DNA from: an uncultured Candidatus Saccharibacteria bacterium
GTDB taxonomy: Bacteria > Patescibacteriota > Minisyncoccia > Phycocordibacterales > UBA6899
Length of the DNA: 64,000 nucleotides
Assembly (NCBI GenBank): GCA_964515375.1
Contig: CAZERF010000001.1
Location: 45,777-109,776, forward strand
Direction of reading: 5' to 3'
Shown here: positions 1 through 64,000 of the stretch, one piece after another
Layout of the letters: every line of letters begins with the position of its first letter
Numbering within the stretch: position 1 is the stretch's first letter
The notes under the pieces: model-generated
Seen by the model: the letters and a program-made list of their open reading frames with translations, nothing else
Told to the model about the DNA's origin: nothing
The model's database searches: none
Position numbers and translations under genes: made by a program

Positions 1-583
1 GTAGTCCGGTCACTTCCGCGACCATGTGTGTTAATAGCGCGTATGACGCGATATTGAAAGGGACTCCCAAGAACGAATCACAACTGCGTTGCGTCAGTTT
101 GCAGGAGAGCTTTCCATTTGCGACATAGAACTGGAAGAAACAGTGACAGGGAGGGAGCTTCATCGTCGGAATATCCGCGGGGTTCCACGCGGAAACAATG
201 AGCCTCCGTGAATCGGGATCTGTTTTGATCGCACAGATGAGCTCCTCGATCTGATCGATCGATCCACCGTCGTACGTTCTCCAGTTTCGCCATTGTTTTC
301 CATAGACGGGTCCAAGGTCTCCGTTCTCATCGGCCCATTCGTCCCAGATCGTGACCCCGTTTTCCTTGAGGTAGCGGGTGTTGGTGCTTCCGGAAAGGAA
401 CCAGAGGAGTTCGTGTACGACCGACTTCCAGTGGACGCGCTTGGTGGTAAGGAGCGGAAATCCTTCCGCGAGGTCAAAGCGCATCTCATAGCTGAAGACA
501 CTCAGTGTTCCGGTTCCCGTGCGGTCTGTCTTTTTGATGCCGTGGGTACGGACATGGCGTAAGTAGTCGAGGTATTGCTTCAT
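1..583 (-). CDS. thyA: Thymidylate synthase ThyA (partial; C-terminus runs off the window edge)
   Basis: Manual reverse translation from the CAT start codon at 581-583 gives [30 protein letters not shown]...[17 protein letters not shown]...[21 protein letters not shown]...[10 protein letters not shown] with no stops. These are canonical ThyA motifs. The gene is missing from the ORF track because the stop lies outside the window. Confidence 0.9.
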
Positions 584-719
584 GTTCTTCCTCCTTGTGT
601 TGTGAACAGTGTGGTGTGTCCGTCACAACTATATCACGGAGAGAAGTCTGTTTGCTCCCCCGGTACCACATTGCAGCGTTTTGTTCTGTCCTTGTCAATC
701 ATTCACGCTCTGTTATACT

Positions 720-1068
720 TGATGCGCACTGTATCAGGCGACCGCGTTTGACTGTTATTGGTCGAATGAGGAAAGTCCGAACTCTCACCCTGTTCAAGGG
801 TCAAAAGGGTAGCGGGTAACGCCCGTCGCGGGTGACCGTAGAGGTGCGAGCAGTGACGCCGATGTCGAAAGACTAGGGTCCCACGGGTTTCCGCGGGATA
901 ATCTCGTCGGAAGGCGAGGGTGAAACGGCTAAATCCTTACCCGAGTGCAAGGCCGTGCCGGAATATCCGGAGTGCCGCTCGAACGACGGAGTGATCCGCC
1001 GTCCAGATAAATGGTCGCCCCTCATGTTTCATGAGGACAGAATTCGGCTTATCGATACAGTGCAAAAG
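720..1068 (+). ncRNA. rnpB: RNase P RNA (bacterial type A-like)
   Basis: Universally conserved GAGGAAAGTCCG is at ~768-779. AGGGTAGCGGGTAACGCC resembles the P4/CR-II region. GGTGAAACGGC is present. The 3' motif ACAGAATTCGGCTTATCG is at ~1037-1054 (E. coli ACAGAACCCGGCTTATCG). A P1 helix forms between GCACTGTATC (725-734) and GATACAGTGC (1054-1063). The exact ends are approximate. Confidence 0.7.
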
Positions 1069-1231
1069 AATGCGCCGTTCCTTCATGGATGTGGCGCATT
1101 CTTTTGCATAATGAGAATTTTGTTGTCTTGTGTGTCTGTGTGTTCAAAACTGTCGCAGAACTTTATGCTATCGTGTTATAATCCAGGCATATTACCCATG
1201 ACTCTTTGAACGGAGGAAGAGTCTCTTAATC

Positions 1232-3757
1232 TTGTTCAATAACGTTATGAACGAAGAACAGCACTATCAGGAGGGAACTCAGGAAGAAAAGCGGTCTTCT
1301 CTCTCACGTTTATTGCTCGGCAAGATCGTCGGTCATCGTATTTTCTCGGACCGGGTCTTGTTCTGGATCGTTTTGGGGGTCTCGTTCTTGCTCCCCATAT
1401 TCTTTGTTCCGGGTCAGTTTGCGACTCCCGAGTTCGCAAAGATACTCCTCCTTGAGGTTGCGGTACTTTTTGGTGTTTTTGCGTGGGCGATGGGACGTTT
1501 ACGAGACGGACATGTCGAGACGCCGAAGAGTCTTTTGCTGCTCATTTCTTTCTTGCTCGTCCTCCAATTTGTTGTCTCGGCGTTGTTCTCACCGTCTCCG
1601 ATCGTTTCGTTCCTTGGTACAGGTTATGATATTGGTTCGGCAAGTATCTTTGTTGTGCTCTTCCTCCTCATGTTCCTCGCGTCACTTGTCTTCCGCGATC
1701 GCGATCGGGTGCTCATGCTCTTTGCGTCATTCTTGTTGAGTGGATTGATCGCAATGCTCTATCACCTTGCTCGCCATCTCTTTGGTGCAGATCTTCTTGA
1801 TTTTGGTATATTCACAAGCCCTGTGGCAACTCCTGTTGGAAAATGGAACGACCTCGCGGCGATCACCGGCGGAGTTCTTGTACTCACGCTCTCCACGCTG
1901 TACTTCTTTCCGGACAATAAGTCGTTGCGTTTTCCGGCAGGTATCATTCTTGCCCTCGGCCTCTTTTTCCTTCTCATCATCGATTTTACTGTTCTCTGGT
2001 TCATTCTGCTCGTGGTTGTAGGTTTCTTGACCGTTCTTTCAGTGTATGAAGGCGAGCGCGCTCATCGCAGATCTCTCGCCGAAGCGGAAGCTTCCGGTGC
2101 GGAGCATCCTCGTCATCCTGTGCACCGTAGGGTGATCCGCCATCTTCCTGTTTTTGCGAGCGTTCTTCTTGTTGTATGTGCAGTTTATGCGAGCGGACTT
2201 GCCACGCTTCCTTGGGGAAGTGAGCGTGCGACCATCGCCGGAGTCATCGCCCGAACACTCAATGCTTCTCCGTATTCCGAGGTCGTGCTTACCCCTAGGA
2301 CAACTTTTGAGATCGTGAGCGCGACACTCCAAGATTCTCCCGTCTTTGGTTCCGGACCAAACCGTTTTGGAAGCAGCTTCTTGCTCCACAAGTCTTCAGA
2401 AATGAATCTTACTCCTTTTTGGGATTCGTCTTTTGATTATGGTGTCGGGCGAATACCGACCTACTTTGGCACAACGGGCATGATCGGCATGTTGCTTTGG
2501 CTCGTCTTCATTGTGGTGCTCCTCATGAAGTCAAAGAAGATCTTTCGTTTGTTTGAACAAGATCGTATTGCTTCATATCTTGCTTTTACACTTTTCCTCA
2601 TGACGATCTATCTTTGGGGGCTTGCATTCTTCTACCTTCCAAATATCGCAATATTCTCACTCGCCTTCGTCTTCACTGGTGCACTCGTTGCGTTTCTTGT
2701 GCACGAACGAGTGCTTGGAGTCCATACCGTCTCGTTCGGGAGTTCGCGCATTTCCATGGTTGTCACGCCGGTCTTGATCGTTGTTCTCGTTGGTATCACC
2801 GCTTCCGGGGTCCTTTTGTATCGACAGGTTTCTTCTCTTGTTTCATTCCGTGAAGCACAACTCGCATTGAATTCAGGGGACCTTGATACAGCGGAGACAG
2901 CGATCAGGCGTGCGGTCGGATTCTCTTCACATGATATCTATTATCGCACGATGAGTAATGTCGCGTTGGTTAGACTTTCACGTCTTGCAAGTGCGACCGA
3001 CATCCCGCAAGAAGAACTTGCAGAGCAGGTAAAGAGTCGCATCAATGATGCCCAGGTGTATGCGCGCCGCGCCATCGAGATCGATCCTGAGAATTTTGAG
3101 AATCATCTCCAGCTTGGAGGAGTATTTGATACACTTGGCTCATTGGGAATCCAGGATACGGGAGAAGCGGCGAGAGCAAGCTATGAGCAAGCGCTCCGCT
3201 TGAATCCCAAAAGCCCGCGGATCCTCTTTGTCCTTGGTCGTTTGGAGTACGTTTCTGGCAATCAGACTAAGGCGAAAGAATATCTCACTCGCGCGCTTCT
3301 TGAGCGTCCGAATTACCTCGAAGCGATCTCTTTTGTTGTTCAGCTCGATCTGCAAGAAGGGAAGACAGAGGACGCTATTGCGGTGCTTTCGAATGGTGTC
3401 GCGGCGGAGCCCACCAACTTCTTGCTCCGCTTTGCCCTTGGCTACCTCCATTACTCGAATGCGAATTATAGTTCCGCGATTCCGGAGTTTGAAATGGCGA
3501 TCATGTTGAACCCCGTCTACTCTGATGCGAAGTACTTTCTTGGCCTTTCCTACGCGCAAATTGGCCGTCGAGACGATGCGATACTCCAATTTACCGACAT
3601 ACAAACATTGAATCCCGATAATGCGGAGGTCATCAAGATTCTCGACAACCTTAAGGCAGGTCGAGATCCGTTCTCCCCGCCTCTTTCTCTTTCCACTACT
3701 CCGATCGAGGATGCTCTCGGAGATCTTGATCAAGGTGAGGGTTCTGTTGAAGAATAG
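1232..3757 (+). CDS. Polytopic membrane protein with an O-antigen ligase/Wzy_C-like core and C-terminal TPR repeats
   Basis: The 841-aa ORF has ~10 predicted TM helices in its N-terminal two thirds. The C-terminal ~250 aa consist of TPR-like repeats (EAISFVVQLDLQEGKTEDAI..., YFLGLSYAQIGRRDDA...). The architecture is typical of Wzy_C/O-antigen-ligase family proteins. Confidence 0.65.
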   Translation: MFNNVMNEEQHYQEGTQEEKRSSLSRLLLGKIVGHRIFSDRVLFWIVLGVSFLLPIFFVPGQFATPEFAKILLLEVAVLFGVFAWAMGRLRDGHVETPKSLLLLISFLLVLQFVVSALFSPSPIVSFLGTGYDIGSASIFVVLFLLMFLASLVFRDRDRVLMLFASFLLSGLIAMLYHLARHLFGADLLDFGIFTSPVATPVGKWNDLAAITGGVLVLTLSTLYFFPDNKSLRFPAGIILALGLFFLLIIDFTVLWFILLVVVGFLTVLSVYEGERAHRRSLAEAEASGAEHPRHPVHRRVIRHLPVFASVLLVVCAVYASGLATLPWGSERATIAGVIARTLNASPYSEVVLTPRTTFEIVSATLQDSPVFGSGPNRFGSSFLLHKSSEMNLTPFWDSSFDYGVGRIPTYFGTTGMIGMLLWLVFIVVLLMKSKKIFRLFEQDRIASYLAFTLFLMTIYLWGLAFFYLPNIAIFSLAFVFTGALVAFLVHERVLGVHTVSFGSSRISMVVTPVLIVVLVGITASGVLLYRQVSSLVSFREAQLALNSGDLDTAETAIRRAVGFSSHDIYYRTMSNVALVRLSRLASATDIPQEELAEQVKSRINDAQVYARRAIEIDPENFENHLQLGGVFDTLGSLGIQDTGEAARASYEQALRLNPKSPRILFVLGRLEYVSGNQTKAKEYLTRALLERPNYLEAISFVVQLDLQEGKTEDAIAVLSNGVAAEPTNFLLRFALGYLHYSNANYSSAIPEFEMAIMLNPVYSDAKYFLGLSYAQIGRRDDAILQFTDIQTLNPDNAEVIKILDNLKAGRDPFSPPLSLSTTPIEDALGDLDQGEGSVEE

Positions 3758-3763
3758 CATCCC

Positions 3764-5446
3764 ATGGTTGAGCGTTTGCTCCGTGTTTTCAACAGAGAAT
3801 GGAACGGTCTTCATGAGGCCGCCTTTCTCTTGGCTGGAACGGCGGTTGTTTCTCAGGTTCTTGGCCTTGTTCGTGATCGCATGCTGGCGCACCATTTTGG
3901 AGCGGGGAGGGAGCTGGATATCTACTATGCGGCATTTCGGATACCGGATCTCCTCTACGCATCCATTGCCTCCTTCGTGGCGGTGACAGTACTCATTCCT
4001 TTTCTTTTGGAACGCACCAAAGATGGTCACCCGACTTCCGAAGGAAGGACATTCATCAACTCGGTGTTTTCTGTGTTCCTCTTTGCGATCACCACTATTT
4101 CTCTCGCACTCTTCTTTCTTATTCCGACCATCGCGCGGCCACTGGTTCCCGGTTTTACAGAAAGTGAGTTCGATCTCTACGTGCTTCTTACACGGCTCCT
4201 CCTCCTTTCTCCTCTCTTGCTCGGGATCTCAAACCTCTTTGGTTCGATCACTCAATCTTTGCGAAGGTTTGTTGTTTTTGCGGCAGGTCCCATCCTCTAC
4301 AACATCGGCATTCTTTTCGGTATCTTTTTTCTTCTCCCGACTCTTGGCATTGAGGGGGTCGTGTGGGGTGTGATCTTGGGAGCATTGCTTCATGTGCTTA
4401 TTCAACTTCCCGTACTTTTCGCCGAGCGTTTTGTTCCGCGGTTGACCTTTCGCATTGATCGTGCTGCGATATTTCGTGTCATTACACTCTCAATACCACG
4501 TACGGTCGCGCTTTCGGTCGGGCAGGTCGCTACGATCATTCTTGTTTTCTTTGCCTCGGGGATGACGGCGGGATCGATCGCTGTCTTTACTCTTGCGATG
4601 AACTTGCAAAGCATCCCGCTTTCGGTTGTGGGTATGAGTTATTCGGTTGCCGCATTTCCTACGCTTGCGCGGCTTTGGACGAATGGGAACAGAGAACAGT
4701 TTGTCGACCAGATCCTCTCAGCATCGCGGCATATTATCTTTTGGTCACTCCCGGCAATCGTTCTCTTTATTGTTCTGCGCGCGCAGATCGTGCGTACGAT
4801 CCTCGGTTCTGGAGCCTTCGACTGGACGGCGACCCGATTGACGGCGGCTGCGCTCGCATTGTTTGCGTTTTCGGTCATTGCGCAGAATCTCGTTCTCCTC
4901 TTTACTCGCGCATTTTACGCGATGGGGCGAACAACATTTCCCCTCATTGCGAATCTCGCGGGCGGATTCGCGATCGTCTTTCTTTCTTTCTTTTTACTCG
5001 CACAGTTCACGCTTCACGATACTTTTCGCTATTTCATTGAGTACATCCTCCGTGTTGAGGGAACTCACGGTACTCAAGTGCTGATGCTCCCACTCGGATA
5101 TTCGCTCGGAATGTTCGCAAATGTTGCCTTCTTGCTCTTCTTTTTGCGTCGAGAATTTCCGTCAATCAGTAGCGGTGTCAAAAGAGCTTTTCTTCATAGC
5201 TTCGCGGCTTCGGTCTTTCTCGGTTTTGTTTCGTACCATGCTCTTCAAGTCTTCGCGTTCATCTTTGATCAGAATACATTCTTGGGAATATTTTTGCAGG
5301 GCCTCTTGGCGGGATTGGTCGGGCTTGTTGCATGGGTCTTTTTGTTGCGTGTCCTTCAGAATCGCGAGCTTGAAGAGGTACACAGCGCGCTCCGCCACAA
5401 GTTCTGGAGGGCGAAGCCGATCGCCGCGGAACCCGAGAGTTTTTGA
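3764..5446 (+). CDS. murJ: Lipid II flippase MurJ/MviN
   Basis: The 560-aa ORF has ~14 TM helices. Its N-terminus VVSQVLGLVRDRMLAHHFGAGRELDIYYAAFRIPDLLY matches the MurJ signature LSRVLGFVRD...FGAG...DAF..AFRIPN. Confidence 0.85.
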   Translation: MVERLLRVFNREWNGLHEAAFLLAGTAVVSQVLGLVRDRMLAHHFGAGRELDIYYAAFRIPDLLYASIASFVAVTVLIPFLLERTKDGHPTSEGRTFINSVFSVFLFAITTISLALFFLIPTIARPLVPGFTESEFDLYVLLTRLLLLSPLLLGISNLFGSITQSLRRFVVFAAGPILYNIGILFGIFFLLPTLGIEGVVWGVILGALLHVLIQLPVLFAERFVPRLTFRIDRAAIFRVITLSIPRTVALSVGQVATIILVFFASGMTAGSIAVFTLAMNLQSIPLSVVGMSYSVAAFPTLARLWTNGNREQFVDQILSASRHIIFWSLPAIVLFIVLRAQIVRTILGSGAFDWTATRLTAAALALFAFSVIAQNLVLLFTRAFYAMGRTTFPLIANLAGGFAIVFLSFFLLAQFTLHDTFRYFIEYILRVEGTHGTQVLMLPLGYSLGMFANVAFLLFFLRREFPSISSGVKRAFLHSFAASVFLGFVSYHALQVFAFIFDQNTFLGIFLQGLLAGLVGLVAWVFLLRVLQNRELEEVHSALRHKFWRAKPIAAEPESF

Positions 5447-5491
5447 TCCTCCTCTTTTGTCGCACTCCACATATTTTGATTTTGTGTTAGT

Positions 5492-7306
5492 ATGACCGAA
5501 CCTATGGACGCACGACATATTCGAAATTTCAGCATTATCGCGCATATCGATCACGGCAAGTCAACGCTGGCCGACCGCATGCTTGAACTCACGCAAACGA
5601 TTGAGAAGCGCAAAATGCACGAGCAAGTGCTCGATTCGATGGAGCTCGAGCGGGAGCGTGGGATTACGATCAAGATGCAGCCCGTCCGCATGTCACATCG
5701 TCACAATGGCGAGGAATATCTTATCAACCTCATCGACACACCGGGGCACATTGATTTTTCGTATGAAGTTTCGCGCGCGCTTCAGGCCGTCGAGGGAACC
5801 CTTCTTTTGGTTGACGCGACACAGGGTGTCCAGGCGCAGACGCTTACTACACTCCAAATGGCTCGCGATCACGGACTTACGATCATTCCCGTCCTCTCAA
5901 AGATCGATTCTCCGCTGGCGCGCACCGAAGAAGTACGCGATGAGGTGGTGCTTCTTCTCGGGGTCAGACCGGAGGAAGTGCTTTTGGTGTCCGGTCGGAC
6001 AGGTGTCGGTGTTCCCGAACTCCTTACCGCGATCATTGAGCGTATTCCGCCTCCCGAGGCGGAGTACGAAGGGCGACCGGGAGCTCGAGCGCTCATTTTT
6101 GATTTCGCGTATTCAAATCACCGTGGAGTGATCCTTTATGTCCGTGTTTTGGATGGGACAATAAAAAAGGGAGCCGAACTATTTTTTACCGCCGCAAGAG
6201 AGCGATTCTTTGGAATAGAGACCGGGTATTTTTCTCCGGGAGAAGTTGAGAAGCCGGAATTATCCGCGGGAGAGATCGGATATATCGTGACGGGGATCAA
6301 ACGTCCCGGCGTTGCGGGTGTTGGTGATACCGTCACGCTGTTCAAAGATCAACTCCCCGCGCTTCCTGGGTATCAAAAACCTCGCCCTGTCGTTTGGGCA
6401 TCTGTTTTTCCCGAGAGCCAGGACGACCTCGCATTGTTGCGGCAAGCATTAGAACGTCTTCAGTTGTCAGACTCGTCTCTTTCTTTCGATGAAGAGTCTT
6501 CGGGAAATCTTGGCCGCGGATTTCGTTGCGGTTTTCTCGGAATGCTTCATCTTGAGATCATTACCGAGCGTCTCAAGAGAGAATTCGGTCTTGAGTTGAT
6601 CGTTACAACGCCGACCATCACCTACGAAGTGACACAGGCACGGACAAAAAAGACTGAGATTATCTATTCCCCGGCGCTTTTCCCTGATGACGGACTTTTA
6701 AGTGCGGTGCGTGAGCCGTGGATCGAGGGGGCGATCATCACGCCGCCCGAGTATATGGGCTCGATCACGCAGCTACTTTTTGATCATGAGGCTGAGACGG
6801 GCGATACCGATATTTTCGGAGACAATCGCTTTAAGGTTGTTTTTCGCATGCCTCTTCGTGAACTGATGCGTGGTTTCTTTGATAAGTTAAAGAGTGTTTC
6901 CTCGGGATTCGCTTCGCTTTCTTATGAGATCGAAGGGTATCGCGATGCCGATGTTGTACGCCTCGATGTACTTGTCGGAGGGGAAGTGGTTCCGGCCTTC
7001 ACTCGTGTTGTTTCGAAACGGAGAGTCGCCGAGGAAGCGGAGACGGCCGTTGAGAAGCTCTATAAGACACTCCCGAGACAAATGATCGTCATCAAGATCC
7101 AAGGGAAGGCATTGGGAAGGATCATTGCCTCACGCTCTCTTTCGGCACTCAAGAAAGACGTGACCGGATATCTCTATGGTGGAGATATTACGCGCAAGAT
7201 GAAACTTCGCGAGAAGCAGAAAAAGGGTAAGAAAAAGATGCAGGAGATCGGAAAGGTCAACATCCCGCCTGAAGTATATGTGAAGATGATCCGAGCCGAT
7301 GCGTAG
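5492..7306 (+). CDS. lepA: Elongation factor 4 (LepA)
   Basis: IRNFSIIAHIDHGKSTLADRMLE G-domain and DTPGHIDF motifs are present. The length (604 aa) and the C-terminal LepA-specific domain fit. Confidence 0.95.
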   Translation: MTEPMDARHIRNFSIIAHIDHGKSTLADRMLELTQTIEKRKMHEQVLDSMELERERGITIKMQPVRMSHRHNGEEYLINLIDTPGHIDFSYEVSRALQAVEGTLLLVDATQGVQAQTLTTLQMARDHGLTIIPVLSKIDSPLARTEEVRDEVVLLLGVRPEEVLLVSGRTGVGVPELLTAIIERIPPPEAEYEGRPGARALIFDFAYSNHRGVILYVRVLDGTIKKGAELFFTAARERFFGIETGYFSPGEVEKPELSAGEIGYIVTGIKRPGVAGVGDTVTLFKDQLPALPGYQKPRPVVWASVFPESQDDLALLRQALERLQLSDSSLSFDEESSGNLGRGFRCGFLGMLHLEIITERLKREFGLELIVTTPTITYEVTQARTKKTEIIYSPALFPDDGLLSAVREPWIEGAIITPPEYMGSITQLLFDHEAETGDTDIFGDNRFKVVFRMPLRELMRGFFDKLKSVSSGFASLSYEIEGYRDADVVRLDVLVGGEVVPAFTRVVSKRRVAEEAETAVEKLYKTLPRQMIVIKIQGKALGRIIASRSLSALKKDVTGYLYGGDITRKMKLREKQKKGKKKMQEIGKVNIPPEVYVKMIRADA

Positions 7307-7489
7307 TCGCGAAGACTAGGCGAAGATCGGAAGATAGAGCAATATCATGCTCGCCGCGACAAGGAGTGCGATTCCTGTCCATATCACATTAAAGATCTTT
7401 TTGTGCTTCTTATTTTTGAGGAAAAACATGGTAAATGGATGCCGCAGACATGTTTTGTCGACGGTTATGGCGTGTAGTATACTACAGCT

Positions 7490-7900
7490 ATGGTCCAAAT
7501 GCTAGATTTTCGGGCGCGCACGCGATTACGCAGGGCAATGTATGCAAAGCCCACGATCATGCTCCTTTTTATCGCTACCGCTTTCGTCGCCCATAGCGCA
7601 TGGTCCATGTATCAAAAAAGTGTTCTCGCGAAGGAAAAATATTCCACATCACAAGAGAAATTAGACAAGACTGAACAATATGAGGCCGAACTTGCTCGTG
7701 ACATTGCGGCATTATCTTCCGTGCGCGGACAAGAGGAGGAGATCAGAGAGCGATTCATGGTTGCTCGAGAAGGGGAGAAGGTCATTGTGATCACCGATCC
7801 TGAAAAGGATAAAGTCCATACGGTGACCGTCCCTACGCAAGAGAATAGTGAGACCATTGTCAGCAAATTGAAAGCGTCGATCGGAGAGCTCGGTGAGTAA
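7490..7900 (+). CDS. Septum formation initiator (FtsB/DivIC-like) small membrane protein
   Basis: The 136-aa ORF has a single N-terminal TM helix followed by a coiled-coil segment (KEKYSTSQEKLDKTEQYEAELARDIAAL) and an EEEIRERFMVAREGEKVIVI C-terminal motif. The match to FtsB is weak but typical. Confidence 0.45.
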   Translation: MVQMLDFRARTRLRRAMYAKPTIMLLFIATAFVAHSAWSMYQKSVLAKEKYSTSQEKLDKTEQYEAELARDIAALSSVRGQEEEIRERFMVAREGEKVIVITDPEKDKVHTVTVPTQENSETIVSKLKASIGELGE

Positions 7901-7968
7901 CTCCTTTGGTTGCGCGAAATACGGTTCGTGCATATACTAGGTTCATTCCCGACAAAAGGGACATCGAA

Positions 7969-8042
7969 GCGGGTATGGTTTAGTGGCAGAATGCGACCTT
8001 CCCAAGGTTGAGATCGGGGTTCGATTCCCCGTACCCGCACCA
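7969..8042 (+). tRNA. tRNA-Gly (anticodon CCC)
   Basis: A cloverleaf was folded by hand. The acceptor stem is GCGGGTA/TACCCGC. The anticodon stem is CGACC/GGTTG with loop TTCCCAA. The T arm is CGGGG-TTCGATT-CCCCG. CCA is encoded. Confidence 0.8.
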
Positions 8043-8143
8043 AAAAGCAAACAGCCACCTTTTCTGAGGTGGCTGTTTGCTTATTTCGAGGCCAACCATC
8101 GCTCTCTGTTGCCTTGCGCTCCATGGGTGTATAATTAGGGTAT

Positions 8144-9328
8144 ATGGAACAGAAAAACTCTATGGATCGCTATGTTTCGGAGCGTCTTGCACGCGGAGAC
8201 GCGCCGGAATCGATCAGTCGAGACCTTTTGCTTGTTGGGTGGAACGAGTCTGACGTAAAAGATTCGGTTGCCCGTGGTCTCATCGCTCACGGTGTCCCGA
8301 CTCCCGAGGCGTATCGCATGGGGGGCGGACGTACTGCATCTACGGTCGACGTTGTTGTTAATTTCTTCTCCTTTATCCTCCTCGCTATCGTCGCGACCGC
8401 GTTTGGTGTACTTTATTATCAGATCATCAATGCATTTTTTCCTGACCCTCTTCAGGTTACGTACGGATCGTATGATGCTTCTCGAAGTGCGATGCACTAT
8501 GCAATGGCAGCTCTTTTTATCGGGTTTCCGATCTTCGTCCTTGTCGTGCGATTGTGGTTCCGTCGTTTTCTTTCTGAGGAAGGTAGGGTCGAGTCAAAGT
8601 TATCGAAGTGGCTTACTTATCTCGTTCTTCTTGTTGCGGCAGTAGGTCTTGTTGGTGACCTCATTACTACCATATTCTTCTTGCTCCAGGGTGAGGTCAC
8701 GATCAGGTTTTTCTTGAAGGCGTTGACTGTCTTCGTGATCTTTGCGACGATTTTCGGATTTTACTTCATTGAGCGTAGGGTTGTGCAGTATCGTGATCCT
8801 CTTCCTCCATTGTTCCTCCGCTCATTCTTCTTTGGTGTCTCGGTCCTCGTTCTCCTTGGTGTTGTGTTGGGATTTGTTGTTGGCGGTTCCCCTTCGACTG
8901 AACGCGCGCGAGGGCTTGATACTCAGCGTGCGCAAGATCTGATGACCCTGTCGGGCTGTGTTGCCGAGTATTCCCGTACGTACGCGCGTCTTCCTGAGAC
9001 GCTTGACGACCTCAATAAAAGCACGGGGTATGTTTATTGCGCGAGTAACATGCTCGACCCTGAGACACGTGTTCCTTATGAGTATAGGGTCCTTGTTCCG
9101 TCGCGTGAACGCGACACGGTTACTGAGGCGGAATTTGAACTTTGCGCGGTCTTCACGCTTGATTCTACAAAAGAGGATGCTTTGCCTGCGAAGGCATACT
9201 CAAGTCCGAAGTCCAAATGGTCACTACATGCGGCGGGAAGAGAGTGTGATCCGGAAACAGTCGTTTTGAAGAGCGCTCTCCCGTTTGTGTCAGAGGGAGG
9301 GAGTATTACACCTATCCCTGTTTATTAA
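8144..9328 (+). CDS. Hypothetical membrane protein (4-5 TM helices with a C-terminal soluble Cys-containing domain)
   Basis: The 394-aa ORF has a hydrophilic N-terminal ~70 aa, then hydrophobic helices, then a C-terminal ~150-aa soluble region. No function was recognised. Confidence 0.55.
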   Translation: MEQKNSMDRYVSERLARGDAPESISRDLLLVGWNESDVKDSVARGLIAHGVPTPEAYRMGGGRTASTVDVVVNFFSFILLAIVATAFGVLYYQIINAFFPDPLQVTYGSYDASRSAMHYAMAALFIGFPIFVLVVRLWFRRFLSEEGRVESKLSKWLTYLVLLVAAVGLVGDLITTIFFLLQGEVTIRFFLKALTVFVIFATIFGFYFIERRVVQYRDPLPPLFLRSFFFGVSVLVLLGVVLGFVVGGSPSTERARGLDTQRAQDLMTLSGCVAEYSRTYARLPETLDDLNKSTGYVYCASNMLDPETRVPYEYRVLVPSRERDTVTEAEFELCAVFTLDSTKEDALPAKAYSSPKSKWSLHAAGRECDPETVVLKSALPFVSEGGSITPIPVY

Positions 9329-9340
9329 CATTAGCATCTA

Positions 9341-9589
9341 TTGCATATGAAACCGGTATCCATCTATACAACTGAGACGTGCGGTTATTGCAAGATGGCG
9401 AAGGAGTTCTTCGTCAAACACAACATCTCGTACGAAGAGTATGACGTGGGGAAAGATCTTGCGCGACGTCAAGAGATGATCGAAAAAACGGGGCAGATGG
9501 GCGTCCCTGTGATCACGGTTGACGGAGAGTTGGTCGTCGGATTTAACAAAGCGCGCCTTTCTGAACTCCTCGATCTTCCCGTTGCGTAA
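9341..9589 (+). CDS. Glutaredoxin-like protein (NrdH/YruB family)
   Basis: The 82-aa ORF has a CGYC active-site motif after the first beta strand (IYTTETCGYCKMAKEF) and a thioredoxin-fold length. Confidence 0.75.
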   Translation: MHMKPVSIYTTETCGYCKMAKEFFVKHNISYEEYDVGKDLARRQEMIEKTGQMGVPVITVDGELVVGFNKARLSELLDLPVA

Positions 9590-9611
9590 GCTCTAGGAAA
9601 TGGGTATCATA

Positions 9612-9647
9612 AAAAGGTTCTTGTGCAAACAAGAACCTTTTGTTTTG
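9612..9647 (+). terminator. Rho-independent terminator downstream of the glutaredoxin-like gene
   Basis: Hairpin AAGGTTCTTG-tgcaaa-CAAGAACCTT followed by TTGTTTTG. Confidence 0.6.
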
Positions 9648-9656
9648 TACTACATC

Positions 9657-9729
9657 GGTACGGCGGTGATGGTGGTTCCTTTGAGGAATCGAACCATGAT
9701 GAGATGTGAATGTTATTTTTGCTCCCGTA
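9657..9729 (+). repeat. Direct repeat copy 1 (73 bp), followed by a degenerate tRNA-like sequence up to ~9783
   Basis: It is identical to 9866-9938. The copy ends in GCTCCCGTA, the first 9 nt of the tRNA-Arg gene. The downstream 9730-9783 retains the GCTCC-GTCCTGA anticodon-arm-like and GGGAGCC acceptor-like segments but is otherwise diverged. Confidence 0.8.
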
Positions 9730-9865
9730 TGAAGTGGATAGTGGAGCTCCGTCCTGAGGTGAGGTGCGGCGTTGGGAGCCCATTCTGATGGGAGCCGCAC
9801 CGCAAGACCTTTTGAGATATTTTGTGAACAATGTGATGCAAAATATCCAAAAGGTGTACTGCGCC

Positions 9866-9938
9866 GGTACGGCGGTGATGGTGGTTCCTTTGAGGAATCG
9901 AACCATGATGAGATGTGAATGTTATTTTTGCTCCCGTA
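9866..9938 (+). repeat. Direct repeat copy 2 (73 bp), overlapping the 5' end of tRNA-Arg
   Basis: Exact copy of 9657-9729. Confidence 0.8.
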
Positions 9939-10001
9939 GTTCAATGGATAGAACAGCTCCGTCCTAAGGAGTTGATGGTGGTTCGATTCCTCCCGGGAGC
10001 A
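9930..10001 (+). tRNA. tRNA-Arg (anticodon CCT)
   Basis: Hand-folded. The acceptor stem is GCTCCCG/CGGGAGC. The D arm is GTTC-AATGGATA-GAAC. The anticodon stem is GCTCC/GGAGT with loop GTCCTAA. The T arm GGTGG-TTCGATT-CCTCC has one U-U mismatch. No CCA is encoded. Confidence 0.65.
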
Positions 10002-11515
10002 CAAAACAAGACTTCTGACGAAGTCAACGAGCGCGGCGAAGCCGCGCGAGAAAAAGAAAAAGGAGAAATACGCCGTCGCTCCGCGACGAAATGGCTGGGC
10101 GAGGACACGGAAAAGTGGGCGGCTTTGTCACGAACTGCATGGTTCGTTCCAATTTTTTGGACGAAGTCGGCAATTTCGGAGAAATTGTCAGACGAGGACA
10201 AAAAAGTGGCTTGTTTCGTATCTTTTACCCACTCCCGCAATGGTTCGATCCAAGTATTTCCCCGACGTTCACAATCTTTCTTTTTCTCGTTCAAAGTTGC
10301 GAGAGAGCGCATGGTAGCATCCTTCTTTTTCAGATAAATCTCTTTGGGTATGTCTCCATCCAAGTATGTTGAAACGAGTTTGTCCATGCGCTCCTCGTCC
10401 GCTTTGATTTTTTCGGAAAGATTGCGAACCTCGCTCCCTGAAACGGAAGTAGCTTCTTGCTCCCATGTCTCAACTTGCTCCAACATCCAATCGGTATAGC
10501 GATCAGGGAGCGAGATTGTTTGAAGCCGTACTTGCAACTGCTCTGCGAGGTTTCGCTCTTGCACGTACCCTTGCGAGCAAGTGCCGTGCTTTTTGGTACA
10601 GCGATAGTAGCGATAGATACCACCATTGCCTTTGGCGTGTTGCGCCGTGAACATGCCACCGCACTCCCCACAGCGAAACAAGCCAAGAAACGGAAAGTCA
10701 TGCCTGTTCCTTCGCTTCGGCGCACGCGCCTTGCTCGCAAGAACTTTTTGCACGGCTTCAAACAATGTCGGTGAAATAATTGGTTCAAATGTGCCATCAA
10801 ACCATTCACCATTGTGGCGAACAAAACCGAGATATGCTCGATTGCTCAAAAGGTGCCTGACGGCACATTTGGCAAGTGGCTTTCCTTTCGAACTGGTAAC
10901 GCCTAAATCCGCCAAAAACTGCGACAAACTAACAAGACCATGCGTGCCTTTGGCATATTCCTCAAAAGCGCAAGCAACAATCTTTGAATTAGTCGGATGA
11001 GGTTCGATGTTTCTCGTTTTCTGATTGTTCACATACCCAAACGGCGCTTTGGTGAGCCATTCGCCACGGCGCAGTTTTTGGCGGATGCCTCTTTTCACAT
11101 TCTGTACCAAATTGTCCGAGTAGTATTTAGATTGCCCAAAAGCCACTTGCAACATAAAGAGCCCTTGCGGAGTGGGTTCAAACCAAAAGGTCGGAAAGCG
11201 CAAAGACACAATACGCTCGGTATCCACCGCATAGATGACGCGGCCTCCATCAATACTATTTCTAGCCAGACGGTCGGGGTGCCATGCGAGTATCCCCGAA
11301 GCTTCTCCCGTTTCAATGCACGTCATCATCTCATTAAAAATAGGACGACCGGGTGTCTTTGCGCTTTTCGACTCTTGAAACTCCGACAGAATTTCAAGAT
11401 TTTCTTTACGTGCAAATTCATGTAGTTCAAACAACTGCGCTTCTATACTCATGACTTGTTTATCGTCATCTTCGGTGCTTTTTCGAGCGTAAAGAAAATA
11501 TTTTGGTTTGATCAT
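9941..11515 (-). CDS. Large serine recombinase (resolvase/invertase N-terminal domain + recombinase domain + zinc ribbon)
   Basis: The N-terminus YARKSTEDDDKQ carries the catalytic Ser in the resolvase motif. DRLARN and a recombinase domain follow. The zinc ribbon is CGECGG...YYRC. The C-terminal ~60 codons of the ORF are encoded by IR1-left and end inside the tRNA-Arg gene. The true stop may therefore differ. Confidence 0.85.
   Translation of the reverse strand: MIKPKYFLYARKSTEDDDKQVMSIEAQLFELHEFARKENLEILSEFQESKSAKTPGRPIFNEMMTCIETGEASGILAWHPDRLARNSIDGGRVIYAVDTERIVSLRFPTFWFEPTPQGLFMLQVAFGQSKYYSDNLVQNVKRGIRQKLRRGEWLTKAPFGYVNNQKTRNIEPHPTNSKIVACAFEEYAKGTHGLVSLSQFLADLGVTSSKGKPLAKCAVRHLLSNRAYLGFVRHNGEWFDGTFEPIISPTLFEAVQKVLASKARAPKRRNRHDFPFLGLFRCGECGGMFTAQHAKGNGGIYRYYRCTKKHGTCSQGYVQERNLAEQLQVRLQTISLPDRYTDWMLEQVETWEQEATSVSGSEVRNLSEKIKADEERMDKLVSTYLDGDIPKEIYLKKKDATMRSLATLNEKKKDCERRGNTWIEPLREWVKDTKQATFLSSSDNFSEIADFVQKIGTNHAVRDKAAHFSVSSPSHFVAERRRISPFSFSRAASPRSLTSSEVLFCAPGRNRTTINSLGRSCSIH
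9999..10129 (+). repeat. Inverted repeat IR1, left copy (131 bp); it starts inside the 3' end of tRNA-Arg
   Basis: Its reverse complement is identical to 11567-11697 (checked base by base at both ends). Confidence 0.85.
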
Positions 11516-11566
11516 AATTTTTTCCCATTAAAAAGATTGATAAAAATCATGCGATACGAAACAAGA

Positions 11567-11697
11567 GACAAAGCCGCCCACTTTTCCGTGTCCTCGCCCA
11601 GCCATTTCGTCGCGGAGCGACGGCGTATTTCTCCTTTTTCTTTTTCTCGCGCGGCTTCGCCGCGCTCGTTGACTTCGTCAGAAGTCTTGTTTTGTGC
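11567..11697 (+). repeat. Inverted repeat IR1, right copy
   Basis: Reverse complement of 9999-10129. Confidence 0.85.
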
Positions 11698-11935
11698 AGA
11701 AATACTGACCTTTGCTCGAACCCATTTCGAGAAAGGACAATGATCGTGCCGCGCGGAGCGCGTGGTGATGCGAACGCGAAGCGTACGCATTCGGAAATGT
11801 CTGCGCGCCTCGCTGCCTCGCCAGCTCGGCTCCCAAAACCAAAGAAATATCCTTACAATCATTTTTTCGGTGGAGGGGTGTGGGGAGGAGCCGACAGAAA
11901 AAGGAAAGGATATTTCTTTGGTTTGGGATCGCCGC
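11695..11935 (+). repeat. Inverted repeat IR2, left copy (241 bp), abutting IR1-right
   Basis: Its reverse complement matches 13643-13884 with a single mismatch. Confidence 0.85.
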
Positions 11936-12028
11936 AATGAGTTCTTAAAAATCATTTCCCCACCATTACCCTAGTATATTATACTATAATAGTCGTGTAT
12001 AATGTAATAGTTGGGTATAATTGTGGAT

Positions 12029-12232
12029 ATGAATGAGTCCGCAATGCTCGGCAACAATTTGAAAAGGATTCGCGAAGCGAAAAATATGTCTCAAGGTGAC
12101 ATCATGCGCTCTTTGGGATGTAGTCGTAGTTACATAAGTAATATAGAGAACGGAAAAACTAATCCAACACTTTCAACTATCGCTAAGTTGGCAAAAGCGG
12201 TTGGTGTTCCACTTAATAAGTTATTGCAATAA
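12029..12232 (+). CDS. XRE-family helix-turn-helix transcriptional regulator
   Basis: MNESAMLGNNLKRIREAKNMSQGDIMRSLGCSRSYISNIENGKTNP is a canonical HTH_3 motif. It lies in an AT-rich segment. The TTG at 12011 is an alternative start. Confidence 0.8.
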   Translation: MNESAMLGNNLKRIREAKNMSQGDIMRSLGCSRSYISNIENGKTNPTLSTIAKLAKAVGVPLNKLLQ

Positions 12233-12236
12233 GTTT

Positions 12237-13199
12237 ATGAAATCGAAAGCCATCATTATAATTTTTATACTTTTTGTTCTGTTATTTTTAGGTGGCAGAT
12301 ACATTTACTATGGTTCTGTAACGCGCGATTGTATTTATACTGAAAACAAGTTACCCGTACCTGGAGCACTCGAAGCCGGTACTGTAGTTGTGGCAAAGGA
12401 TGCCTACTTAGCTATCGGCATAGACAAAGAGCATGAATGCTTGGACTCGTTTGGAAAAATAGACAGGGAGATTGTAGGACCAGACACAATCAACAACCTT
12501 ACGATAGGAAGGCAATATTTTACTAACAGAGGACTATCTGTACAGACACTTAAAAAGGGAAATGAGTTCAAAGTTGTTGATATTATCTCCGTCACTAAAC
12601 ACGGTCTGTCAACGATAGATTCTGGGCCAGGGCCTATCTATTATCTTATTTTGCAAAGTAGCGACGGGTTACTTTACCAAATTGCAACAGTATCACTCGG
12701 ACTTAATAAACAAGACTTGTTTCTTGCTTTTGTTGACGGTACCCAGAATTACGATCCATCCGCTCCCCAGCTATTAAGTCCAGACAGTTTTAACGAGACT
12801 TATAGTTATGAAGGAGCAGATTCACTCACGTATACTGGAAAACTAACTCAATTAACAGACGATTATCTTCAAAGTACAGAACCACAGTGGAAAAAGTTAG
12901 CAGACCGACTTGAGCGTGGTGAAAAATTTCTCATCATGGTAGATATTGACTTACGAGATGATGCTTTCAGACCGATTATCCTCTCTGAAAACTCAGAAGC
13001 AAGATACAATCAAGTAGCTCAAATACAAGACGAGTTTCTTAAAAAGATACCAAATAATATTGTCCTGAACGGACTTGAAAAAAACCAATCTTGGCCATAT
13101 ATCTCTATGGAGGCAAATCTAGATTTATTGAATTACTTGGTTGATCATCAGGTAGAGTTAAAAATTAAGTCAATATCTGAACTACAAAAAGTGCAGTAA
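12237..13199 (+). CDS. Hypothetical membrane-anchored protein (AT-rich cargo gene)
   Basis: The ATG is 4 nt after the XRE stop. The N-terminal TM anchor is KAIIIIFILFVLLFLGG, followed by a ~290-aa soluble domain. No family was recognised. GC content is far below the flanks. Confidence 0.55.
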   Translation: MKSKAIIIIFILFVLLFLGGRYIYYGSVTRDCIYTENKLPVPGALEAGTVVVAKDAYLAIGIDKEHECLDSFGKIDREIVGPDTINNLTIGRQYFTNRGLSVQTLKKGNEFKVVDIISVTKHGLSTIDSGPGPIYYLILQSSDGLLYQIATVSLGLNKQDLFLAFVDGTQNYDPSAPQLLSPDSFNETYSYEGADSLTYTGKLTQLTDDYLQSTEPQWKKLADRLERGEKFLIMVDIDLRDDAFRPIILSENSEARYNQVAQIQDEFLKKIPNNIVLNGLEKNQSWPYISMEANLDLLNYLVDHQVELKIKSISELQKVQ

Positions 13200-13642
13200 A
13201 AACGTCCGTCTCGCTATCCCCGCGGCAAGCCGACGGGGCATTACGCGGGCGGAATCGGGCGTTTTTGCTAGTTAAGGAATCCCCTCCGGTGATACTTTGT
13301 TTAATGTCGCATTCATCCTCGAGGCAAGCCCACGAGGCATTCTGCGACGTTCTAGTAAAAGACATTCGAGTGTCACGAAAAAGATTGGTTTGTATAGCAG
13401 GTTTTTGAAATCGTAATACACTCAACCGAAGCCACTAAGCTCACACACGGAAGCACCGCAGCAGCTCGCGCGAGCGGAGCGAGCGAGCTGTGCGGAGGTG
13501 CTGGAGTGTAGTGAGCGAACGTTAGAATCACCACGCAGGTTCGCTACGGGAGAGCGCCTCGCACGCCGCGAGTACGGAGAAAAGCGAAGTGGAAGACTCT
13601 CAAATAAAATGGGAACTGAAACAAAGCTTTTTGGAGGACAAA

Positions 13643-13884
13643 GCGGCGATCCCAAAACAAAGAAATATCCTTTCCTTTTTCTGTCGGCTCCTCCCCACAC
13701 CCCTCCACCGAAAAAATGATTGTAAGGATATTTCTTTGGTTTTGGGAGCCGAGCTGGCGAGGCAGCGAGGCGCGCAGACATTTCCGAATGCGTACGCTTC
13801 GCGTTCGCATCACCACGCGCTCCGCGCGGCACGATCATTGTCCTTTCTCGAAATGGGTTCGAGCAAAGGTCAGTATTTCTGCAC
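13643..13884 (+). repeat. Inverted repeat IR2, right copy
   Basis: Reverse complement of 11695-11935. Confidence 0.85.
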
Positions 13885-13918
13885 TTTTTCTTTCTTTCCC
13901 TCATGCTATAATAAACAG

Positions 13919-14216
13919 CATGGCGATATCAGAAGAAAGCGCGCATGACAAGCTCGACGAGGTGCTTGAGCTCGTTCGTGAGAACAACAAAATCCTCCGC
14001 ACAATGCATCGCCGTATGTTGTGGAGTCAGGTCTTTACTTTTGTATACTGGATCATCATTCTCGGCGTTGCGGGTTGGGCGTATTACTATTTCCAGCCGT
14101 ATGTTGAGCGTTATGTGAACACGTATCAGGCGATCGTCGGCAATCTTGAGAATCTTGATAGTCAAGGGACGGATTTCCCCAGTGAGCTCAAGTCGCTTCT
14201 TGATAAAGTAAGGTAA
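13919..14216 (+). CDS. Small membrane protein, hypothetical
   Basis: The ATG is at 13919, just past IR2-right (MAISEESAHDKLDEVLELV...). There is one TM helix, VFTFVYWIIILGVAGWAYYYF. The longer track ORF from 13716 would read through the repeat. Confidence 0.5.
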
Positions 14217-14241
14217 ATAAGGTATCCTTGAGGACATCGCA

Positions 14242-14317
14242 GTTGCGATATGCCGAGGTAGCTCAGTTGGTAGAGCGCTCGCCTGAAGAGCGATAGGTCA
14301 CCAGTTCGACCCTGGTC
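14242..14317 (+). tRNA. tRNA-Phe (anticodon GAA)
   Basis: Hand-folded. The acceptor stem is GCCGAGG/CCTCGGC. The D arm is GCTC-AGTTGGTA-GAGC. The anticodon loop is CTGAAGA. The T arm is ACCAG-TTCGACC-CTGGT. CCA is encoded. Confidence 0.85.
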
Positions 14318-14320
14318 CTC

Positions 14321-14505
14321 GGCACCACAATAGGCTCAGTTGGTGAGCAAAGTCTGCTTCTGAAAGCAGACACCAGGTTTGCTTTTTGGACAAGGTGTCC
14401 GCCACCGCGGACGCCAGCCACCACTCGTCTTCTTCGCCTTGCTGCGAAGTCGATCACCAATAGAGCGCATGCCTTTCGAGCGACGGGTCACCAGTTCGAC
14501 CCTGG
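14321..14505 (+). repeat. Scrambled tRNA-Phe-derived sequence: D-arm copy + 110-nt insert with three hairpins + copy of the tRNA 3' two-thirds (14451-14505)
   Basis: TAGGCTCAGTTGGTGAGC matches the Phe D arm with one inserted G. 14451-14505 (TAGAGCGCATGCCTTTCGAGCGACGGGTCACCAGTTCGACCCTGGTCCTCGGCAC) matches the tRNA-Phe 3' portion except in the anticodon arm. No 5' acceptor strand is present. Confidence 0.7.
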
Positions 14506-14512
14506 TCCTCGG

Positions 14513-14541
14513 CACTGTCAAATCAAAACCGCCCATGAATG
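14513..14541. terminator. Bidirectional rho-independent terminator
   Basis: Perfect palindrome AAAACCGCCCAT-GA-ATGGGCGGTTTT, lying between the tRNA cluster and the convergent Hsp20 gene. Confidence 0.65.
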
Positions 14542-14572
14542 GGCGGTTTTGATTATAGGAAAGAAGGGTTTG

Positions 14573-15124
14573 TTACACTGATTTCACCTTCAATTCCTGA
14601 ATGCGTTTGGTGTCAAATTTTGAGAGTCGAATGATGAGCAGTCCGTATCTTTCGACGGCGTCAGCCTTGTCTGGATCGACTTCATGCGGAAGTTCGATCT
14701 CGCGACGGAACGGACCCCAATAGAGTTCTCGAATGGCATAATTTTCATCAGGGATTCCTTCCGGCTCATTGCGCCTACCCTCTATGGTGATCGTTTTTCG
14801 TGTGATCGAAATATGAAGATTCTCGGGCATGACCCCCGCGATCATACACTGAACGATGATCTCGTTGTCTACCTCATAGAGGTCAACTGCCATTCCGGGA
14901 ACTTCGCTCTCGTCTTCTTCCTCAGGATCCTCGTCCGACTCTTCTTTTGCCTCGTCTTCTTTGTGCTCATCTTGAGACAAAAGGAGCTCCTCATCGTGTT
15001 CGGTGAGTTCCTTTTCAGGCTGGGAAATTTTGCGTTCTTGGTATTCCTCCTCTTCAAGCTCGTCCGGTACAAAGGGGCGTGACCCTGTCAGATGTTCGAG
15101 AAATGATGGTTTGCGTCCTTTCAT
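14573..15124 (-). CDS. Hsp20/alpha-crystallin family small heat-shock protein with an acidic N-terminal extension
   Basis: There is an alpha-crystallin domain (VDLYEVDNEIIVQCMIAGVMPENLHISI...AIRELYWGPFRREIELP). The N-terminus is rich in E/D. Confidence 0.8.
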   Translation of the reverse strand: MKGRKPSFLEHLTGSRPFVPDELEEEEYQERKISQPEKELTEHDEELLLSQDEHKEDEAKEESDEDPEEEDESEVPGMAVDLYEVDNEIIVQCMIAGVMPENLHISITRKTITIEGRRNEPEGIPDENYAIRELYWGPFRREIELPHEVDPDKADAVERYGLLIIRLSKFDTKRIQELKVKSV

Positions 15125-15888
15125 AGATGAGAAGAGATATTATTGGGTAAGAATACAGTGACCGTTCCTGTGTTCGAGTATTCGACATGACTCCGTGGTG
15201 GCATCCGTTTGATCCGCTCGCAAGCAAGAAGGAGTCCCAAGACAAATACCCAAAGCACAATGAAGATCTCATAGATATATGAACCCTCACTTACAATTAT
15301 AGAGAAGTTGAAGAGGGTATGCAACACGATCGCACTTATGAGTCCGATCCCCGCAACGATCTGTCGCATGGAACGCTTTTGATAGAACGCGAGCGCAAGC
15401 ATGACACCGATCGTTCCGCTTGCGGCGACATGAAGTAGCGTCGCACCAACAAAGCGGAAGTTCCCGAGCATGATCGCGGCAAGAGTATCCCCACCGGAAA
15501 GGGGGTTGTAGAGGAAGAGTGCGTTTTCAAGTGCTGAAAAACCAAGCGCGATCGTCACAAGATAGATGACCGCGTCGATCGGTTCGTCGAAAAATCGTGT
15601 ACGTAAGGCGACGATGTAGATGCCGAGGAACTTGAGCGTCTCTTCCGCAACAGCCCAAAGGAACAAGAGGGAAAGCTCGCTTCCTTGTACATGTGTCGCA
15701 ATGAAGCGCTCGACCGGATACGCAAGCGCGGTCGCCAGCATTCCGACAAGAAACGAGAGGAGGATCAGCGCCCGAGGCTCCGGGTGTAGGCGGTCTTCCT
15801 TGAGCCAGAACCAAAGCCAAAAGACGGCGGGAAGCAGTCCTCCCAGTAACGCAAAAAAGATAATCGTTGGTGTCATGCTGTCGGCCAT
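15121..15888 (-). CDS. PrsW/CPBP-like intramembrane metalloprotease
   Basis: The 255-aa ORF has ~7 TM helices. AEETLKF (EExxK), FSALEN and two conserved His residues in TM helices fit the PrsW protease family. It overlaps the Hsp20 start by 4 nt. Confidence 0.55.
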   Translation of the reverse strand: MADSMTPTIIFFALLGGLLPAVFWLWFWLKEDRLHPEPRALILLSFLVGMLATALAYPVERFIATHVQGSELSLLFLWAVAEETLKFLGIYIVALRTRFFDEPIDAVIYLVTIALGFSALENALFLYNPLSGGDTLAAIMLGNFRFVGATLLHVAASGTIGVMLALAFYQKRSMRQIVAGIGLISAIVLHTLFNFSIIVSEGSYIYEIFIVLWVFVLGLLLACERIKRMPPRSHVEYSNTGTVTVFLPNNISSHL

Positions 15889-18119
15889 GCGGTCACCAGA
15901 AGTGGCTCCTTATGCTCAGGGAGCGATTGCCAGATCTCTTCGGTCACGTAGGGGATGAAGGGGTGCTGTAGTTTAAGTAGAGTGATAAAGAGGTGTCGTA
16001 GTGTCCATTGCGCGGAGCGTTTCTCGGGAGAGTCGGGGCCGTTTAGGAGCGCTTTTTCTTGCTCAATGATCACGTCCGCGAATTCGTTCCATGTGTAGTG
16101 ATAGAGTCGCTCTCCCGCAAGGTGGAGTTTGTATTCCTCGATATGTTTGGTCACAAAACGAGTGAGCTCATTAAGATCATCGATCAATTTTTTGTGCGCG
16201 GGAAGAATCTCAGGTTTGGCGTCTTCGGGAAGGTCTTCTGTGGTACTGATGACAAATCGAGCAATGTTCCAGATCTTGTTGGTGTATTTTTTGTAACCGC
16301 GGATCTTTTCTTCGGAAAGATTGATGTCGGATCCGGGTCCGGTACCGATGAGGAGCGAAAGGCGAGTGGCGTCCGCGCCATATTTTACGATCATGTCGAG
16401 CGGGTCGATCGCGTTGCCTTTTGATTTCGACATCTTTTGACCCTTGCTGTCGTGGACAAGTCCGTGGAGGTAAACCTTTTCGAATGGGATCTCTCCGAGG
16501 TGGTACGTAGACATGAGGACCATACGTGCAACCCAAAAGAAGAGGATGTCGTACCCTGTTTCAAGGAGCTGCGTCGGGTGGTATGTCTGCAAGTCAGTTG
16601 CATCTTCGTCTGGCCATCCGAGTGTCGAGAACGTCCAGAGTCCCGACGAGAACCATGTATCAAGCGTGTCGGGGTCCTGCTCCCATCCGTCTCCTTCCGG
16701 CGCCTCTGTTTCGACAAGAACCTCTTCCTGCTCGCCGGTCTTTTTGTACCAGACGGGAATACGATGTCCGTACCAGATCTGTCTCGAGATGCACCAATCA
16801 CCTAGATTGTCGATCCACTGGAAGTAGGTCTTGTTGAATCGCTCAGGAAGGATCTCGACTTGTTCATTCTCGACCACTTTGCCCATTAGCTCTTTAAGGG
16901 TTACTTGGTCACCCGCTTCGAGTCCTTTGATGTTTGAGCGTTTGAGTGTGAAGGGTTTGTTGACCGCGATGAACCATTGGAGTTTGGGGAGGGGCTCGAT
17001 GACTGCGCCGGTGCGTTCCGCAGTTGAAACATTTTGTTTGACATCTTCCTCGCCCGTCAAGAGTCCTTCCTCTTTGAGCCAGGTTACGATCGCCTCGCGC
17101 GCTTCATTGACCTTCCTTCCGAGTATGCGTTCATCTCCGACCGTTATCTTTGCATACTCGTTGATCACCGGTTTCACCTCAAGATGGTGACGCTGCGCGA
17201 TATCCCAGTCGATGCGGCTGTGCGCGGGGGTGACCCCAAGCGCCCCGGTCCCGAATTCTTTGTCCACGGTGTGATCGGCAATCACCTTGATCGTGAGGGG
17301 GACACCACAAAAGGTCACCTTGTATTCCTTTCCAACATACGCCTTGTAGCGTTCATCGTCGGGATGCACTGCGACCGCAGTATCCCCGACCTTTGTTTCC
17401 GGTCGAGTCGTGGAGATGGGAATAGGGAAGTCCTTTGCGTAGGTGAAAGTATAAAGCTTCGCGCTTCGTTCTTCGTAGACGATCTCGTCATCTGAGATCG
17501 TTGTCTGTCCTTTGGGGTCCCAGTTGATGACACGGTATCCGCGATAGATGAGACCGTCATCGTACATGCGTTTGAAGGCAGTGCGGACAGCAAGGGAACG
17601 TTCATCGTCGAGTGTGAACGCCTCGCGAGACCAGTCGACCGATGCCCCCATTTTCTTGACCTGATGTACGATCGTGTCGTGACTCTCTTGAGCAAATTGC
17701 CGTACCCGAGCGAGAAACTCTTCTCGTCCAAGATCGTGTCGTGATAGACCTTTTTCCTTTTGAAGGATCTTTTCCACTTTTGATTGAGTGGCGATGGCCG
17801 CATGGTCGGTACCCGGGATCCACAATGTACGTTTTCCCGACATGCGGTGGTATCGCACGACGGTGTCTTCGATCGCAAGCATCGCGGCGTGGCCCATATG
17901 AAGGACTCCCGTTACATTTGGAGGGGGGAGTACGATCGCGAAGGTTTTTGCATCGGGTTTCGTGTGACCCTTTGCAACAGAGGTGTCGGGGTTAAAATAT
18001 CCCGAATCAAGCCAATCCCGATAGATCCTATCTTCGGTCTCTTCGGGTTTGTAGGGAGAAAGAAACTTGTTGTCCATGTTGCCCATCATACCACAGATTC
18101 TAAAAACGTGAGTGTTCAT
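15873..18119 (-). CDS. valS: Valyl-tRNA synthetase (short form lacking the C-terminal coiled-coil)
   Basis: PPPNVTGVLHMGHA is the HIGH-type motif. GTDHAAIATQ is present. KMSKSKGN is the KMSKS motif. Similarity to ValRS extends throughout. Confidence 0.95.
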   Translation of the reverse strand: MNTHVFRICGMMGNMDNKFLSPYKPEETEDRIYRDWLDSGYFNPDTSVAKGHTKPDAKTFAIVLPPPNVTGVLHMGHAAMLAIEDTVVRYHRMSGKRTLWIPGTDHAAIATQSKVEKILQKEKGLSRHDLGREEFLARVRQFAQESHDTIVHQVKKMGASVDWSREAFTLDDERSLAVRTAFKRMYDDGLIYRGYRVINWDPKGQTTISDDEIVYEERSAKLYTFTYAKDFPIPISTTRPETKVGDTAVAVHPDDERYKAYVGKEYKVTFCGVPLTIKVIADHTVDKEFGTGALGVTPAHSRIDWDIAQRHHLEVKPVINEYAKITVGDERILGRKVNEAREAIVTWLKEEGLLTGEEDVKQNVSTAERTGAVIEPLPKLQWFIAVNKPFTLKRSNIKGLEAGDQVTLKELMGKVVENEQVEILPERFNKTYFQWIDNLGDWCISRQIWYGHRIPVWYKKTGEQEEVLVETEAPEGDGWEQDPDTLDTWFSSGLWTFSTLGWPDEDATDLQTYHPTQLLETGYDILFFWVARMVLMSTYHLGEIPFEKVYLHGLVHDSKGQKMSKSKGNAIDPLDMIVKYGADATRLSLLIGTGPGSDINLSEEKIRGYKKYTNKIWNIARFVISTTEDLPEDAKPEILPAHKKLIDDLNELTRFVTKHIEEYKLHLAGERLYHYTWNEFADVIIEQEKALLNGPDSPEKRSAQWTLRHLFITLLKLQHPFIPYVTEEIWQSLPEHKEPLLVTAWPTA

Positions 18120-18133
18120 AACGTTTTCACGAT

Positions 18134-18190
18134 ATGTCCTTTATGTCTTATAAAGGACATATGTATAAAGGACATCATGATGTCCTTTAT
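18134..18190. promoter_or_regulatory. Cluster of four 11-mer half-sites (ATAAAGGACAT / ATGTCCTTTAT) in the divergent valS / surface-protein intergenic region
   Basis: The arrangement is ATGTCCTTTAT-gtct-TATAAAGGACAT-atg-TATAAAGGACAT-CATG-ATGTCCTTTAT. The last two half-sites form a perfect 26-bp palindrome. Confidence 0.5.
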
Positions 18191-18492
18191 ACGGCTGTGT
18201 AGAGCCATAAAAAGAAACACCACATATTGACATTTTTGTAAAATTCGCTTACACTTAGGTTTAATCAACTCTGGTTCTTAACAGCATTGCAACGACAACG
18301 CGAACAAGATCGAGTCTCGATCATTGTCCTCGCAGATTGCTAGGGTGTCTCCTGTTTTTATTTGATCCTTGTTTCTTTGTGATCTCTGTATTGCTTTGTT
18401 TTGGATGCAAGATCTCCGTGCATTTTTGCATGTCTTTTATTACCAAATAGTATCGTTATTTCTCGCTATCTTATAAATCATCATTCTCGCTT

Positions 18493-21400
18493 ATGAACTC
18501 CGTATACCCATCTTATAAACGTCCATTCTACCTCATGCTTCGCCCGGTCTTCGTGTGGATCATGACCTTTTCTTTGCTACTCCAAACGAGTGCTGTTCTT
18601 CCGCTTGTCGCGGATGCGAACGTACTTGTGAATGTGTCACATTCGGACGGCACAACATCGACCTACGATCTGAAGGAAACCGAGGACGACATCATTGTTT
18701 CGTACTCCATGGGGGAAACGGATGGATCGGGCGCTCCGACTCTCGATGCGCTCTCCGGCCTGCTTGGCCTTTTGGATTCTTCCCTTACGGAGGTGAAGGC
18801 GGAAACGTCCTGCACGGGGAACGGAACTGCGACGGCAAGTGCGAGCGTGACGGATACAGTCACGATCGAAGGCGAGACGGTTGTTGCGACAGCGAGCGCG
18901 CAATCGACGGTGACCTGTTCTGACGGCGAAACAACCCCCGTCAACACTCCTCCCTCCGTGACGCTTCTTGGCGGAACCCCGATGTCCGTGACGCTTGGTA
19001 CATCCTTTGTCGATCCAGGTGCGAACGCCACCGACGCGGAGGATTGTGTCGGACTCACACAGAGCGCGTGTAATACGGCGTTGTCCTTGACGGCGACGGG
19101 TGTCGTGAACACGAATACTCTTGGAACCTACACGATCACCTACACTGCACGCGATTCGAGTGGAGCATTGGCCGTTCCTGTCACTCGTACGGTTATTGTG
19201 ATCGCTCCGTCAACGACAGAGTGTCGTGCTCCGAGTGATATTATGCTTGCGATCGATCGTTCGGGAAGTATGAATGATGATGGGACAAATCCTGATCAAC
19301 CGATGACCTTTGCGAAGGATGCGGCAAAGAACTTTATTGATAGTCTCTCTGCAACAGATGATCGTGTTGGAGTGGTGTCTTTTAGCACTCTCGCGCGACT
19401 CGATGTGTCTTTGACGAATGATTTCCCTCAAGCAAAATCGGCGCTCACCGGACTCATCGCGGAGGGGTGGACAAATATTGCTGAAGCGCTTCTTTTCTCC
19501 TCGAACGACCTTACTGCGAACGGACGAACCAACGCTCGTCAGATCATTATTTTGCTCTCCGACGGAAGACCGGAACCTGACACGAACGCTGGCACCGTTG
19601 CCGCGATCCAGAACGAAGGGGTATGTCATCTACACGATCGGGCTCGGTTCTGGAATTTCTGCTCCGCTTATGCAGGAGATCGCCACGAGTCCCGCGCACT
19701 ACTTCTTCGCGGCATCCGGTACCGACCTCGACGCCATCTATCAATCCATCTTGAGTGTTGAATGTGCACTTCCGAAAGGTTCCGTTTCGGGCCACAAGTA
19801 TCATGATGTTGACGCAAACGGTTCCTTTGGAGACGGCGACACTGTCGTATCGGGATGGGGGATCACCCTTACTCCGAACTCGAGCACTCTTGGCTCTCCT
19901 CGTACGGTGACCACCGACTCTTCCGGCGCGTATACATTCACTGACGTTCAAGCCGGAGACTATACATTGTGTGAGGCGTCGCGAAGCGGATGGACGCAGG
20001 TGGCACCGACCGCGAATAACGGTTGTTACCTTGTCTCTGTTGTCGACAACGTGGATCTGACCGGAAAGAATTTTTACAACAAAGAGCAGGTGACTCCGCC
20101 CGTCAACACTCCTCCCTCCATCACGCTTCTTGGTGCGAACCCGCTCTCGCTGACTGTTGGTGCATCATTCACCGATCCGGGTGCGAACGCTACCGACGCG
20201 GAGGATTGTGTCGGACTCACACAGAGCGCGTGCAATACGGCGTTGTCCTTGACGGCGACGGGTGTGGTTAATACCGGTTCAATCGGCACTTATACTGTTA
20301 CCTATACCGCTCGTGACTCACAGGGTCTTCAGGCGATTCCGGTGACTCGCACGGTAAATGTGATCGCGCTTCCTCCTCCCGACAACACTCCTCCGGTGAT
20401 CACCGTACTTGGGAACAACCCGCTTTTGGTTCGCATCGGTACTATCTTCACCGACCCGGGTGCGACCGCTGCTGATGCTGAAGATGGCAACATTACCGAC
20501 GATATTGTGAAGACCGGCACCGTGAACACGGCGCAGGTGGGGAACTATACGATCCGCTACAACGTCACTGACTCCGACGGGGCAGCGGCAACGGAGAAGA
20601 CCCGCACGGTCACCGTGTTCTCCGCATGTTCCGACGGTCTCGACAACGATGGCGACGAAACGATCGACTTGAATGATGAAGGATGCACTGATCCGAACGA
20701 CGACAGCGAGAACGAGAAGCCGGTCATTGAACTCATTGGCGAGACTCCCATGTCCGTGACCCTTGGTGCAACCTTTACCGATCCGGGCGCCAACGCGACC
20801 GATACGGAAGATTGTATCGGGCTCACACAGAGTGCGTGCAACACCGCACTTCAATTGACAGCGACGGGTGTTGTGAACACGAATACTCTTGGAACCTACA
20901 CGATCACCTACACGGCACGCGATTCGGAAGGTCTTGAGGCGACTCCGGTCACGCGTACTGTGAACGTGGTCTCCACACCTCCGCCCGCCAATACACGCCC
21001 CGTTATTACGCTCCTTGGCGCGGACCCGCTTTTGGTTCGCATCGGTACAACTTTTGCTGATCCGGGTGCGAACGCCACCGATGCAGAGGATTGTGTCGGA
21101 CTCACACAGAGCGCGTGCAACACCGCACTTCAATTGACAGCGACGGGCACCGTGAACATCGCGCAAGTGGGGAACTATACGATCACCTACACGGCGAAGG
21201 ATTCTCGGGGACTCGAAGCGACTCCGGTCACGCGTACGGTCACCGTGTTCTCCGCATGTTCCGACGGCGTCGACAATGACGGCGATGAAACGATCGACTT
21301 GAATGATGAAGGATGCACTGATCCGAACGATGACAGTGAGAACGAGAAGCCGGTCATCACGTTGCTTGGAAATGTCGCCATGCAACTCATCTTGGGCACG

Positions 21401-23086
21401 ACCTTTACTGATCCGGGTGCGAACGCCACCGACGCGGAGGATTGTGTCGGACTCACACAAGCGGAATGCAACGAGATCCTTGACCTTACCGCAACAGGAA
21501 CGGTCAACACCACGCAGCTTGGCACTTACACTATTACGTACACCGCACGCGATTCGGAAGGCCTTCAGGCTGACCCTAAGACGCGCACCGTGAGTGTGAT
21601 TCAGCAGAGTATTCCGGGATGCACGAGCAACTGTGGTGGAGGTGAGACAAATACTCGCCCGGTGATCACCATGCTCGGCAACAACCCGATCTCTGTTCAA
21701 CAAAACACGACCTTTACCGATCCGGGTGCGACGGCGTGGGACTCGGAAGACGGAGATATCACCAGCAAGATCATTGTCTCGGGTACGGTCGACACTACTC
21801 GCCTCGGTTCCTACAACATCGCGTACAACGTGACGGATTCGAAGGGACTTCCCGCACAAGAGCGCACACGCACGGTCAACGTTGTTCCGTGTACAAGCAA
21901 CTGTGGTGGAGGTGGGGGCGGTGGTAGTGTGACCCTCTCGATTTACAACGAGCGCCTCGCGGTGACCGGCACGACAACTGTTGTTGTGACCTGGAATACC
22001 AACATCCCCGCGGATAGTCGCGTGGTCTACGGACTCAATTCTGTTACTTCGCCCGCGTCTGCCCCGTACTACGGATACCCTCTGACCACGGCCACATCGA
22101 CGACCTATACCACCACACACTCGATGACGATCACCGGAATTCCGTCCATGATCGCGACGTACTATCGACCTGTCTCGACGAACGGCGCACTTGTTGCGGT
22201 GGGGCGTGAGCTTACGCGCGCACCCGAGGTGCCGACCGTGATCGGCGGTTCGTGTGAATACTTGAAGGAATATCTCCGCATCGGGTACAACAACAACCCG
22301 ACCGAGGTCTTGAAGCTCCAGCTTTTCCTCAAGAACTTTGAAGGATTTGCCAACATCTCGACCAGCGGATTCTTTGACGAAGTGACTGATCGCAGTGTCC
22401 GCATCTTTCAGGATCGCTACGCGGCCGACATCTTGACCCCGTGGAACCTTCCCGGCAACACTGGCTATGTCTACTATACGACCAAGAAGAAGATCAACGA
22501 GATCTATTGTCAGCGCGAGTTCCCGCTCACCCCGGCACAGTTGGCCGAGATCGCGGAGTTCCGTGAATTGATCCGTCGCATCGGCGCTCCGGTCTCGGGC
22601 GGTGAAACGGTTACGGTCCCGACCTCAACCGGCGGCACGGCGGTGGTCACTGTTCCCGTCGTTGGTCGCAATGACACACAGTCTTCGACGCAAGGTGCGG
22701 TCGCGGGGGCGGCAACCGTCTCCAATGTTCCCGGTGCGGCAACTTCCACTGCGACAGGGACACAAGCATCGAGTGGTCGCAACGGCATCGCGCTTGCCGA
22801 CCTCCTTGCTACTTCTCCTAGTGTCGGACGGGAACTTCAAAATGGTGAAGCCGCATACGACACCGGGGTGGCCACTTCCGTCTCGGGTGACCCGAGCGCG
22901 CTCTTGAAGCAGAACGCCATTCAGGCGGCGATCGGAGCAATCTCCGACGCGACCCACATCTCGGAAAAGGTTTTGCTCGCAGGACTCCTCTTCCTGATCA
23001 TCCTCATCATCGTTGCGGTCGTGATCGTGTGGAGAATGATCGCACGTCGCAAGCAAAATGAGATGAAACTCCCGAAGCAACTCTAA
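18493..23086 (+). CDS. Giant cell-surface protein (signal peptide, repeated Ig-like DUF5011-type domains, vWA domain, Cys/Asp-rich Ca-binding-like linkers, peptidoglycan-binding domain, C-terminal TM anchor), interrupted by a +1 frameshift near 19615-19625
   Basis: Track ORFs 18493-19761 and 19418-23086 are contiguous parts of one reading frame. The vWA domain starts in the first ORF (MIDAS DRSGSM, LSDG) and continues in the second (GYVIYTIGLG...YFFAASGTDLDAIYQSI). Removing one G from the GGGG run at ~19617-19620 restores AIQNEGYVIYTIGLG. Confidence 0.7.
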
Positions 23087-23100
23087 CGACTACACAAACA

Positions 23101-23140
23101 AAAAGAAATACGCCTCACTCGAGGCGTATTTCTTTTTGTT
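23101..23140. terminator. Bidirectional terminator between the convergent surface-protein and tsaD genes
   Basis: Hairpin AAAAGAAATACGCCTC-actc-GAGGCGTATTTCTTTT followed by TGTTG. Confidence 0.65.
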
Positions 23141-23163
23141 GCTTCACTTTGCGTCGCGCGTAT

Positions 23164-24342
23164 TTATTTTTCATTGGCACTCTCCGAGATCTTCCAGTTG
23201 CCTTTCGCGCGCATCGTCCGCGCTTTGGGGTCGGGAGTGTTGAAGCATGCCGCGATCGCGATCATGAGTGCGTTGTCGGTAGAGAGTCCGGGTTTGGGAA
23301 TTTCGAGTGAAACATCGGGGAAGCGCGCGCCGAGGTCATGCGCTATCCGTGCTCTCAATGAGGCGTTCGCCGAGACCCCGCCGCCTACGATAACGCTCCT
23401 TGCTCCAAATTCCTCCACCGCGCGGAGTGTTTTTGCGGTGAGGACATCGACACAGGCGTCTTCGAATTCGCGCGCGATATGGGCCTTCTTTTCCTCGCTC
23501 AGCGTGTCGATCTTTTGTACCGTATAGAGCACAGCGGTCTTGATCCCGGCAAAAGAGAAATCGTAGTCTCCCGAGTGGAGCATCGGGCGGGGAAGCGGGT
23601 AGGACCCAGGCGTTCCCTTTTGAGCAAGGCGCGCGATCTCCGGACCGCCGGGGTAGGGGAGTCCGAGCATGCGCGCGACCTTGTCGAACGCTTCGCCCAC
23701 CGCATCGTCGCGTGTCGTTCCGATCACTCGATACGCCCCCCATCCTTCCATGAGTACCAACTCCGTATGTCCTCCCGAGACGAGGAGTCCGATAGCGGGG
23801 AATGCGTCGTGCGCGAGGTGCGTCGCCCCATCCTCTTTGCGCTTGAGAAGGGGAGCGAGGAGATGCCCCTCCATGTGGTTGACGGGAACAAGCGGAAGGT
23901 TCCAGAGGTGTGCGAGTGCTTTTGCAAAATTGATACCGACCCACAGCGCCGGTTCGAGCCCTGGTCCGCGCGTGACCGCGATCATGTCGATATCGGGCGG
24001 TGTGATGTCGGGGATCTTGGTCACGAATTGCGTGAAGAGTTCGGGCTCCTTTTCGAGGATATCCTGAAATTCCGCGCGGAGGGGACTTTCGATCACGTGG
24101 CGACTTGTTTCTCGTTTGAGTCCCGCGTCGTCGAGTGTCTTGATGAGAAGCGGAACAAGCGCGCGCGCATGCTCTCGTTTGGCAAGCATGGGGAAGACCC
24201 CGCCGTATTCTTTGTGGATGTCGATCTGGGAAAGCGTGTTGTCGGCGAGGACGCGCAGTGTGATGGAGGGCAATTCACCTTCCGTCTCCACGATCGCGAT
24301 CGCGGTCTCGTCGCAGCTGGTCTCGATAGCAAGGATACGCAT
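23164..24342 (-). CDS. tsaD: tRNA N6-adenosine threonylcarbamoyltransferase TsaD (Kae1/Gcp family) with a ~45-aa C-terminal extension
   Basis: MRILAIETSCDETAIAIVE N-terminus. HMEGHLLA and a GGVSAN-like motif are present. Confidence 0.9.
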   Translation of the reverse strand: MRILAIETSCDETAIAIVETEGELPSITLRVLADNTLSQIDIHKEYGGVFPMLAKREHARALVPLLIKTLDDAGLKRETSRHVIESPLRAEFQDILEKEPELFTQFVTKIPDITPPDIDMIAVTRGPGLEPALWVGINFAKALAHLWNLPLVPVNHMEGHLLAPLLKRKEDGATHLAHDAFPAIGLLVSGGHTELVLMEGWGAYRVIGTTRDDAVGEAFDKVARMLGLPYPGGPEIARLAQKGTPGSYPLPRPMLHSGDYDFSFAGIKTAVLYTVQKIDTLSEEKKAHIAREFEDACVDVLTAKTLRAVEEFGARSVIVGGGVSANASLRARIAHDLGARFPDVSLEIPKPGLSTDNALMIAIAACFNTPDPKARTMRAKGNWKISESANEK

Positions 24343-24482
24343 ATGTCTTGCAATACTAACGTATTTTGTGTTTCGCGCAACGTGTGGCCTTGTGTGGGCA
24401 TTTTTTGAATCTGTACAATATCTTTATTCGTGATATAATTAAAGTATATTGATCTTTCCCACCACTCCCTACGGAGGATATC

Positions 24483-24788
24483 ATGTTGGTCTATGAATGT
24501 GGCGGATACGATCCGCCCCGTGTGATGCAAGCGTATGTTTCCGGGTTCTGGAGCTCGCTCCTTCTGCCTGGAATCATGAGTGATCCTGAGCGTGCGTGCG
24601 TGCACACGATCGTCGCACGGCTCAACGTGGTCCGCTCCGGGACCAAACACTATCATCGCTTCATCGAAGACGTGCGCAAGATGTGTGCCGCGCGCGATCT
24701 CGAGCTTGCGGATGTTGGGACCTCCGAAGCGGAGCTCCGACTTCTGGAGCTGATGGGAAACTCGCTCTTCCGTCGTACGCTCCACTGA
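24483..24788 (+). CDS. Hypothetical protein
   Basis: The 101-aa ORF is preceded by GGAGGA 6 nt upstream and followed by a strong terminator. No family was recognised. Confidence 0.5.
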   Translation: MLVYECGGYDPPRVMQAYVSGFWSSLLLPGIMSDPERACVHTIVARLNVVRSGTKHYHRFIEDVRKMCAARDLELADVGTSEAELRLLELMGNSLFRRTLH

Positions 24789-24811
24789 GCGTCTCGTCCA
24801 CCTACAACACA

Positions 24812-24839
24812 AGACCCGCCTCGGCGGGTCTTTTTTTTG
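24812..24839 (+). terminator. Rho-independent terminator
   Basis: AGACCCGCC-tcg-GGCGGGTCT followed by TTTTTTTTG. Confidence 0.7.
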
Positions 24840-24873
24840 TTTTGGAAATGAGAACGTGGAGCAGATGAGCCGC

Positions 24874-25137
24874 TCATCGGTGGGAACACCCCGGCCAGCA
24901 GCATGGCCGTCGTTTTCCCTTGAGCAATTCTTCTTTTGTGCGTTCAATTCTTCTCGCGCGTGTCTCGGGCTTCTTGGCGTCTTCAACCCTGCATATGAAT
25001 TCATTCTGCGCGAGTGGAGTAAGGGTTTTCCATAGTTCATGAACGCGAGGGTCGTTTGCTATCGCTGTGCGAAGATCTTTTGGTGTGCGGTGGGGGAGTT
25101 TGTGGTCCCTGCGAGGAGCAGCTTTTGTCATGTGCAC
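24874..25137 (-). CDS. YdeI/OmpD-associated family small protein (bacteriocin-protection-like domain)
   Basis: The 87-aa sequence ...DPRVHELWKTLTPLAQNEFICRVEDAKKPETRARRIERTKEEL matches the conserved C-terminal YdeI domain pattern (W..L.P....E...W...AK..ETR.RRI). Confidence 0.5.
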   Translation of the reverse strand: MHMTKAAPRRDHKLPHRTPKDLRTAIANDPRVHELWKTLTPLAQNEFICRVEDAKKPETRARRIERTKEELLKGKRRPCCWPGCSHR

Positions 25138-25320
25138 TTCATTATACGCCTACCCGATCGCTAAAGAAAAAACGGCCCCGGGGGGGTGGAACCCTGTGAG
25201 AAGTGTGGAGTGTTACACTTGAAGGTTGAATGTACCTTGCCGTTGCTCGAAAATTTTCCAGCCCCGGACTGGCGATGCAGACGGCTCCTTTCGTAACGCT
25301 CTATCTTCACCAAAGCGAAA

Positions 25321-25342
25321 GGAAGTGGACTGCTCCACTTCC
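25321..25342. terminator. Hairpin (9-bp perfect stem), possibly a bidirectional terminator
   Basis: GGAAGTGGA-ctgc-TCCACTTCC with T-rich flanks on both strands. Confidence 0.4.
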
Positions 25343-25358
25343 TTTACGCTTCACGCTT

Positions 25359-25430
25359 TGTGACCCCACGGGGAGATCGACCCTTACAGAGGGTCAGTAC
25401 ACCTTTGCGATTTACTCAGAGCAAAGCTCC
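25359..25430 (-). repeat. Degenerate tRNA-like remnant sharing the 3' end CCCCGTGGGGTCAC with tRNA-Glu
   Basis: The minus-strand reading ...GGGTCGATCTCCCCGTGGGGTCAC parallels the tRNA-Glu T arm/acceptor GGGGTTCGATTCCCCGTGGGGTCAC. The upstream stem-loops are not a valid cloverleaf. A further fragment TTGGGGTCACA is at 25486-25496. Confidence 0.5.
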
Positions 25431-25540
25431 TCGTAAATATCGCAAAGCTTTCGATTTCCCGACGTGAGCAAAGCAGTTTGCTCACTTGGGGTCACAGACA
25501 AAAATGGCAATGCTTTCGCATTGCTCATGTTTTGTATCTG

Positions 25541-25612
25541 TGACCCCACGGGGAATCGAACCCCGATTTACGCCGTGAAAGGGCGCTGTCCTAACCGTTA
25601 GACGATAGGGCC
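25541..25612 (-). tRNA. tRNA-Glu (anticodon TTC)
   Basis: Hand-folded on the minus strand. The acceptor stem is GGCCCTA/TGGGGTC. The anticodon stem is GCGCC/GGCGT with loop CTTTCAC. The T arm is CGGGG-TTCGATT-CCCCG. Confidence 0.85.
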
Positions 25613-25727
25613 AAAATGATCGACAAGATCGCGCTTTTTGCGAGGTTTTGCCGATGTGTCAGATATTAGCATATTCACTGGAAAAATCTAGCGGGGTATG
25701 ATAGATTTCTACAGTATCATTCGCAAA

Positions 25728-25814
25728 GGAGATGTGGCTGAGTGGTTGAAGGCAGCAGTTTCGAAAACTGCCGTAGGGGAAACCCTACCAGAGGTTCGAA
25801 TCCTCTCATCTCCG
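25728..25814 (+). tRNA. tRNA-Ser (anticodon CGA), type II with long variable arm
   Basis: The acceptor stem is GGAGATG/CATCTCC. The anticodon stem is GCAGT/ACTGC with loop TTCGAAA. The variable arm is CGTAGGGGAAACCCTACC. The T arm is AGAGG-TTCGAAT-CCTCT. Confidence 0.85.
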
Positions 25815-25849
25815 CAATCGACCCAAGAGGAAGCAACGCGCTTCCGGTT

Positions 25850-26000
25850 GGTTTGTCGTTGCGCGAGATGAGAAAGTGCCCTGCGGCACTTTCGGAGAGG
25901 ATTCGAAACCGTTCTCCAGTATTTGTGAGGAGCTATGCTCCGAATAAATCGGAAACGGGTACTGCGGCTGTAAGCCGAGAAATTCCTCTCATCTTCGCCA
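25850..26000 (+). repeat. Degenerate tRNA-Ser-derived sequence (T-arm-like GGAGAGGATTCGAAACCGTTCTCC and 3'-end-like GAAATTCCTCTCATCTTCG)
   Basis: It shows partial identity to the tRNA-Ser T arm and 3' acceptor (GGTTCGAATCCTCTCATCTCCG). It overlaps spurious ORFs 25709-26023 and 25742-26038. Confidence 0.45.
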
Positions 26001-26119
26001 AGACAATTTATTATCGAAGTCAACCCATTTGTCTATGACGAATGTGCGACCCGAGTACTTAAAAAAAGCTCTTTGAGCGATCTTTTTTGGTATAATACTA
26101 TTAGACTACAAGCGCATTT

Positions 26120-26476
26120 ATGGAAAACAAAACAATAGTAAAATATAATCAAAAAACATATTTACAGATAATAACATCCGCAATCTTGTTGTTTGTTTTT
26201 TATAAATTAGGTTTCTCATTCTATTTTATTATTGGAATGGGATTTTTTATTTTATTGCTTGTTTTATTGAAAGGTAAGCTCTTTAATGGGCTGGATACTT
26301 TTCTGACTGCCCAATTACCATTTCTTTCCAAACAGAGTCCTCGCGTTAAAAAATTATTCATCGTAATTGCTTTCATTCTCTCGTATATTATTTTGAAACA
26401 AATCATCTTTTTCATTCTGTTGCAATCTGGGATAGATGTCCAAAAGATAATATTAGACAGTGTTAATAATCATTAA
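26120..26476 (+). CDS. Hypothetical small membrane protein in an AT-rich islet
   Basis: The 118-aa ORF has 3 predicted TM helices. The surrounding 26040-26700 is roughly 30% GC, against ~55% in the flanks. Confidence 0.4.
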   Translation: MENKTIVKYNQKTYLQIITSAILLFVFYKLGFSFYFIIGMGFFILLLVLLKGKLFNGLDTFLTAQLPFLSKQSPRVKKLFIVIAFILSYIILKQIIFFILLQSGIDVQKIILDSVNNH

Positions 26477-26820
26477 ATAGAAGAAAAAGTGATGTGTCGT
26501 TTTGTTAATCACGGTTCATGCAAATTTTTAGGGTTTGAAAAGTATGACATTACAGTTTTACGAGGTAGCAAGCAGAGAATTGAAAATTATTTCAATGTAA
26601 TTAAAAGCGTGGATAAGGACCACTACAATACCTTTGGAATTTAATAAAGGGAGCCGCTCGCGAGAGTGAGTGATTTTCTGTGCGCGCATTGGGTGGGCGG
26701 GGCAAGCGCAATACAATTTAGGACTCGCCATTCTTTCTCAAAAAATGAGCCGTGTTCTGAAATGCACGTTTTTGGAGTGTCACATATTCTCTAAAATATG
26801 TCGCTAATACGTGCTATAAT

Positions 26821-27510
26821 GTGTGTATGGAAAATTCCGCACCTATTTTGACCGTTTCGGATGTGAGCAAGCGCTTCGATACTCCGGAAGGTCCTGTTTC
26901 GATCCTCGAGCACCTTTCATTTTCCGTGAAGAGGGGAGAGAAGGTTGCCATCATCGGACCTTCGGGCTCGGGCAAGTCCACACTCCTTTCGCTTATCGGA
27001 CTACTCGATACTCCGACAGAAGGACGCATCACGATCGATGGAAAGGACGTTGGCACGCTCTCCGAGTCGGAGCAGGCGCGCGTGCGCAACGAAAAGATCG
27101 GCTTTGTCTTTCAGTCCTTCGAGCTTATCGCGCCCTTTACCGCGTTCGAGAATATCACGGCGCCGCTTGATGTGGGCGGAGTATTGGTCGCGAACTCGCG
27201 CGCCGAAGAACTGCTCGAAGATATCGGGCTTGCTTCGCGTCGTGACGCAATGCCGTTCATGCTCTCGGGTGGGGAGAAGCAGCGCATTGCGATCGCGCGG
27301 GCGCTCGTGCGTGAGCCGGCGATCCTTTTGGCCGATGAGCCCACGGGGAGTCTCGATCGCGCGACTGGGATGCACGTGCTCTCTATGCTTCTTGATGTCG
27401 TCGCAAAGAAAGAGACGACACTGCTCCTTATCACGCACGATGAAAGTATCGCCGAGCGGATGGATCGTGTCTTTGTGATCAGCGACCGAACGCTTCATGA
27501 ACGCCACTGA
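26821..27510 (+). CDS. ABC transporter ATP-binding protein (MacB/LolD/FtsE-type)
   Basis: Walker A is GPSGSGKST. The ABC signature is LSGGEKQRIAIARAL. Walker B is ILLADEPTGSLD. The ATG at 26827 is an alternative start. Confidence 0.9.
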   Translation: MCMENSAPILTVSDVSKRFDTPEGPVSILEHLSFSVKRGEKVAIIGPSGSGKSTLLSLIGLLDTPTEGRITIDGKDVGTLSESEQARVRNEKIGFVFQSFELIAPFTAFENITAPLDVGGVLVANSRAEELLEDIGLASRRDAMPFMLSGGEKQRIAIARALVREPAILLADEPTGSLDRATGMHVLSMLLDVVAKKETTLLLITHDESIAERMDRVFVISDRTLHERH

Positions 27511-29983
27511 ACTCATCATCACATATAGCATGCGTCTTGTACGCCGAGAGTGGCGGCGTTTTGCACTTCCATTCGCATCACTTGCGATCACGGGCGTGGT
27601 GCTCATGCTCATTTTGTTGTTGACGAACGCGGGGGAGCTGCTTCTTCGAGAACAGGCGCGCGAGATCGCGGGTGGGGATGTTGTCGTGGAGTCTCCGTCT
27701 CCGATCGACACACGCGGTTTGTGGGAGAGGGCGGGGGTCTTGCCTGAGCGGACATCCGAGCAGGTCACCTTCTCCGGGACGTTGCGCGCGGGCGACACGA
27801 CCGCACCCTTCACGATCAGGGCAGTCGACGGGGCGTATCCCTTGTATGGCACCTTTGTGCTTCAGGATGGAGCATATCGCGATCCGGGCGCGGATGGGGT
27901 GTATCTCGACGAAGCGGGAAGTGAGCGACTCGGGGTGAGTGTGGGCGACCGTGTCTCCTTTGGAAATGCCGAGTATGTCGTGCGGGGAGTCGTGCTTGCC
28001 GAGCCGACCTCGCTCTTTGGTGGATTTCGGTTCTTCCCGCAGGCGATCATTGGACTTGAGGGGTTCGCGCGCGCGGAGGTGGAGCCGTCGCTTTTGCGCG
28101 CGGAGTATGTGCTTGCCGCGGCGATTTCTACGCTTTCCGAAGAATCAATTGCGACACTCCAAGCCATTGAGGAAGAAGAAGGTCTTGATATTGATCTGCC
28201 GGGATCGGGCGGGCAGGGGCTTCAATTCGGACTCGATGTGGTGTCGGATTTTCTTGTTGTCGCGGTCTTGGTGACGGCGGTGCTCTCTGCGGTCAATGTC
28301 TATGCAAGCACGCTCTACTTGGTAACGGTTGAGCGCAAAAGTCTCGCGGTCTTCCTCGCGCTTGGTATGCGCAAACGGACATTGATCGCGGTGTTGGGAT
28401 TCGCGCTTTCTTTTGTCGTCATTGTTTCGGGTCTTGCTGGAGTATTCTTTGGCGCGGGAGTCTTCATGGTGCTTCGCGATATCCTCGCGACTCGTCTTTT
28501 TATTGATCTTCCGATTCCCGCATTCCTTCCGTACGCGCTGCTCGCACTCCTTCTTTTGGCGACGACCGCGTTTGATGCGTTCGTTCCCGCGGTGCGACGG
28601 ATCATCACGCTTTCTCCCAAGCGCGCGCTTTCGGGTGTCGACGATGAGGCGTTGCGCAGGACATCGTCTGGAACACTCTTTGTTATTACGATGTCGACAC
28701 TTGTTCCGCTCCTCGTGCTTGCGATCGTTCTCTTTGGGAATATTCGCGACGGGGCGATCGTGATGTTTGGAATCCTCGGTGTCTATCTCGTCGTGGGAGC
28801 ACTCTTCTCGTTCATTCTTCATGCGTTGTATGTGCGCCGCGCGCGATTTGGTTTCTTTGTGCGAAACATCATCAGTCACAAAAAGGCGGATGGACTCTTC
28901 GGGATCGTCTCGTTCACCTCGCTCTTTGTTGCGCTCACCGCGCTTTCGACGCTCGTCTTGCTCCAGGTGGCGCTCGAGCGCTATCTTGTGAACGATCTCG
29001 CACGGACGGTCCCGACAACGTACGTGCTTGATATCCAGCCCTCCCAAGAAGACGCGCTTCTTGAGCGGTTTCCCGAGTTGACCCTCTTTGCCAATACTCC
29101 CGCGCGTATCGTGGATATCGACGGGGTCCGTATCCAAGACGAGCTTGCACGAGACTCTGGAGCGGTCGATCGTGAGCTTGGGCGTGAGTTCAATCTAACG
29201 GCACGCACAAATCTGCTTGAGAGTGAGACGCTCGTCCAGGGAGAATTCTTTGGGTCACGACGCGGGGAGATCTCTGTCGATCGAGAGTTTGCGGAGCGGG
29301 CAAATATTCGGATGGGTTCGCGTGTCGAATTTCTCATCCAGGGGTTTCCCGTCTCTGGGGTGGTCACGAGTTTGCGCGACACAGACTCGCGTTCGGGGCT
29401 TCCGTTCTTCTACTTTGTGCTCCATCCCGACGATCTCGCGCGATTTCCGGGAATCTCTTTCGGCTACGCGTACTACGAGTCTTCGGCGCAAGATGAACTC
29501 GGACGTTTCTTGGCGTCCTCGATGCCCAATGTGTCGATGATCGAAACACAAGCGATCGGACCGCTTCTTCTGCGGATCGTCGGGCTTCTTCTCACACTCG
29601 TGCTTGTGGTGACCATTCCACCACTTCTGATCGCGACACTGCTTATCGCAACGCTCGTCGTCTCGTCGTATGCGTCACGGCGCAGAGAGGGCGGACGTCT
29701 CCGTGCGATCGGGGCGACACGAGCGTCGGTCCTTCGGTCGTATCTGGGTGAGTCGGTGACACTCTCGGCACTCGCGACGATTCTCGCGTACTTACTCTCG
29801 ACACTGATCGCCTACGGAGTGAGTATGTATTTTCTCGATCTTGAACTGTTCGTATTATTCGATACGGAGCTTCTGATGGGGTCGGGGCTCGTTCTCCTCT
29901 TTGTTGCGGGGATCAGTCTCTTTCTTTTCGTGCGGGATACTATGCCGCTCCGTGAACTTCTTTCGCATGAATCAGACCGTTAA
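27497..29983 (+). CDS. ABC transporter permease, FtsX-like family (duplicated FtsX domains, MacB/YbbP-like)
   Basis: The 828-aa ORF has a 4-TM FtsX-like module at both the N-terminal and C-terminal ends, with large extracytoplasmic loops. It overlaps the ATPase gene stop. Confidence 0.8.
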   Translation: MNATELIITYSMRLVRREWRRFALPFASLAITGVVLMLILLLTNAGELLLREQAREIAGGDVVVESPSPIDTRGLWERAGVLPERTSEQVTFSGTLRAGDTTAPFTIRAVDGAYPLYGTFVLQDGAYRDPGADGVYLDEAGSERLGVSVGDRVSFGNAEYVVRGVVLAEPTSLFGGFRFFPQAIIGLEGFARAEVEPSLLRAEYVLAAAISTLSEESIATLQAIEEEEGLDIDLPGSGGQGLQFGLDVVSDFLVVAVLVTAVLSAVNVYASTLYLVTVERKSLAVFLALGMRKRTLIAVLGFALSFVVIVSGLAGVFFGAGVFMVLRDILATRLFIDLPIPAFLPYALLALLLLATTAFDAFVPAVRRIITLSPKRALSGVDDEALRRTSSGTLFVITMSTLVPLLVLAIVLFGNIRDGAIVMFGILGVYLVVGALFSFILHALYVRRARFGFFVRNIISHKKADGLFGIVSFTSLFVALTALSTLVLLQVALERYLVNDLARTVPTTYVLDIQPSQEDALLERFPELTLFANTPARIVDIDGVRIQDELARDSGAVDRELGREFNLTARTNLLESETLVQGEFFGSRRGEISVDREFAERANIRMGSRVEFLIQGFPVSGVVTSLRDTDSRSGLPFFYFVLHPDDLARFPGISFGYAYYESSAQDELGRFLASSMPNVSMIETQAIGPLLLRIVGLLLTLVLVVTIPPLLIATLLIATLVVSSYASRRREGGRLRAIGATRASVLRSYLGESVTLSALATILAYLLSTLIAYGVSMYFLDLELFVLFDTELLMGSGLVLLFVAGISLFLFVRDTMPLRELLSHESDR

Positions 29984-30689
29984 GATCGCTCTTCTTTTAC
30001 TGCTCGCCGCGACCATGCTCGCCGCGCTTGTCTTTGCACTGTCTTTGCGCTCTCCTGCCCGCACGACTGGGGAAGGAGGAAACATTTCAGAAGGGGAAGT
30101 GTTGGATGTCGAGCTCAAGGATGCCCCTGAAAAGCTCATTATTGCCTTTGGTGACAGTTTGACGGCCGGGTACGGATTACCCGCGAGTGAGGCCTATCCC
30201 GCGCTTTTGGAGGCACTTTTGCGGGAGAAAGGAGCGTCGGTGCGAGTCGTCAACTCCGGTGTGAGCGGCGAAACGACTCGAGGTAACCTTGAGCGCGCGC
30301 CGTTCATCCGCTCCCAGGACCCTGATCTCGTGCTCCTTGGTATTGGTGGGAACGACATGCTTCGCCAGCTTCCTGTTTCCGAGACGCGCGCGAATATCGA
30401 CGCCACACTTGCCGTGTTGAGAGGGGGTCTCGACGCGCCGAAGGTCGTCTTGCTTCGCATCCAAGCTCCCGCAAATGCCGGACCTGAATACAAGGCGGCA
30501 TTTGATAGTATCTACGACGATCTTGCTCGCGCGTATGATATTCCGATCGTCCCCTTTGTTGTTCCTGAGGTATTTCTCGACCCCGCGCTTCTCCTGTCTG
30601 ACCGGGTTCATCCCAACAAGACGGGGTATGAGCGGATCGTACGGGAGTATATCCTTCCCGCAATTGCCACATCTTTTCCCGCGCAGTGA
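29967..30689 (+). CDS. SGNH/GDSL-family hydrolase (TesA/arylesterase-like), secreted
   Basis: Block I is GDSLTAGYG, block III GGND and block V DRVHPN. There is a signal peptide. The start was chosen at ATG 29967 (MNQTVKIALLL), which overlaps the permease stop. The track ORF begins earlier at 29901. Confidence 0.8.
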   Translation: MNQTVKIALLLLLAATMLAALVFALSLRSPARTTGEGGNISEGEVLDVELKDAPEKLIIAFGDSLTAGYGLPASEAYPALLEALLREKGASVRVVNSGVSGETTRGNLERAPFIRSQDPDLVLLGIGGNDMLRQLPVSETRANIDATLAVLRGGLDAPKVVLLRIQAPANAGPEYKAAFDSIYDDLARAYDIPIVPFVVPEVFLDPALLLSDRVHPNKTGYERIVREYILPAIATSFPAQ

Positions 30690-30795
30690 ACATTTTTTGA
30701 ATGGTCATTGTGCGATCTCTTCTCTTCTCGTTGAGATGCGCGCACGGAGCACCGTTCAAACAAAAACCTCGGCATGATGCCGAGGTTTTTTGTAC

Positions 30796-32217
30796 TTACT
30801 GTTCGATGACCTTGAATGATTGCCTTATTCCTCCTCCGGTGAGGATGATCGTGCTACGAGAGAAATTGCTGAGAGTTGCGGTTTTTTCGGTCGTTCCCAA
30901 TGTTGTGGGGGTGAAGGCAATGGTGAATTCCTGCGAACTGCGCGGGGGAAGGTTGTATGTGCAGACGCCAACGCAGGCGAAGGGAGCCGGGATGATCAGT
31001 GTTCCCACGCCGGCATGGGTCACGAAGCTCGGGTTGTTGATACGAAGGGTGAGCTTTTCTGTTTTTCCGACTACAGTGGGAGGGAAGTCGAGTCGTTCAT
31101 TGATCGACAACAGCTGTCCCTCTCCGTTCACGAATCGCTCTGCGTCGCCGCCTCCCGAAAAGTTGACAGTGGCGATGCGTGTTCCGACACTTCCGGTCGG
31201 TGCAAAGCGGATAACAACCTCCTGTTCGTGATCGCGTCCGATGTTTGCATATCCGCACGAGACACACGAGAAGCCCATTCCCGCCTGCACTACCGCGGAT
31301 CCAGAGAGGAGTGTCCCTTCTGGTCCGACATTTTTGACTCGAAAGACTCCTTCAAGTGTGTCGCCAAGCTCGACTCCATAGAAAAAGAGTGTCGGGTTGG
31401 GGGAGACCGCAATGATGGGGGTCGGTGCGGAAGGAGTGCCGGACGGGGGAGTCACTCCGGTTCCGTTCCCGGGCACGGTCACATTTCCTCCCCCGGAGAA
31501 TCCTATGTCTGTTGTTTTCGACCCTTCGGTTGTGGGAGTGAAGGAAATCGTGACCGGATGTTCGGTTCCGGGGGTGATGTTGTTGTACGTGCATCCGGTG
31601 ACGCAGGTGAAGGAGGGGTCTCCCGCGAGTGTGACGCTTCCAGTGAGCTCTGATGATGCTCCGCCGGTGTTGGTGACCGTAACGGTAAGGGTCTTTGTTT
31701 CATTGACGGTCACTTCGTTGTAGTGAAGTGGGGAAGGCGAAACAGTGATGACAGGGATGGTTGCGGGGTCAGGGTTGGTGACCGATCCAACTACGCCGTC
31801 GATAACGTTTCCGAGGAGGTCGGTTACGTCATCAATGAACGAACCGGTGTCTCCCGAGATGCTCACGCTGACTGTGGCGAAGTAGGTGATCCCCCAGTCG
31901 CCGACACAGGTGAACTGCCATTCGTAGACCGCCGGGCCTGCCCATCCGGAAAGTTCTCCCGAGTCATAGGAGGTTCCCGAGGGAAGCGGTTGGTCTTTCC
32001 ACTCCCATGTCGTTCCGTTGTTCAAACGTGACCATGTGCAGGAGTTCACCCCGTCTGAGGTCATGGTGACGCGAAACTTATCCAATGAGTCAATGGAGTT
32101 GGACGAAGCCGTTGCGCTGATCGACCCCGCAAGGGCGGCAAAGGGGAGCGACGCTCCAAAAATAAGAGTAATAAAAAAAGTTGAGATGTGGGATGAAATT
32201 CTCTTCATGAGAGCCAT
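30796..32217 (-). CDS. Secreted protein with three repeated ASH/choice-of-anchor-D-like beta-sandwich domains
   Basis: A signal peptide is followed by three ~100-aa repeats with the pattern V.V.P..L.F..V..G.T......V.N.G...L.GS....G..F.C..C...I.....E..V.I.F.PT..G. Confidence 0.65.
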   Translation of the reverse strand: MALMKRISSHISTFFITLIFGASLPFAALAGSISATASSNSIDSLDKFRVTMTSDGVNSCTWSRLNNGTTWEWKDQPLPSGTSYDSGELSGWAGPAVYEWQFTCVGDWGITYFATVSVSISGDTGSFIDDVTDLLGNVIDGVVGSVTNPDPATIPVITVSPSPLHYNEVTVNETKTLTVTVTNTGGASSELTGSVTLAGDPSFTCVTGCTYNNITPGTEHPVTISFTPTTEGSKTTDIGFSGGGNVTVPGNGTGVTPPSGTPSAPTPIIAVSPNPTLFFYGVELGDTLEGVFRVKNVGPEGTLLSGSAVVQAGMGFSCVSCGYANIGRDHEQEVVIRFAPTGSVGTRIATVNFSGGGDAERFVNGEGQLLSINERLDFPPTVVGKTEKLTLRINNPSFVTHAGVGTLIIPAPFACVGVCTYNLPPRSSQEFTIAFTPTTLGTTEKTATLSNFSRSTIILTGGGIRQSFKVIEQ

Positions 32218-32579
32218 TATGCATAAAAAAACAATTCTGTCAAGAGTTTTTCCTGCGAATATAAGGCCATGTTGAGGGGTCTTGCACTCTGAAGGATCCT
32301 TTCATTGCGTGGACGGTACACCCCGACGGTTTCGCAAAGCCGAAACATCGGCGGGGTCTTCGAATCCTCCGCGCGGGCAAGCAAGTTGCCTGTTTGGCCG
32401 CCTGTTATTTGCTTGGTCACAAGTTACTAAGCAAATGCGGAGGCGGAGCTCCTTATTTGCTAAGTACTTTCGACCCCGCCTCGTATTGTTCCGCGCCCAG
32501 GCAAAACAGGGCGCTCACAATATACTCCGGCTCACAAAAGCTAAAACTCCCATAAGGGGGAGTTTTTTTTACGCTTTTG

Positions 32580-32653
32580 TGCACCCTGGAGGATTCGAAC
32601 CTCCGACCCCTGCAATGTGAATGCAATGCTCTAACCAACTGAGCTAAGGGTGC
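32580..32653 (-). tRNA. tRNA-Val (anticodon CAC)
   Basis: Minus-strand fold. The acceptor stem is GCACCCT/AGGGTGC. The anticodon stem is TTGCA/TGCAG with loop TTCACAT. The T arm is GGAGG-TTCGAAT-CCTCC. Confidence 0.85.
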
Positions 32654-32699
32654 AATAATGAGATACTAACATATCCCGGTCTTCCGCTCAATGGGGACT

Positions 32700-32898
32700 C
32701 ACCAAATGAAAACACGACACTTCTTTCGAAGTGCCGTGTTCATTGGTGGGCGATAAGGGGGATTCGGTCACAAGTCACTAAGCGGAATGCGGAGCAAAGC
32801 TCCTTATCCGCTAAGTGCTCGCGACCCCGACTCGGCCACGCCACTTGAGGACAAGTGTCGGCTTCGCGGCCTCCGTCTTTCGAATCCCTTATCATCCT
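32700..32898 (+). repeat. Tandem repeat unit 1 (199 bp) carrying tRNA-Val(GAC) 3'-end fragments in both orientations, a terminator-like hairpin and a small conserved stem-loop element
   Basis: Unit 1 (32700-32898) and unit 2 (32899-33097) are identical as far as can be checked by eye. Each contains TTCATTGGTGGGCGATAAGGGGGATTCG (direct copy of the tRNA 3' end) and TTTCGAATCCCTTATCATCCTCACCA (inverted copy). Confidence 0.85.
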
Positions 32899-33097
32899 CA
32901 CCAAACGAAAACACGACACTTCTTTCGAAGTGCCGTGTTCATTGGTGGGCGATAAGGGGGATTCGGTCACAAGTCACTAAGCGGAATGCGGAGCAAAGCT
33001 CCTTATCCGCTAAGTGCTCGCGACCCCGACTCGGCCACGCCACTTGAGGACAAGTGTCGGCTTCGCGGCCTCCGTCTTTCGAATCCCTTATCATCCT
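32899..33097 (+). repeat. Tandem repeat unit 2 (199 bp)
   Basis: See unit 1. A third, partial unit (33098-33141) runs directly into the genuine tRNA-Val(GAC). Confidence 0.85.
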
Positions 33098-33141
33098 CAC
33101 CAAACGAAAACACGACACTTCTTTCGAAGTGCCGTGTTCAT

Positions 33142-33218
33142 TGGTGGGCGATAAGGGATTCGAACCCCTGACCTACCGCACGTCAAGCGGTCGCTCTAGC
33201 CAACTGAGCTAATCGCCC
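33142..33218 (-). tRNA. tRNA-Val (anticodon GAC)
   Basis: Minus-strand fold. The acceptor stem is GGGCGAT/ATCGCCC. The anticodon stem is ACCGC/GCGGT with loop TTGACGT. The T arm is AGGGG-TTCGAAT-CCCTT. CCA is encoded. A hairpin plus T-run terminator sits immediately downstream (33096-33134). Confidence 0.9.
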
Positions 33219-33378
33219 AAAAGCATTACTGCTTGGGATGAGGAAATACTAGCAAAACTCGATGAAAACAACAAGTGCACAAGACGGCTATTTTGTTGCC
33301 GGGAGCATTGACCAGATGGGTATTTTTGTGTTACAATAGAATAAGGTAGTTTGTACAACCTTGAATAAGGAGAGATTC

Positions 33379-33927
33379 GTGAGTCATTTCGACCCCCATG
33401 GTTTTGGTGCTCCGGAGGTTTGTCGGGAGATCATCATTCCTGACTCGTATGAGCCCACACTGCGCGTTCAGCAGTTTTTTGACGGCCTGCGTGAGGCGGA
33501 GCGTCAGGGTGAGGCTAAATACTCCTTGGCCTATGAGGACCTCGGAGGGCCTCCTCATGTCACTTTCGCTACGGCGAACAAAGAGATCACTCCGGGAGTG
33601 TACACTCTTGAACTTGTTCCACTCTTGAAGACGATGAGTACCAAGGCGGTACTCGAGTATCTTCGCTCGAGACGTGCGGCACTTCTCGGAGTGCATGGGT
33701 TGATTCTTCTCATTGAGGAGGGTGTCCAATTCTCGGGAGAGATTGCTTCGTTTGCCCCAAGGCAGAAGAAGCTCAGTGCAGCAAGCGGTCCGAATCCTTC
33801 CCAAAAGGAATCCCTGGCTGCGCCGACTCTGTTTCATCGCGATGGGCTCTATTTTATGAGTACTGCGCGCGCCGCACAGTCCTTGTGGACACGGCAACAT
33901 ATGCTCGCCGTCTTCGTGCGGCAGTAG
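33379..33927 (+). CDS. Hypothetical protein
   Basis: A GTG start lies 6 nt after AAGGAGA. The track uses the TTG at 33361. No family was recognised. A terminator follows. Confidence 0.5.
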   Translation: MSHFDPHGFGAPEVCREIIIPDSYEPTLRVQQFFDGLREAERQGEAKYSLAYEDLGGPPHVTFATANKEITPGVYTLELVPLLKTMSTKAVLEYLRSRRAALLGVHGLILLIEEGVQFSGEIASFAPRQKKLSAASGPNPSQKESLAAPTLFHRDGLYFMSTARAAQSLWTRQHMLAVFVRQ

Positions 33928-33944
33928 GTATCGCGGTATTTCAA

Positions 33945-33975
33945 AAACCGCCGAGATCATTCTCGGCGGTTTCTT
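33945..33975. terminator. Bidirectional terminator between the convergent hypothetical gene and trxB
   Basis: AAAACCGCCGAGA-tcatt-CTCGGCGGTTTCTT. Confidence 0.6.
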
Positions 33976-33988
33976 CATTCGGGAAAAG

Positions 33989-34912
33989 TTACTTTGCTCG
34001 GAGGTGCATGTAGATATCTTCGAGCGCTCGGACGGCGTCTCCCGCCGCGATGTTGTTTTGGTGGTAGAGAATGTCGGTGCAGTCTCCCGCAGCCCAGATG
34101 CCTGGCGTACGTGTTTGCTGGGTTCGGGGGTCAATGACGATCTGGCCGGCGCCGTTGCGTTCGACAACATCCTTCACAAAATCAGTCGAAGGGATGAGTC
34201 CGATCTCGACAAAGATGCCTGCGGTTGGAAGGGTGGCCGTTTCTCCTGTCGCTATGTTTTTGTAGACGATCGCTTCGACAAATTTCTCACCCTTCACTTC
34301 GACGAGTTCGATGTTGGTGAGCGCTTTCATGTTGGGGTGCTCGAGGACGCGGGTGACCGTGACGGGGTCTGCGCGAAACTCAGGTCCGCGCTGAAGCAGG
34401 GTTACGCTTTTGGTGTACGCGAGAAGTTGTGCCGCGCTCTCGAATGCGGCGTTGCCTCCGCCGATCACGACGACATCTTGTTTACCAAAGAGCGGTCCGT
34501 CGCAGGAGGCGCAGTAGGTGATTCCCTTGTTCTCAAAGAGGTCCGCTCCCGGGATAGTGAGTTTGCGTCGCGTACTCCCGACGGTAATGAGGACGGTCTT
34601 TGTCTCGTGGATCACCCCATCGCTTGTGCGGACAACGAAACTCTCGCCCTTTTTCTCGACATGGTCCGCGCGTTTTCCGACCATGATGGTCACGATATCC
34701 GTTGCATATTCTTCGAGGTGTTTCTTGAGACTCTGTGCAAGTTCGAGCCCGGAGATGTGGGGTGTGCCGATCCAGTTTTGAATATCGTCGGAAACGGTCG
34801 ATTGCCCGCCCCATTCGTCGGTGATGAAGAGTGTCTTTAGTTGTTTGCGAGCGGCATAAACTCCGGCGGCAACACCGCCCGGGCCCCCGCCAATGATGAT
34901 GAGGTCGTACAT
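33989..34912 (-). CDS. trxB: Thioredoxin-disulfide reductase
   Basis: YDLIIIGGGPGG is the FAD-binding motif. CASCDG is the redox-active disulfide. GGGNAA is the NADPH-binding motif. Confidence 0.95.
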   Translation of the reverse strand: MYDLIIIGGGPGGVAAGVYAARKQLKTLFITDEWGGQSTVSDDIQNWIGTPHISGLELAQSLKKHLEEYATDIVTIMVGKRADHVEKKGESFVVRTSDGVIHETKTVLITVGSTRRKLTIPGADLFENKGITYCASCDGPLFGKQDVVVIGGGNAAFESAAQLLAYTKSVTLLQRGPEFRADPVTVTRVLEHPNMKALTNIELVEVKGEKFVEAIVYKNIATGETATLPTAGIFVEIGLIPSTDFVKDVVERNGAGQIVIDPRTQQTRTPGIWAAGDCTDILYHQNNIAAGDAVRALEDIYMHLRAK

Positions 34913-34938
34913 ATTTGTAGGTGACTAAGGATTAATTT

Positions 34939-36213
34939 TTAGCGCAATTTTGAGCGACGGAGGAAGGAAGGGATAACACCGAGGTCGTCGTCATCGTCGT
35001 CAAAAGAAGGTGTTTCGGGACGCTTCTTTGTGTCGGTGTGTTCTTCGGGGAGTGTGTTGAAAATCGCGTGCTCGACATCCTTGCTCGTGCGCTCTTCTTT
35101 TTTTGGTGTGTCTTTCTTTGCAAAGAGTGTTCCGGTATCTTCCTCGACTTCTTCCTCGACCTCTTCGTATTCCTCATCTTCCTCTTCGTTGTCGGCGATG
35201 ACCGCGGCAACAGGAGTATTGCGATCGTCACGGTGAAGTTTTTTGACGGTACGGCCGGTTGCGTCCGGGAATCCCGACGCGATGACCGTGATCTTGACCT
35301 CGCCTTTGCGGAGCTTTTGGTCGATGATCGTTCCGAAGATGACCTTTGCGTTCGTGTCGACGGACTCCGTGATGACCTTTGCCGCTTCCTGAATCTCGTT
35401 CATGGTCATGTCTTCTCCTCCCGCGATGGCAAAGAGTACTCCGCGCGCGCCATTGATCGAGACGTCGAGGAGGGGAGAGTTGATAGCCATTCGGGCCGCT
35501 TCGGTCGCGCGATTCTCTCCGGAGGCGATACCGATACCCATGAGTGCTGTTCCCGCGTTGGCCATGATCGCCTTGATGTCGGCAAAGTCGACATTGATAA
35601 GTCCCGGCGTGGTGATAAGGTCGGAGATCCCTTCTACCGCCTGGCGTAACACTTCGTCACACTGCGCAAAAGCGGAAAGAATAGTGGTGTCTTTGGTGTT
35701 GTTCAGGAGTTTGTCGTTGGGAATGATGATAAGCGCATCCACTTCATCCTCGAGAGACTCAAGTCCTTTTTCGGCGAGCATCATGCGTTGTGAACCTTCG
35801 AAGAAGAAAGGTTTGGTAACAACACCGATCGTGAGCGCGTTTTGTTCGCGCGCGGTCTTTGCGATGACCGGTGATGCGCCTGTCCCCGTGCCTCCGCCCA
35901 TGCCTCCCGCAATGAAGACCATATCCGCACCCTTGAGTGCTTCTTGGATCTCTTCTTTTGTTTCTTCCGCAGCGCGCCGACCGAGATCCGGATTCATTCC
36001 CGTTCCGAGTCCGCGGGTGAGGTTCTTACCGATGTGGATCTTGCGACTTGCGAGAGAGTTGTGGAGATCTTGCGCGTCGGTGTTCACAACAATGAACTCG
36101 ACACCGGTTACCTTCGAGCGAACCATGTGGTTGACCGCATTGCGACCGGAGCCACCTGCACCGACTACTTTGATGCGTGCGAATGCTTCGATCTCGGGAT
36201 TTATTTTTGGCAT
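34939..36213 (-). CDS. ftsZ: Cell division protein FtsZ
   Basis: GGGTGTGASPVIA is the tubulin signature. NTDAQ is present. The C-terminal tail is acidic. Confidence 0.95.
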   Translation of the reverse strand: MPKINPEIEAFARIKVVGAGGSGRNAVNHMVRSKVTGVEFIVVNTDAQDLHNSLASRKIHIGKNLTRGLGTGMNPDLGRRAAEETKEEIQEALKGADMVFIAGGMGGGTGTGASPVIAKTAREQNALTIGVVTKPFFFEGSQRMMLAEKGLESLEDEVDALIIIPNDKLLNNTKDTTILSAFAQCDEVLRQAVEGISDLITTPGLINVDFADIKAIMANAGTALMGIGIASGENRATEAARMAINSPLLDVSINGARGVLFAIAGGEDMTMNEIQEAAKVITESVDTNAKVIFGTIIDQKLRKGEVKITVIASGFPDATGRTVKKLHRDDRNTPVAAVIADNEEEDEEYEEVEEEVEEDTGTLFAKKDTPKKEERTSKDVEHAIFNTLPEEHTDTKKRPETPSFDDDDDDLGVIPSFLRRSKLR

Positions 36214-36404
36214 GATAATGAGATTGCGTTAGGCGTTCCGTGGGAACACGGTATGGACTGATATATCGAGAAGTATACCAGAAACTCATGACAATGAAAG
36301 CGGTGTTTTTGTGTGAAGGAACACAGAGAACATCATGTGGAAATGTCAAAAACCCACCTCGGGGAAATAAGGGGGAATGGTCACCCGGAGCACAAAAATG
36401 AGCA

Positions 36405-37634
36405 TCAAGGGAGGAGTTGACGCAAGAGGTTTGAGACAGTCTCTTTGATTCGCGACCACACCCCTTGACCCTGTGGTCGGGAGGAACGGTCGTTGGTGAC
36501 ACCCCAGATCGCGAGACCATATGCGACGAACCACGAGGTGTCGTTGAATTGTTTCTTCGTGCGTGCGGGAGTGTTTGGTGCCGGGATATCGAGGTTGATG
36601 GCAGGAATCTTGGAAGGGAGTTTCATTGCGGCTCGCGCGAAGTCTTCGATCGTCTCGATCCCAGACCCCCCTCCGGTGAGTACGATCCCGGCGGGAAGGA
36701 GCTCGTGTTTGCCGATTTTCTTGAGGTGGGCGATCACCAAACTGAACATGTCTTCGAGTCGGGCAAGCATGATGTCGTTTAATTTCTTTCGCGGGTACTG
36801 CTGGCCTCCTTTTCCGAGCTTGATGCTCTCGGCCTCTTCGAGCGGGATCTTGAGTCGCAGCGCGATGTCGTTGGTGATGTCGGTTGAGCCGATCGGAAAG
36901 ACTTCGAGCGAGATCGGGATGTTGTCTTCGTAGACGACGATCGAAACGGTCTCCGCGCCGATATTGGCGAGCACACATCCCGCCATCCGCTGTGCCTTGG
37001 TGAGCGCGACAAAGGATGCCGCGATCGGAGATGCACACGCGTCGATCACTTCGACCCCGGCTTCTTCAAGGGCACGAATGAGGTCGTTTAAGTGTTGATC
37101 GAGACAGGTGACGACGAGGCATTTTGTTTCGAGTTTGAGCCCCTTCATTCCCGACGGGCGTCCGTATATCTCGCGGTTGTCGATCTTGTATGAGATGGGA
37201 ATGGTGTGCAGAATACGTTTGTTCGCGGGGAAGGTTAGGTTTCCTTCGCATGCGCGATGCGCGCGCTCCACGTCACTCTCGGTGATCTCTCCGTCCGCGC
37301 GCGAGATGATCGCCGCGCCTTCTGTTTGAGTACCTTCAAGTCCTACACCTCCGACAGAAAGAAATGCTTCGCGGATCTTTGTTCCGGAGGCGCGTTCCGC
37401 TTCGTCGACGGCAATGCGCACACTTTTGACCGCATCGTTGATGTTGATGATATAGCCGTGACGCAATCCTCGCGATTCGGCTCGTCCGATTCCGATGATG
37501 TTGGGGAGCCCTGTTCCGGGTGTGTATTCCGTGATCACCACCCTGATGGAGTGTGAGCCGATGTCGATGCCTGTAATGATGCGTTTTGACATATAAGGAA
37601 AGATGCGCATCGATGCGCTTTCGTCGACGAGCAA
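36405..37634 (-). CDS. ftsA: Cell division protein FtsA
   Basis: ITGIDIGSHSIRVV N-terminus with an actin-like fold pattern. It lies immediately upstream of ftsZ. Confidence 0.9.
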   Translation of the reverse strand: MLVDESASMRIFPYMSKRIITGIDIGSHSIRVVITEYTPGTGLPNIIGIGRAESRGLRHGYIININDAVKSVRIAVDEAERASGTKIREAFLSVGGVGLEGTQTEGAAIISRADGEITESDVERAHRACEGNLTFPANKRILHTIPISYKIDNREIYGRPSGMKGLKLETKCLVVTCLDQHLNDLIRALEEAGVEVIDACASPIAASFVALTKAQRMAGCVLANIGAETVSIVVYEDNIPISLEVFPIGSTDITNDIALRLKIPLEEAESIKLGKGGQQYPRKKLNDIMLARLEDMFSLVIAHLKKIGKHELLPAGIVLTGGGSGIETIEDFARAAMKLPSKIPAINLDIPAPNTPARTKKQFNDTSWFVAYGLAIWGVTNDRSSRPQGQGVWSRIKETVSNLLRQLLP

Positions 37635-37648
37635 CGGTCGGTGTCCGT

Positions 37649-38071
37649 TCAGCTCGTTTTTCCGTTCAGCTCGTTTGTGATACCGAACCGGGAAAGCACT
37701 CTTCGCTCTTGTGCTTCCATTGTACTCCCGTGTGTCATTCCTTTCAAATGGAGCATTCCGTGGACAACGAGCAGTGCGACAAAGTATTCGAAGGATTCCC
37801 CCCGAGCTTTGTGTTCGCGGCGGGCCTGGCGGAGGTTAAGAAAGATCTCCCCATGCTCGTTGTCGAGCGGGAAGGAGAGGACGTTTGGGGTATAGGTTTT
37901 TCCGCGGTAGGTTTTGTTGAGTGTTTGAGTGCGCTTGTCTCCAGCGAGAACAATAGAAAGTTCATACTTCTTGCCAAGCACCGCCTCTTTCATGCGCAAA
38001 AAAGGGAGAGTAGGAACTCTCTCTTTTGTTGTTGCTGTTATTGAGAAATTGTGTTCAGCGGCGGCCATCAC
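37649..38071 (-). CDS. ybeY: rRNA maturation endoribonuclease YbeY
   Basis: HGMLHLKGMTH is the zinc-binding H3 motif. Length is 140 aa. Confidence 0.85.
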   Translation of the reverse strand: MMAAAEHNFSITATTKERVPTLPFLRMKEAVLGKKYELSIVLAGDKRTQTLNKTYRGKTYTPNVLSFPLDNEHGEIFLNLRQARREHKARGESFEYFVALLVVHGMLHLKGMTHGSTMEAQERRVLSRFGITNELNGKTS

Positions 38072-38309
38072 TTCCGTGGGTCTTCTCGGGAATCTTGCCG
38101 AGTTTCTTCATACGCTCATAGTGCGCGCGTTTCTCGAGGGAGACGAGGGCACGGCGCTTCATCTTGAGCTTAGAAAGCGCACGGGTGTGGTAGCGGTCCT
38201 CGCGCACGCGGCTCAATGCCTGGGTGCTTTGGACACGCTTGGTAAAACGACGAATGAGCGCCGCAGCGGATTCGTTTCCTTGTTTCTTGACTTCAGCGAT
38301 GATTTTCAT
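38055..38309 (-). CDS. rpsU: 30S ribosomal protein S21
   Basis: MKIIAEVKKQGNESAAALIRRFTKRVQ...REDRYHTRALSKLKMKRRALVSLEKRAHYERMKKLG matches the S21 pattern. An internal ATG was chosen. The track ORF begins 26 codons upstream. Confidence 0.75.
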   Translation of the reverse strand: MKIIAEVKKQGNESAAALIRRFTKRVQSTQALSRVREDRYHTRALSKLKMKRRALVSLEKRAHYERMKKLGKIPEKTHGSDGRR

Positions 38310-38359
38310 AGGTGGAGCTATCCTAGCATGGGTGATAAAAATAGGCAATATGTGGTCTC

Positions 38360-39688
38360 CTACTTCATCTGTTTGAGATAATCGCACAGTTTTTCGATCT
38401 TGACCGTCTCTTGTGAACGTGTGGTCATGTTGCGCACAATAACGGTACCGTCGATCGCTTCTTTTTGTCCGTAGATGATCGCGTGAGGGATCTGAAGCTT
38501 TTCCGCAATGGCAAGTTGCGCGGAGAGTGAGTCTTTGTTGAGTGAGTGCGTGACCGGGATGCGTGCACTACGGAGGATCTCAATGATCTCAAGTGCGCGC
38601 AATTTTGCTTCAAATCCGAACTGAATGAAGTAGACTTTGGGTTTCTTTACGATACGCGGTGAAACGGCTTTGTAGTTCGGAGAAAGAAGAATGCGATCGA
38701 CTCCGAGCCCTGCGCCGACAGCGGGAACATCTTTCTTTGAGCCGAGTCGTTTGGCAAGGTAGTCGTAACGCCCTCCTCCTGCAAGGGAAAGCGGCGCCGG
38801 AGGTGTCGCATCTTCCTCACCTTCTTTTGGCTTGTCGTCGGGGACCTCGCTGATCTCAAAGACGGTGTGGGTATAATAGTCGAGCCCGCGTACGAGGTTG
38901 GTGTTGATACGATAGGTGAGTCCCAGCGCGTCGAGGTACTCCAAGACTTCCTTGAAGTGCTGTTTTGCGGCCGGAGTGAGATGTGCGATGGACTGCGGTG
39001 CTTTCTCTTTGAATGGTTGGCACTCCGCCTTTTTGCAGTCGAGAAGACGCAACGGATTGGTCTTGATGCGTTGTTTGCAGTCCGCACACATGTGGTTGAT
39101 GTGTTTGCGGTAGTAAGAGGTGAGCTCGCGGATGTAGGGCGCTCGAGATTCTTTGTCTCCGATCGAGTTGATCTCGATCATGATGTTCTCGATACCGACC
39201 TCGCGGAGGATCATTGCGGTCAAATAGATGATAGTCGCGTCACCAACGGACTTGGGTGAGCCGATCATCTCCATTCCGAAGGATTTGAACTCACGATAGC
39301 GTCCGCGTTGAGGGTTTTCATGACGGAAGAAGGAGCCGTAATAGTAGAGTTTGACCGGCTGAGGGAGCGCTTGCATGCCGTGTTCGAGGTATGCGCGCAT
39401 GACTGGAGCGGTTCCTTCGGGGCGTAGCGCTAATTTTTCTCCGCTCTTTGTCTTGAGGGTGTACATTTCCTTTCCCACAATGTCTGTATCTTCGCTTTGT
39501 GTGGAAAGGAAGACCTCTTCACGTTCGAGTACTGGGACCTCGATGGGCTGAAATCCATAGTAGAGCGCGACCTCCGCGGCCTTTTCGAAGAATCCCTGAT
39601 ACTTGTGATGTTCGTCGCCGATGAAGTCCCGCATGCCCTTGAGCGCGGTGGGGATCTCTTTCTTCTCTTTATTCTCTTGTTTTGCCAT
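38360..39688 (-). CDS. hisS: Histidyl-tRNA synthetase
   Basis: GMRDFIGDE is the class II motif 1 context. A HisRS-specific region and a C-terminal anticodon-binding domain are present. Confidence 0.95.
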   Translation of the reverse strand: MAKQENKEKKEIPTALKGMRDFIGDEHHKYQGFFEKAAEVALYYGFQPIEVPVLEREEVFLSTQSEDTDIVGKEMYTLKTKSGEKLALRPEGTAPVMRAYLEHGMQALPQPVKLYYYGSFFRHENPQRGRYREFKSFGMEMIGSPKSVGDATIIYLTAMILREVGIENIMIEINSIGDKESRAPYIRELTSYYRKHINHMCADCKQRIKTNPLRLLDCKKAECQPFKEKAPQSIAHLTPAAKQHFKEVLEYLDALGLTYRINTNLVRGLDYYTHTVFEISEVPDDKPKEGEEDATPPAPLSLAGGGRYDYLAKRLGSKKDVPAVGAGLGVDRILLSPNYKAVSPRIVKKPKVYFIQFGFEAKLRALEIIEILRSARIPVTHSLNKDSLSAQLAIAEKLQIPHAIIYGQKEAIDGTVIVRNMTTRSQETVKIEKLCDYLKQMK

Positions 39689-39741
39689 ACGTAACTATCG
39701 GTGATGAATATTTTATAAATAATGCGAGAATGACCGTGTGA

Positions 39742-40401
39742 TCATTGATAGGTGACCCCGAAGCTTTCAACGGAACCGGGATGGAGCGCGACCGAGGAAA
39801 TGGGGAAGAGACGCAAGAGTGCTTCGCCGTTCATGAGTCTTGTGGGGACGGGGCCCCAGATACGTGAATCGGAGCTTTGCGCGCGATTGTCTCCCATCAC
39901 AAAGAACTCATCATTGTCGAGCGTGCGGGAGAGGTTGTCGTTCTTGCGATTTTGCACATATGGTTCTTCGAGGACAAGCGGGGTGGTTCGTGTTGCGCTA
40001 GTGATCGAAACGACACCGTTTCTGATCGTGACCGTTTCGCCGGGGAGTCCGATCACGCGTTTGATGAAATATTTTGACGGGTCGTTTGGATAGCGAATGA
40101 TCACGACATCTCCGCGATGGTATTCGCCAAAGTATTTAATGGTCTCGTTGACGATGAGGTACTCCCCGTTGTGGTAGGTGGGGTACATAGAGTTCCCCGA
40201 CACAATGAAGGGTTGCGCAATGAAGATGCGGACCGGCACGATGATCACAAGGGCGACGAGCGCGTATTTGATCGTTTCCCATACGACTTCGAGCCATGAT
40301 GATTCTCCTGCCGGGTCATTTTCGTTGTGGTGCCCGCTCCCGGTCTTGGAAGGCAGCGAAGTGTCGCGGAGATTCTCAGTCTCGTTATTGTGCGCGTTCA
40401 T
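39742..40401 (-). CDS. lepB: Signal peptidase I
   Basis: There is an N-terminal TM helix. GNSMYPT is the Ser box. GDNR and the other conserved boxes are present. Confidence 0.9.
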   Translation of the reverse strand: MNAHNNETENLRDTSLPSKTGSGHHNENDPAGESSWLEVVWETIKYALVALVIIVPVRIFIAQPFIVSGNSMYPTYHNGEYLIVNETIKYFGEYHRGDVVIIRYPNDPSKYFIKRVIGLPGETVTIRNGVVSITSATRTTPLVLEEPYVQNRKNDNLSRTLDNDEFFVMGDNRAQSSDSRIWGPVPTRLMNGEALLRLFPISSVALHPGSVESFGVTYQ

Positions 40402-40473
40402 ATTTGCGCTCCATCATACGCCAAAAAATCGTTTGACACAATAGAATATTTCATGATCAAGAATTGTCGTACG

Positions 40474-41994
40474 CTAGATTCCGTAGATGGTTGGAAGCAT
40501 GGAAAGTGAAGTTGCAATAATGAAGATGATCGAAAGGATGAAGAGGACACGAGGAAGGAGGCGGTCCTTAGTGAGTAGGGTCAAGCAGCGCAACAGTCGT
40601 GGCGCGGCGTAGGGTAAAAGGAGGAAGAGAAAAAGTAGCGCTGTAAAGTAGTGATAGAGGAACATTGAACGATCAATGAGGAAGAAGGGAACATAGTTGG
40701 CGAGGTATCCAACAATGAGAAGTGTTTCATTGCGTCCGATAGGCCACTTTTTTTGTATCATCACGACCGCCCCGATCCAGAGGATGTTGAAGATGAAACA
40801 TAGGAGCGCAATGTTCCAGAGAAATGCGTTTCCGCGAAAGATGATCTGCGCGGGGCGATCGTCGGGAAGCCATGTGAACAATTGCGCCTTTGCAATCGAC
40901 CATGAGAGTGGGTGTGGGGCCTTCGGAAGGAATGCTGACGCGTTGGGGTCCGTATTTGCTTCCCATATCGCACGATGGAGGTCACCCACAAAGAGGATCT
41001 TCTCGTACACTCCCGCATCTCTCGGGAGTGAAAGCGACTCAACGTACGAGAAACGATACGTATCAAGTACGGGGTCGACGGGTCCTCCTTTGGGGAAATA
41101 ATCAAGGAAGTAAAAGAATGACAAAAAGTAAATGAATATCGTTATGACCCCGATCGCGACCGCTTCGCCGATCTTGCGCTCCGAAAGGAAAAAGAGTCCG
41201 ATCACGCCAAGCATGCCGAGCGCGACCCATTTGACACTCACTGCTGCGCCGATCAGAATACCTGCCAATATGACCAGGAGGTAACGCACGGTCTTCTTTT
41301 TTTCTCGCAAGGCGAGGACGGCGACGAGAAGGGCGGAAAATTCAAGGAGAATCATGAGCGAATCCGGAAGGATCGTTCGTGAGTAGACAATGAGCGCCGG
41401 TTCGAGTGCGACAAAAAATCCGATGAGTCCCGCGACCATGCGTGACGAGCCGAGTGCGCGCGCGAGCGCGAAGAGTACGAGAGGGATGAGAATACCGAGT
41501 ATCGCCGTTCCTGTACGTAATGGGACGTAGGGGAAGTCTAGGAATGTTTTTGTTTCCGCGACTGTGCGCGTGAATGCGAGCGTGTATGGGGATAGGTCTT
41601 GTGTAAGGAATATCTCGGTCATCATGATCCGAGCAAGTGGCGGATGAATGTCGAAATAGACATTCCCCCCCGCGGAGAGCAGAGTGAACGCGGAATAGAT
41701 CCGCTCGTCAAAGATCGGTTCGTTGGGATGGTCCAGTGCGGGGAAACGGAGAAGTATGCTGACGAGAAGCAGTGCAAGGATCAGGAGTAGGTCTTTCTTT
41801 CTCTCGGAAAAAGGGGGGGAATGTTGCAGGGTGTGACGGGCGAAATGCTTACCGGTGCTTAGGCTGTGCCGTATTCTCGCAAGTATACGATCTGAGAACT
41901 TCTTCTTGTGTGTGGTCATGTAAAGAGATTTGCTATAATGGAGCGTGCCTGTATTTGCGTTCATCATAACAAACCTGGACGATCTTGGCATCAT
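40474..41994 (-). CDS. GT-C fold glycosyltransferase, family 39-like (protein O-mannosyltransferase/ArnT-like)
   Basis: The 506-aa polytopic ORF has a DERIY (DE motif) in the first periplasmic loop and HPPL shortly after, the hallmark pair of PMT/GT39-type enzymes. Confidence 0.65.
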   Translation of the reverse strand: MMPRSSRFVMMNANTGTLHYSKSLYMTTHKKKFSDRILARIRHSLSTGKHFARHTLQHSPPFSERKKDLLLILALLLVSILLRFPALDHPNEPIFDERIYSAFTLLSAGGNVYFDIHPPLARIMMTEIFLTQDLSPYTLAFTRTVAETKTFLDFPYVPLRTGTAILGILIPLVLFALARALGSSRMVAGLIGFFVALEPALIVYSRTILPDSLMILLEFSALLVAVLALREKKKTVRYLLVILAGILIGAAVSVKWVALGMLGVIGLFFLSERKIGEAVAIGVITIFIYFLSFFYFLDYFPKGGPVDPVLDTYRFSYVESLSLPRDAGVYEKILFVGDLHRAIWEANTDPNASAFLPKAPHPLSWSIAKAQLFTWLPDDRPAQIIFRGNAFLWNIALLCFIFNILWIGAVVMIQKKWPIGRNETLLIVGYLANYVPFFLIDRSMFLYHYFTALLFLFLLLPYAAPRLLRCLTLLTKDRLLPRVLFILSIIFIIATSLSMLPTIYGI

Positions 41995-42000
41995 TCACTC

Positions 42001-43386
42001 ATGAAGTTTTCTCTCATTATTCCTATACACAACGAAGTTGCGGTGATCGGACGTACGATCGGTTCATTGCGGGACGTGTTTGACGAATATGTTCCCGAAG
42101 GAGACTCGTGGGAGATCATCGTTGTTGATAATGCGTCGACCGACGGTTCTGTTGAGGTGATACGCGAATACTCCGACCCACGCGTGCGTATCGTGGAACT
42201 TTCTGAAAAGGGGAAAGGACGTGCGGTGCGTGCGGGTTTTTATGCTGCAACGGGTGACGTGATCGGTTTCACCGATGCTGATCTTTCTGTTTCCCCGGAG
42301 ACACTTCTTGCTGCGTTCTTTGCGTGTGCAACGGAGGTCCCTGTTGTCGTCGGCTCGCGTGCTCATCCGGCGAGTGCTCTCCCTGAACGCGAGTGGTGGC
42401 GGACAACCAGCTCTCGCGTCTTCAATCTCATGACACGCGCAATCGTTGGTGTGCGTGTTTCTGATACGCAGTGTCCGCTCAAGGTTCTTCGGCGAGAACA
42501 TCTTCCGTTCATTCTTCTTTCCGTTGATCAGACTTGGTATTTTGATATTGAATTCTTTGCCTTACTCGAGCGTTCCAGTGTCCCCTTTGCGGAAATTCCT
42601 GTTCAGTGGGAGGAACATCGGTATCCCGAACGCAAGAGTAAGTTGAGTACAGTGCGCGACGGTGCTCGGTCGATACCGGCGATGATGCGTATTCGACGGA
42701 GACTCCGGGGACAGCTGGCGGAACTTGCAAAAACACACCATAATGATGCTCATATGCAATGGATCATTGTTGGGTTGGGAAATCCGGGAGGAGAATACGC
42801 GCGCACTCGTCACAATGCGGGGCGGATCGTTCTTGAAGCACTGCGACAACGAATGGGGTGGGGTCCGTGGGAATATCGAAAGACTCATGACGCGCTCATC
42901 GCGCACGGGGACCTTGCGGGACACTCGATACTTTTGGTTGAACCCGAGACGTACATGAACGCATCAGGGAAAAGTTTGGTTTCGCTCGTGAAGGATCCCG
43001 ACCATGCGACACGGCTTGTCGTTATTCATGACGATGTGGATCTTCCGTTGGGGGAATGGCGATTTGCGTATGAACGAGGATCGGGAGGGCAGAAAGGCAT
43101 TGAGTCGATCATGTCCACATTGCGCACTCGCGCATTCGTTCGTGTGCGTATCGGTGTTGCGCCGACATTGGAAGAGGGAAAAAAACGGAAGAAGGCGGGG
43201 GATATGGTCTTGGAGAAGTTTCGTGAAGAAGAGCTGGCGCGCATCGAGCATATCGGTAAGGGGGATCAGCTTTCCGAAGCCCTCACATCGCTTGTTGTTG
43301 ACGGGCTCGAACTCTCCCGAAGCAAATGGAAGAAGTGGAAAGACAACCCTTCCGCTCATGAGGGGAAGGGGCTCAATCTTCTTTGA
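42001..43386 (+). CDS. pth: In-frame fusion: GT2 polyprenyl-phosphate sugar synthase (DPM1/GtrB-like) + peptidyl-tRNA hydrolase
   Basis: The N-terminal ~250 aa has IPIHNE, VVDNASTDGS and FTDADLS (DxD), a GT2 DPM1-like domain. The C-terminal ~190 aa has MQWIIVGLGNPGGEYARTRHNAG...VIHDDVDLPLG, the Pth signature. There is no stop between them. The start was taken at ATG 42001 (MKFSLIIP). The track begins at 41908. Confidence 0.8.
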   Translation: MKFSLIIPIHNEVAVIGRTIGSLRDVFDEYVPEGDSWEIIVVDNASTDGSVEVIREYSDPRVRIVELSEKGKGRAVRAGFYAATGDVIGFTDADLSVSPETLLAAFFACATEVPVVVGSRAHPASALPEREWWRTTSSRVFNLMTRAIVGVRVSDTQCPLKVLRREHLPFILLSVDQTWYFDIEFFALLERSSVPFAEIPVQWEEHRYPERKSKLSTVRDGARSIPAMMRIRRRLRGQLAELAKTHHNDAHMQWIIVGLGNPGGEYARTRHNAGRIVLEALRQRMGWGPWEYRKTHDALIAHGDLAGHSILLVEPETYMNASGKSLVSLVKDPDHATRLVVIHDDVDLPLGEWRFAYERGSGGQKGIESIMSTLRTRAFVRVRIGVAPTLEEGKKRKKAGDMVLEKFREEELARIEHIGKGDQLSEALTSLVVDGLELSRSKWKKWKDNPSAHEGKGLNLL

Positions 43387-45343
43387 CCCGACTACCTTCT
43401 TCAAGTTTGTAGATGAATATCGTCGTTCCTACCCGATAGTCGGGCAGAGGTACCCCTCCTGTTGTATTTTCTTTTGGTCGCAACGAGAGGAGCCATGCGT
43501 AGGAGTCATGTGTGCGGTGTTTGTAGAGATGACTATACATTGGATCGGCATGAGCGAGTGCGTATTCCAGTGAAAATATCGAACTCGCAAACCACTTGAT
43601 CCCGAAATCGCGAGGATCTCCCATCAAAGAATTCCATCGGATCACTTGCCCTGGGAGAAAATACTCGGGGTTGCCTGAGCCAAAATAATCCATCGCGATC
43701 TTCTCGCCATCCAAATGCTCATTCGCCCAGTCCCTGAATCTCAAAACGTCTTGACCCCAATCGTAGTTCGAGTCGCTCATATAACGGTATCCGCCAAAGA
43801 CTCCACCACCTAGTTGGTTTGTATATGAAAGGAAATATGGAGCACTCAATATCGTTTCGCTTATGTGCCATATGATCATGACGACGATCAGTGCGTTTTT
43901 TACGTCGATACGCCTTTCGTTCACGCTCCATTTTCGTAGTGCGGCCGTGATGAGGATGTAAAGGGGTGGAATAATGGGAAGCAAATGCCGCACCCCGAGC
44001 TGAAGCGGACTTCGCAAGGTTATTATTATGTATAGGTATACAAACAACCCAAGCGCATAAAGGAGGAAATGGTTCTGCAGTGAATCTGATACTCGTTGCG
44101 CAAAATTCTTTTCTTGCGCCGATCGGACGAACACACCGAGGGAAACAAAAGCGGCGAGCATGAGGAAAAGGAGTGCCGGGATGCTTTCCTTCAGTGAAAA
44201 GACAACAGGGAAATAGAGTGCGATCCTGTCGTTCGTTAGTTCTCCAAAGAAATATTTCGGATTTCCCGACCTTATTCGCTCTTGTACTTCTTGGATACCA
44301 AGTGCGTATTGCGCAAAAGGCCGGAGTGCATCGTTCCCTGCGGCAATGATCGTTGCCTCCGCGACACATCGCAGTGGAACGCAGTTTTCTCCTGATTTTG
44401 TTGGTCCTCCTCGAACGTTTTGGAGCGATAGTTCCGTATCAGAAACTTGTTTTTCGATCGGATAGTTTCGGGTGAATAAAAAATAGAGTGGGTAGATCAC
44501 AAGTGCGTACCCAATGAGAAATACGCATACGGTTGTTGTCAGGCTTTTCGAAAAGAACGCGAGAGCGGATCGGTATTCCTTTCTTGTGGAAGGACTTGCG
44601 ATGACTGCCCATGCGCCGGCAAGCACTAAAAAGAAAGGAATCAAAAGTATTGACGAGAACTTGATTGCCTGAGCAAGACCAAACGCAAGTCCCGCAATGA
44701 TGAGTCTTTTTTGTGAGGGTTCTTGTAATGCCTTCACGAAGAGGGTGATCGCAAGTAGTACCCCGAATGCACCCGGAAGGTCGGTGGCCACATAGTGTCC
44801 GTGCGCGAGCACGGTAGGAGAGAGGGCAAAGAGTGTTGTGGGGAAAAGCGCCCACGTCGACCCAAAGAGACGTCGTGCGACAAAGAAGATAAGGAGAGTA
44901 ACGAGGAGTGTAATGAGGATGGGGATAAGTCGCGCCAAAAACAATAGCTGATGCGGATCATTCCCGGACTCGTAGAGGAATATCCGACCTATTTCCCATT
45001 GTTTTTCTTCTCCATTTTCCCATTCCGGTGCGTCGGAGGGGAAGAAGGGGTCGATGAAGACAAGGGGGAGTGCGGAAAGTGCCTTGATGAGTGGGGGATG
45101 TTCGGGATTGAGTCTACTGTCGCGCTCGTGGATATATCCATATCCTGCGGCAATATGAGGCGGTTCATCTGAGGTTGCGGAGTCGGTCCATGCCGCAAAG
45201 AGCATGAGTGATGTCGAGACAAGAATGACTACACCTAATGCTATCGGCGCAAAAGCGGCATGTGCCCCGACGTGAAATAAGTTTTTAATATGACTCCGCA
45301 TGAACTTTAGGTATCGATCACTCTTTCGGTAATTGCTCCCCAT
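43373..45343 (-). CDS. GT-C fold glycosyltransferase, family 39/83-like (second paralog)
   Basis: The 656-aa polytopic ORF has DEPPH...Y and HPPL motifs near the N-terminus, as in PMT/ArnT enzymes. Confidence 0.6.
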   Translation of the reverse strand: MGSNYRKSDRYLKFMRSHIKNLFHVGAHAAFAPIALGVVILVSTSLMLFAAWTDSATSDEPPHIAAGYGYIHERDSRLNPEHPPLIKALSALPLVFIDPFFPSDAPEWENGEEKQWEIGRIFLYESGNDPHQLLFLARLIPILITLLVTLLIFFVARRLFGSTWALFPTTLFALSPTVLAHGHYVATDLPGAFGVLLAITLFVKALQEPSQKRLIIAGLAFGLAQAIKFSSILLIPFFLVLAGAWAVIASPSTRKEYRSALAFFSKSLTTTVCVFLIGYALVIYPLYFLFTRNYPIEKQVSDTELSLQNVRGGPTKSGENCVPLRCVAEATIIAAGNDALRPFAQYALGIQEVQERIRSGNPKYFFGELTNDRIALYFPVVFSLKESIPALLFLMLAAFVSLGVFVRSAQEKNFAQRVSDSLQNHFLLYALGLFVYLYIIITLRSPLQLGVRHLLPIIPPLYILITAALRKWSVNERRIDVKNALIVVMIIWHISETILSAPYFLSYTNQLGGGVFGGYRYMSDSNYDWGQDVLRFRDWANEHLDGEKIAMDYFGSGNPEYFLPGQVIRWNSLMGDPRDFGIKWFASSIFSLEYALAHADPMYSHLYKHRTHDSYAWLLSLRPKENTTGGVPLPDYRVGTTIFIYKLEEGSRVKED

Positions 45344-45478
45344 GATACATCATTTTGTGTCGCTCAGTCGAATAGAACTTTTGCGCGCTCTTTTGTGTTG
45401 ATCAAAAAATACGAGATACAAAAAGCGACCATCGTGGCCGCTTTTTGTGTGTTGCTCTTGAATACTCTTGAACAGAGG

Positions 45479-46600
45479 TTACGCTTTCTTTTCTCCCGAG
45501 AATGACAGTGTCATGCGCTGATCCTTGGGCTCAAAGAGTGTGATCGTGAACGGATAGGTTTTTCCGAGCTCAAGTGTTGAGCGAAGTTTTTCCTCACTTC
45601 CGAACTCCGAGACGTGAACAAGTCCCGCGACACCCTCTTCGATCGAAGCGAGGGCCCCGTACTTGTTGAACTTGATGATGACCCCACGGATCACGTCGCC
45701 CTTCTTGTACTTCTTCTCGGCACCCTTCCATGGGTTCTCCTTGAGCACTTTGACCGAGAGAGAGACCTTGTTGTCCTTGATCTCAATGATCTGGGCCTTG
45801 AGCTTCTCTCCGACCTTGAAGAGTTTGCGCGGATCTTCGACGAGTCCCCAGTCCATCTCGGAGATGTGAATGAGTCCTTCGAGTCCGTCTTCGATCTTCA
45901 TGAAGGCGCCAAAGTCGACGATACCAGTGATCTCTCCTTCGACGATGTTGCCCAAGCGATATTTTGAAACGATCTCCTCCTTCTCTTTTTGGTTGTGTTC
46001 CTTTTCCGAGAAGATGAGCTTGCCCTCCTTGGGGACGGCGGTGATCATGATGACGGAAAGTTTCTCGCCGGCAAGCTTCTTCAGCTCGTCGAGGATCTTG
46101 TCCTTATCACCATCTTCCACGCGCGGGTAGTGCTCTCCCGAGAGTTGAGATGCCGGAAGGAAACCGGAGATTCCTTGCCACTCGAGAATAAGTCCGCCCT
46201 TGTTCGCATCCTTGACGGGGAGATCGAGAACGGTCTTCTTGCGCACGAGCTCCTCGGCTTCCGCCCAGATGAGTGATTGACGCGCCTCCTTGAGCGAGAG
46301 TTCGATATATCCGTCCTCATTCTCACTCTCGACGACCTTCGCGGTGATCACGTCACCGATATTCATGTGCTTGATAAGGTCGCGTGCGTTCATGTACTCA
46401 CGCCCGTAGATGATGCCGACTCCGAACGGAGGAACATCGACAAAGACCGCGCGTTTGTCTACGCGAATCACGGGAGCCTCGACGATCGAACCCGGTTCCG
46501 GGCGCGTGCCGATCTCGGTCATAAATTTGGCCATCGCGTTGTCGGGCGAGAGAATATTCTCCGCTCCTTCCACGATAACCTCTTCTGTCGTTGTGGTCAT
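45479..46600 (-). CDS. rpsA: Ribosomal protein S1-like protein with four S1 domains
   Basis: Repeated S1 OB-fold modules are present (GSIVEAPV..., GDVITAKVV..., GEKLSVIM..., GNIVEGEI...). The start was chosen at the internal ATG (MTTTTEE). The track ORF extends 60 codons further upstream to 46780. Confidence 0.75.
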   Translation of the reverse strand: MTTTTEEVIVEGAENILSPDNAMAKFMTEIGTRPEPGSIVEAPVIRVDKRAVFVDVPPFGVGIIYGREYMNARDLIKHMNIGDVITAKVVESENEDGYIELSLKEARQSLIWAEAEELVRKKTVLDLPVKDANKGGLILEWQGISGFLPASQLSGEHYPRVEDGDKDKILDELKKLAGEKLSVIMITAVPKEGKLIFSEKEHNQKEKEEIVSKYRLGNIVEGEITGIVDFGAFMKIEDGLEGLIHISEMDWGLVEDPRKLFKVGEKLKAQIIEIKDNKVSLSVKVLKENPWKGAEKKYKKGDVIRGVIIKFNKYGALASIEEGVAGLVHVSEFGSEEKLRSTLELGKTYPFTITLFEPKDQRMTLSFSGEKKA

Positions 46601-46835
46601 ACAAATAAAAACTGCCTCACGAGGCAGAATGACTTCCACCCCTAGGGGTCGGTCACGGGTTTTCGCATTGCTACTGCATGCAAACGCCTTGTGTGATCGG
46701 TTTAGCCCTAATAGGAACGAATAAAGAAGTTGTAGATGCAATCTAACAGAACGAAGGCGTTTCGGCAATGTGCGCCACATTTACCGTACGGGCGGCTCCC
46801 CGTGTGTCTAAAAAAGTATTGTAAAATATAGTTTT

Positions 46836-46867
46836 CATAAAGGACATTCTGTGAATTGTCCTTTATG
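46836..46867. promoter_or_regulatory. Second copy of the ATAAAGGACAT operator-like inverted repeat (9-nt spacer)
   Basis: CATAAAGGACAT-tctgtgaat-TGTCCTTTATG lies in the divergent intergenic region between the S1 protein gene and the MBL-fold gene. Confidence 0.5.
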
Positions 46868-46977
46868 AAAACGGTGCACGCACGATCTGCGGCATGGGGA
46901 ACGTTATCTTGTTATTGTGCAATCGTTGGGCGATCATTCAAGTTTTCATTTCGACATTGAGCTGGTATACTGCGCCC

Positions 46978-47619
46978 ATGATCATCACATATCATGGAGG
47001 ACAATTCATCAAGATCGCTCAAGGAGATACGGTCATCGCAGCCAATCCGTTCGGTAAGGGTTCTCAATATAAACCGATCCGTTTTGGCGCCCGTCTCGGA
47101 CTCATTTCGGTGAATCATCCTGATTTCAATGGTGCGGAAAATCTTGCTCATGGGGAGAAGACCCCTTTCGTCATTTCGGGTCCCGGTGAGTATGAGGTCG
47201 GAGGTATCTCGGTTTCAGGTACCCTTGCGCCGAAAGGTTTTGGAAAAGACGAACTCCTTAATACGATCTATGCGGTTGAAATGGAGGGCGTGCGTTTGTG
47301 TATGCTTGGTGCGCTTTCTTCTATCGACCTTACGAGTGAGCAGATCGAGGGAATCGGTGAAGTTGATATTCTTTTTGTTCCCGTTTCGGGGGAGGGTATC
47401 CTTTCACCCGCCGATGCGGGCAAGATCGCGGTCTCGCTCGATGCCAAGATCATCATTCCGGTTGGGTGGTCCGATCCTTCCGACAAACAACTCCTACTCT
47501 TTCTAAAGGAGGCCGGGGATGAGGGTATCGCCTCGGTGGAGAAGCTGACACTCAAGAAGAAAGATCTTGAAGGGAAGGAGGGTCAAGTTGTTTTACTGGA
47601 ACCTCTTTCGCACGCATAA
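46978..47619 (+). CDS. MBL-fold metal-dependent hydrolase (UPF0173-like)
   Basis: MIITYHGGQFIKIAQGDTVIAANPF... matches the N-terminal pattern of UlaG/UPF0173 beta-lactamase-fold proteins. The start was chosen at ATG 46978. Confidence 0.6.
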   Translation: MIITYHGGQFIKIAQGDTVIAANPFGKGSQYKPIRFGARLGLISVNHPDFNGAENLAHGEKTPFVISGPGEYEVGGISVSGTLAPKGFGKDELLNTIYAVEMEGVRLCMLGALSSIDLTSEQIEGIGEVDILFVPVSGEGILSPADAGKIAVSLDAKIIIPVGWSDPSDKQLLLFLKEAGDEGIASVEKLTLKKKDLEGKEGQVVLLEPLSHA

Positions 47620-47628
47620 CAATTTTCC

Positions 47629-48081
47629 ATGTGGGAGTTTTTGGACAATTTGCGCAAGAAGCCGGAGCACGTGCGACATCAAATCGCCTTTTTCGTCAGC
47701 TCGGGAGTTTTTGGGCTCATTGTGTTTATGTGGTATGCCGCGGGAGGTATCGCCCCTGCAAGTTCGCGTGCCTTTTCCGAGGTGAGCACGCCGCTTTCAG
47801 TTGTCGCCAAGACGCTGGGTGGGGTAAAGAATGAAACACAAATGATGGCATCAACCTTCCGTGCCGACCTGGAAGAACTTCTCCTTCAAAATGCCTCAAC
47901 CTCCCTCTCTGATGTTGATACGATCACTGAAACAAGAGAACACATAGCGGACATTCTTGATTCGCCGCCGGAAGGATCATCCGGAACTTCCTCCGGTCTT
48001 GGGACCACCGCCCCGCCTTGGAGTTTTGAAGAGGAACAAGAGTACAACCAGGTAACCGATATAAGCGAAGAAACACTATGA
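47629..48081 (+). CDS. Hypothetical membrane protein
   Basis: The 150-aa ORF has one N-terminal TM helix. It overlaps the gyrA start by 4 nt. Confidence 0.45.
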
Positions 48082-50561
48082 CCAAGAAGACCAAAACACA
48101 ACCCGAAATTCCTCCCGAGACGAACAGTGCTCCGTCCGCCAATGTCGTACCGGTAAACATCTCAAAAGAGATGCGTGATTCGTATCTCAATTACGCAATG
48201 TCGGTCATTGTGCAGCGTGCACTCCCGGACGTGCGTGACGGGCTGAAGCCGGTCCATCGTCGTATTCTCTTCGCGATGCACGAGATGGGGCTTGTCCCCG
48301 GCGCGCGTTTCAAGAAATCCGCTGCTGTTGTCGGTGATGTGCTCGGAAAATATCATCCCCACGGCGATTTCGCGGTTTATGAATCGATGGTCAAGATGGC
48401 GCAAACATTCTCGATGCGCTACCCGCTTGTGCTTGGCCAGGGAAACTTCGGTTCGATCGACGGCGATTCCGCGGCGGCCATGCGTTATACGGAAGCAAAG
48501 ATGGCGCGCATTTCGACTGAAGTGCTCAAGGACCTCGAAAAGGAGACGGTTCAATTCACTCCGAACTATGACGGTTCGCGCAAGGAACCAACCGTTCTTC
48601 CGTCGGTTGTCCCCAACCTTCTCTTGAACGGTACGCTCGGTATTGCGGTCGGAATGGCGACCAACATCCCGCCCCACAATTTGACCGAGGTGATCGACGC
48701 ACTTACGCATTTGATCGACAATCCGGACGCGACCACAGATGATCTGCTTGAGTTTGTTCAGGGTCCGGATTTTCCGACCGGAGGGCTTGCTTACGGAAAG
48801 ACAGAGATCCAGCACGCCTATGCGAGTGGGCGCGGCGGTGTCGTGTGTCGCGGCGAAGCGGAGATCGTGGAGACCAAAGTCGGCCAAAGCGAGATCATCA
48901 TTACGTCACTCCCGTATCGCGTCAACAAGGCGGATCTGCTCTCCAAGATCGCGGAGATGGTGCGTGAAAAGAAACTCGAAGGCATCAAAGACCTGCGCGA
49001 CGAATCCGCAAAAGGCGATATTCGTATCGCAGTCTACTTGAAGTCTGGGGTGCCACCGCAGAAGGTTCTGAACTATCTGTATCGTCACACGGAACTCGAA
49101 TCGACTTTCCACTACAACATGCTTGCGCTTGTCGACGGCATTCCGCAGACTCTTTCGCTCAAGACGATGCTCGAGGAATTCGTGAAGCATCGCAAGGTTG
49201 TTGTGCGACGTCGCACTGAGTTTGACCTTACAAAAGCGAAGGATCGTGAGCACATTTTGCTCGGTCTCAAGAAGGCGCTTGATCACATTGACGAGATCAT
49301 CAAGATCATCAAGGCGTCAAAAGATACACCGACCGCGCAGGTAAACCTCATGAAGGCGTTCAAGTTCTCGGAACGTCAGGCGACTGCTATTCTTGAAATG
49401 AAGCTGCAAAAGCTTGCCGGCCTGGAGCGCAAAAAGATTGAAGATGAACTCAAGGCGGTACAGGCCACGATCAAAGAGCTTGAATCCATTCTGGAAAGTC
49501 CCAAGAAGATGCTTGGTGTCATTAAGGATGAGTTGGCGACACTCCGTGAACGCTATGGGGACGAGCGTCGAACCAAGATCATCAAGGGTGGAGTAAAGAT
49601 GATCTCCGTTGAGGACACGATTCCGGAGAAAGAAACGGTCCTTGTGTTCACGGCAGGCGGGTATATCAAGCGAACTGATCCGAGTGAATATCGCACACAA
49701 CGTCGTGGCGGTGTTGGTGTTGTCGACCTGGACACAAAAGAGGAAGACTTCGTCCAAATGTTCCTGACGACATCCACGCATGCGGATATTCTCTTCTTCA
49801 CCGACAAAGGCAAGGCCTATCAGATCAAAGCGTATGAACTTCCCGAAGGCAAACGCGCGACCAAGGGGAAATCCATCATGAACTACCTTTCCTTGGATGG
49901 TTCTGAGTCGGTGACCTCGATGCTCGCGATGCCCAAGGAGGCCAAGGCGAGCACCAAACTTTCATTGCTTATGGTGACAGGGAAGGGGGTGGTCAAGAAA
50001 GTTGCGGCAAGTGATTTCCGCGATGTGCGCCGCTCTGGTTTGATCGCTATTAAGCTTCAACCCGGCGATCAGTTGCTTTCCGCGCGCTTTGTGGAAGGGA
50101 AAGATGATGTGTCTTTGGTGACCGCGATGGGGCAGTCGATCCGTTTCAGACATACCGATGTACGTGAGATGGGGCGGAGTGCCGGTGGGGTGCGCGGTGT
50201 GACCCTCAAGGGGAACGACCGCATTGTGACCGCCGATGTGATCAAGGAGGGTCACGAAGATTCATTCTTGATCGTGATGAGTGAACAGGGCTACGGAAAG
50301 ATGAGCAAGGTTTCTGAATATAAGGTCCAAAAACGGGGTGGTTCCGGAATCAAGACTGCCAACGTAACAGCAAAAACAGGAAAGATCATGACCGGACTCG
50401 TCCTCCTTGATCGTGAAGGAGAAGTGGTCGCGATCTCAAAGAACAGCCAAGTGATCCGCGTTCCGCTTTCTGATATCCCCGTGCTTGGTCGCCAGACACA
50501 AGGGGTGCGTATCATGAAACTCCGTGAAGGAGATGCGATCGCGTCTATTATTGCGCTTTGA
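48078..50561 (+). CDS. gyrA: DNA gyrase subunit A
   Basis: [23 protein letters not shown] is present. The active-site Tyr region is AAMRYTE. C-terminal beta-pinwheel repeats are present. Confidence 0.97.
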
Positions 50562-50657
50562 TTTCATCGTGCCCGTTGACTGCTTCAAAAATTCATGACA
50601 TGGTGAGAGTTATCCACTATTCTCTGTGTGATAGGGGGGTGGTATACTGAAGAAACC

Positions 50658-51242
50658 ATGTTTTCAGCTCCTGAGAAAAACGTAGAGCAGCTTCATCTTG
50701 AACCGCATCAGATCGTCGCTGATTTTGGCGCGGGGAGTGGCGCCTACACGATCGCGGCCGCTCAAGCGCTCGGGGGGACAGGGAAGGTCTATGCGATTGA
50801 TGTTCAGAAGGACCTCTTGACTCGCCTTGCTTCGACGTGCAAGGAGGCACATTTAGGTAATGTCTCTTTTATTTGGGGAAATCTCGAAAAACCGGGCGGC
50901 ACCAAATTGCGCGAACAATCTGTTGACGTGGTCATTGTTTCCAATGTTCTCTTCCAGTCTGAGGATAGAAAGGGTCTTTTAGATGAGGCGCGTCGAGTGT
51001 TACGTCAAGGAGGCACACTCCTTATTGTTGACTGGACGGCGTCATTTGGGAATTTGGGACCCGAACCTTCACAGGTGTTTCCGGAACTCGAAGCACGGAA
51101 GCTTGCGGAGTCATTGAACTTTTCTTTAGATCGTACACTGAATGCCGGGAATTTTCATTATGGACTTATTTTTCGTAAAGGACTCTTTACTACCGCCGCT
51201 TCACATGCAACTCCATCGGTAACCAGTTATTCTCCACGCTGA
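50658..51242 (+). CDS. Class I SAM-dependent methyltransferase
   Basis: Motif I is VADFGAGSGAYT. Motifs II/III follow. The ATG at 50658 was preferred over the GTG at 50628. Confidence 0.75.
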   Translation: MFSAPEKNVEQLHLEPHQIVADFGAGSGAYTIAAAQALGGTGKVYAIDVQKDLLTRLASTCKEAHLGNVSFIWGNLEKPGGTKLREQSVDVVIVSNVLFQSEDRKGLLDEARRVLRQGGTLLIVDWTASFGNLGPEPSQVFPELEARKLAESLNFSLDRTLNAGNFHYGLIFRKGLFTTAASHATPSVTSYSPR

Positions 51243-51270
51243 ATTTAAAGCGATATCATCATTTTAGATC

Positions 51271-52581
51271 ATGAATTTTCAATATATCCTTCTTTCGATC
51301 TTTGCGGTTATGGGGGTGATCGCCGTGATCGTTTTCGCAAACCCCCCGGAAAAGGAAGGAAGTGGTGCTATTGCCGGAGCGAAAGGGGAGGTGGTGATAT
51401 GGGGCACGTATCCTGAGAATCAAGTTTCGCAAGTACTGAATAACTTCAACAAAGAGTACGAGGATTCGTTCAAGGTATCTTATAAATATTTTGACTCGAG
51501 TCGTTTTGATACGAGTATCGTTGAGTCGCTTGCGAGCGATCGTGGTCCTGATATTCTCCTTCTCCCGAACGATCTTATCTTGCGTCATTCCGACAAGATC
51601 GAGCTTGTTCCGTATACCGCAATACCCCAGCTCACTTATCAGTCTACCTTTATTGAGGGTGGTGAGATCTTTATGCGTAGCCAAGGTATTGTTGCTATTC
51701 CGTATGCGATCGATCCGATCGTTATGTATTGGAACCGTGACCTCTTCAATAATGCTTCCATAACCCTCCCCCCGAAGTATTGGGAGGAATTGTTGGTCCT
51801 TGCGCCAAAGCTGACCAAACGTGATCTTCGCACACAGAACATCCTGCAGAGCGCCGTTGCCTTTGGTGAATATGAAAATATCACCAACGCAAAGGATGTG
51901 ATTTCTATGCTTTTCTTGCAGACGGGTGTGCAGATCGTTGGAGTAGAGGACGGGGATGTTGTTGCTGATCTTGAGGTGAGTAAGGGGGAGCAGTTGGTCC
52001 CCAACCAGGATGTTGTTTCGGCGCTTCGTTTCTTTATGGACTTCTCTGATCCGCGTAAGGCGAACTACTCATGGAGCCGTGCGTTGCCGTCTTCCCGTGA
52101 ACAGTTCCTGAAAGGGGAACTTGCCATTCATTTTGACTACGCAAGCGCATACGGCACCCTGAAGGAACGCAATCCGCATCTCAATTTTGCGGTTGCAATG
52201 GTTCCTCAAGCAAAAGGAAATACGGTCGAAGTAACCTTCGCGCGCATGCACGGTCTCGCGGTGCTAAAAAGTTCTCAAAACAAACAAACAGCGATGATTG
52301 CTGTGCAGCAACTCCTTCGCTCTGAACATGCCCGTGCGTTTGCAGAGGTGTTTAATCTCCCTCCAGTGCGGCGTGATCTCTTGAATGTTTCTCAGACTGA
52401 TGCATCACGCACAGTTTTCTATGATTCGGCAATACGTGCTCGCACCTGGCTCGACCCTCGGCCTGAAGTTACAGCGACGGCATTTTTGGATATGGTTGAG
52501 GGGGTGTCGTCGGGGAGGTTGAGGGCGGATGACGGTGTTACACTCCTTTCTTCGCGATTGAGAGCTCTTTTGAAACGTTAA
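51271..52581 (+). CDS. Extracellular solute-binding protein (ABC-type, family 1-like), membrane anchored
   Basis: The 436-aa ORF has an N-terminal signal anchor and a periplasmic-binding-protein-like fold pattern. The match is weak. Confidence 0.55.
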   Translation: MNFQYILLSIFAVMGVIAVIVFANPPEKEGSGAIAGAKGEVVIWGTYPENQVSQVLNNFNKEYEDSFKVSYKYFDSSRFDTSIVESLASDRGPDILLLPNDLILRHSDKIELVPYTAIPQLTYQSTFIEGGEIFMRSQGIVAIPYAIDPIVMYWNRDLFNNASITLPPKYWEELLVLAPKLTKRDLRTQNILQSAVAFGEYENITNAKDVISMLFLQTGVQIVGVEDGDVVADLEVSKGEQLVPNQDVVSALRFFMDFSDPRKANYSWSRALPSSREQFLKGELAIHFDYASAYGTLKERNPHLNFAVAMVPQAKGNTVEVTFARMHGLAVLKSSQNKQTAMIAVQQLLRSEHARAFAEVFNLPPVRRDLLNVSQTDASRTVFYDSAIRARTWLDPRPEVTATAFLDMVEGVSSGRLRADDGVTLLSSRLRALLKR

Positions 52582-52592
52582 CCTCAAAAATC

Positions 52593-53000
52593 ATGCGTAC
52601 TGTAAATAGGAAATTGATCATATTCTTTCTCTCGTTGGGGTTTGTTTTTGCCCCCTTGGTCTTTGCTGAGGATTCAGGATTAATCCCATGCGGAAATGAT
52701 GTTAAGAATGGTAAGGTAACGGATCCTTGTGGTTACGACGATCTTGTCACACTAGCAAAGAACGTCATTGATTTCCTCATTTTCAAGATCGCTGCACCGC
52801 TCGGGGCTGTTATGTTTGCGTACGCCGGGTTCTTGTATCTCACAAATGGAGGAAACGAATCAAAAATCAAGGAAGCGCACACAATATTCCTCTATGTCTT
52901 TTGGGGGCTTGTTGTCGCACTGGCCGCATGGCTCATTGTGAATTTTGTGTTGACGTTCTTCCTTGGAGAAAGTTCTACCTTTAACTTCCTTGGTGTATGA
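52593..53000 (+). CDS. Small secreted two-helix membrane protein, VirB2/TrbC-pilin-like paralog 1
   Basis: A signal peptide is followed by ~35 aa, TM helix 1 (IAAPLGAVMFAYAGFLYL), the loop TNGGNESKIKEA, and TM helix 2 (IFLYVFWGLVVALAAWLIVNFV). This core motif is shared with the next seven genes. Confidence 0.7.
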   Translation: MRTVNRKLIIFFLSLGFVFAPLVFAEDSGLIPCGNDVKNGKVTDPCGYDDLVTLAKNVIDFLIFKIAAPLGAVMFAYAGFLYLTNGGNESKIKEAHTIFLYVFWGLVVALAAWLIVNFVLTFFLGESSTFNFLGV

Positions 53001-53350
53001 ACCTCTTTTCTCGCCCGGTATTTCGAACTGTCGTGAGTGTGGGTACTTTTTCTTTCCTCTTTGCTCCGCTTGCTCATGCCGGCTCATATACGAATCCGAT
53101 CAAGTATGGTGACATTGAGACTGTTCCTGAATTCCTCTTCGCCTTGGTCGATCTTGTCTTCTTGATCGCAGTACCGCTTATTGTGATTTGTATCATTTAT
53201 TCCGGCTTTCTTTTTGTGACCGCGGGAGACAATGAGTCTCAGATAGGAAAGGCTCGTACGGTCTTTCTTTGGACCCTTATTGGTGCGGCTGTCCTCCTTG
53301 GCGCAAAAGCGATCGCAATGGCGATCCAAAACACGATCGACTCTCTATGA
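52997..53350 (+). CDS. VirB2/TrbC-pilin-like paralog 2
   Basis: It has the same architecture. The loop is TAGDNESQIGKA and TM helix 2 is VFLWTLIGAAVLLGA. There is an ATGA overlap with the neighbouring gene. Confidence 0.7.
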   Translation: MNLFSRPVFRTVVSVGTFSFLFAPLAHAGSYTNPIKYGDIETVPEFLFALVDLVFLIAVPLIVICIIYSGFLFVTAGDNESQIGKARTVFLWTLIGAAVLLGAKAIAMAIQNTIDSL

Positions 53351-53676
53351 AGTGGTACACCCATACAGCACTTGCGCTCTCCCTCTTCCCGCATCTTGCA
53401 TATGCGACGAAGCTTGGACCACCGACAGCTTCACTTGGTGGAACACTTCAGGATTTCATCTACCTGCTGATCAACATCATACAAGCGGTCGGCATCCCGA
53501 TTTTGGTTATCTGCATCATCTATTCGGGGTATTTGCTTGTTTCAGCCGGTGGGAATGAACAGCAGGTAACCAAGGCAAAGTCGTGGATAATCTGGACGCT
53601 TGTAGGTGCCGCGATCATCCTTGGAGCGGAGGTGATCGCAAATCTCATCTTTACTACCGCCGAAGAATTTGAATGA
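53348..53676 (+). CDS. VirB2/TrbC-pilin-like paralog 3
   Basis: The start is ATG 53348 (MKWYTHTALAL). The loop is SAGGNEQQVTKA and TM helix 2 is WIIWTLVGAAIILGA. Confidence 0.7.
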
Positions 53677-53679
53677 TCC

Positions 53680-54027
53680 ATGAATAAAACAAAAAACATC
53701 ATTTACGCAGTGGCAGCACTCTTTCCTTTTGTTGCTCTCGCCACTTCACCATCAACATTTCGAGAGCTCGCTGAGCTTATCGTTGGACTAGTGAAGGGTT
53801 TCGTCGCGATCCTCTTTGCTTCGTTCTCTGTGGCAATGGTGTATGGTGTTGTTGTGTATCTCATGAACGCCGACAATGAGCAAAAGCGTTCGCAGATCAA
53901 GGGGTATTTGTTGTGGGGGATTATCGGTATTACCGTTGCGTTTGGCCTTTGGGGTATCTTGCAGATCATGTGTAACACGCTTGGTTGGGGTCTCTGCGGC
54001 ATTCCGATCATTGAACCCCCCGAATGA
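53680..54027 (+). CDS. VirB2/TrbC-pilin-like paralog 4
   Basis: The loop is MNADNEQKRSQIKG and TM helix 2 is LLWGIIGITVAFGLWGIL. Confidence 0.7.
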   Translation: MNKTKNIIYAVAALFPFVALATSPSTFRELAELIVGLVKGFVAILFASFSVAMVYGVVVYLMNADNEQKRSQIKGYLLWGIIGITVAFGLWGILQIMCNTLGWGLCGIPIIEPPE

Positions 54028-54046
54028 TTACTCACTGTACCACTTC

Positions 54047-54415
54047 ATGATATTTATGAAATCTTTTTTCTTGCTATTATCTCTTTTTGTGCCTTCGTTT
54101 GCCTCTGCCGGAGTGACGGACGTCGAAGATATCTTTTCTTTTCAGGAGCTTCTCTTTCGTCTTCTTATCGCCCTCAATTACTTTCTCTGGGTACTAGCGA
54201 TCGTTGTGTTCATGTGGGGGGTGGTACGTTTTATTGCAAATGCGGACGATGCCGAAGAGAGGGAGAAGGGGAGACACCTTATCATTTGGGGTATCATTTC
54301 TTTTGTTGTATTGCTTTCCTTGTGGGCATTCGTTTCGTTTATCCTTGTGGACACCTTCGGCATTTTTTCGGTTGAAGTTCCTTATGTGAACAAAGACGGA
54401 TTTGTTGTTGAATGA
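54047..54415 (+). CDS. VirB2/TrbC-pilin-like paralog 5
   Basis: The loop is ANADDAEEREKGRH and TM helix 2 is LIIWGIISFVVLLSLWAFV. Confidence 0.65.
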   Translation: MIFMKSFFLLLSLFVPSFASAGVTDVEDIFSFQELLFRLLIALNYFLWVLAIVVFMWGVVRFIANADDAEEREKGRHLIIWGIISFVVLLSLWAFVSFILVDTFGIFSVEVPYVNKDGFVVE

Positions 54416-54522
54416 CCTCAGCTCACTCTCGGCTCACAACACTTTTTCGGGCTTCTTGTGCTGCACCAGCTTTATCTCCGAGCTTTTAAGCTTACCTCAA
54501 ATGAAGGTGCACATGTTTTACG

Positions 54523-54655
54523 TCATCGTTCGGTCGAAGAGCGCATGCGGACATGGCTCTTCTTCCTCACTCGACGTAGTAACCCGTTGTCCACGTCGTC
54601 GTTCGGTCGAAGAGCGCATGCGGACATGGCTCTTCTTCCTCACTCGACGTAGTAA
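54523..54655 (+). repeat. Two tandem ~60-bp repeats, each forming a GAAGAGC...GCTCTTC hairpin
   Basis: TCGTTCGGTCGAAGAGCGCATGCGGACATGGCTCTTCTTCCTCACTCGACGTAGTAA occurs twice, about 72 bp apart, in the paralog 5/6 intergenic region. Confidence 0.7.
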
Positions 54656-54769
54656 TCCACACCCACCCCTTGCGGTGCATTGCTACTTGTTATCTTTAGG
54701 AGTATCATTAGGGAGTAGTTTGGTAAGTGTTCGTTTTAATATTATTAATTATCCAATTTACTTCGGTAT

Positions 54770-55129
54770 ATGAAGAAATTTATTGCAATAGCAATGCTCT
54801 TGGGTCCGACAGCGGCCTTTGCTACCCCGCTTGAGTCGACCTATACGCTTGTTAGTAACTTCCTTAACGCACTGATCCCACTCCTGATCACCCTCGCGGT
54901 CGTTGTCTTCTTCTGGGGTTTGGTCAAGTACATCATGAGCGCCTCTGACGAGGCAGCAAAGGAAGGCGGAAAGAATCTCATGATCTGGGGCATGATCGCC
55001 CTCTTCGTGATGGTGGCGTTCTGGGGTATCATCGGATACTTCCAGCAGTCGCTCGGTCTCTCCGGTTCGATCACGAGCACTGCACCTCCGATGATCGAGC
55101 TCCCGACCTCTGAAGACTTCCAATTCTAA
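54770..55129 (+). CDS. VirB2/TrbC-pilin-like paralog 6
   Basis: The loop is SASDEAAKEGGKN and TM helix 2 is LMIWGMIALFVMVAFWGIIGYF. Confidence 0.7.
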   Translation: MKKFIAIAMLLGPTAAFATPLESTYTLVSNFLNALIPLLITLAVVVFFWGLVKYIMSASDEAAKEGGKNLMIWGMIALFVMVAFWGIIGYFQQSLGLSGSITSTAPPMIELPTSEDFQF

Positions 55130-55211
55130 GGGAACGTTTTGCGGTCTGAAAAACCCCGCCTCCTGCGGGGTTTTTCTTGCTTGCATGTACGAAAGAGGAT
55201 ATAATTCTTTC

Positions 55212-55529
55212 ATGTTACAATTATTTTTCTCCATCGCACATGCCTCTGACACAGAGATACCCTCTAGTGTGAAAGAATTTATCGGTAAGATAAGCACCGA
55301 GATATTGAACCCGATCATTGCGGTCTTGTTTGTCTTGGCAACGTTGTATTTCTTTTATGGTGTTGCGAAGTATCTTTGGGATCCCGAGAATGAGGAGGCG
55401 CGCGAGGGTGGTAGGCGAAGTATGCTTTGGGGTATCGTTGGAATGTTCATTATGGTTTCTGTCTTTAGTATCATGCGATTCCTCATTAGTTCGATCGGCG
55501 CAGATGAGGCATTGATGGACTACGTTTAA
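55212..55529 (+). CDS. VirB2/TrbC-pilin-like paralog 7
   Basis: The loop is WDPENEEAREGGRRS and TM helix 2 is MLWGIVGMFIMVSVF. The ATG at 55185 is an alternative start. Confidence 0.6.
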   Translation: MLQLFFSIAHASDTEIPSSVKEFIGKISTEILNPIIAVLFVLATLYFFYGVAKYLWDPENEEAREGGRRSMLWGIVGMFIMVSVFSIMRFLISSIGADEALMDYV

Positions 55530-55549
55530 TTCTTTTTATTTCAACGCTT

Positions 55550-55849
55550 ATGGACATGGTCGAAGTATTTCAATATCTCATAAAGATGGTTGCGATGCTG
55601 ATCCCGATATTGGTGGGATTTGCGATTGTCGCTTTCTTTTGGGGTATCGTTAAATTCATTGCACACGCTGATGATGAGCGTGCGATTGCGGAAGGGAAGC
55701 TCTTCATCGTCTGGGGGTTGGTCGGACTTTTTGTTCTTGTTTCTTTTTGGGCTCTTGTCGGTTACATTCAAGAAACGATCGGGGTTGAGGAGGCACTTTC
55801 GCTCGGAAATCTCTCACAGCAAAAAACAGAGATTCCCGTCCCTGATTAG
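55550..55849 (+). CDS. VirB2/TrbC-pilin-like paralog 8 (core-only form)
   Basis: TM helix 1 is MVAMLIPILVGFAIVAFFWGIVKFI, the loop is AHADDERAIAEGK and TM helix 2 is LFIVWGLVGLFVLVSFWALVGY. It lacks the N-terminal pre-domain. Confidence 0.65.
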   Translation: MDMVEVFQYLIKMVAMLIPILVGFAIVAFFWGIVKFIAHADDERAIAEGKLFIVWGLVGLFVLVSFWALVGYIQETIGVEEALSLGNLSQQKTEIPVPD

Positions 55850-55875
55850 TACTTTTTCCTAGATTTCAAAAAAAG

Positions 55876-55910
55876 AACGCCGAGGTATTGCCTCGGCGTT
55901 TTCGAAAAGA
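55876..55910. terminator. Bidirectional terminator
   Basis: AAAAAAAGAACGCCGAGG-tatt-GCCTCGGCGTTTTCGAAAAG. Confidence 0.65.
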
Positions 55911-55918
55911 ACTTGGTT

Positions 55919-57412
55919 TTAGTTGACGATGACCTTGTACATGGCGTACAGCTCTTGATCCTTGAATAGCTGGATCCAGCGTACGCCATTTTGGTCGGTA
56001 AGGAGATTGGCGGGACCACGCACTCCGGGGTCGTGCTCGAAGAATCCGGGCCGAACCTCTTTTTGGGCATAGTGCTGCCTCCATGTGGTGCCGCAGCCGC
56101 GCATCCCATCGGGAAACTCGGTGTCGCAGGGGTAGGGGATCTCGATGATGAAATCCTTGTATTCTGCATCCGGGTCCCTGGCGATGATGATCGTCGGTTT
56201 GGTGCCGTCACCTCGGGCGATCCCAAGGAAGGGAATTGGGCGTTTGCCTTGTGCCGATCCTTGCATGATTTCAAACCCAAGACCGAGCGTTCCGGTCTCG
56301 CTCACCTCCTTTGCGGTAAGGTGTCCCCATTCGTCCCGAGTGATGAAACTCGATCTGAACTGGGAGACGTTGCCACGTGTCGCGTTTTGTTGCGGTTGCT
56401 CAACGGAGCTCATTCCCGTCATTGCAACCTCGGTGTTGGTGCCGAGGAAATACCACGCACCATAACCGATCGCGATGACGAGGAGGACACGCCCCAGGAT
56501 CTTGTGCTTGATGGCGTACCACAGCACGAGCAGAGCAAAGAGCACCGCACCCGCCCAGATGAATGTCTCTTTTTCAACCCCATCGAGACTCTCGGCACCT
56601 TTCTTTGCAACTTCACCGATCTGAGTCGGCGGAAGTTTGGGTACTCCTTTCCGCACCTCCTCTTCAAGTTTGATCATGGTCTCGAGTTCTTCGCTCGAGA
56701 GCACTTGACCCTTCTCAACTTTCTCCTTGAGACTCTCAAGCGCATCCGCTTTTTGGGTATCAAGGTTTCGCCAAGATTGTTCCCGGATCACTTGTGCTTG
56801 CGTCGCAGTTTCCGACATCTTGAACCAGACCGGATTGATTCCGACACTGGTCCACAGGGTGTGTGGGATTGCAGCGACCACGATCGCGATCAGTAGTGCG
56901 ATACACACGCCGAGCACAGGTTTGTGCCACGGACCACTCGCCATCTTGTTTGTTGCGACCGCATAGATCACGGTCGGAATGATCACAAGCATGACCGCGA
57001 CGGCTGATCCCGCTTGCGCCCATGTGTTCGCCAGGGCGGGGAAGTGGAAGTAAACCGCCATGTAGAACTCTGCCCAGATGAGCACGAGGAATACGATCTT
57101 GGCGACCGCTGCTAGTACTTTTCCGGCATACTTGCCGAAGTCTCCTTCAGCAGGAACGCCGTAGACGGCTCCAGCGATCGCCAGTACTGCTTGATGCTTC
57201 AGCTGGAACCATACCACAAGCCAGAGAATAAAGAATCCGACCTGTGTCACTAAAATGAGCCCTGTGAGCTCGAAATGTGCCATGATCGGCACGCCAACGA
57301 GGATGATGAGGAATGCAGTGAAGAATCCCTCAGTGATCCGGATCCACGCGCGGTCCGCTTCGTGTGCGGTCCATGTGGCAAGTCCGGGGATAAGTCTAAC
57401 GAGTGCTTCCAT
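55919..57412 (-). CDS. Large polytopic membrane protein (VirB6/TrbL-like topology?), hypothetical
   Basis: The 497-aa ORF has ~5 N-terminal TM helices, a central coiled-coil-like hydrophilic segment, 2 further TM helices and a ~150-aa soluble C-terminal domain. No motif was recognised. Confidence 0.55.
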   Translation of the reverse strand: MEALVRLIPGLATWTAHEADRAWIRITEGFFTAFLIILVGVPIMAHFELTGLILVTQVGFFILWLVVWFQLKHQAVLAIAGAVYGVPAEGDFGKYAGKVLAAVAKIVFLVLIWAEFYMAVYFHFPALANTWAQAGSAVAVMLVIIPTVIYAVATNKMASGPWHKPVLGVCIALLIAIVVAAIPHTLWTSVGINPVWFKMSETATQAQVIREQSWRNLDTQKADALESLKEKVEKGQVLSSEELETMIKLEEEVRKGVPKLPPTQIGEVAKKGAESLDGVEKETFIWAGAVLFALLVLWYAIKHKILGRVLLVIAIGYGAWYFLGTNTEVAMTGMSSVEQPQQNATRGNVSQFRSSFITRDEWGHLTAKEVSETGTLGLGFEIMQGSAQGKRPIPFLGIARGDGTKPTIIIARDPDAEYKDFIIEIPYPCDTEFPDGMRGCGTTWRQHYAQKEVRPGFFEHDPGVRGPANLLTDQNGVRWIQLFKDQELYAMYKVIVN

Positions 57413-58149
57413 TATTTCCTCCGATCACGAAGAGCGCGAATGCCGTTCTTAACGGCTTGTGCGCCGTAGAGTTCGACATCAACACCACTCCCCATAACCT
57501 TTGCGAAAAGGTAACCGAGCGGTCCAACTTTCATGACTTCCCGTTCGTGCGGAAGAGAATTCAGTATCTTCTCCGCTATTGCGTCGGGTGTGAGCCCGGT
57601 CTTTTTCTGGTACTCTTTCCACTCCTTGACGAGGCGATCTTTTGCCGTGTCTTCGATAAGTCCTCGTGTATGGAGGAGCTCGATCGTTTGCTCGGGTGTG
57701 AGGTCGCTACTTGATGTAATGTCCTTCACAAACACGACCGCCGGATTGTCCTCCGAAAGAGGAGAACGTCCTGTGGTGTGCTCTTCTTTTCCATCTGAGC
57801 CCTTCGAAGAGACTTTCGTCTCTCTCTGGTACTTGTGGGCCCACAGAGCAAGGAGGGCACTAAAGAAACGTTTCTCATTGCGATCCATGGTACCCATGAT
57901 CGCATCAAAGCGCTTCTGCTCCTCTTTGCTCAAAAAGTGATAGATCTCGCCGACGATGATGTTGTCGGCCTTGGACTTCCCGTCGTCCCTTGGCATGAAG
58001 CGTTCGAGCGCTTCAGTCAGCCCTTTCTTTGCGGCACCGCCCGCAGCGGCGACACCAGCCGGGTTTTGGTTCATGCTCTTGAAGAGTAGACCCAGAACGC
58101 CAGCACCTGTTGCGATGTCAGTGATCACTTCACCAAATGACCATCCCAT
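57412..58149 (-). CDS. Hypothetical protein
   Basis: The 245-aa ORF has an N-terminal hydrophobic segment. It is likely translationally coupled with the upstream gene through a 1-nt overlap. Confidence 0.5.
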   Translation of the reverse strand: MGWSFGEVITDIATGAGVLGLLFKSMNQNPAGVAAAGGAAKKGLTEALERFMPRDDGKSKADNIIVGEIYHFLSKEEQKRFDAIMGTMDRNEKRFFSALLALWAHKYQRETKVSSKGSDGKEEHTTGRSPLSEDNPAVVFVKDITSSSDLTPEQTIELLHTRGLIEDTAKDRLVKEWKEYQKKTGLTPDAIAEKILNSLPHEREVMKVGPLGYLFAKVMGSGVDVELYGAQAVKNGIRALRDRRK

Positions 58150-58397
58150 GATCTTTCTCCTTGCAATTGATTGTCAACGATTTTGACCTGGTACCATTGT
58201 AGCATAAAACAACATGAAAGTCAAGTTTTTGGGCACCAAAAATACATTATGAAATAAGGATTTTTTACCAAAAGTAGCAATATTTCAAGCTGGCACAGAA
58301 TCTATCAAAACACCCGAAATGTTTGCTTGCGGTCTATCAGACCCTCTTTTCTCGAGTGAGGCGCTCACGCTCGCTCACTTCGTTGCATTGTTTTACT

Positions 58398-58482
58398 TGG
58401 TGCCCAGGACTGGACTTGAACCAGCACGCCTTTCGGCATCAGCTCCTAAGGCTGACGTGTCTACCAATTTCACCACCTGGGC
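58398..58482 (-). tRNA. tRNA-Leu (anticodon TAG), type II
   Basis: Minus-strand fold. The acceptor stem is GCCCAGG/CCTGGGC. The anticodon stem is TCAGC/GCTGA with loop CTTAGGA. There is a long variable arm. The T arm is GCTGG-TTCAAGT-CCAGT. CCA is encoded. Confidence 0.85.
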
Positions 58483-58743
58483 AATAGCTGCATGGTACCC
58501 GATTGCGCGCAAAAATGGAACAGGGAATCGTCGTTTGAGGTGAGGTGAGGTGCAGGAGGGTGTGTTTCCCGTTCCGGAATCTCTTTGCTCATTCTGTGAA
58601 TTTTCGCGATCACCACAAGAGTACTTCCATTTTTCTAAGCACGCAGACGTGCAAAGAAAAATTGGTCGCCGCGTATCCTACATGGAAGCACGCAGGTGCT
58701 TCCTCGGGTGCACAAACAAAAAACCGCAGAGCGGTTTTTCTTG

Positions 58744-58816
58744 TGCCCCCGGTAGGATTCGAACCTACGACCGTCTCGTTAAGAGCGAGCTGCTCTACCA
58801 ACTGAGCTACGAGGGC
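58744..58816 (-). tRNA. tRNA-Lys (anticodon CTT)
   Basis: The acceptor stem is GCCCTCG/CGGGGGC. The anticodon loop is CTCTTAA. The T arm is GTAGG-TTCGAAT-CCTAC. A hairpin plus T-run sits downstream at 58720-58738. Confidence 0.85.
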
Positions 58817-58864
58817 AATTTCTGAACCATGCCATTCTAACAAATCAATATTGAAATGCAAGAG

Positions 58865-58945
58865 TGCCCGGGGCCGGACTCGAACCGGCAAGCCTTGCGG
58901 CGGGAGATTTTAAGTCTCCTGTGTTTACCATTTCACCACTCGGGC
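58865..58945 (-). tRNA. tRNA-Leu (anticodon TAA), type II
   Basis: The acceptor stem is GCCCGAG/CCCGGGC with one mismatch. The anticodon stem is GGAGA/TCTCC with loop CTTAAAA. The T arm is GCCGG-TTCGAGT-CCGGC. Confidence 0.75.
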
Positions 58946-59089
58946 GCACACGTTCTTCCCATCATTGCCGTGCTCTGAAGACGGGCGAGAATCTTGACTG
59001 CCGTTGCGAGAAGTCTTCGAGCATGGAGACTCAGCAACGAAAGCACGCTTGATCCTCATTGGAATTGAAGCGGTTCAGTTCCTCCCGTG

Positions 59090-59161
59090 AGGCACGGGCG
59101 GGAATCGAACCCGCGCATGTCGGTTTTGCAGACCGAAGCGTTACCACTTCGCCACCGTGCC
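59090..59161 (-). tRNA. tRNA-Cys (anticodon GCA)
   Basis: The acceptor stem is GGCACGG/CCGTGCC with discriminator U. The anticodon stem is TCGGT/ACCGA with loop CTGCAAA. The T arm is GCGGG-TTCGATT-CCCGC. Confidence 0.85.
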
Positions 59162-59261
59162 ATTGGTCACTTGAATTACCGAGTCTGCCTCTTCTACACG
59201 AAGCGTTCCGGTTTGTGTAGGGGAAATGTATTCCGCTACAGCAAGCACTATAGCAGTTTCC

Positions 59262-59585
59262 TTACTTTGTTTCCAGTAGTTCGTCGATGCGTTGGCGATT
59301 GTGTTCGCCGATATCCGCCGCAAAGGTCACATGCGGGAGAAAATGCATCTTGCTTTTTTTCTTTATGTGATCCATGAATTCCGCGCGATGACGATTGGCA
59401 AAGTCGACGGCACCATGTTCCTTGTCTCTCGGCATGACAGAAAGCAGTATCTTCACGCTCTTGCGATCCGTAGAGATCTCAACATTGGTCACAGTGAGAA
59501 GCGCCGCGCGTGTGGATTCGCGGTTCAGAAATCCCGCGGCAAGTTCGCGGATACGCTCTTTCATTCGTTCGTCTTTTACGTTCAT
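59262..59585 (-). CDS. rbfA: Ribosome-binding factor A
   Basis: The 107-aa ORF has a KH-like RbfA pattern (LLTVTNVEISTDRKSVKILLSV...HFLPHVTFAAD). It lies immediately downstream of infB. Confidence 0.85.
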   Translation of the reverse strand: MNVKDERMKERIRELAAGFLNRESTRAALLTVTNVEISTDRKSVKILLSVMPRDKEHGAVDFANRHRAEFMDHIKKKSKMHFLPHVTFAADIGEHNRQRIDELLETK

Positions 59586-59590
59586 GATCG

Positions 59591-61135
59591 TTACTGCTTT
59601 TCCACTGTGATGTAAGGGATGAGTACATCACGTTCGGCGATGGTGAATTTCGACTCGACCATCATGCCACATTCCGCGCCTTCGCCGATCTCTGCCGCGC
59701 GGATCTTTTGTTGTTGAAGTTCGATAACGCGACCTTCGCCGATCTCGGCATCTCGACGCATGATCTTGAAGCGTGCACCGCTCGCGATCTTGCCATTCTC
59801 CACGCGTCCTCCGATGACCTGCTTTTCTTTTTGTTGGCTAAAGAAGCGCATGACACGTACTTCGCCTAAGTTTTCGTTCACTTCGATATGCGGAGCGCGC
59901 TCTTTGATGATCTTTTCGATCCACTCCGTGAGTTTGTAGATGATATTGAATTGCGCGATGGTGATGTTGTTGCGTGAGGCAAGGTCGGCGGCAAGTGCGT
60001 CGGCTTTTGTGTTGAAGCCGATCACAAGTGTGTCAGAAGAACCGCACGCGAGTTTGATGTCACTTTCGCCGATCGTCCCGACGCCCTTTTGGATGATCTT
60101 TAGTTTGACTCGTTCGTGTTTGAGTTTTTTGAGTTCATGTTCGATCGCTTCAAGAGTGCCGGCAACATCGGTCTTTATAACCATGGGAATGGTCACAATA
60201 CCGTCTTTTTCTCGTTCGTGCGTGACCTGTTGGATAGGGGCGCGTTTGTAGGCAAGGACCGCCTCTTCCGCGCCTTTTTTATCTTTGTAGGCACGCACTT
60301 GCGCGCCGACGGGAGGTATCTCGGTCCAGCCCGTGAGACGGATCGGTGAGGAGAATGAGGCGCTGTCGATCGGCTTGCCCATGAAGTTCTCGACGATGCG
60401 TACGGGGGTCATCGCCCCCTCGGCGACCGCAAACATTCCTTTTGCGATCGTTCCGTTGAGAATAACAACGGTCGCGGTAATTCCTTTTTTGGTATCCATG
60501 CGGGACTCAATGACCACGCCTTCTCCAGGTAATGTGGCGTCTCCGTGGAGCTCTTCCATCTCAGCAAGAAGAAGCATGGTGTCCATAAGTTCGGGGATAC
60601 CGGTTCCTATCTTTGCGGAAATGCCGACCCATGAAATATCCCCGCCGTATCCTTCGACGTAGATACCCGCTTCGGCGAGTGAGAGTTTGGTTTGTTCGAT
60701 GTTGGCGTTTGGTTTATCGATCTTGTTGATCGCGACAAGGAAGGGGACACCGGACTCTTTGATGGCATTGTACGCTTCCAGTGTTTGAGCCTTTACTCCG
60801 TCTTCCGCCGAGACAACGAGTACCGCGATATCAGCAACGCCCGCACCGCGTGCACGCATTCCTTGAAATGCTTCGTGTCCGGGTGTATCGAGAAAGGTGA
60901 TCCGCTTCTCCTTTCCCTCCGCGGTTTTGTGGGTGACTTCGTAGGCAGAAATGTGTTGTGTGATCCCTCCCGCTTCCGTGTCAACGATGTTGGTTTTGCG
61001 GATATAGTCAAGAAGCGTCGATTTTCCGTGGTCGACATGTCCCATGATAACGACAATAGGAGCCCGCTCACTCAGTTGTTGGGTGATCTTTTCTGGCATA
61101 GAGGTTGATAGGTCGGATACTACCACAACTTTCAA
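59591..61135 (-). CDS. infB: Translation initiation factor IF-2 (short form lacking N-terminal domains)
   Basis: The G-domain has VVIMGHVDHGKSTLLD, DTPGHEAF and NKID. IF2 C-terminal domains are present. Length is 514 aa. Confidence 0.95.
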   Translation of the reverse strand: MKVVVVSDLSTSMPEKITQQLSERAPIVVIMGHVDHGKSTLLDYIRKTNIVDTEAGGITQHISAYEVTHKTAEGKEKRITFLDTPGHEAFQGMRARGAGVADIAVLVVSAEDGVKAQTLEAYNAIKESGVPFLVAINKIDKPNANIEQTKLSLAEAGIYVEGYGGDISWVGISAKIGTGIPELMDTMLLLAEMEELHGDATLPGEGVVIESRMDTKKGITATVVILNGTIAKGMFAVAEGAMTPVRIVENFMGKPIDSASFSSPIRLTGWTEIPPVGAQVRAYKDKKGAEEAVLAYKRAPIQQVTHEREKDGIVTIPMVIKTDVAGTLEAIEHELKKLKHERVKLKIIQKGVGTIGESDIKLACGSSDTLVIGFNTKADALAADLASRNNITIAQFNIIYKLTEWIEKIIKERAPHIEVNENLGEVRVMRFFSQQKEKQVIGGRVENGKIASGARFKIMRRDAEIGEGRVIELQQQKIRAAEIGEGAECGMMVESKFTIAERDVLIPYITVEKQ

Positions 61136-61183
61136 AAAATGCCAACCTTGCGAATCGCGAAAGGAGCGGGGTGAACGAGGAGT

Positions 61184-61627
61184 TTAGCGGAGCACCTCTT
61201 GTTCCTCGTCGGTGAGTTCGAACTCTGAGGTACGATGTTTGACCGGCTTCGCAAAGATGCTGACCTTCTCGCGTGAGTAGAGGGTCGAGAGGACCACGCC
61301 GTCTCCTGTTTCATCGAGGAGTGCGGTCGCGAAGCTTTGGTTGCCGCCGGTGCCTGTTCCTGCAAAGGGGTTAAAGCGTTTTGTGCGGGCGGTCTCCATC
61401 TTCCTTTTGATGCGCGCGTCAAGTTTGGCGAGCTCGCCCTCGATCACGGCGCGAGAATGAAAAAGTTCCTCAAGCGATTCCGCGTGGCGCGCGATGACCT
61501 CTTCGAGTGATGCCCCGGACTTTCCCGAGAGAAGCTTTGTGATACGACGTTCAAGCGTGATCACCCAGACAACAAGGAGGACAACTGCCACACCCATAAG
61601 GATGATGCTAATGATGAATGGATCCAT
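61184..61627 (-). CDS. Hypothetical membrane protein (DUF4446-like)
   Basis: There is an N-terminal TM helix. ...RFNPFAGTGTGGNQSFATALLDETGDGVVLSTLYSRE resembles the DUF4446 conserved block. Confidence 0.45.
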   Translation of the reverse strand: MDPFIISIILMGVAVVLLVVWVITLERRITKLLSGKSGASLEEVIARHAESLEELFHSRAVIEGELAKLDARIKRKMETARTKRFNPFAGTGTGGNQSFATALLDETGDGVVLSTLYSREKVSIFAKPVKHRTSEFELTDEEQEVLR

Positions 61628-61684
61628 ATCGATATACTAACGCAGCTTGCGTCTTTTGCAAAATACCCGTTAGACTGTGGATAT

Positions 61685-62905
61685 ATGCATAAACGTGTCT
61701 ATCTTGACCATGCCGCCGCAACCCCGGTCGACCCGGGCGTGCTTCGCGCAATGGAGCCGTATTGGACGCTGTGTGCGGGTAATCCCAGTGCGGTACACGC
61801 GGAAGGAGTTGCCGCGCAAAAGGCCGTTGCGTCGTCACGTGCTCGGATCGCGACACTTCTCGGCGCGCGCCCCGACGAGATCATCTTTACCTCGGGTGCG
61901 ACCGAGTCGGCCAACCTCGCGCTTGTGGGAGCTGTTCGTGCTTGGCGTGTCGCACATCCCAACCGCACGCCGCATCTTGTCATCTCTGCGATCGAGCATG
62001 CGGCAGTCATCGAGGCGGCGGAGATGCTTCGTGCAAAGGGTGCTCGTGTCGATATTCTTCCGTGCAATGCAGAAGGTGTGGTTTCTCCGGAAATGCTCGC
62101 CCCTCTTCTTTCGGTCGACACGGTGCTTGTTTCGGTCATGCTCGCGAACAATGAGATAGGAACGATACAGCCTCTCGCGCAGTATGCCAAGGTGATCCGA
62201 AAATGGAAAAGGGATATCCGGCAGGTAACGCGTGATATGCGTGCACGTGACGACGATCGGTACCCGCTTCTCCATTCAGACGCGACACAGGCGATGAACT
62301 ATCTTCCCGTCGAGATTCCTTCGCTTGGAGTAGACATGCTCACGTGGAACGCCGCAAAGATCTATGGGCCGAAGGGCATCGGCGCGCTTTTTGTCGCGCG
62401 AGGGACACCGCTCACCCCGCTCATTGTCGGAGGCGGTCACGAACGCGGAGTGCGTGCCGGCACCGAGAATGTTCCCGGTATTGTCGGGTTTGCCGAGGCA
62501 CTTGCGCAGGCGGTGGACATGCGTGATGGGGAAGCGGAACGTTTGCGCGAGTTGCGGGATGAATTTTTGCGCGAGTTGCAGGCTCGTTTTTCCGACATGA
62601 TCGTGAACGGAACTACCCGTGAACGTTTGCCGAACAATATCAATATCTCATTTCCCGATATCGATCATGAATTCCTCGTTCTCGCTCTTGATGCGCGCGG
62701 ATTTGCCGTCTCCGCGAAGAGTGCGTGCGGGGAGCAAGAGTTTGATGTTTCACATGTGCTTGTGGCGCTTCGTGAAGCGGAGCAGTCCGACGCTCCTCGG
62801 AGTGGTTTGCGGATCACACTCGGTCGAGGAAGCGATCGCCATGTCATCCCCCCTTTTGTTGAGGCGCTTGTCGAGATCCGCGCGACAATGTCCTTTGTCG
62901 CGTGA
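61685..62905 (+). CDS. Cysteine desulfurase (NifS/IscS family, class V aminotransferase)
   Basis: VYLDHAAATP N-terminus. SGATESANLAL is present. The PLP-lysine region is SADAHK-like HSDATQAMNYLP. The active-site Cys is near SAKSACGEQE. Confidence 0.9.
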   Translation: MHKRVYLDHAAATPVDPGVLRAMEPYWTLCAGNPSAVHAEGVAAQKAVASSRARIATLLGARPDEIIFTSGATESANLALVGAVRAWRVAHPNRTPHLVISAIEHAAVIEAAEMLRAKGARVDILPCNAEGVVSPEMLAPLLSVDTVLVSVMLANNEIGTIQPLAQYAKVIRKWKRDIRQVTRDMRARDDDRYPLLHSDATQAMNYLPVEIPSLGVDMLTWNAAKIYGPKGIGALFVARGTPLTPLIVGGGHERGVRAGTENVPGIVGFAEALAQAVDMRDGEAERLRELRDEFLRELQARFSDMIVNGTTRERLPNNINISFPDIDHEFLVLALDARGFAVSAKSACGEQEFDVSHVLVALREAEQSDAPRSGLRITLGRGSDRHVIPPFVEALVEIRATMSFVA

Positions 62906-62961
62906 GATGGTATACTCAAGTGGTGCGTGGAGGTCATTAGTTTTTCAATTTTTCAACACAT

Positions 62962-63555
62962 ATGTTTACCGCAAAGAATTTTGGGCATTTGCTCGGCACT
63001 CCCGGTATGAGTGCGGCGCTCTTGAATAATCACTTCACACTGTATGAGGGGTATGTCAAGAACGCGAGCGCGCTTCACGTGCGACTTCGGGAGCTCATTG
63101 CAGGAGATGGGCCAACGGGGGTCGAGTACAACGAGCTCAAGCGTCGTTTTGGGTGGGAGTACAACGGTATGCGTTTGCATGAGTTGTATTTTGGCAACAT
63201 GAAGAATGGGGGAACGCCCCATGACACCGACTCCCTCTTGTGCACGAAGATGAAAGAGGTATGGGGTTCGTGTGACGCATGGGCAAAGGACTTTCGTGCT
63301 ACTGCGGCGATGCGTGGGATCGGGTGGGTCATTCTTGCTTACGACAAGGAAACCGACACGCTCTTCAACGTGTGGATCAACGAACACGATGTCGGGCATT
63401 TGGTGGACGCGGCTCCGATTCTTGTGATGGACGTGTTTGAGCATGCGTTCATGCTTGATTACGGTCTAAAGCGCGCGGATTATATTGACGCATTTTGGAA
63501 GGCGGTTGATTGGCAGGTGGTCATGGAGCGCTTTGTGGTCGCGAAGGGGAAGTAG
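62962..63555 (+). CDS. Fe/Mn superoxide dismutase family protein
   Basis: The C-terminal signature DVFEHAFMLDYGLKRADYIDAFWKAVDW matches D-x-W-E-H-[AS]-Y-Y-L-x-Y-x-N-x-R-x-x-Y. WVILAYD resembles the GSGWxWL block. Confidence 0.8.
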   Translation: MFTAKNFGHLLGTPGMSAALLNNHFTLYEGYVKNASALHVRLRELIAGDGPTGVEYNELKRRFGWEYNGMRLHELYFGNMKNGGTPHDTDSLLCTKMKEVWGSCDAWAKDFRATAAMRGIGWVILAYDKETDTLFNVWINEHDVGHLVDAAPILVMDVFEHAFMLDYGLKRADYIDAFWKAVDWQVVMERFVVAKGK

Positions 63556-63818
63556 TTAAGGAGGCTTCATTAATACAAAGCGGAGAGTGCGTTTGTCTTA
63601 GCGTTACGCAATGATCGTTGATCGTTACGAAATGTTATTGTTTCGTGCGAAAACTTTTTCTGAAACAAGGCGTGTAAGGTATATGCTACGCTCTCGTTTT
63701 GGAAAAATATTTTGTAGCCAAAACCACAAGATCGCAGTAGGTCAGGGATGATTGAACAGACTCTCGTGAGGCAATGCACTTTCTCTTCGCGCGAATGTCG
63801 TGATAGAATGGATGTGTC

Positions 63819-64000
63819 TATGGAAGAACTCAATAATCGACAGATGGTTTTGTTGACCATGTTCACCTCGTTTGTTGTGTCGATCGCGACCGGCATCATT
63901 ACTGTCGCCATGCTCGAAGAGGCGCCGCCGACGATCACGCAAACCGTCAATCGTGTAGTTGAACACACTATTGAGCGGGTTGTTACAGGAACGACCACCG
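63819..64000 (+). CDS. Hypothetical membrane protein (partial; runs off the window)
   Basis: The ATG at 63819 begins [32 protein letters not shown]..., with a TM helix. There is no stop within the window. Confidence 0.4.

What the first reader, a model, noticed from the sequence alone, without database searches (positions are those of the whole stretch)
9657..14505. tRNA-bounded module with a large serine recombinase and two nested pairs of long inverted repeats flanking an AT-rich XRE + membrane-protein cargo
The module begins at tRNA-Arg, which sits behind a 73-bp direct repeat plus a pseudo-tRNA-Arg. Next comes a serine recombinase gene exactly bracketed by 131-bp perfect inverted repeats (IR1: 9999-10129 / 11567-11697). 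IR1-right abuts IR2-left. IR2 (241 bp: 11695-11935 / 13643-13884) brackets an AT-rich cargo encoding an XRE regulator and a TM-anchored protein. The module ends at tRNA-Phe, which is followed by a scrambled tRNA-Phe-derived tail. IR1-left starts inside the tRNA-Arg 3' end, and the recombinase C-terminus is encoded by the repeat. Such long perfect IRs with a cognate serine recombinase suggest one of three things: an integrated mobile element, a pair of recombinase-driven invertible segments (a shufflon/inverton-like switch, in which the repeats would supply alternative 5' ends to flanking ORFs such as 13919-14216), or a novel tRNA-targeting element. The A...A'B...B' nesting does not resemble classical IS or phage att organisation.
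Basis: partly seen in the sequence, partly recalled or inferred. Interest (0 to 1): 0.85.

Follow-up and report, generated by a model that had tools for sequence, protein, structure and literature searches.

The report
tRNA-targeting serine-recombinase element with duplicated attP
This is a 3.9-kb mobile element inserted precisely at the end of a tRNA-Arg gene in a candidate-phyla-radiation bacterium; it belongs to a very large, apparently undescribed family whose hallmark is an internal, inverted copy of the element's own joined ends.

Summary
The repeats, recombinase, XRE gene and tRNAs are all real.

- **Mobility.** A syntenic relative has the empty site (tRNA-Arg…CCCGGGA-GCAC-TTTTTC…). A copy of the stretch that contig covers (core through arm B, ~1.9 kb), ~99.4% identical, sits at tRNA-Arg(CCT) in an unrelated genome.
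- **The repeats.** The two inverted-repeat pairs are one ~369-bp inverted duplication. A'|B (11567-11935) is the reverse complement of the joined ends B'|A, so it is an intact inverted attP between the divergent recombinase and XRE genes.
- **The family.** The same layout recurs in >100 Patescibacteria loci at ≥12 tRNA species. The crossover always falls at tRNA nt 71-74.
- **Target recognition.** The attP arm carries GGTTCG(A/C)GC 6 bp further from the core than the tRNA T-loop GGTTCGA. This matches the known P-type/B-type half-site offset of large serine integrases.
- **Cargo.** It is hypervariable.
- **Inversion.** Rare relatives have the recombinase segment (L082, L086) or the cargo segment (L114) inverted. 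One orientation dominates (104 loci).

The purpose of the duplicated attP is not established. I found no published description. Verdict: new variant of a known kind; interest 0.7.

The parts
9930..10002 (+). Host tRNA-Arg(CCT). Its T-arm and 3' acceptor strand form the left (B-type) half of attB. GGTTCGA begins 19 nt before the core.
   Evidence: ARAGORN and Rfam; empty-site relative L169; junction alignment.
9999..10002 (+). attL core GCAC (tRNA nt 71-74), shared with attR and, as GTGC, with the internal site. The crossover lies within these 4 bp.
   Evidence: The window flanks match L169 on both sides with a 4-bp overlap. The equivalent 4-mers in 21 elements are NCRC.
10003..13884 (.). The integrated element, 3,882 bp.
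   Evidence: Window 9347-10002 = L169 2578-3252 and window 13881-16000 = L169 3249-5378. The part held by contig L171 (window 9999-11935 equivalent) is ~99.4% identical in a different host context.
9999..10129 (+). Arm A (outer). It is the P' half of attP (conserved ACTTC at +9..13, GAAAG at +21..25). It also encodes, on the minus strand, the recombinase C-terminal tail (DK…PSxFVAxRR…EVxFC). It contains two hairpins that are conserved across the family.
   Evidence: codon-position entropies; hairpin pair counts.
10031..10047 (.). Conserved GC-rich hairpin in arm A (GCGCGGC-GAA-GCCGCGC). A mirror copy lies in arm A'.
   Evidence: Helix 1 of alignment A1: 90.8% of cells paired, and all 5 pairs show changes on both sides.
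10074..10088 (.). Second conserved hairpin in arm A (CGTCGC-TCC-GCGACG). A mirror copy lies in arm A'.
   Evidence: Helix 2 of alignment A1: 81% of cells paired, and 3 of 6 pairs show changes on both sides. Also listed by the terminator-like scan.
9941..11515 (-). Large serine recombinase, 524 aa, with the catalytic motif YARKST. The ORF crosses attL and stops inside the antisense strand of tRNA-Arg.
   Evidence: Pfam Resolvase/Recombinase/Zn_ribbon_recom. Distant matches to the SPbeta and A118 integrase structures. 6,568 homologues, mostly Patescibacteria.
11567..11697 (+). Arm A' (internal), the exact reverse complement of arm A. It lies 51 bp upstream of the recombinase start codon.
11694..11697 (+). 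Core of the internal site (GTGC). A'|B is the reverse complement of the joined ends B'|A, so it is an intact inverted attP.
   Evidence: The 4-bp overlap of the two IR pairs. The same abutment occurs in 39 complete elements.
11694..11935 (+). Arm B (internal), non-coding. Its core-proximal end carries the conserved CTCGAAATGGGTTCGAGCAAAGG motif as its reverse complement on the + strand here; the motif reads directly in arm B'. This is the P half-site, with GGTTCGA 25 nt from the core. It also holds an internal 22-bp palindrome (11833-11854 / 11906-11927).
12011..12232 (+). XRE-family HTH regulator, divergent from the recombinase. It is the only other recurrent gene of the family.
   Evidence: Pfam HTH_3, E=1e-17. 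Found in 26 of 39 complete elements; in 24 it lies next to the inner B arm and points away from it.
12201..13199 (+). Cargo ORF, 332 aa as listed. The likely start is ATG 12237, read directly from the sequence. It has an N-terminal hydrophobic anchor and no family match.
   Evidence: The cargo position is hypervariable across the family.
13200..13642 (.). GC-rich non-coding tail of the cargo segment. Function unknown.
   Evidence: No Rfam match.
13643..13884 (+). Arm B' (outer). It is the reverse complement of arm B with 1 mismatch, and it ends in the attR core GCAC (13881-13884).

Best explanation
Window 10003-13884 is a small integrative element carried by a large serine recombinase (LSR). 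It entered by attP x attB recombination at the very 3' end of tRNA-Arg(CCT).

**Shown**
- The crossover lies within GCAC, which is tRNA nt 71-74.
- The empty site exists in a syntenic relative.
- The left ~1.9 kb of the element (core through arm B) recurs at ~99.4% identity in a different host.
- The A…A'B…B' pattern is one ~369-bp inverted duplication. The internal A'|B unit is an exact inverted copy of the joined ends B'|A, so it is a second, intact attP between the divergently transcribed recombinase and XRE/cargo genes.
- This layout defines a very large Patescibacteria family. Its sub-clades each target one tRNA type, and its cargo is hypervariable.

**Inferred**
- The recombinase recognises the universally conserved tRNA T-loop sequence GGTTCGA as the B-type half-site. 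It recognises a mimic, GGTTCG(A/C)GC, placed 6 bp further from the core in arm B' as the P-type half-site.
- The flank-side half of attB is not conserved. This would explain why occupied sites can be re-used to build tandem arrays.
- Excision would give a circle with two inverted attP sites inside long inverted repeats, separating a recombinase arc from a cargo arc. That geometry resembles the yeast 2-micron plasmid.
- Recombination between the arms keeps them near-identical and occasionally inverts either arc. Whether homologous recombination or the LSR does this is undecided.
- The prevailing orientation puts both gene 3' ends outward and the recombinase antisense to tRNA read-through, which I take to be the quiescent state.

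Why the element needs the second attP is not established.
For: **Repeats and genes**
- IR geometry and the 4-bp overlap.
- LSR domains.

**Mobility**
- Empty site in L169 with the 4-bp overlap GCAC.
- L171 is ~99.4% identical to the window over the part it covers (window 9920-11935: the last nt of tRNA-Arg, arm A, recombinase, arm A', arm B), sits at a different tRNA-Arg(CCT) allele and has unrelated flanks; the contig stops at the end of arm B.

**Family**
- Same architecture in 26 and then 39 complete elements of 1.9-11 kb, including complete long chromosomes (CP060229.1, OY970382.1).
- A tRNA convergent with the recombinase 3' end in 104 of the classified loci, covering Arg, Glu, Ser, Gly, Leu, Val, Ala, Lys, Ile and Tyr.
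- Aligned attP/attL/attR junctions give core NCRC, GGTTCGA at -19 in tRNAs against -25 in arm B', and unconserved flank halves.
- Published LSR rule that the DBD2 motif lies 4-5 bp closer to the centre in attB than in attP: PMC11722253.
- Tandem arrays with B'|A junctions: L013, L037.
- Cargo diversity.

**Arms and inversion**
- Arm identity is mostly 97-100%, with decayed examples at 74-90%.
- R-only inversion in L082, where the arms are 87% identical so the assembler cannot have confused them, and in L086.
- C-only inversion in L114, where the B arms are 96.6% identical.
- The tail encoded by arm A shows codon-like conservation.
Against: - No circular form was demonstrated. Short contigs in which the recombinase reads into arm B (13 of 120 homologues; L081, L084, L085, L088) can also be explained by assembler paths through collapsed repeats or by tandem arrays.
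- If a circle with two equivalent attP sites integrated at random, about half of all insertions should have both arcs flipped. None was seen. The explanation therefore needs an extra assumption: instability of, or selection against, that isomer.
- No recombination directionality factor candidate is conserved, so excision is itself an inference.
- Canonical LSRs do not recombine attL x attP or attP x attP, so LSR-driven inversion lacks precedent.
- The half-site offset is 6 bp here, against the published 4-5 bp.
Confidence: 0.75

Rival explanations
1. The element is primarily a recombinase-driven double inversion switch, as in an inverton or shufflon. The LSR would flip the recombinase arc (between attL and the internal site) and the cargo arc (between the internal site and attR). 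That would switch the recombinase between tRNA-driven ON and antisense OFF, and change what the element's ends transcribe into host genes.
For: - All three sites share the core, and each pair is in inverted orientation.
- Both single-arc inversions exist among relatives.
- Near-perfect arm identity implies ongoing exchange.
- In L082 and L086 the flipped recombinase lies directly downstream of, and co-directional with, the tRNA.
Against: - Orientation is nearly fixed: 104 canonical loci against 2 flipped for R, and 24 against 1 for C.
- In L082 the arms have diverged to 87%, which suggests an old, fixed inversion rather than active switching.
- The flanking ORF has its own start and promoter outside the element.
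- Canonical LSRs do not synapse attL with attP (PMC11722253).
- Heterogeneity within one population could not be tested.
Confidence: 0.2
2. The free form is a 2-micron-like plasmid. The two inverted attP-containing repeats would let the recombinase flip one replication fork and so amplify copy number. Integration at tRNAs would be a secondary, resting state.
For: - Sequence logic: circularising the element gives two long IRs, each holding one recombinase site, separating two unique arcs.
- About 11% of homologues come from 1.7-4.6-kb contigs in which the recombinase reads into arm B.
Against: - No replication, partition or origin-like module is conserved.
- The minimal element L071 is 1.9 kb, with 41-bp B arms and no cargo.
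- No contig showed a terminal direct overlap.
- The viral-contig scan found no relative; that scan used patterns from a single protein and so reaches close relatives only.
- Plasmid and phage records hold only matches below 60% identity (best listed 23-29%).
- Nearly all long contigs show chromosomal integration.
Confidence: 0.08
3. The repeats are an assembly artefact, either fold-back chimeras or collapsed repeats, or they are copies of a genome-wide dispersed repeat (MITE).
For: - Many related contigs break inside the arms, and some short contigs are ambiguous.
Against: - The same layout occurs in complete chromosomes and in more than 100 loci from independent studies.
- The arms often differ by a few bases or are decayed, which an artefact would not produce.
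- The repeat boundaries coincide with the empty-site breakpoints.
- There is no other copy in the window.
Confidence: 0.01
4. Two independent IS-like units that happen to sit side by side: a recombinase unit bounded by the A arms and a cargo unit bounded by the B arms.
For: - Each unit has its own terminal inverted repeats.
- Chains of alternating units occur (L013, L037, L083).
- One element is almost cargo-less (L071).
Against: - The two units always abut at the same 4-bp core, in the same relative order and orientation.
- The empty site shows that both arrived or left as one 3,882-bp piece.
- No solo cargo unit or solo recombinase unit bounded by two tRNAs was seen among 168 loci.
Confidence: 0.04

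Closest known systems
Large serine integrases of phages and integrative elements (SPbeta SprA/YokA, Listeria A118/LI Int, phiC31, Bxb1)
   Same: - Resolvase + Recombinase + zinc-ribbon domain order, with distant sequence matches to the solved SPbeta and A118 integrases.
- Short att sites that share only a few central base pairs.
- A motif displaced by about half a helical turn between attP-type and attB-type half-sites (PMC11722253).
   Different: - <30% identity to any phage or plasmid LSR in the listed best matches (all matches <60%).
- The target is the last nucleotides of many different tRNA genes, apparently recognised through the T-loop. Only one attB half-site is conserved.
- The ORF runs through the crossover point.
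- The element keeps a second, inverted attP inside long perfect repeats.
- No conserved RDF and no phage or conjugation genes.
Tycheposons and other small cargo-carrying tRNA-site elements (Prochlorococcus; bioRxiv 10.1101/2020.12.28.424599)
   Same: - Small elements with variable cargo at tRNA genes.
- Tandem accumulation next to the tRNA.
- Found in streamlined genomes that lack classical mobile-element machinery.
   Different: - Most tycheposons (474 of the 501 described) carry tyrosine recombinases, have ~40-nt att repeats that leave partial tRNA copies, and carry replication modules.
- Here the enzyme is an LSR, only 4 bp are shared, there is no replication module, and the internal inverted attP is the hallmark.
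Yeast 2-micron plasmid (FLP/FRT within 599-bp inverted repeats). Recalled from general knowledge, not tested here.
   Same: The predicted circular form would have two long inverted repeats, each containing one target of the element's own site-specific recombinase, separating two unique arcs.
   Different: - Tyrosine recombinase in a eukaryotic host, with autonomous replication and partition functions.
- Here no circle, origin or amplification has been shown, and the element is found integrated.
Serine-invertase switches (Hin/hix, Gin/gix, Cin/cix)
   Same: The recombinase gene lies inside, or next to, a segment bounded by inverted recombination sites. Both orientations are found among relatives.
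   Different: - Those enzymes are small serine recombinases with a C-terminal HTH, 26-34-bp sites and an enhancer (general knowledge).
- Here the enzyme is a 524-aa LSR, the arms are 131-242 bp, there are two abutting segments, orientation is almost fixed, and the whole unit is itself mobile.

Membership tests
Large serine recombinase (LSR) family | N-terminal resolvase catalytic domain with a serine nucleophile motif | tested here: met
   PF00239, E=1.5e-21, residues 7-153. YARKST is read directly at residues 9-14.
Large serine recombinase (LSR) family | Recombinase domain (DBD1) followed by a zinc-ribbon domain (DBD2) | tested here: met
   PF07508 covers residues 174-260 and PF13408 covers 275-324. 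PDB matches to SPbeta Int and A118 Int cover residues 9-415 and 221-388.
Large serine recombinase (LSR) family | Coiled-coil insertion in DBD2 that controls directionality | not tested
   No structure prediction or coiled-coil analysis was run. Alignment to SPbeta Int extends through the expected region.
LSR-type att sites | attP and attB share only a short central overlap, and insertion is precise with no target duplication beyond the overlap | tested here: met
   The empty-site comparison gives a 4-bp overlap, GCAC. Equivalent 4-7-bp cores occur in 21 elements.
LSR-type att sites | The outer (DBD2) motif lies about half a turn closer to the centre in attB half-sites than in attP half-sites | tested here: met
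   GGTTCGA starts 19 nt from the core in tRNAs and 25 nt from it in arm B', an offset of 6 bp, across 21 elements. Published values are 5 bp, and 4 bp for SPbeta. Protein contact is inferred, not shown.
LSR-type att sites | Both attB half-sites are recognisably related (quasi-palindromic attB) | tested here: not met
   The flank-side halves of 19 attR junctions show no conserved motif.
LSR integrative elements with controlled excision | A cognate recombination directionality factor encoded by the element | tested here: inconclusive
   Apart from the recombinase, only the XRE gene recurs, in 26 of 39 elements. The minimal element L071 has no second gene. RDFs are too diverse to exclude by this test.
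tRNA-site genomic islands / tycheposon-like elements | Integration at a tRNA gene that leaves the tRNA intact | tested here: met
   tRNA-Arg scores 61.5 bits in Rfam with the element present. The crossover is at nt 71-74.
tRNA-site genomic islands / tycheposon-like elements | Flanking direct repeats formed by a partial tRNA copy (tens of nt), and a tyrosine recombinase | tested here: not met
   Only 4 bp are repeated. The enzyme is a serine recombinase.
Invertons / shufflons | Both orientations of the segment coexist in one population | not testable with these tools
   No reads are available. Among relatives, 2 R-flipped loci and 1 C-flipped locus stand against 104 and 24 canonical ones.
Invertons / shufflons | Inversion changes the expression or the coding sequence of a gene that crosses or adjoins the repeat | tested here: inconclusive
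   The recombinase C-terminal tail changes with context, with tRNA-antisense and arm-B tail classes. The host ORF 13920-14216 is unaffected.
2-micron-type plasmids | An autonomous circle with two long IRs, each holding the recombinase target | tested here: inconclusive
   The geometry follows from the sequence. No contig has terminal overlaps, and no origin or partition genes were found.
MITEs / dispersed repeats | Many copies scattered in the genome | tested here: not met
   No further copy of either arm in the 64-kb window. The arms are specific to each element.

The most novel reading that the evidence does not exclude
The internal inverted attP and its long arms are a functional device not known for serine integrases. 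One version is that the LSR itself recombines attL, the internal attP and attR. This would flip the recombinase and cargo arcs, giving a self-controlled ON/OFF switch that couples recombinase expression to tRNA read-through and makes an RDF unnecessary. The other version is that the arms let a single-stranded or circular intermediate rebuild a double-stranded attP by intrastrand pairing. Either would be a new mode of LSR-element mobility. It would have evolved in bacteria that lack conjugation and rely on DNA uptake (that last premise is general knowledge, not tested here).
Probability: 0.2. Interest if true: 0.88.

Novelty: new variant of a known kind. Interest (0 to 1): 0.7.

Why it matters
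- **A dominant, overlooked mobile element.** Patescibacteria (CPR) have tiny genomes and few recognised mobile elements. This family has thousands of recombinase homologues and multiple copies per ~1-Mb genome, so it may be a major route of gene gain. Its cargo includes surface proteins, metabolic enzymes and restriction-modification genes. It also explains frequent assembly breaks next to tRNA genes in CPR genomes.
- **Ready-made integrase/site pairs.** The family supplies dozens of natural LSR–attP–attB sets whose attB is a tRNA 3' end, predicted directly from sequence. These could be used for genetics in CPR bacteria and as orthogonal integrases.
- **A new question for LSR mechanism.** An attB with one conserved half-site, the T-loop mimic in attP, an ORF that runs through the crossover, and above all the conserved inverted second attP all bear on directionality control. 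Each is testable in vitro.

Tried and rejected
- **Exact-sequence look-ups.** The window's recombinase and cargo protein returned nothing. The route through homologues worked instead.
- **Viral contigs.** The scan found no relative; it used patterns from a single protein and reaches close relatives only. This, and the absence of phage genes in the cargo, argues against a phage origin.
- **Rfam.** At gathering and at E<=1 it found only the two tRNAs, so the arms are not a known RNA family.
- **Promoter and terminator scan.** Counts were no higher than in shuffled sequence, so I draw no promoter conclusions from it.
- **Circle evidence.** I hoped the homologues whose tail reads into arm B (13 of 120) would prove a circular form. 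Their contigs end inside the repeats with no terminal overlap. The B arm exceeds the assembler k-mer, so they remain ambiguous.
- **L083.** It looked like a recombinase flanked by two cargo modules. A tandem array or a chimeric assembly explains it better.
- **Synteny with L001.** The closest genome copy (88% identity) is not syntenic, so it gave no empty site. The flanking 98-aa protein did.
- **Hairpins in arm A.** RNAalifold on the MAFFT alignment recovered only one hairpin. My first hand-drawn second helix was one column out of register and I corrected it. In alignment A1 the row labels are shifted, because I supplied one name too many. The last row is the window sequence.
- **Models rejected.**
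  - Resolution of the circle into separate recombinase and cargo circles: the core is not palindromic in most sub-families.
  - LSR action on a folded single-stranded dumbbell: it would leave hairpin-capped chromosome ends.

Full report
**1. The observation**

ARAGORN and Rfam place tRNA-Arg(CCT) at 9930-10002 and tRNA-Phe at 14252-14327.

The repeat finder and a BLAST self-comparison confirm two inverted repeats:
- IR1 is 9999-10129 / 11567-11697, 131 nt and 100% identical.
- IR2 is 11694-11935 / 13643-13884, 242 nt with one mismatch.
- The inner arms overlap by 4 bp (GTGC, 11694-11697).
- Neither repeat has any other copy in the 64-kb window.

- ORF 9941-11515(-) has the Resolvase, Recombinase and Zn_ribbon_recom domains of a large serine recombinase (LSR).
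- ORF 12011-12232 is an HTH_3/XRE protein.
- The 332-aa ORF has no family match. An N-terminal hydrophobic stretch is visible by eye in its translation.
- The cargo has GC 0.35-0.40, against ~0.50 outside.

So the features exist as described.

**2. Where the element really begins and ends**

A'|B (11567-11935) is one contiguous unit, and its reverse complement is B'|A. I therefore predicted three things: the mobile unit runs from core to core; attL and attR share GCAC; and the empty site reads tRNA-Arg…CCCGGGA-GCAC-TTTTTCTTTC.

Homologues of the flanking 98-aa protein led to contig L169 (GCA_013565675.1). It has the same gene order: DUF5671, glutaredoxin, tRNA-Arg, the 101-aa gene, tRNA-Phe, HSP20, PrsW. 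Its sequence is exactly the predicted empty site. Window 9347-10002 aligns to L169 2578-3252, and window 13881-16000 aligns to L169 3249-5378, with a 4-bp overlap. The element is therefore window 10003-13884, 3,882 bp.

Four features are also present in the empty-site genome:
- the 98-aa gene;
- tRNA-Phe;
- the partial tRNA-Phe copy;
- the pseudo-tRNA-Arg with its direct repeat.

They are host features or relics of older events, not parts of this element.

A second contig, L171 (ENA ERZ724549), covers the element from the core through arm B. Over that stretch, which also takes in the last ~80 nt of tRNA-Arg (window 9920-11935), it is 99.4% identical to the window; the contig stops at the end of arm B. 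It sits at a different tRNA-Arg(CCT) allele in otherwise unrelated DNA. Together, the empty site and L171 show recent, site-specific mobility.

**3. A family, not a one-off**

The recombinase has 6,568 homologues at E<1e-20. Those that carry a name are from Patescibacteria.

I analysed 80 loci from species-representative genomes, 80 from metagenomes and a few further contigs.
- The same layout recurs. A ~130-bp IR has one arm in the recombinase 3' end and the other 30-60 bp upstream of its start. A second IR of 40-330 bp abuts the upstream arm and brackets cargo of 0.13-9 kb.
- Thirty-nine elements are complete, at 1.9-11 kb. They include elements from complete chromosomes (CP060229.1, OY970382.1), which excludes an assembly artefact.
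- In 104 classified loci a tRNA gene lies convergent with, and overlaps, the recombinase 3' end. The tRNAs are Arg, Glu, Ser, Gly, Leu, Val, Ala, Lys, Ile and Tyr.
- Recombinase sub-clades track tRNA identity. The relatives 73-88% identical to the window's enzyme all sit at tRNA-Arg.
- In the window itself, other tRNAs that carry GCAC at nt 71-74 are unoccupied.
- Several genomes hold two copies. Tandem arrays occur in L013 and L037.
- Many contigs break 100-300 bp upstream of the recombinase, and many homologues come from ~1.7-2-kb contigs. Long perfect inverted repeats would produce both effects.

**4. Anatomy of the sites**

I aligned attP (the internal unit), attL and attR from 21 elements.
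- The shared core is a 4-mer, NCRC: GCAC for Arg, Gly and Leu; TCAC for Glu; CCGC for Ser. It corresponds to tRNA nt 71-74.
- On the tRNA side, GGTTCGA (the T-loop) starts 19 nt from the core.
- In arm B' the conserved CTCGAAATGGGTTCG(A/C)GCAAAGG places GGTTCGA 25 nt from the core, which is 6 bp further out.
- Arm A starts with a conserved ACTTC at +9..13 and GAAAG at +21..25. The GAA of that motif sits at the same distance from the core as the CGAAC of arm B'.
- The host flank side of attB shows no conserved motif.

In characterised LSRs the second DNA-binding domain binds 5 bp (4 bp in SPbeta) closer to the centre in attB than in attP. That offset distinguishes the two site types (PMC11722253). 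I infer that this family uses the universal T-loop sequence as its B-type half-site and carries a displaced mimic of it as its P-type half-site.

The lack of a second conserved attB half fits the tandem arrays. In those, a newcomer has inserted at tRNA|A of a resident element, leaving B'|A junctions.

**5. The recombinase tail and arm A**

Arm A begins exactly at the DK of the invariant …GTNxxVRDK motif. It encodes DK(S/T)A(R/H)F…PSxFVAxRR…EVxFC, ending at the core. At the conserved residues the third codon positions are the most variable, so the tail is very likely translated.

Beyond the core the ORF continues into whatever lies outside:
- into the tRNA antisense strand (…GNRT… or …GIRT…) in most homologues;
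- into arm B (…EILTFARTxFE…) in 13 of the 120 homologues listed.

Arm A also contains two short hairpins maintained by compensatory changes across 37 diverse elements:
- 85.5% of cells are paired.
- 31 cells carry double changes, against 6.5±2.1 in shuffles.
- Controls with slid partners give 9-50% pairing.

Their role is unknown.

**6. Cargo**

Only a small XRE gene recurs. It was found in 26 of 39 complete elements. In 24 of these it lies next to the inner B arm, divergent from the recombinase.

Everything else differs from element to element:
- beta-helix/PKD/peptidoglycan-binding proteins;
- a GTP cyclohydrolase II–methyltransferase fusion;
- an aromatic amino-acid lyase;
- a cytochrome d1-like protein;
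- PLD and FAD enzymes;
- a type I R-M-like set with an AAA ATPase.

No replication, conjugation or capsid genes appear. A scan of viral contigs for close relatives found none. Phage and plasmid records contain only matches below 60% identity, and the best listed are 23-29%.

**7. Are the two segments invertible?**

Evidence for inversion:
- **L082.** The order is tRNA-Ser(CGA)→|A|rec→|A'|B|XRE→. Only the recombinase segment is inverted relative to the usual state. Its arms are just 87% identical, so the assembler cannot have confused them.
- **L086.** It shows a tRNA 3' end joined to arm A upstream of the recombinase.
- **L114.** The recombinase segment is in the usual orientation, but the cargo segment is inverted, with XRE next to the outer arm and pointing inward. 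Its B arms are 96.6% identical.
- **L084 and L085.** These are the same element with the cargo in opposite orientations. Their B arm is longer than the assembler k-mer, so this pair is ambiguous.

Both arcs can therefore invert. Even so, one arrangement strongly predominates: 104 against 2 for the recombinase segment, and 24 against 1 for the cargo segment.

Arm identity is 97-100% in most elements, ~90% in some, and 74-87% in a few (L001, L035, L076, L082). This implies either continuing exchange between the arms in active elements or renewal at each transfer.

**8. How it most likely works**

*Shown:*
- precise LSR-type insertion at tRNA nt 71-74;
- an intact inverted attP retained inside the element;
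- family-wide conservation of this design;
- recent transfer between hosts.

*Inferred:*
- T-loop recognition, with the displaced mimic in attP.
- Excision to a circle that would carry two inverted attP sites inside ~370-bp repeats.
- Exchange between the arms, which homogenises them and occasionally flips an arc.
- The prevailing orientation, with the recombinase convergent with the tRNA and the cargo 3' end outward, as the transcriptionally quiet and therefore stable state.

*Weak point:* if both attP copies of such a circle were equally usable, double-flipped insertions should be common. None was seen. Either that isomer is unstable or the circle model is incomplete.

No circle was demonstrated, and no directionality factor was identified.

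**9. Comparison with known systems and novelty**

The enzyme is a bona fide LSR, and the outer junctions are ordinary LSR attL and attR.

The unusual features are:
- targeting of the extreme 3' end of many tRNA species through a T-loop mimic;
- an attB with one conserved half-site;
- an ORF that crosses the crossover point;
- above all, the conserved internal inverted attP, which creates two abutting IR-bounded arcs.

Closest analogies:
- **Tycheposons.** They share the ecological role. They differ in using mostly tyrosine recombinases, ~40-nt att repeats and replication modules.
- **The 2-micron plasmid** shares the predicted circle geometry (general knowledge).
- **Hin/Gin switches** also have a recombinase inside an invertible segment (general knowledge).

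Five of the six full-text searches looked for a prior description; the sixth, checked the tycheposon comparison. None turned one up. Only one paper in the library mentions both Patescibacteria and 'serine recombinase', and it does so in passing. That library lacks most subscription-journal papers.

I class this as a new variant of a known kind and rate interest at 0.7.

Noticed in passing
window 9646-9800 (vs 9855-10002): A decayed 5' copy of tRNA-Arg together with ~85 bp of its upstream sequence, followed by a GGTGCGGC…GCCGCACC hairpin. It is conserved in the empty-site relatives L169 and L170, so it predates this insertion. It may be a relic or a functional tRNA-like RNA.
   Followed up: partly
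window 14328-14515: A 3' partial copy of tRNA-Phe (14461-14515, 87%) lies ~135 bp downstream of the gene, with tRNA-like fragments in between. L169 has the same arrangement. It looks like the scar of a different, older integrative element.
   Followed up: partly
window 10031-10047 and 10074-10088 (mirrored at 11649-11665 and 11608-11622): Two hairpins inside arm A are maintained by compensatory substitutions across 37 diverse elements, even though the same DNA encodes the recombinase tail. Function unknown.
   Followed up: yes
window 13200-13642: A GC-rich non-coding stretch at the end of the AT-rich cargo contains two similar hairpin motifs (about 13208-13250 and 13300-13345). No Rfam match.
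   Followed up: no
window 11833-11927 and 13651-13745: Each B arm contains its own 22-bp palindrome around a G-rich 51-nt loop (…GGAGGGGTGTGGGGAGGAG…). Similar palindromes occur in the B arms of relatives (L082, L086).
   Followed up: no
L170 2870-3259: A related genome has a ~390-bp remnant after tRNA-Arg. It begins GCAC-AAAAACGAGAC, like the start of arm A, and includes a CACAAAAACG…CGTTTTTGTG mini inverted repeat. It looks like a collapsed former element.
   Followed up: no
L037 907-14316; L013 7561-17883: Tandem arrays of three and two elements. In L037 the elements are separated by identical 191-bp direct repeats that contain a partial tRNA-Ser 3' end. In L013 a distant sub-family (40% identity) sits next to the tRNA and has displaced the older element.
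   Followed up: partly
window 25540-25815: The tRNA-Glu(TTC)/tRNA-Ser(CGA) pair is an occupied hotspot for Ser-specific relatives in at least seven other genomes (L011, L016, L018, L022, L024, L035, L082). It is empty in this window.
   Followed up: partly
window 726-1067: Bacterial RNase P RNA class A (128 bits). It is unrelated to the finding.
   Followed up: no

What the first reader, a model, noticed from the sequence alone, without database searches (positions are those of the whole stretch)
14242..14541. tRNA-Phe followed by a permuted, hairpin-rich tRNA-Phe-derived sequence
Directly after a canonical tRNA-Phe lies a copy of its D arm, then a 110-nt insert with three good hairpins (GTCTGCT/AGCAGAC, GTCCGC/GCGGAC, CTTCGC/GCGAAG), then a near-copy of the tRNA 3' two-thirds ending in the same CCTCGGCAC acceptor strand. 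There is no 5' acceptor strand. This may be an attR-type scar of the adjacent module, a tRNA-derived ncRNA, or a disrupted second tRNA whose anticodon loop now reads TTC.
Basis: seen in the sequence. Interest (0 to 1): 0.55.

Follow-up and report, generated by a model that had tools for sequence, protein, structure and literature searches.

The report
tRNA-Phe fragment split by new element
Behind a normal tRNA-Phe gene lies a truncated second copy of that tRNA, interrupted by a 116-base folded element that belongs to a previously undescribed, conserved family scattered through Patescibacteria genomes, so the hairpin-rich insert is the interesting part and the tRNA-like pieces are only its duplicated landing site.

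Summary
An intact tRNA-Phe(GAA) at 14252-14327 is followed by a 13-14-nt D-arm copy, a 116-nt hairpin-rich insert (14345-14460), a 55-nt copy of tRNA positions 20-74, and a terminator.

It is not permuted, not an intron-containing tRNA, and not a scar of the neighbouring serine-recombinase island. Two close relatives lack that island but keep the structure. Another relative has the empty site, with tRNA-Phe running straight into the same terminator.

The insert belongs to a dispersed family, with 16 copies in 15 loci:
- downstream copies of tRNA-Phe and tRNA-Val split in the D-loop;
- a downstream copy of tRNA-Thr split in the anticodon loop;
- in AT-rich Patescibacteria, positions abutting the stop codon of protein genes.

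All sit at T^A(A/G) sites, co-oriented with the upstream gene. One relative carries two tandem units.

The shared fold is a long hairpin with an NCCAGG internal loop plus a three-way junction. Eight of 17 junction pairs show compensatory changes (0 of 500 shuffles reach this). There is no match in Rfam 15, phages, plasmids or the searched literature.

Best reading: a small, probably mobile, structured element inserted into tRNA-Phe, with a target duplication preserving an intact gene. The transcribed strand, function and mobilisation mechanism remain unresolved.

The parts
14252..14327 (+). Intact tRNA-Phe(GAA) with encoded CCA. This is copy 1, the working gene.
   Evidence: ARAGORN. Rfam tRNA at 68.1 bits. 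Identical in L038, L039 and L043.
14328..14344 (+). A short filler (CAA) followed by a copy of tRNA positions 8-20 (TAGgCTCAGTTGGT, one extra G). This is the left target flank of the insert. There is no 5' acceptor strand.
   Evidence: Exact 11-nt repeat D4. The same 13-nt left flank occurs in L039, L043 (Phe) and L065 (Val). The analogous 13 nt, GCATCTCCATGGT, occurs in L158 (Thr).
14345..14460 (.). The 116-nt structured element, a member of the newly recognised family. The functional strand is unresolved.
   Evidence: Covariance model R1 scores 105.9 bits, E = 4e-25, on 14372-14462. There are 16 family copies in 15 loci. No Rfam family matches.
14345..14384 (.). P1, a long hairpin. Lower stem GAGCAAA/TTTGCTT (14345-14351 with 14378-14384). 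Variable upper hairpin 14352-14371. Conserved 6-nt internal loop ACCAGG at 14372-14377.
   Evidence: Single-sequence folds. The lower stem covaries between members: AAGCCAG/CTGGCTT, AAGCCTG/CAGGCTT, AAGAAAA/TTTTCTT, AAGATA/TATCTT. The upper hairpin is entirely different in L039 and L043 but still paired.
14386..14460 (.). The three-way junction. Closing helix Pc is TTGG 14386-14389 with CCAA 14457-14460. P2 is GTCCGC 14397-14402, loop CACC, GCGGAC 14407-14412. P3 is 14425-14432 with 14446-14453.
   Evidence: RNAalifold predicts it independently. On 16 sequences 98.2% of cells pair. All 4 Pc pairs and 4 of 7 P3 pairs show double changes. 0 of 500 shuffles reach the observed values, and slid controls are near zero.
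14461..14515 (+). Copy of tRNA-Phe positions 20-74 (copy 2): the displaced ancestral 3' part, now a decaying fragment. The anticodon loop reads CTTTCGA and the anticodon stem is broken.
   Evidence: Repeat D1 is 87% identical with the last 30 nt exact. In L043 the homologous piece is a perfect copy with GAA and CCA, joined to the same trailer and terminator as the empty site in L038.
14521..14554 (.). Ancestral intrinsic terminator of tRNA-Phe. It is a bidirectional hairpin that also ends the convergent HSP20 gene at 14573-15124 (-).
   Evidence: A 16-bp perfect inverted repeat with flanking A and T runs. It is homologous to the terminator directly after tRNA-Phe in L038.

Best explanation
The locus is a composite. 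A roughly 190-nt block has been added to an ordinary 'tRNA-Phe then terminator' locus. The block consists of a duplicated tRNA segment and a 116-nt member of a conserved family of structured elements in Patescibacteria. That element has a long hairpin with an NCCAGG internal loop and a three-way junction whose GUCCGC-CACC-GCGGAC hairpin is identical in every copy found, although the copies were found by searching for that hairpin.

Shown:
- The element sits at a T^A(A/G) site in the D-loop of a 5'-truncated tRNA-Phe copy.
- The intact tRNA lies upstream of it.
- The downstream 55-nt piece with its terminator is the original tRNA 3' end.
- The same element occurs at other tRNAs and at the ends of protein genes in other lineages, always co-oriented with the upstream gene.
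- It can occur in tandem.
- Its helices covary.

Inferred: it is a small, protein-less, probably non-autonomous mobile element. Its folded RNA (co-transcribed with the host gene) or folded single strand is what selection maintains. Insertion into an essential single-copy tRNA survives only because a target duplication leaves an intact gene copy. That duplication runs from 13 nt upstream of the insertion point to just past the tRNA's 3' end. The orphaned tRNA pieces have no function of their own. They decay, notably in the anticodon arm, and are sometimes re-homogenised by gene conversion with copy 1.
For: Empty versus filled site:
- L038 (HSP20 87% identical) has tRNA-Phe followed directly by the terminator.
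- L043 has the insert, with copy 2 perfectly identical to the tRNA and joined to the L038-type trailer and terminator.

Independence from the recombinase island: L039 and L043 lack the island.

Tandem units: two abut in L040 at ...CTCCAAT|AAGCAAAG....

Other contexts: tRNA-Val D-loop (L065), tRNA-Thr anticodon loop (L158), and positions after protein genes such as rplL, clpP and a secA-like gene (L084, L054, L103 and others). In at least 7 of 9 protein-gene cases the element overlaps or abuts the stop codon.

Structure: RNAalifold predicts a three-way junction with 8 of 17 compensatory pairs. 98.2% of cells pair, 0 of 500 shuffles reach the observed values, and slid controls give nothing. P1 covaries in both its lower and upper stems.

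Divergence of copy 2: GAA in L043, but TTC, TTT and CTC elsewhere, and a broken T arm in L039.

No known family: Rfam 15 at E <= 10 and 0.1, phages and plasmids, and a literature search for the conserved motif sequence.
Against: - No transposase, integrase or reverse transcriptase is linked to the element.
- There are no terminal inverted repeats and no fixed-length target duplication.
- Copy number is low: one copy in this 64-kb window and none in 630 kb of other Patescibacteria loci. That would also fit a single-copy RNA gene.
- The structure [tRNA][filler][13 nt][element][tRNA 3' part] is not what any standard transposition mechanism produces. How the duplication arises is not explained.
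- The functional strand is unresolved. In the junction, the consensus alignment shows five non-canonical cells, all A.C on the window + strand, and a sixth C.A seen by eye in the apical P3 hairpin of L064; all would be G.U on the - strand. The consensus fold is more stable on the - strand in 16 of 16 sequences.
- Against that, P1 has two G.U pairs on the + strand, a possible loop contact has six, and genomic context favours the + strand.
- P2 invariance is partly a search artefact, because all members were found with an 18-mer from P2.
Confidence: 0.62

Rival explanations
1. The element is an ordinary, immobile small-RNA gene, possibly read from the window minus strand. On that strand the three-way junction would come first and P1 would serve as its own intrinsic terminator. 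It would simply lie in different neighbourhoods in different lineages, and the tRNA duplications would be unrelated local rearrangements.
For: - On the opposite strand of AT-rich members, the upper P1 hairpin is directly followed by UUUUCUU(A), a canonical terminator layout.
- In the three-way junction every unpaired cell, five in the consensus alignment plus one C.A seen by eye in the apical P3 hairpin of L064, is A.C on the + strand, which is G.U on the - strand.
- The consensus fold is lower in energy on the - strand in 16 of 16 sequences.
- There is one copy per contig.
- Sequence conservation is strong across AT-rich and GC-rich hosts.
Against: - No promoter-like motif sits at a consistent distance on the - strand (read by eye).
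- In GC-rich members, including this window, the supposed U-tract is CUGGCUUA.
- The lower P1 stem covaries as a helix rather than being kept as a U-tract.
- Very close relatives show presence/absence polymorphism at the same site.
- Tandem doubling occurs.
- Junctions at T^A(A/G) are precise, and the element always abuts the 3' end of a co-oriented gene.
Confidence: 0.2
2. The whole thing is a decayed attachment-site remnant, a CIME-like leftover of an integrase-mobilised island that once sat in tRNA-Phe. The insert would be meaningless residual island DNA.
For: - Direct repeats of a tRNA 3' part are the classic signature of integration into tRNA genes (established knowledge; see bioRxiv 10.1101/2022.07.05.498093).
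- This locus is a hotspot. Other small inserts bounded by tRNA-Phe 3'-end copies occur in L004, L006 and L044.
- A serine-recombinase island sits 350 nt upstream.
Against: - The insert is conserved with compensatory base changes. It recurs at unrelated tRNAs and at the ends of protein genes in distant lineages, without any island.
- The recombinase island is inserted at tRNA-Arg and is absent from L039 and L043.
- The repeat starts in the D-loop, and the insert carries a 13-nt left target flank, which an att crossover does not predict.
Confidence: 0.1
3. Copy 2 is a functional RNA in its own right. It could be an intron-containing or split tRNA that is spliced or assembled, or a tRNA-like regulatory RNA built on the tRNA-Phe scaffold.
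For: - The D stem, T arm and 3' acceptor strand are retained, and the last 30 nt are exact.
- The region lies between the tRNA promoter and a terminator.
- Patescibacteria are rich in tRNA introns (PMC13011429).
Against: - There is no 5' acceptor strand in any of the four Phe-locus relatives, nor in the Val and Thr cases.
- ARAGORN and Rfam make no tRNA or group I intron call.
- The anticodon differs between relatives and its stem is broken. The T arm is destroyed in L039.
- The element occurs without any tRNA parts in 9 loci.
Confidence: 0.04

Closest known systems
tRNA gene fragments left by integrating mobile elements (attL/attR direct repeats; CIME-type remnants)
   Same: An intact tRNA is followed by a direct repeat of its 3' part. 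The locus is a recurrent insertion hotspot. The fragment is non-functional and is not called as a tRNA.
   Different: Only 135 nt lie between the repeats, with no integrase. The repeat begins in the D-loop (in the anticodon loop for tRNA-Thr). A 13-nt copy of the left target flank precedes the insert. The insert itself is a conserved structured element that is also found away from tRNAs.
E. coli tyrT operon RtT repeats (Rfam RF00391; recalled from established literature)
   Same: A tRNA gene is followed by repeat units of about 180 nt, each containing a copy of the tRNA 3' end. The units are co-transcribed with the tRNA and can be tandem.
   Different: No sequence or Rfam similarity. RtT units are not found at protein-gene ends or at other tRNAs, and they lack this three-way-junction fold.
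Group I introns in Patescibacteria tRNA genes (Nakagawa et al. 2026, PMC13011429)
   Same: A structured, protein-less insertion in a tRNA loop. It is in the sense orientation, follows a U, and occurs in the same phylum.
   Different: The element is 116-145 nt, too small for a group I intron, and gets no group I intron hit. The interrupted tRNA copy lacks its 5' exon part, so splicing cannot restore a tRNA. The element also sits after stop codons.
Miniature non-autonomous insertion elements (MITEs; IS200/IS605-derived PATEs with hairpin ends)
   Same: Small, non-coding and hairpin-rich, with defined ends. It inserts at a short target motif, shows presence/absence polymorphism, and can insert twice in tandem at the same site.
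   Different: No terminal inverted repeats and no fixed target duplication. Copy number is very low. There is a long-range closing helix and a three-way junction with covariation. No cognate transposase has been identified.

Membership tests
Canonical tRNA (for the second copy, 14331-14515) | A complete cloverleaf, including a 7-bp acceptor stem formed by the 5' and 3' strands | tested here: not met
   There is no 5' acceptor strand. ARAGORN and Rfam RF00005 call only 14252-14327, even at E <= 10.
Canonical tRNA (for the second copy, 14331-14515) | A paired anticodon stem and an anticodon conserved among orthologues | tested here: not met
   The stem CATGC/GCGAC has 2 mismatches. The anticodon position reads TTC, TTT, CTC or GAA in four relatives.
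Intron-containing tRNA (group I intron) | Both exons present, and the intron recognisable as group I | tested here: not met
   The 5' exon is incomplete, covering positions 8-20 only. There is no RF00028 hit at E <= 10. The insert is 116 nt.
Permuted or split tRNA gene | The 3' half encoded upstream of the 5' half, or the halves at separate loci with complementary leaders | tested here: not met
   The order is collinear: positions 8-20, then the insert, then positions 20-74. No 5' strand lies downstream.
Integrase att-site scar of the adjacent serine-recombinase island | The repeats bound the island, or co-occur with it | tested here: not met
   The island at 10003-13884 is bounded by GCAC at the tRNA-Arg 3' end. 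L039 and L043 lack it but have the tRNA-Phe structure.
Generic tRNA-gene fragment from integration of a mobile element | A direct repeat of the tRNA 3' portion next to an intact tRNA | tested here: met
   A 55-nt repeat, 87% identical with the last 30 nt exact. The empty site is seen in L038.
Generic tRNA-gene fragment from integration of a mobile element | An element with a recombinase between the repeats, or evidence that one was once there | tested here: not met
   Only 135 non-coding nt lie between the repeats in the three relatives where the whole interval is assembled, the window, L039 and L043; L040 is cut inside a unit.
MITE / IS-derived miniature element | Terminal inverted repeats and a fixed-length target-site duplication | tested here: not met
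   The ends AAGC.. and ..CCAAT are not inverted repeats. Flanking repeats range from about 4 and 13 nt (L145) to more than 55 nt at the tRNAs.
MITE / IS-derived miniature element | Multiple dispersed copies per genome | tested here: inconclusive
   There is 1 copy in this 64-kb window and 0 in 630 kb from about 35 other Patescibacteria genomes. No complete genome could be scanned.
Any Rfam 15 RNA family (including T-box, SRP, 6S, riboswitches, self-cleaving ribozymes, RtT) | A covariance-model match | tested here: not met
   There is no relevant hit on either strand in the window region at E <= 10, or in 11 member loci at E <= 0.1.
Structured RNA (generic) | Helices supported by compensatory substitutions beyond controls | tested here: met
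   8 of 17 pairs show double changes, across 35 cells. 0 of 500 shuffles reach this, and slid controls give 0-2. P1 stems also covary.
Intrinsic terminator (for P1 on the + strand) | A GC-rich hairpin immediately followed by a U-tract | tested here: not met
   The consensus scan reported no terminator-like site anywhere in 13850-14700, missing even the hairpin at 14521-14554, so it is weak evidence. By eye, the 6-nt ACCAGG loop separates the upper P1 hairpin from the T-rich strand.

The most novel reading that the evidence does not exclude
The insert represents a new class of protein-less, structured mobile element of Patescibacteria. Its fold (RNA or single-stranded DNA) would itself direct insertion at U^AAG or U^AGAG sites, at the 3' ends of genes and in tRNA loops. 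This could work through ribozyme-like or guide-like chemistry, or by recruiting a host enzyme. The insertion mechanism would generate long, variable target duplications that regenerate the interrupted essential gene.
Probability: 0.25. Interest if true: 0.85.

Novelty: new variant of a known kind. Interest (0 to 1): 0.62.

Why it matters
Patescibacteria have tiny genomes with few recognisable mobile elements and few known non-coding RNAs. A conserved, covarying element of about 120-145 nt that appears at tRNA loops and exactly at the stop codons of housekeeping genes is one of two things. It is either an unrecognised kind of mobile element that needs no protein of its own, or an unrecognised RNA gene with an unusual relationship to the 3' ends of other genes. 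Either would add a new RNA family to a phylum where such families are scarce.

It would also explain a class of odd 'tRNA fragments' that confuse tRNA annotation. The finding provides a covariance model and clear filled and empty alleles, which make the question directly testable.

Tried and rejected
- **Assembly artefact.** Rejected. Independent Logan, ENA and NCBI assemblies show the same sequence or architecture.
- **Scar of the serine-recombinase island.** Rejected.
- **D-arm copy pairing with the insert tail as the closing stem** (13-bp inverted repeat). Rejected as the conserved helix. In tRNA-Val (L065) the tail is CGAA, which pairs with an internal TTCG, and the internal helix covaries in all members.
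- **Coding potential.** A GTG...TAG 22-codon frame exists in the window and L039, but it stops after 7-8 codons in AT-rich members (read).
- **P1 as the terminator of tRNA-Phe on the + strand.** Not supported (and the bulge position).
- **SRP RNA (shares ACCAGG), T-box (UGGN on the opposite strand), purine-riboswitch-like junction, hammerhead core.** These were resemblances recalled from memory. None is supported by Rfam scans of either strand.
- **Viral origin.** The one viral hit, L042, is a chance match inside a high-GC phage ORF.
- **Phages and plasmids.** No match.
- **Literature search.** Neither the motif sequence nor Patescibacteria structured RNAs returned a description of this element.
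- **Strand assignment** by G.U versus A.C counts, energies and context. The evidence conflicts and was left open.
- **A possible bulge-to-J2/3 tertiary contact.** Only two consistently complementary positions, so not established.
- **A single transposition model** (fixed target duplication, circle integration, retroposition) for the [13 nt][element][tRNA 3' part] layout. None fits cleanly. Retro-mobility is also disfavoured because group II introns are reported absent from the phylum (PMC13011429).

Full report
**What is there**

The window comes from a Patescibacteria genome close to Candidatus Lloydbacteria. Its ValRS is 73-68% identical to MAGs of that group.

ARAGORN and Rfam both find a single tRNA-Phe(GAA), at 14252-14327 and 14252-14324 (68 bits).
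- an exact 11-nt copy of the D-arm 5' part (14334-14344);
- a 116-nt insert with three hairpins (14345-14460);
- a 55-nt copy of tRNA positions 20-74 (14461-14515), 87% identical with the last 30 nt exact and no chance expectation;
- a perfect 16-bp terminator hairpin (14521-14554), which also ends the convergent HSP20 gene.

The second copy has no 5' acceptor strand, and neither tool calls it as a tRNA, even at E <= 10. The insert folds significantly better than shuffles, with z = -3.8 alone and -4.4 with flanks. Two independent Logan assemblies contain 14385-14572 identically, so the sequence is real.

**It is not a scar of the neighbouring module**

Between tRNA-Arg (9930-10002) and the small membrane-protein gene upstream of tRNA-Phe lies a 3.9-kb island (10003-13884). 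It carries a large serine recombinase, an HTH protein and long inverted repeats.

Syntenic relatives show the ancestral order ValRS, PrsW, HSP20, tRNA-Phe, small protein, tRNA-Arg, tRNA-Gly. Two close relatives, L039 and L043 (HSP20 86% and small protein 92% identical respectively), lack the island: tRNA-Arg runs straight into the small-protein gene. Both still carry the full tRNA-Phe, D-arm copy, insert and 3' copy architecture. The two features are therefore independent.

**Empty and filled sites**

L038 (HSP20 87% identical) has tRNA-Phe followed directly by CACCAAGAC and the AAAACCGCCCAT... terminator.

In L043 the second copy is a perfect copy of tRNA positions 20-76. It includes the CTGAAGA anticodon loop and CCA, and it is joined to exactly that trailer and terminator. 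So the downstream 3' piece plus terminator is the original gene end. About 190 nt has been added relative to the empty site: the tRNA 3' part, a short filler, 13 nt of tRNA positions 8-20, and the 116-nt unit.

In the window, L039 and L040, the orphaned copy has diverged:
- The anticodon position reads TTC, TTT and CTC respectively.
- The anticodon stem is broken.
- The T arm is destroyed in L039.
- The 3' 30 nt are still identical to copy 1 in the window and L040.

I read this as decay punctuated by gene conversion. That is an inference.

L040 carries at least two units in direct tandem, joined as ...CTCCAAT|AAGCAAAG.... Both Logan contigs stop at 14385, which is the boundary between the two domains of the unit. 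This hints at copy-number or allele heterogeneity in those samples (also an inference).

**The insert is a member of a dispersed family**

Between the window/L040 type and the L039/L043 type, the first hairpin (P1) differs at about half of its positions yet keeps the same shape, with five fully compensatory pair changes. The remaining roughly 80 nt differ at only about one position in ten.

I scanned public metagenome contigs for the invariant 18-mer GTGTCCGCCACCGCGGAC. I then searched with a covariance model (R1). Together these recovered 16 copies in 15 loci.

The contexts differ:
- **L065:** tRNA-Val(TAC) is followed by AATTTAAT, TAGCTCAGTTGGT, the unit, and the tRNA-Val 3' part from the D-loop onward.
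- **L158:** tRNA-Thr(GGT) is followed by its trailer, GCATCTCCATGGT, the unit, and the tRNA-Thr 3' half from the anticodon loop onward, plus the same trailer.
- **Nine loci from AT-rich Patescibacteria:** no tRNA is involved. The unit abuts the end of a co-oriented protein gene.

For the protein-gene loci, an rplL gene precedes the unit in L084 and a secA-like gene in L103. In L054 the last clpP codons form the 5' strand of P1. The stop codon TAA usually provides the T of the unit's TAAG start. A strong terminator usually follows.

In all cases the junctions are T^A(A/G)... on the left and ...(A/T)^TA(A/G) on the right. The tandem junction in L040 is what a second insertion into the regenerated T^AGAGC site would give.

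The window holds a single copy in 64 kb, and 630 kb from about 35 other Patescibacteria genomes holds none.

**Structure**

RNAalifold, with no guidance, predicts a three-way junction:
- a 4-bp closing helix between the linker after P1 and the 3' tail (window TTGG 14386-14389 with CCAA 14457-14460);
- P2 (GTCCGC, loop CACC, GCGGAC);
- P3.

On 16 sequences:
- 98.2% of cells form standard pairs.
- All four closing-helix pairs covary: TTGG/CCAA, TTCG/CGAA, TCGT/ACGA, ACGG/CCGT, ACGT/ACGT.
- Four of seven P3 pairs covary.
- None of 500 column shuffles reaches the observed values, and sliding the partner columns abolishes pairing.

P2 never varies, but all members were found through it, so that says little.

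AT-rich members have an extra apical hairpin in P3 that also covaries: AGAAG/CTTCT, AGCTG/CAGCT, AACTG/CAGTT.

P1 is a long hairpin. Its lower stem covaries (AAGAAAA/TTTTCTT, AAGCCAG/CTGGCTT, AAGCCTG/CAGGCTT, GAGCAAA/TTTGCTT, AAGATA/TATCTT). Its apical part is free to vary. It also has a conserved 6-nt internal loop, NCCAGG.

The 13-bp helix between the D-arm copy and the tail that the raw sequence suggests is therefore not the conserved closing helix. It is specific to tRNAs whose D-loop happens to contain TTGG.

**Which strand?**

This is unresolved.

Evidence for the window minus strand:
- In the junction, the consensus alignment shows five non-canonical cells, all A.C on the + strand, and a sixth C.A seen by eye in the apical P3 hairpin of L064; all would be G.U on the - strand. 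No + strand G.U occurs there.
- The consensus structure is more stable on the - strand in 16 of 16 sequences.
- In AT-rich members the - strand reads as junction, linker, hairpin, UUUUCUU, which is the layout of an sRNA with its own terminator.

Evidence for the plus strand:
- The element always abuts the 3' end of a co-oriented gene or tRNA, while right-hand neighbours have mixed orientation.
- No promoter-like motif lies at a fixed distance on the - strand.
- The P1 lower stem is conserved as a helix, not as a U-tract.
- P1 contains two + strand G.U pairs.
- A possible contact between the GG of the loop and two pyrimidines after P2 has six + strand G.U pairs.

**What it is not**

- No Rfam 15 family matches on either strand, in the window or in 11 member loci.
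- There is no match in phage or plasmid collections.
- The one viral-contig hit is a chance match.
- The 22-codon GTG...TAG frame in the window is not conserved.
- A literature search found group I introns in Patescibacteria tRNA genes, at position 35/36 (PMC13011429). That paper also reports group II introns absent from the phylum. Our unit is far too small for a group I intron, has no group I hit, and interrupts only 5'-truncated copies.
- Work on tRNA gene fragments generated by mobile-element integration (bioRxiv 10.1101/2022.07.05.498093) covers the flanks but not the insert.
- The conserved 18-mer occurs in no searchable paper.

**Interpretation**

I hold the following with high confidence:
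- The feature is an intact tRNA-Phe plus a truncated, non-functional second copy.
- That copy is split by a member of a conserved structured-element family.
- The tRNA-like pieces are duplicated target DNA.

I hold the following with moderate confidence: the element is, or recently was, mobile. The grounds are presence/absence among close relatives, precise ends at a short target motif, tandem double insertion, varied host sites, and high sequence similarity across hosts of very different base composition.

How it moves is unknown. It encodes nothing. It has no inverted termini. Its flanking duplications range from about 4 and 13 nt (L145) to more than 55 nt.

In all three tRNA contexts a 13-nt copy of the left target flank precedes the unit. 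No standard mechanism I considered explains this. The layout can be described as a tandem duplication of the segment running from -13 to just past the tRNA end, with the unit sitting inside the second copy. Selection for an intact essential tRNA probably filters which events are seen.

The main rival is that the element is an ordinary single-copy sRNA gene, possibly on the minus strand. The limited sequence available here does not exclude this.

**Verdict**

The real content of the finding is the insert: a candidate new family of structured, apparently mobile elements in Patescibacteria, supported by covariation and absent from Rfam.

Noticed in passing
window 10003-13884: A 3.9-kb island inserted at the 3' end of tRNA-Arg, with GCAC at both junctions. 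It is absent from L039 and L043. It carries a large serine recombinase (9941..11515, -), an HTH_3 protein (12032-12232) and a 332-aa ORF. Its centre (11567-11950) is the reverse complement of its right end joined to its left end (13628-13884 plus 9999-10129, 97-100% identical). That is an inverted copy of a circle junction, which suggests recombinase-mediated inversion or a dimeric insertion, or possibly an assembly problem.
   Followed up: partly
window 9646-10002; L043 2880-3252; L044 2600-2870: tRNA-Arg(CCT) is preceded by a duplicate of its own upstream 75 nt plus tRNA positions 1-40. The duplicate is separated from the gene by a conserved insert of about 95 nt containing the hairpin GGTGCGGC...GCCGCACC. 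This mirrors the tRNA-Phe case but on the 5' side, and it is conserved in relatives as distant as 63% identity in the neighbouring protein.
   Followed up: no
L004 ~12020-12070 (-), L006 ~7270-7410 (-), L044 3895-4040, L065 (- strand, downstream of the second tRNA-Val copy): A second family of small inserts (about 150-170 nt) behind the tRNA-Phe or tRNA-Val terminator. They begin with an acceptor-5'-strand-like GCYGAGG or GGCGATAG. They share GGGTTGAAAG.. and GAGTCGGGGTCGCRAGYACTTA motifs. They end with a copy of the tRNA from the T-loop to the 3' end, plus a second terminator. Related motifs also recur between tRNA-Arg and the small-protein gene in L044.
   Followed up: no
L044 3630-3790; L038 (- strand) upstream of tRNA-Phe: Partial duplications on the 5' side of tRNA-Phe. 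L044 has three tandem 73-nt copies of the promoter region plus tRNA positions 1-12. L038 has a GCCGAGGT copy 79 nt upstream. Both sides of the tRNA-Phe locus are rearrangement hotspots in this lineage.
   Followed up: no
L001 and L002 contig ends = window 14385: Two independent Logan assemblies both terminate exactly at the boundary between P1 and the three-way junction. This fits a repeat, such as tandem units as in L040, or allele heterogeneity in P1 within those populations.
   Followed up: no
window 14372-14377 and family alignment A3 columns 5-6 / 43-44: The GG of the conserved ACCAGG loop is complementary to two pyrimidines just 3' of P2 in nearly every member (5:44 pairs in 14 of 15; 6:43 in 15 of 15 as GC 8, GU 6, AU 1). 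This may be a tertiary contact. The loop also resembles a tRNA NCCA end, and its complement resembles a T-box UGGN. Neither resemblance was supported by any model.
   Followed up: partly
window 726-1067: The bacterial RNase P RNA scores only 128 bits against the class A model (gathering threshold 100). This fits a divergent Patescibacteria genome. Eleven tRNA genes lie in the 64-kb window.
   Followed up: no

What the first reader, a model, noticed from the sequence alone, without database searches (positions are those of the whole stretch)
18134..18190. Conserved 11-mer palindromic operator motif shared by two divergent promoter regions
ATAAAGGACAT and its complement occur four times between valS and the giant surface-protein gene, including a perfect 26-bp palindrome at 18165-18190. 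The same motif occurs as an inverted pair with a 9-nt spacer at 46836-46867, between the S1-protein gene and the MBL-fold hydrolase gene. Recurrence of an 11-mer in inverted orientation at two independent divergent intergenic regions is unlikely by chance and implies a dimeric DNA-binding regulator with a small regulon.
Basis: seen in the sequence. Interest (0 to 1): 0.6.

Follow-up and report, generated by a model that had tools for sequence, protein, structure and literature searches.

The report
Patescibacterial regulator binding-site clusters
The repeated 11-mer is real. It is one local example of a short DNA motif, TAAAGGACA, that clusters in promoter regions across the tiny-celled Patescibacteria (CPR) and probably marks the binding sites of an uncharacterised winged-helix regulator.

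Summary
ATAAAGGACA occurs six times exactly in 64 kb, only in two divergent intergenic regions (valS | surface-protein gene; rpsA | MBL-fold gene). Chance predicts fewer than one.

It is not a classical fixed-spacer palindromic operator. The conserved unit is an asymmetric half-site, (y)ATAAA[G/a]GACA(t). In close relatives the cores are kept and the spacers mutate. The "perfect palindrome" is therefore incidental.

The same half-site forms clusters of 2-9 copies, in any orientation and spacing, in many Parcubacteria and Saccharibacteria genomes. Recurrent contexts are upstream of tRNA-Pro, valS, large secreted proteins, and the CCA-enzyme/rpsO region.

A candidate binding protein emerged. It is a Patescibacteria-wide, unannotated ~250-aa family with three parts:
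- an Avd/S23p-like four-helix bundle;
- a disordered linker;
- an invariant winged helix.

Its own gene is the densest carrier of the motif: 13 copies in 4.3 kb against 3 in 78 kb. One copy lies inside the linker coding sequence, read as K-G-Q/H, in 81 of 120 members.

Proposed mechanism (inferred): an oligomer with flexibly tethered winged helices binds half-site arrays at promoters and autoregulates. Canonical DnaA boxes often sit next to the motif in other lineages.

Binding is untested, and the regulator has not been shown in this genome.

The parts
18134..18144 (-). Half-site 1 (ATAAAGGACAT on the minus strand). It pairs with half-site 2 as the inverted pair 18132-18162.
   Evidence: The core is identical in relative L123.
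18150..18160 (+). Half-site 2 (ATAAAGGACAT)
18165..18175 (+). Half-site 3, the left arm of the perfect 30-bp palindrome 18163-18192
   Evidence: The core is conserved in L123, L124 and L125 while the central spacer changes.
18180..18190 (-). Half-site 4, the right arm of the 30-bp palindrome. It lies 38 nt from the -35 of the surface-gene promoter.
   Evidence: The 38-nt distance to TTGACA is the same in the window, L123, L124 and L125.
18430..18440 (-). Possible degenerate half-site ATAAAAGACAT in the 5' leader of the surface-protein gene
   Evidence: 1 mismatch. ATAAAAGACA is the commonest variant found beside exact copies elsewhere. In L123 it is further mutated, so membership is uncertain.
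46837..46846 (+). Half-site 5 (ATAAAGGACA). On the minus strand its TGTCCT occupies the -35 position of a putative rpsA promoter.
   Evidence: The core and spacer are conserved in L203, but the outer arm is not. The promoter placement is my reading of the sequence.
46857..46866 (-). Half-site 6 (TGTCCTTTAT on the plus strand)
18227..18255 (+). Sigma-70-type promoter TTGACA-17-TACACT of the surface-protein gene. The cluster centres lie at about -85 and -115 from the predicted start.
   Evidence: The -35 is conserved in L123-L125 and in more distant relatives.
18193..18206 (.). Short conserved element GGCTgtgtagAGCC between the cluster and the -35
   Evidence: Read from the sequences printed (window, L123, L124, L125). 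Function unknown.
18075..18093 (-). valS extended -10 (TGGTATGAT, 18093-18085) followed 7 nt later by the ATG (18077-18075), suggesting a leaderless mRNA. The cluster lies about 45-105 nt upstream.
   Evidence: The same TGnTAnnAT + ATG layout appears at valS in L028, L031 and L014. The transcription start is inferred.
46943..46980 (+). MBL-fold gene promoter TTTTCA-17-TATACT with an upstream TG, followed 6 nt later by the ATG at 46978
46818..46823 (-). Putative rpsA -10 (TACAAT on the minus strand), 17 nt downstream of half-site 5
   Evidence: Read (conserved in L203). The promoter scanner did not call it.

Best explanation
The six copies are binding sites for a sequence-specific DNA-binding protein. 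They belong to a cis-regulatory motif, (y)ATAAA[G/a]GACA(t), that is widespread in Patescibacteria (Parcubacteria/Paceibacteria and Saccharibacteria).

The functional unit is a single asymmetric half-site. Half-sites are used in clusters of 2-9 with free spacing and orientation. They sit upstream of, or overlapping, extended -10 or sigma-70 promoters.

The most likely binding protein is an uncharacterised Patescibacteria-wide family of about 250 aa. It has an N-terminal Avd/S23p-like four-helix bundle, a 40-60-residue disordered linker and an invariant C-terminal winged helix (...CSEKTIQRELL...KKEGERRWSRYSLK). Its own gene and promoter carry the densest motif clusters, which suggests autoregulation.

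Proposed mechanism: the helical bundle oligomerises (the structural relatives are pentamers) and presents several flexibly tethered winged helices. Each docks on one half-site, with the recognition helix on GACA and the wing on the A/T-rich TAAA. This would explain why arrays work in any geometry.

In this window the array would act at three places:
- it overlaps the -35 of the putative rpsA promoter;
- it sits at about -85/-115 of the surface-protein promoter;
- it sits at about -45 to -105 of the valS(-prsW-hsp20) promoter.

Shown: the motif statistics, its conservation, its genomic contexts, its concentration in the candidate gene, and the predicted fold.

Inferred: binding itself, the identity of the binder, its oligomeric state, the direction of regulation, and the presence of the regulator in this genome.
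For: 1. Non-random and intergenic.

2. Selection acts on cores, not on the palindrome.
- Window against L123 (95% ValS identity): all four cores are identical while the spacers differ (tcatga->ttatgc, atacata->atgcata, ataagacat->ataagtaat).
- L124 and L125 keep the first pair at exactly 38 nt from the TTGACA -35.
- Site C in L203 keeps the cores and spacer but loses the outer stem without compensation.

3. Spread across CPR.
- 33 of the 120 genomes returned for ATAAAGGACA-N0-20-TGTCCTTTAT are CPR.
- 19 of 33 CPR loci against 7 of 87 others have >=3 copies within 150 nt (Fisher p = 3e-8).
- Consensus from 129 copies. Tolerated variants ATAAA[A/C]GACAT.

4. Free geometry.

5. Recurrent contexts.
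- Between yraN and tRNA-Pro(UGG) in at least 7 loci.
- Upstream of valS in L014, L028, L031 and L060, and in 9 of 79 valS loci not selected for the motif.
- Upstream of large secreted proteins.

6. Candidate regulator.
- Three of the 33 motif-selected CPR loci (L022, L110, L119) fall inside its gene.
- In four loci fetched by protein homology only, 13 exact 8-mers lie in 4.3 kb of gene +/-250 nt, against 3 in 78 kb (p = 1e-14).
- Promoters read TGTCC(T/G)(T/A)TATATAAT, with further copies before the ATG.
- K-G-[Q/H] (= AAAGGACA in frame) occurs in the otherwise variable linker of 81 of 120 members, against 4.2 expected. It is preceded mostly by S/Y/D/N/H, whose codons can end in T. This pattern fits a DNA-level constraint.
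- The recognition helix is invariant across the family.
- The family has at least 1904 (single query) to 2689 (profile) members. Every source name shown is patescibacterial.

7. Fold.
- AlphaFold mean pLDDT is 80, with the linker below 50.
- The only sequence match in the PDB is weak: BlaI, aligned over its recognition helix KTIQ.
Against: - No binding data exist. The link between protein and motif rests on the motif's concentration in the gene, which could equally mean the gene is simply the most heavily regulated target of another factor.
- The regulator was not found in the 64-kb window, nor in about 3 kb beyond its right edge. Its presence in this genome is therefore assumed.
- The association is patchy. 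Only 9 of 79 unselected CPR valS loci have exact copies upstream. The rpsA-MBL spacer of relatives L205 and L207 lacks the motif.
- Four-helix bundles are a common fold, sequence identity to Avd/S23p is only 10-14%, and the oligomeric state cannot be computed here.
- Some copies in the candidate gene coincide with conserved protein motifs (KKTEK, SEKTIQ give AAAAGACA). Part of the density may therefore be driven by the protein sequence.
- Exact DnaA boxes lie next to many copies in other lineages, which hints at a second player that this model does not explain.
Confidence: 0.58

Rival explanations
1. The motif is a protein-binding regulatory element, but the binder is some other factor. Candidates are a partner or competitor of DnaA, or an unidentified monomeric HTH protein. 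On this view the winged-helix gene is only its most heavily regulated target.
For: - Exact DnaA boxes occur 21 times in about 190 kb of motif-selected CPR loci, where about 1.5 are expected. Most lie within 1-30 nt of a motif copy and are often sandwiched, as in AAAGGACA-n-TTATCCACA-n-TGTCCTTT.
- A DnaA box follows the candidate gene in four loci fetched by protein homology (L238-L241). In a fifth (L245) it sits between two motif variants in the gene's 5' leader.
- Clusters of asymmetric 9-mers with free geometry are how DnaA boxes behave.
- The AAGGACA core fits my recollection of the SpoIIID consensus WWRRACAR-Y (memory only, not tested).
Against: - The motif matches the DnaA box at only 5 of 9 positions. 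From my knowledge of the stringent consensus TTATNCACA, it fails at positions that DnaA requires.
- No DnaA box lies near either cluster in the window.
- In motif-unselected CPR DNA, DnaA boxes occur at the chance rate and are not near the motif.
- The conservation of an in-frame motif copy in the variable linker of the winged-helix gene across classes is most simply explained by autoregulation.
Confidence: 0.22
2. The inverted pairs act as RNA or DNA hairpins (terminators, RNA-processing sites or cruciforms) rather than as protein recognition sequences.
For: - All three pairs fold into very stable hairpins on either strand: -31 to -33 kcal/mol for the double hairpin and -22 kcal/mol for site C, with z-scores of -6 to -9.
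- In 7 CPR loci the pair starts within 17 nt of the yraN stop codon, some 25-200 nt ahead of tRNA-Pro. This layout resembles a terminator or a processing site.
- Most non-CPR hits to the pattern look like ordinary terminator hairpins with A/T-run flanks.
Against: - In the window both clusters lie between divergently transcribed genes, upstream of the promoters, so they are probably not transcribed.
- No U-tract follows them, and the terminator scanner called none there.
- Outer and inner stem positions mutate without compensation, while the 9-10-nt core sequence is invariant.
- Clusters made only of direct repeats cannot pair (L197, L164, L209).
- Loop lengths range from 1 to 19 nt.
- The same sequence, not merely the same structure, is conserved across classes with 30-54% G+C.
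- No Rfam family matches.
Confidence: 0.08
3. The motif is itself a core promoter element, recognised by an alternative sigma factor or acting as an unusual -35/-10. The inverted pairs would then be back-to-back divergent promoters.
For: - Pairs B and C point outward toward the two divergent genes.
- In 29% of copies the 3' end runs into a TANNNT hexamer (TGTCCTT-TATAAT).
- In L089 and in the candidate regulator's own promoters, a copy is fused to TATAAT.
Against: - No second conserved element lies at any fixed distance within +/-60 nt of 127 copies.
- The distance from the nearest copy to the recognisable extended -10 upstream of tRNA-Pro varies from 3 to 30 nt (read).
- Pair A in the window is face-to-face.
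- Good independent promoters exist for the flanking genes.
Confidence: 0.06
4. The motif is a selfish or neutral repeat (a REP/MITE-like element or a DNA-uptake sequence), or a chance recurrence.
For: - Patescibacteria are naturally competent (abstract of PMC10187176, listed).
- From my own knowledge, uptake sequences often occur as inverted pairs.
Against: - There are only 6 copies in 64 kb, all in two promoter regions.
- Four unselected 17-21-kb loci from relatives hold 0-2 copies each.
- The sites are orthologous and position-locked to a promoter in relatives with 69-95% ValS identity.
- The motif is shared by classes as distant as Saccharibacteria and Paceibacteria, unlike lineage-specific uptake sequences or MITEs.
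- Chance is excluded.
Confidence: 0.03

Closest known systems
DnaA-box clusters (DnaA acting as a transcription factor and at oriC)
   Same: An asymmetric 9-mer read one copy at a time. It is used in clusters with variable spacing and orientation, in intergenic regions. The two motifs are physically interleaved in many CPR loci.
   Different: The sequences differ: TAAAGGACA against TTATCCACA matches at 5 of 9 positions. The window's clusters have no DnaA box, and the window shows no origin-like reversal of GC skew. The candidate binder is a winged-helix protein, not an AAA+ initiator.
BlaI/MecI/CopY winged-helix repressors (TACA-N-TGTA operators)
   Same: The only sequence-level PDB match of the candidate regulator is BlaI, aligned over the recognition helix (SPKTIQ against SEKTIQ). 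From my own knowledge of those operators, both half-sites end in xACA. A Pfam Penicillinase_R hit falls below threshold.
   Different: From my own knowledge, BlaI/MecI are obligate dimers on a fixed dyad, with a C-terminal dimerisation/sensor domain cleaved by BlaR1. Here the winged helix is C-terminal, the other domain is an Avd-like bundle, and site spacing is free. All scores are below family thresholds, so it is not a member.
Avd / 'S23 ribosomal protein' (23S rRNA intervening-sequence protein) four-helix bundles
   Different: There is no detectable sequence similarity (10-14% identity, no Pfam hit). I know of no Avd/S23p protein fused to a winged helix. Oligomerisation of this domain is untested.
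SpoIIID of Bacillus (a monomeric HTH; consensus WWRRACAR-Y recalled from memory)
   Same: AAGGACA and AAAGACA fit WWRRACA. SpoIIID sites are single, occur in either orientation at variable promoter positions, and several can serve one promoter.
   Different: The family is restricted to spore-formers and has a different fold. The comparison rests on a recalled consensus only.
WhiA (core site GAYACRCY, upstream of the ribosomal-protein operon in Mollicutes; PMC11701221)
   Same: A conserved regulator in reduced genomes that binds as a monomer to an asymmetric site at translation-gene promoters. It shares the GACA tetranucleotide.
   Different: The WhiA core GAYACRCY does not match TAAAGGACAT beyond GACA. 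No WhiA gene or domain was seen here. This was considered only as a lead.

Membership tests
   Window: 6 nt between cores at B, 10 nt at C, and the opposite orientation with a 5-nt gap at A. Across loci the start-to-start distance ranges from 8 to more than 40 nt in all four orientation classes. Some clusters are direct repeats only.
   The central spacer and outer arm positions change between the window and L123, L124, L125 and L203. Only the 9-10-nt cores are kept.
Intrinsic terminator / structured RNA hairpin | A stem followed by a U-tract, located at the 3' end of a transcription unit | tested here: not met
   The terminator scan found none at either cluster. Both clusters lie between divergent gene starts.
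Intrinsic terminator / structured RNA hairpin | Compensatory changes that keep base pairing while the sequence drifts | tested here: not met
   In L203 the outer 6 bp of the 16-bp stem are lost without compensation. The inner pairs of palindrome B are lost in L123. The core sequence is invariant. No Rfam match.
DnaA box | Match to TTATNCACA (stringent consensus, from established knowledge) | tested here: not met
   TAAAGGACA matches at 5 of 9 positions and mismatches at T2, T4 and C6. True DnaA boxes co-occur as separate, adjacent elements.
REP / MITE / DNA-uptake sequence | High copy number spread through the genome, without positional orthology | tested here: not met
   6 clustered copies in 64 kb. 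0-2 copies per 17-21-kb unselected locus from relatives. Position is locked to a promoter across 69-95% ValS-identity relatives.
Winged-helix (wHTH) DNA-binding transcription factors (candidate binder) | A three-helix bundle plus a beta-hairpin wing | tested here: met
Winged-helix (wHTH) DNA-binding transcription factors (candidate binder) | Sequence-specific binding to the proposed site | not testable with these tools
   Needs EMSA, DAP-seq or ChIP-seq.
Avd / S23p (PF05635-type) four-helix bundle | Fold similarity | tested here: met
Avd / S23p (PF05635-type) four-helix bundle | Sequence-profile membership and pentameric assembly | tested here: inconclusive
   No Pfam or NCBIfam hit to the N-domain at E<=1. 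The oligomeric state could not be computed.
Autoregulated transcription factor | The factor's own promoter or gene carries its sites | tested here: met
   79-fold enrichment of the motif at the candidate gene in loci chosen by protein homology. Copies are fused to the -10 and lie before the ATG. This holds only if the protein is indeed the binder.

The most novel reading that the evidence does not exclude
Patescibacteria possess a previously undescribed, phylum-wide master regulator of new architecture: an Avd-like oligomeric (possibly pentameric) hub carrying several winged helices on long disordered tethers. It would read arrays of TAAAGGACA half-sites in any geometry and keep operator copies inside its own coding sequence. 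Working next to DnaA boxes, it would couple replication or cell-cycle state to the expression of cell-surface proteins and parts of the translation apparatus (tRNA-Pro, valS, rpsA, rpsO, the CCA-adding enzyme, tuf).
Probability: 0.3. Interest if true: 0.85.

Novelty: new variant of a known kind. Interest (0 to 1): 0.7.

Why it matters
Almost nothing is known about gene regulation in Patescibacteria/CPR. This is a huge, mostly uncultured radiation of bacteria with very small genomes and few recognisable transcription factors.

A conserved cis-element with a plausible binding protein gives a concrete and testable entry point:
- it predicts a regulon (surface proteins, selected translation genes, the regulator itself);
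- it predicts an unusual multivalent binding mode;
- it predicts an unexpected physical association with DnaA boxes.

Genetically tractable Saccharibacteria now exist (PMC10633639), so these predictions can be tested directly.

For annotation, the motif also flags promoters. It explains an otherwise puzzling conserved K-G-Q/H tripeptide in a disordered linker as a DNA-level constraint.

Tried and rejected
- **Known RNA families.** Rfam at gathering score over the whole window, and at E<=1 over both intergenic regions, gave nothing relevant.
- **Literature search for the motif string.** It returned only primers and unrelated hits. Searches on CPR promoters, regulators and oriC found no description of this motif.
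- **WhiA.** Its core GAYACRCY does not fit.
- **A regulator inside the window.** The only HTH protein found among the 20 ORFs scanned against Pfam is a 73-aa XRE-type protein within a recombinase-bearing mobile element. I rejected it as the binder of a phylum-wide motif.
- **A promoter-element model.** No fixed-distance partner element was found.
- **De novo k-mer enrichment upstream of 79 valS genes.** Only promoter hexamers and AGGACAT stood out, so the valS association is limited to some lineages.
- **Viral contigs.** 27 hits, mostly plain hairpins. A few loci (some from high-GC contigs) carry three copies; these were not pursued.
- **Extending beyond the window to find the regulator.** Only about 3 kb was gained, with no regulator.
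- **A contig of the same length as L125's contig.** It proved to be a different contig.
- **Homology between the window's surface protein and the PG_binding_1 proteins next to the regulator gene.** None at E<=1e-4.
- **Coding hits inside the CCA-adding enzyme (L012, L019, L078), rpoB (L062) and valS (+549 to +573).** I set these aside as driven, or possibly driven, by the protein sequence.
Full report
**1. Observation**

ATAAAGGACAT or its complement is exact at 18134, 18150, 18165, 18180 and 46837. A copy differing only at the last base lies at 46856. With up to one mismatch the window has 8 matches against 0.71 expected, and none of 100 dinucleotide-preserving shuffles reached 8.

The repeat finder shows three perfect inverted pairs:
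- A: 18132-18144/18150-18162, 13-nt arms, 5-nt gap, half-sites facing each other.
- B: 18163-18192, a perfect 30-bp palindrome with half-sites back to back.
- C: 46831-46846/46857-46872, 16-nt arms, 10-nt gap.

- valS (minus strand) most likely starts at 18077 (MDNKFLSPYKPEE). An extended -10, TGGTATGAT, lies 7 nt upstream.
- The divergent gene encodes a VWA plus six-fold Ig-like surface protein. It has a TTGACA-17-TACACT promoter at 18227-18255.
- rpsA (S1) starts at 46600.
- The MBL-fold gene starts at 46978, 6 nt after TGGTATACT.

MBL-fold homologues with a source name are from Candidatus Lloydbacteria. The organism is therefore a Paceibacteria-class patescibacterium.

**2. What is conserved**

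I fetched orthologous regions without reference to the motif.

*The valS-surface gene spacer.* In L123 (95% ValS identity) all four cores are identical to the window, while the sequence between them has changed (tcatga->ttatgc, atacata->atgcata, ataagacat->ataagtaat). L124 (73%) and L125 (69%) keep AAAGGACA-N6-7-TGTCCTTT plus further copies or variants. In all four genomes the first copy lies exactly 38 nt from the TTGACA -35 of the surface-gene promoter, whereas the distance to the valS promoter varies.

*The rpsA-MBL spacer.* L203 (97% MBL identity) keeps both cores and the 10-nt spacer. The outer six pairs of the window's 16-bp stem are gone, with no compensation. L209 has three direct copies instead. 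L205 and L207 have none.

The selected unit is therefore a 9-10-nt core, not the palindrome or a hairpin. The hairpins would be very stable if transcribed, but the comparative pattern argues against a structural role.

**3. The motif beyond this genome**

Of these, 31 are named as Patescibacteria, and two unnamed ones have patescibacterial synteny. By my own estimate Patescibacteria make up only a few per cent of the bases in such a collection.

Most other hits look like ordinary A/T-flanked terminator hairpins, or a sequence conserved within Psychrobacter. The CPR hits differ in having extra copies beside the pair. At least 3 exact 8-mers lie within 150 nt in 19 of 33 CPR loci, against 7 of 87 others (p = 3e-8).

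From 129 copies the consensus is y-A-T-A-A-A-G-G-A-C-A-t. Degenerate copies beside exact ones vary mainly at the first G (ATAAA[A/C]GACAT). Neighbouring copies occur in all four orientation combinations, at start-to-start distances from 8 to more than 40 nt with no preferred phase. No other element sits at a fixed distance.

In about 630 kb of CPR DNA that, apart from the window itself, was not selected for the motif, the exact 9-mer is about ten times denser outside long ORFs than inside them. It gives 20 intergenic-like hits, against a mean of 1.0 for 200 composition-matched 9-mers.

**4. Recurrent contexts**

- Between yraN (UPF0102) and tRNA-Pro(UGG), in a gene order (CCA-adding enzyme, tRNA-Arg, tRNA-Gly, yraN, tRNA-Pro) shared by Saccharibacteria and Paceibacteria. 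The copies lie 25-200 nt upstream of the tRNA, next to TGnTAnnAT promoters, at variable distance.
- Upstream of valS in L014, L028, L031 and L060, and in 9 of 79 valS loci fetched by protein homology, usually with two or more copies. The association is therefore limited to some lineages.
- Upstream of very large secreted proteins: L042, L053, L060, L108 (2309 aa) and L118 (1613 aa).
- Around the CCA-adding enzyme and rpsO. L070 has nine copies in 190 nt.
- Upstream of tuf in L043.

**5. A candidate binding protein**

Two loci with unusually many copies (L110, ten in 800 bp; L022) turned out to encode homologous proteins of about 250 aa ending in a winged helix. A third motif-selected locus, L119, falls in the same gene.

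The family has at least 1904 members by single-sequence search and 2689 by profile search. No Pfam domain is on record for nearly all members listed (two carry HTH_DeoR). Every source name shown is patescibacterial. No curated Pfam or NCBIfam model reaches threshold.

An alignment of 30 members shows three parts:
- a conserved N-terminal helical domain;
- a variable low-complexity linker;
- an essentially invariant C-terminus, L-T-IKDF..IKDCSEKTIQRELL.LV.KG.IKKEGERRWSRYSLK.

I then fetched four loci by protein identity only. They share the gene order recA <- x <- ftsK | regulator -> DnaA box -> large surface protein. They hold 13 exact motif 8-mers in the 4.3 kb covering the gene +/-250 nt, against 3 in the other 78 kb (79-fold, binomial p = 1e-14).

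The gene's promoters read TGTCC(T/G)(T/A)TATATAAT, that is, a motif variant fused to the -10. Further copies lie between the -10 and the ATG.

The disordered linker contains K-G-Q or K-G-H in 81 of 120 members, against 4.2 expected after shuffling. The preceding residue is mostly S, Y, D, N or H. K-G-[Q/H] is AAAGGACA read in frame, Q/H is what a free third base gives, and the preceding residues have codons that can end in T. This is the signature of a constraint on DNA, T-AAAGGACA, and not on protein. In the loci examined the codons are exactly AAAGGACA.

I read this as an operator kept inside the regulator's own gene. The invariant recognition helix fits a motif that is the same in distant classes.

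**6. Fold and mechanism**

The AlphaFold model (mean pLDDT 80) has three regions:
- a confident four-helix bundle, residues 25-137;
- a linker with pLDDT below 50, residues 154-179;
- a confident winged helix, residues 181-250.

Inference: the bundle oligomerises and presents several winged helices on flexible tethers of 40-60 residues. Each reads one half-site. This would account for arrays that work at any spacing and orientation, and for the rarity of isolated single copies.

In the window the arrays are placed as follows:
- about -85 and -115 from the predicted start of the surface-gene transcript;
- about 45-105 nt upstream of the leaderless valS promoter (valS is followed by prsW and hsp20);
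- over the -35 position of a putative rpsA promoter (TACAAT at 46823-46818, my own reading).

The sign of regulation cannot be deduced. The overlap with the -10/-35 at the regulator's own promoter and at rpsA suggests repression there.

**7. Unexplained: DnaA boxes**

In the motif-selected CPR loci, exact TTATCCACA occurs 21 times where about 1.5 are expected. It usually lies within 1-30 nt of a motif copy and is often sandwiched between two copies (L021, L033, L089). A DnaA box follows the regulator gene in four loci fetched by protein homology (L238-L241). In a fifth (L245) it sits between two motif variants in the 5' leader.

In unselected CPR DNA, DnaA boxes occur at the chance rate and are not near the motif. 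The window's clusters have none. Site C's conserved spacer (TGTGAATTG) matches TGTGNATAA at 7 of 9 positions, counting the N.

This may mean co-regulation with DnaA. It is also the main reason I keep a rival in which another factor binds the motif.

**8. Caveats**

- No binding evidence exists.
- The regulator was not found in the window or in the about 3 kb beyond its right edge.
- ORF masks were crude.
- Some motif copies in coding regions follow from conserved peptides. In the CCA-adding enzyme, YKGQ and IKDK both encode the motif in two different frames.

**9. Verdict**

I found no description of the motif in the searchable literature, and no curated protein-family model covers the candidate regulator. 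I classify this as a new variant of a known kind: transcription-factor site arrays, with an unusual candidate architecture.

Noticed in passing
window 9600-14600: A mobile or invertible region. A large serine recombinase (9941-11515, minus strand) is flanked by perfect 131-nt inverted repeats (9999-10129/11567-11697). The next segment, with an XRE HTH (12011-12232) and a 332-aa ORF, is flanked by 257-nt inverted repeats (11694-11950/13628-13884, 97%). Direct repeats of tRNA 3' parts lie at 14271-14325/14461-14515 and 9646-9729/9855-9938. G+C falls to 0.43. It looks like an element integrated at tRNA genes, possibly with invertible segments.
   Followed up: partly
window 46601-46830 (minus strand): A G+C-rich hairpin plus U-run (46627-46612) sits immediately before the rpsA start codon. 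It is conserved with compensatory changes in L203, L205, L207 and L209. This suggests a structured S1 leader or attenuator. No Rfam match.
   Followed up: partly
window 18075-18093 and 46963-46980; also L014, L028, L031: Housekeeping genes appear to be leaderless. An extended -10 (TGnTAnnAT) is followed 6-9 nt later by the ATG, with no Shine-Dalgarno sequence.
   Followed up: partly
window 18493-23086: The surface-protein gene is split into two overlapping reading frames (18493-19761 and 19418-23086). Both carry Bact_surface_Ig-like domains. This could be a frameshift, a sequencing error or programmed slippage.
   Followed up: no
window 18193-18206; same position in L123, L124, L125: A short conserved element, GGCTC-N5-6-AGCC, lies between the motif cluster and the -35 of the surface-gene promoter. 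It may be a second regulatory site.
   Followed up: no
L021 4811-4840, L033 2289-2330, L089 4034-4062/5817-5838/6568-6587, L245 about 4950-4985, and others: Canonical DnaA boxes (TTATCCACA) are interleaved with motif copies. There are 21 exact boxes in about 190 kb of motif-selected CPR loci, against about 1.5 expected.
   Followed up: partly
L070 5890-6060; L026, L097, L012, L019, L078 (CCA-adding enzyme genes): The conserved peptide DPYKGQxDIKDKxIR encodes ATAAAGGACA in two different reading frames. L070 has an in-frame insertion of about 45 aa made of six motif copies. This suggests DNA-level selection inside this gene as well.
   Followed up: partly
L207 8810-10000, L209 8897-10000: The rpsA-MBL intergenic spacer grows from 378 nt in the window to more than 1 kb in other Lloydbacteria. 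The extra sequence is G+C-rich and hairpin-rich, and may hold a non-coding RNA.
   Followed up: no
L023, L030, L032, L036, L041, L050, L057, L059, L066, L072, L095, L112, L120: Thirteen Psychrobacter loci share a near-identical element, ATAAAGGACAtagtgcgtacgaccaTGTCCTTTAT. It is unrelated to the CPR clusters and is probably a genus-specific conserved hairpin.
   Followed up: no
window 52593-55529; L203, L205, L207, L209: An array of five to eight small T4SS_pilin/TrbC-like genes lies downstream of gyrA, a methyltransferase and a solute-binding protein. It is conserved across Lloydbacteria.
   Followed up: no
L217, L223, L234 (G+C 0.61-0.65) and L227 (viral contigs): High-G+C viral contigs carry three motif copies in a CPR-like arrangement (AAAGGACA-N4-AAAGGACA-N12-TGTCCTTT). 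Host unknown.
   Followed up: no
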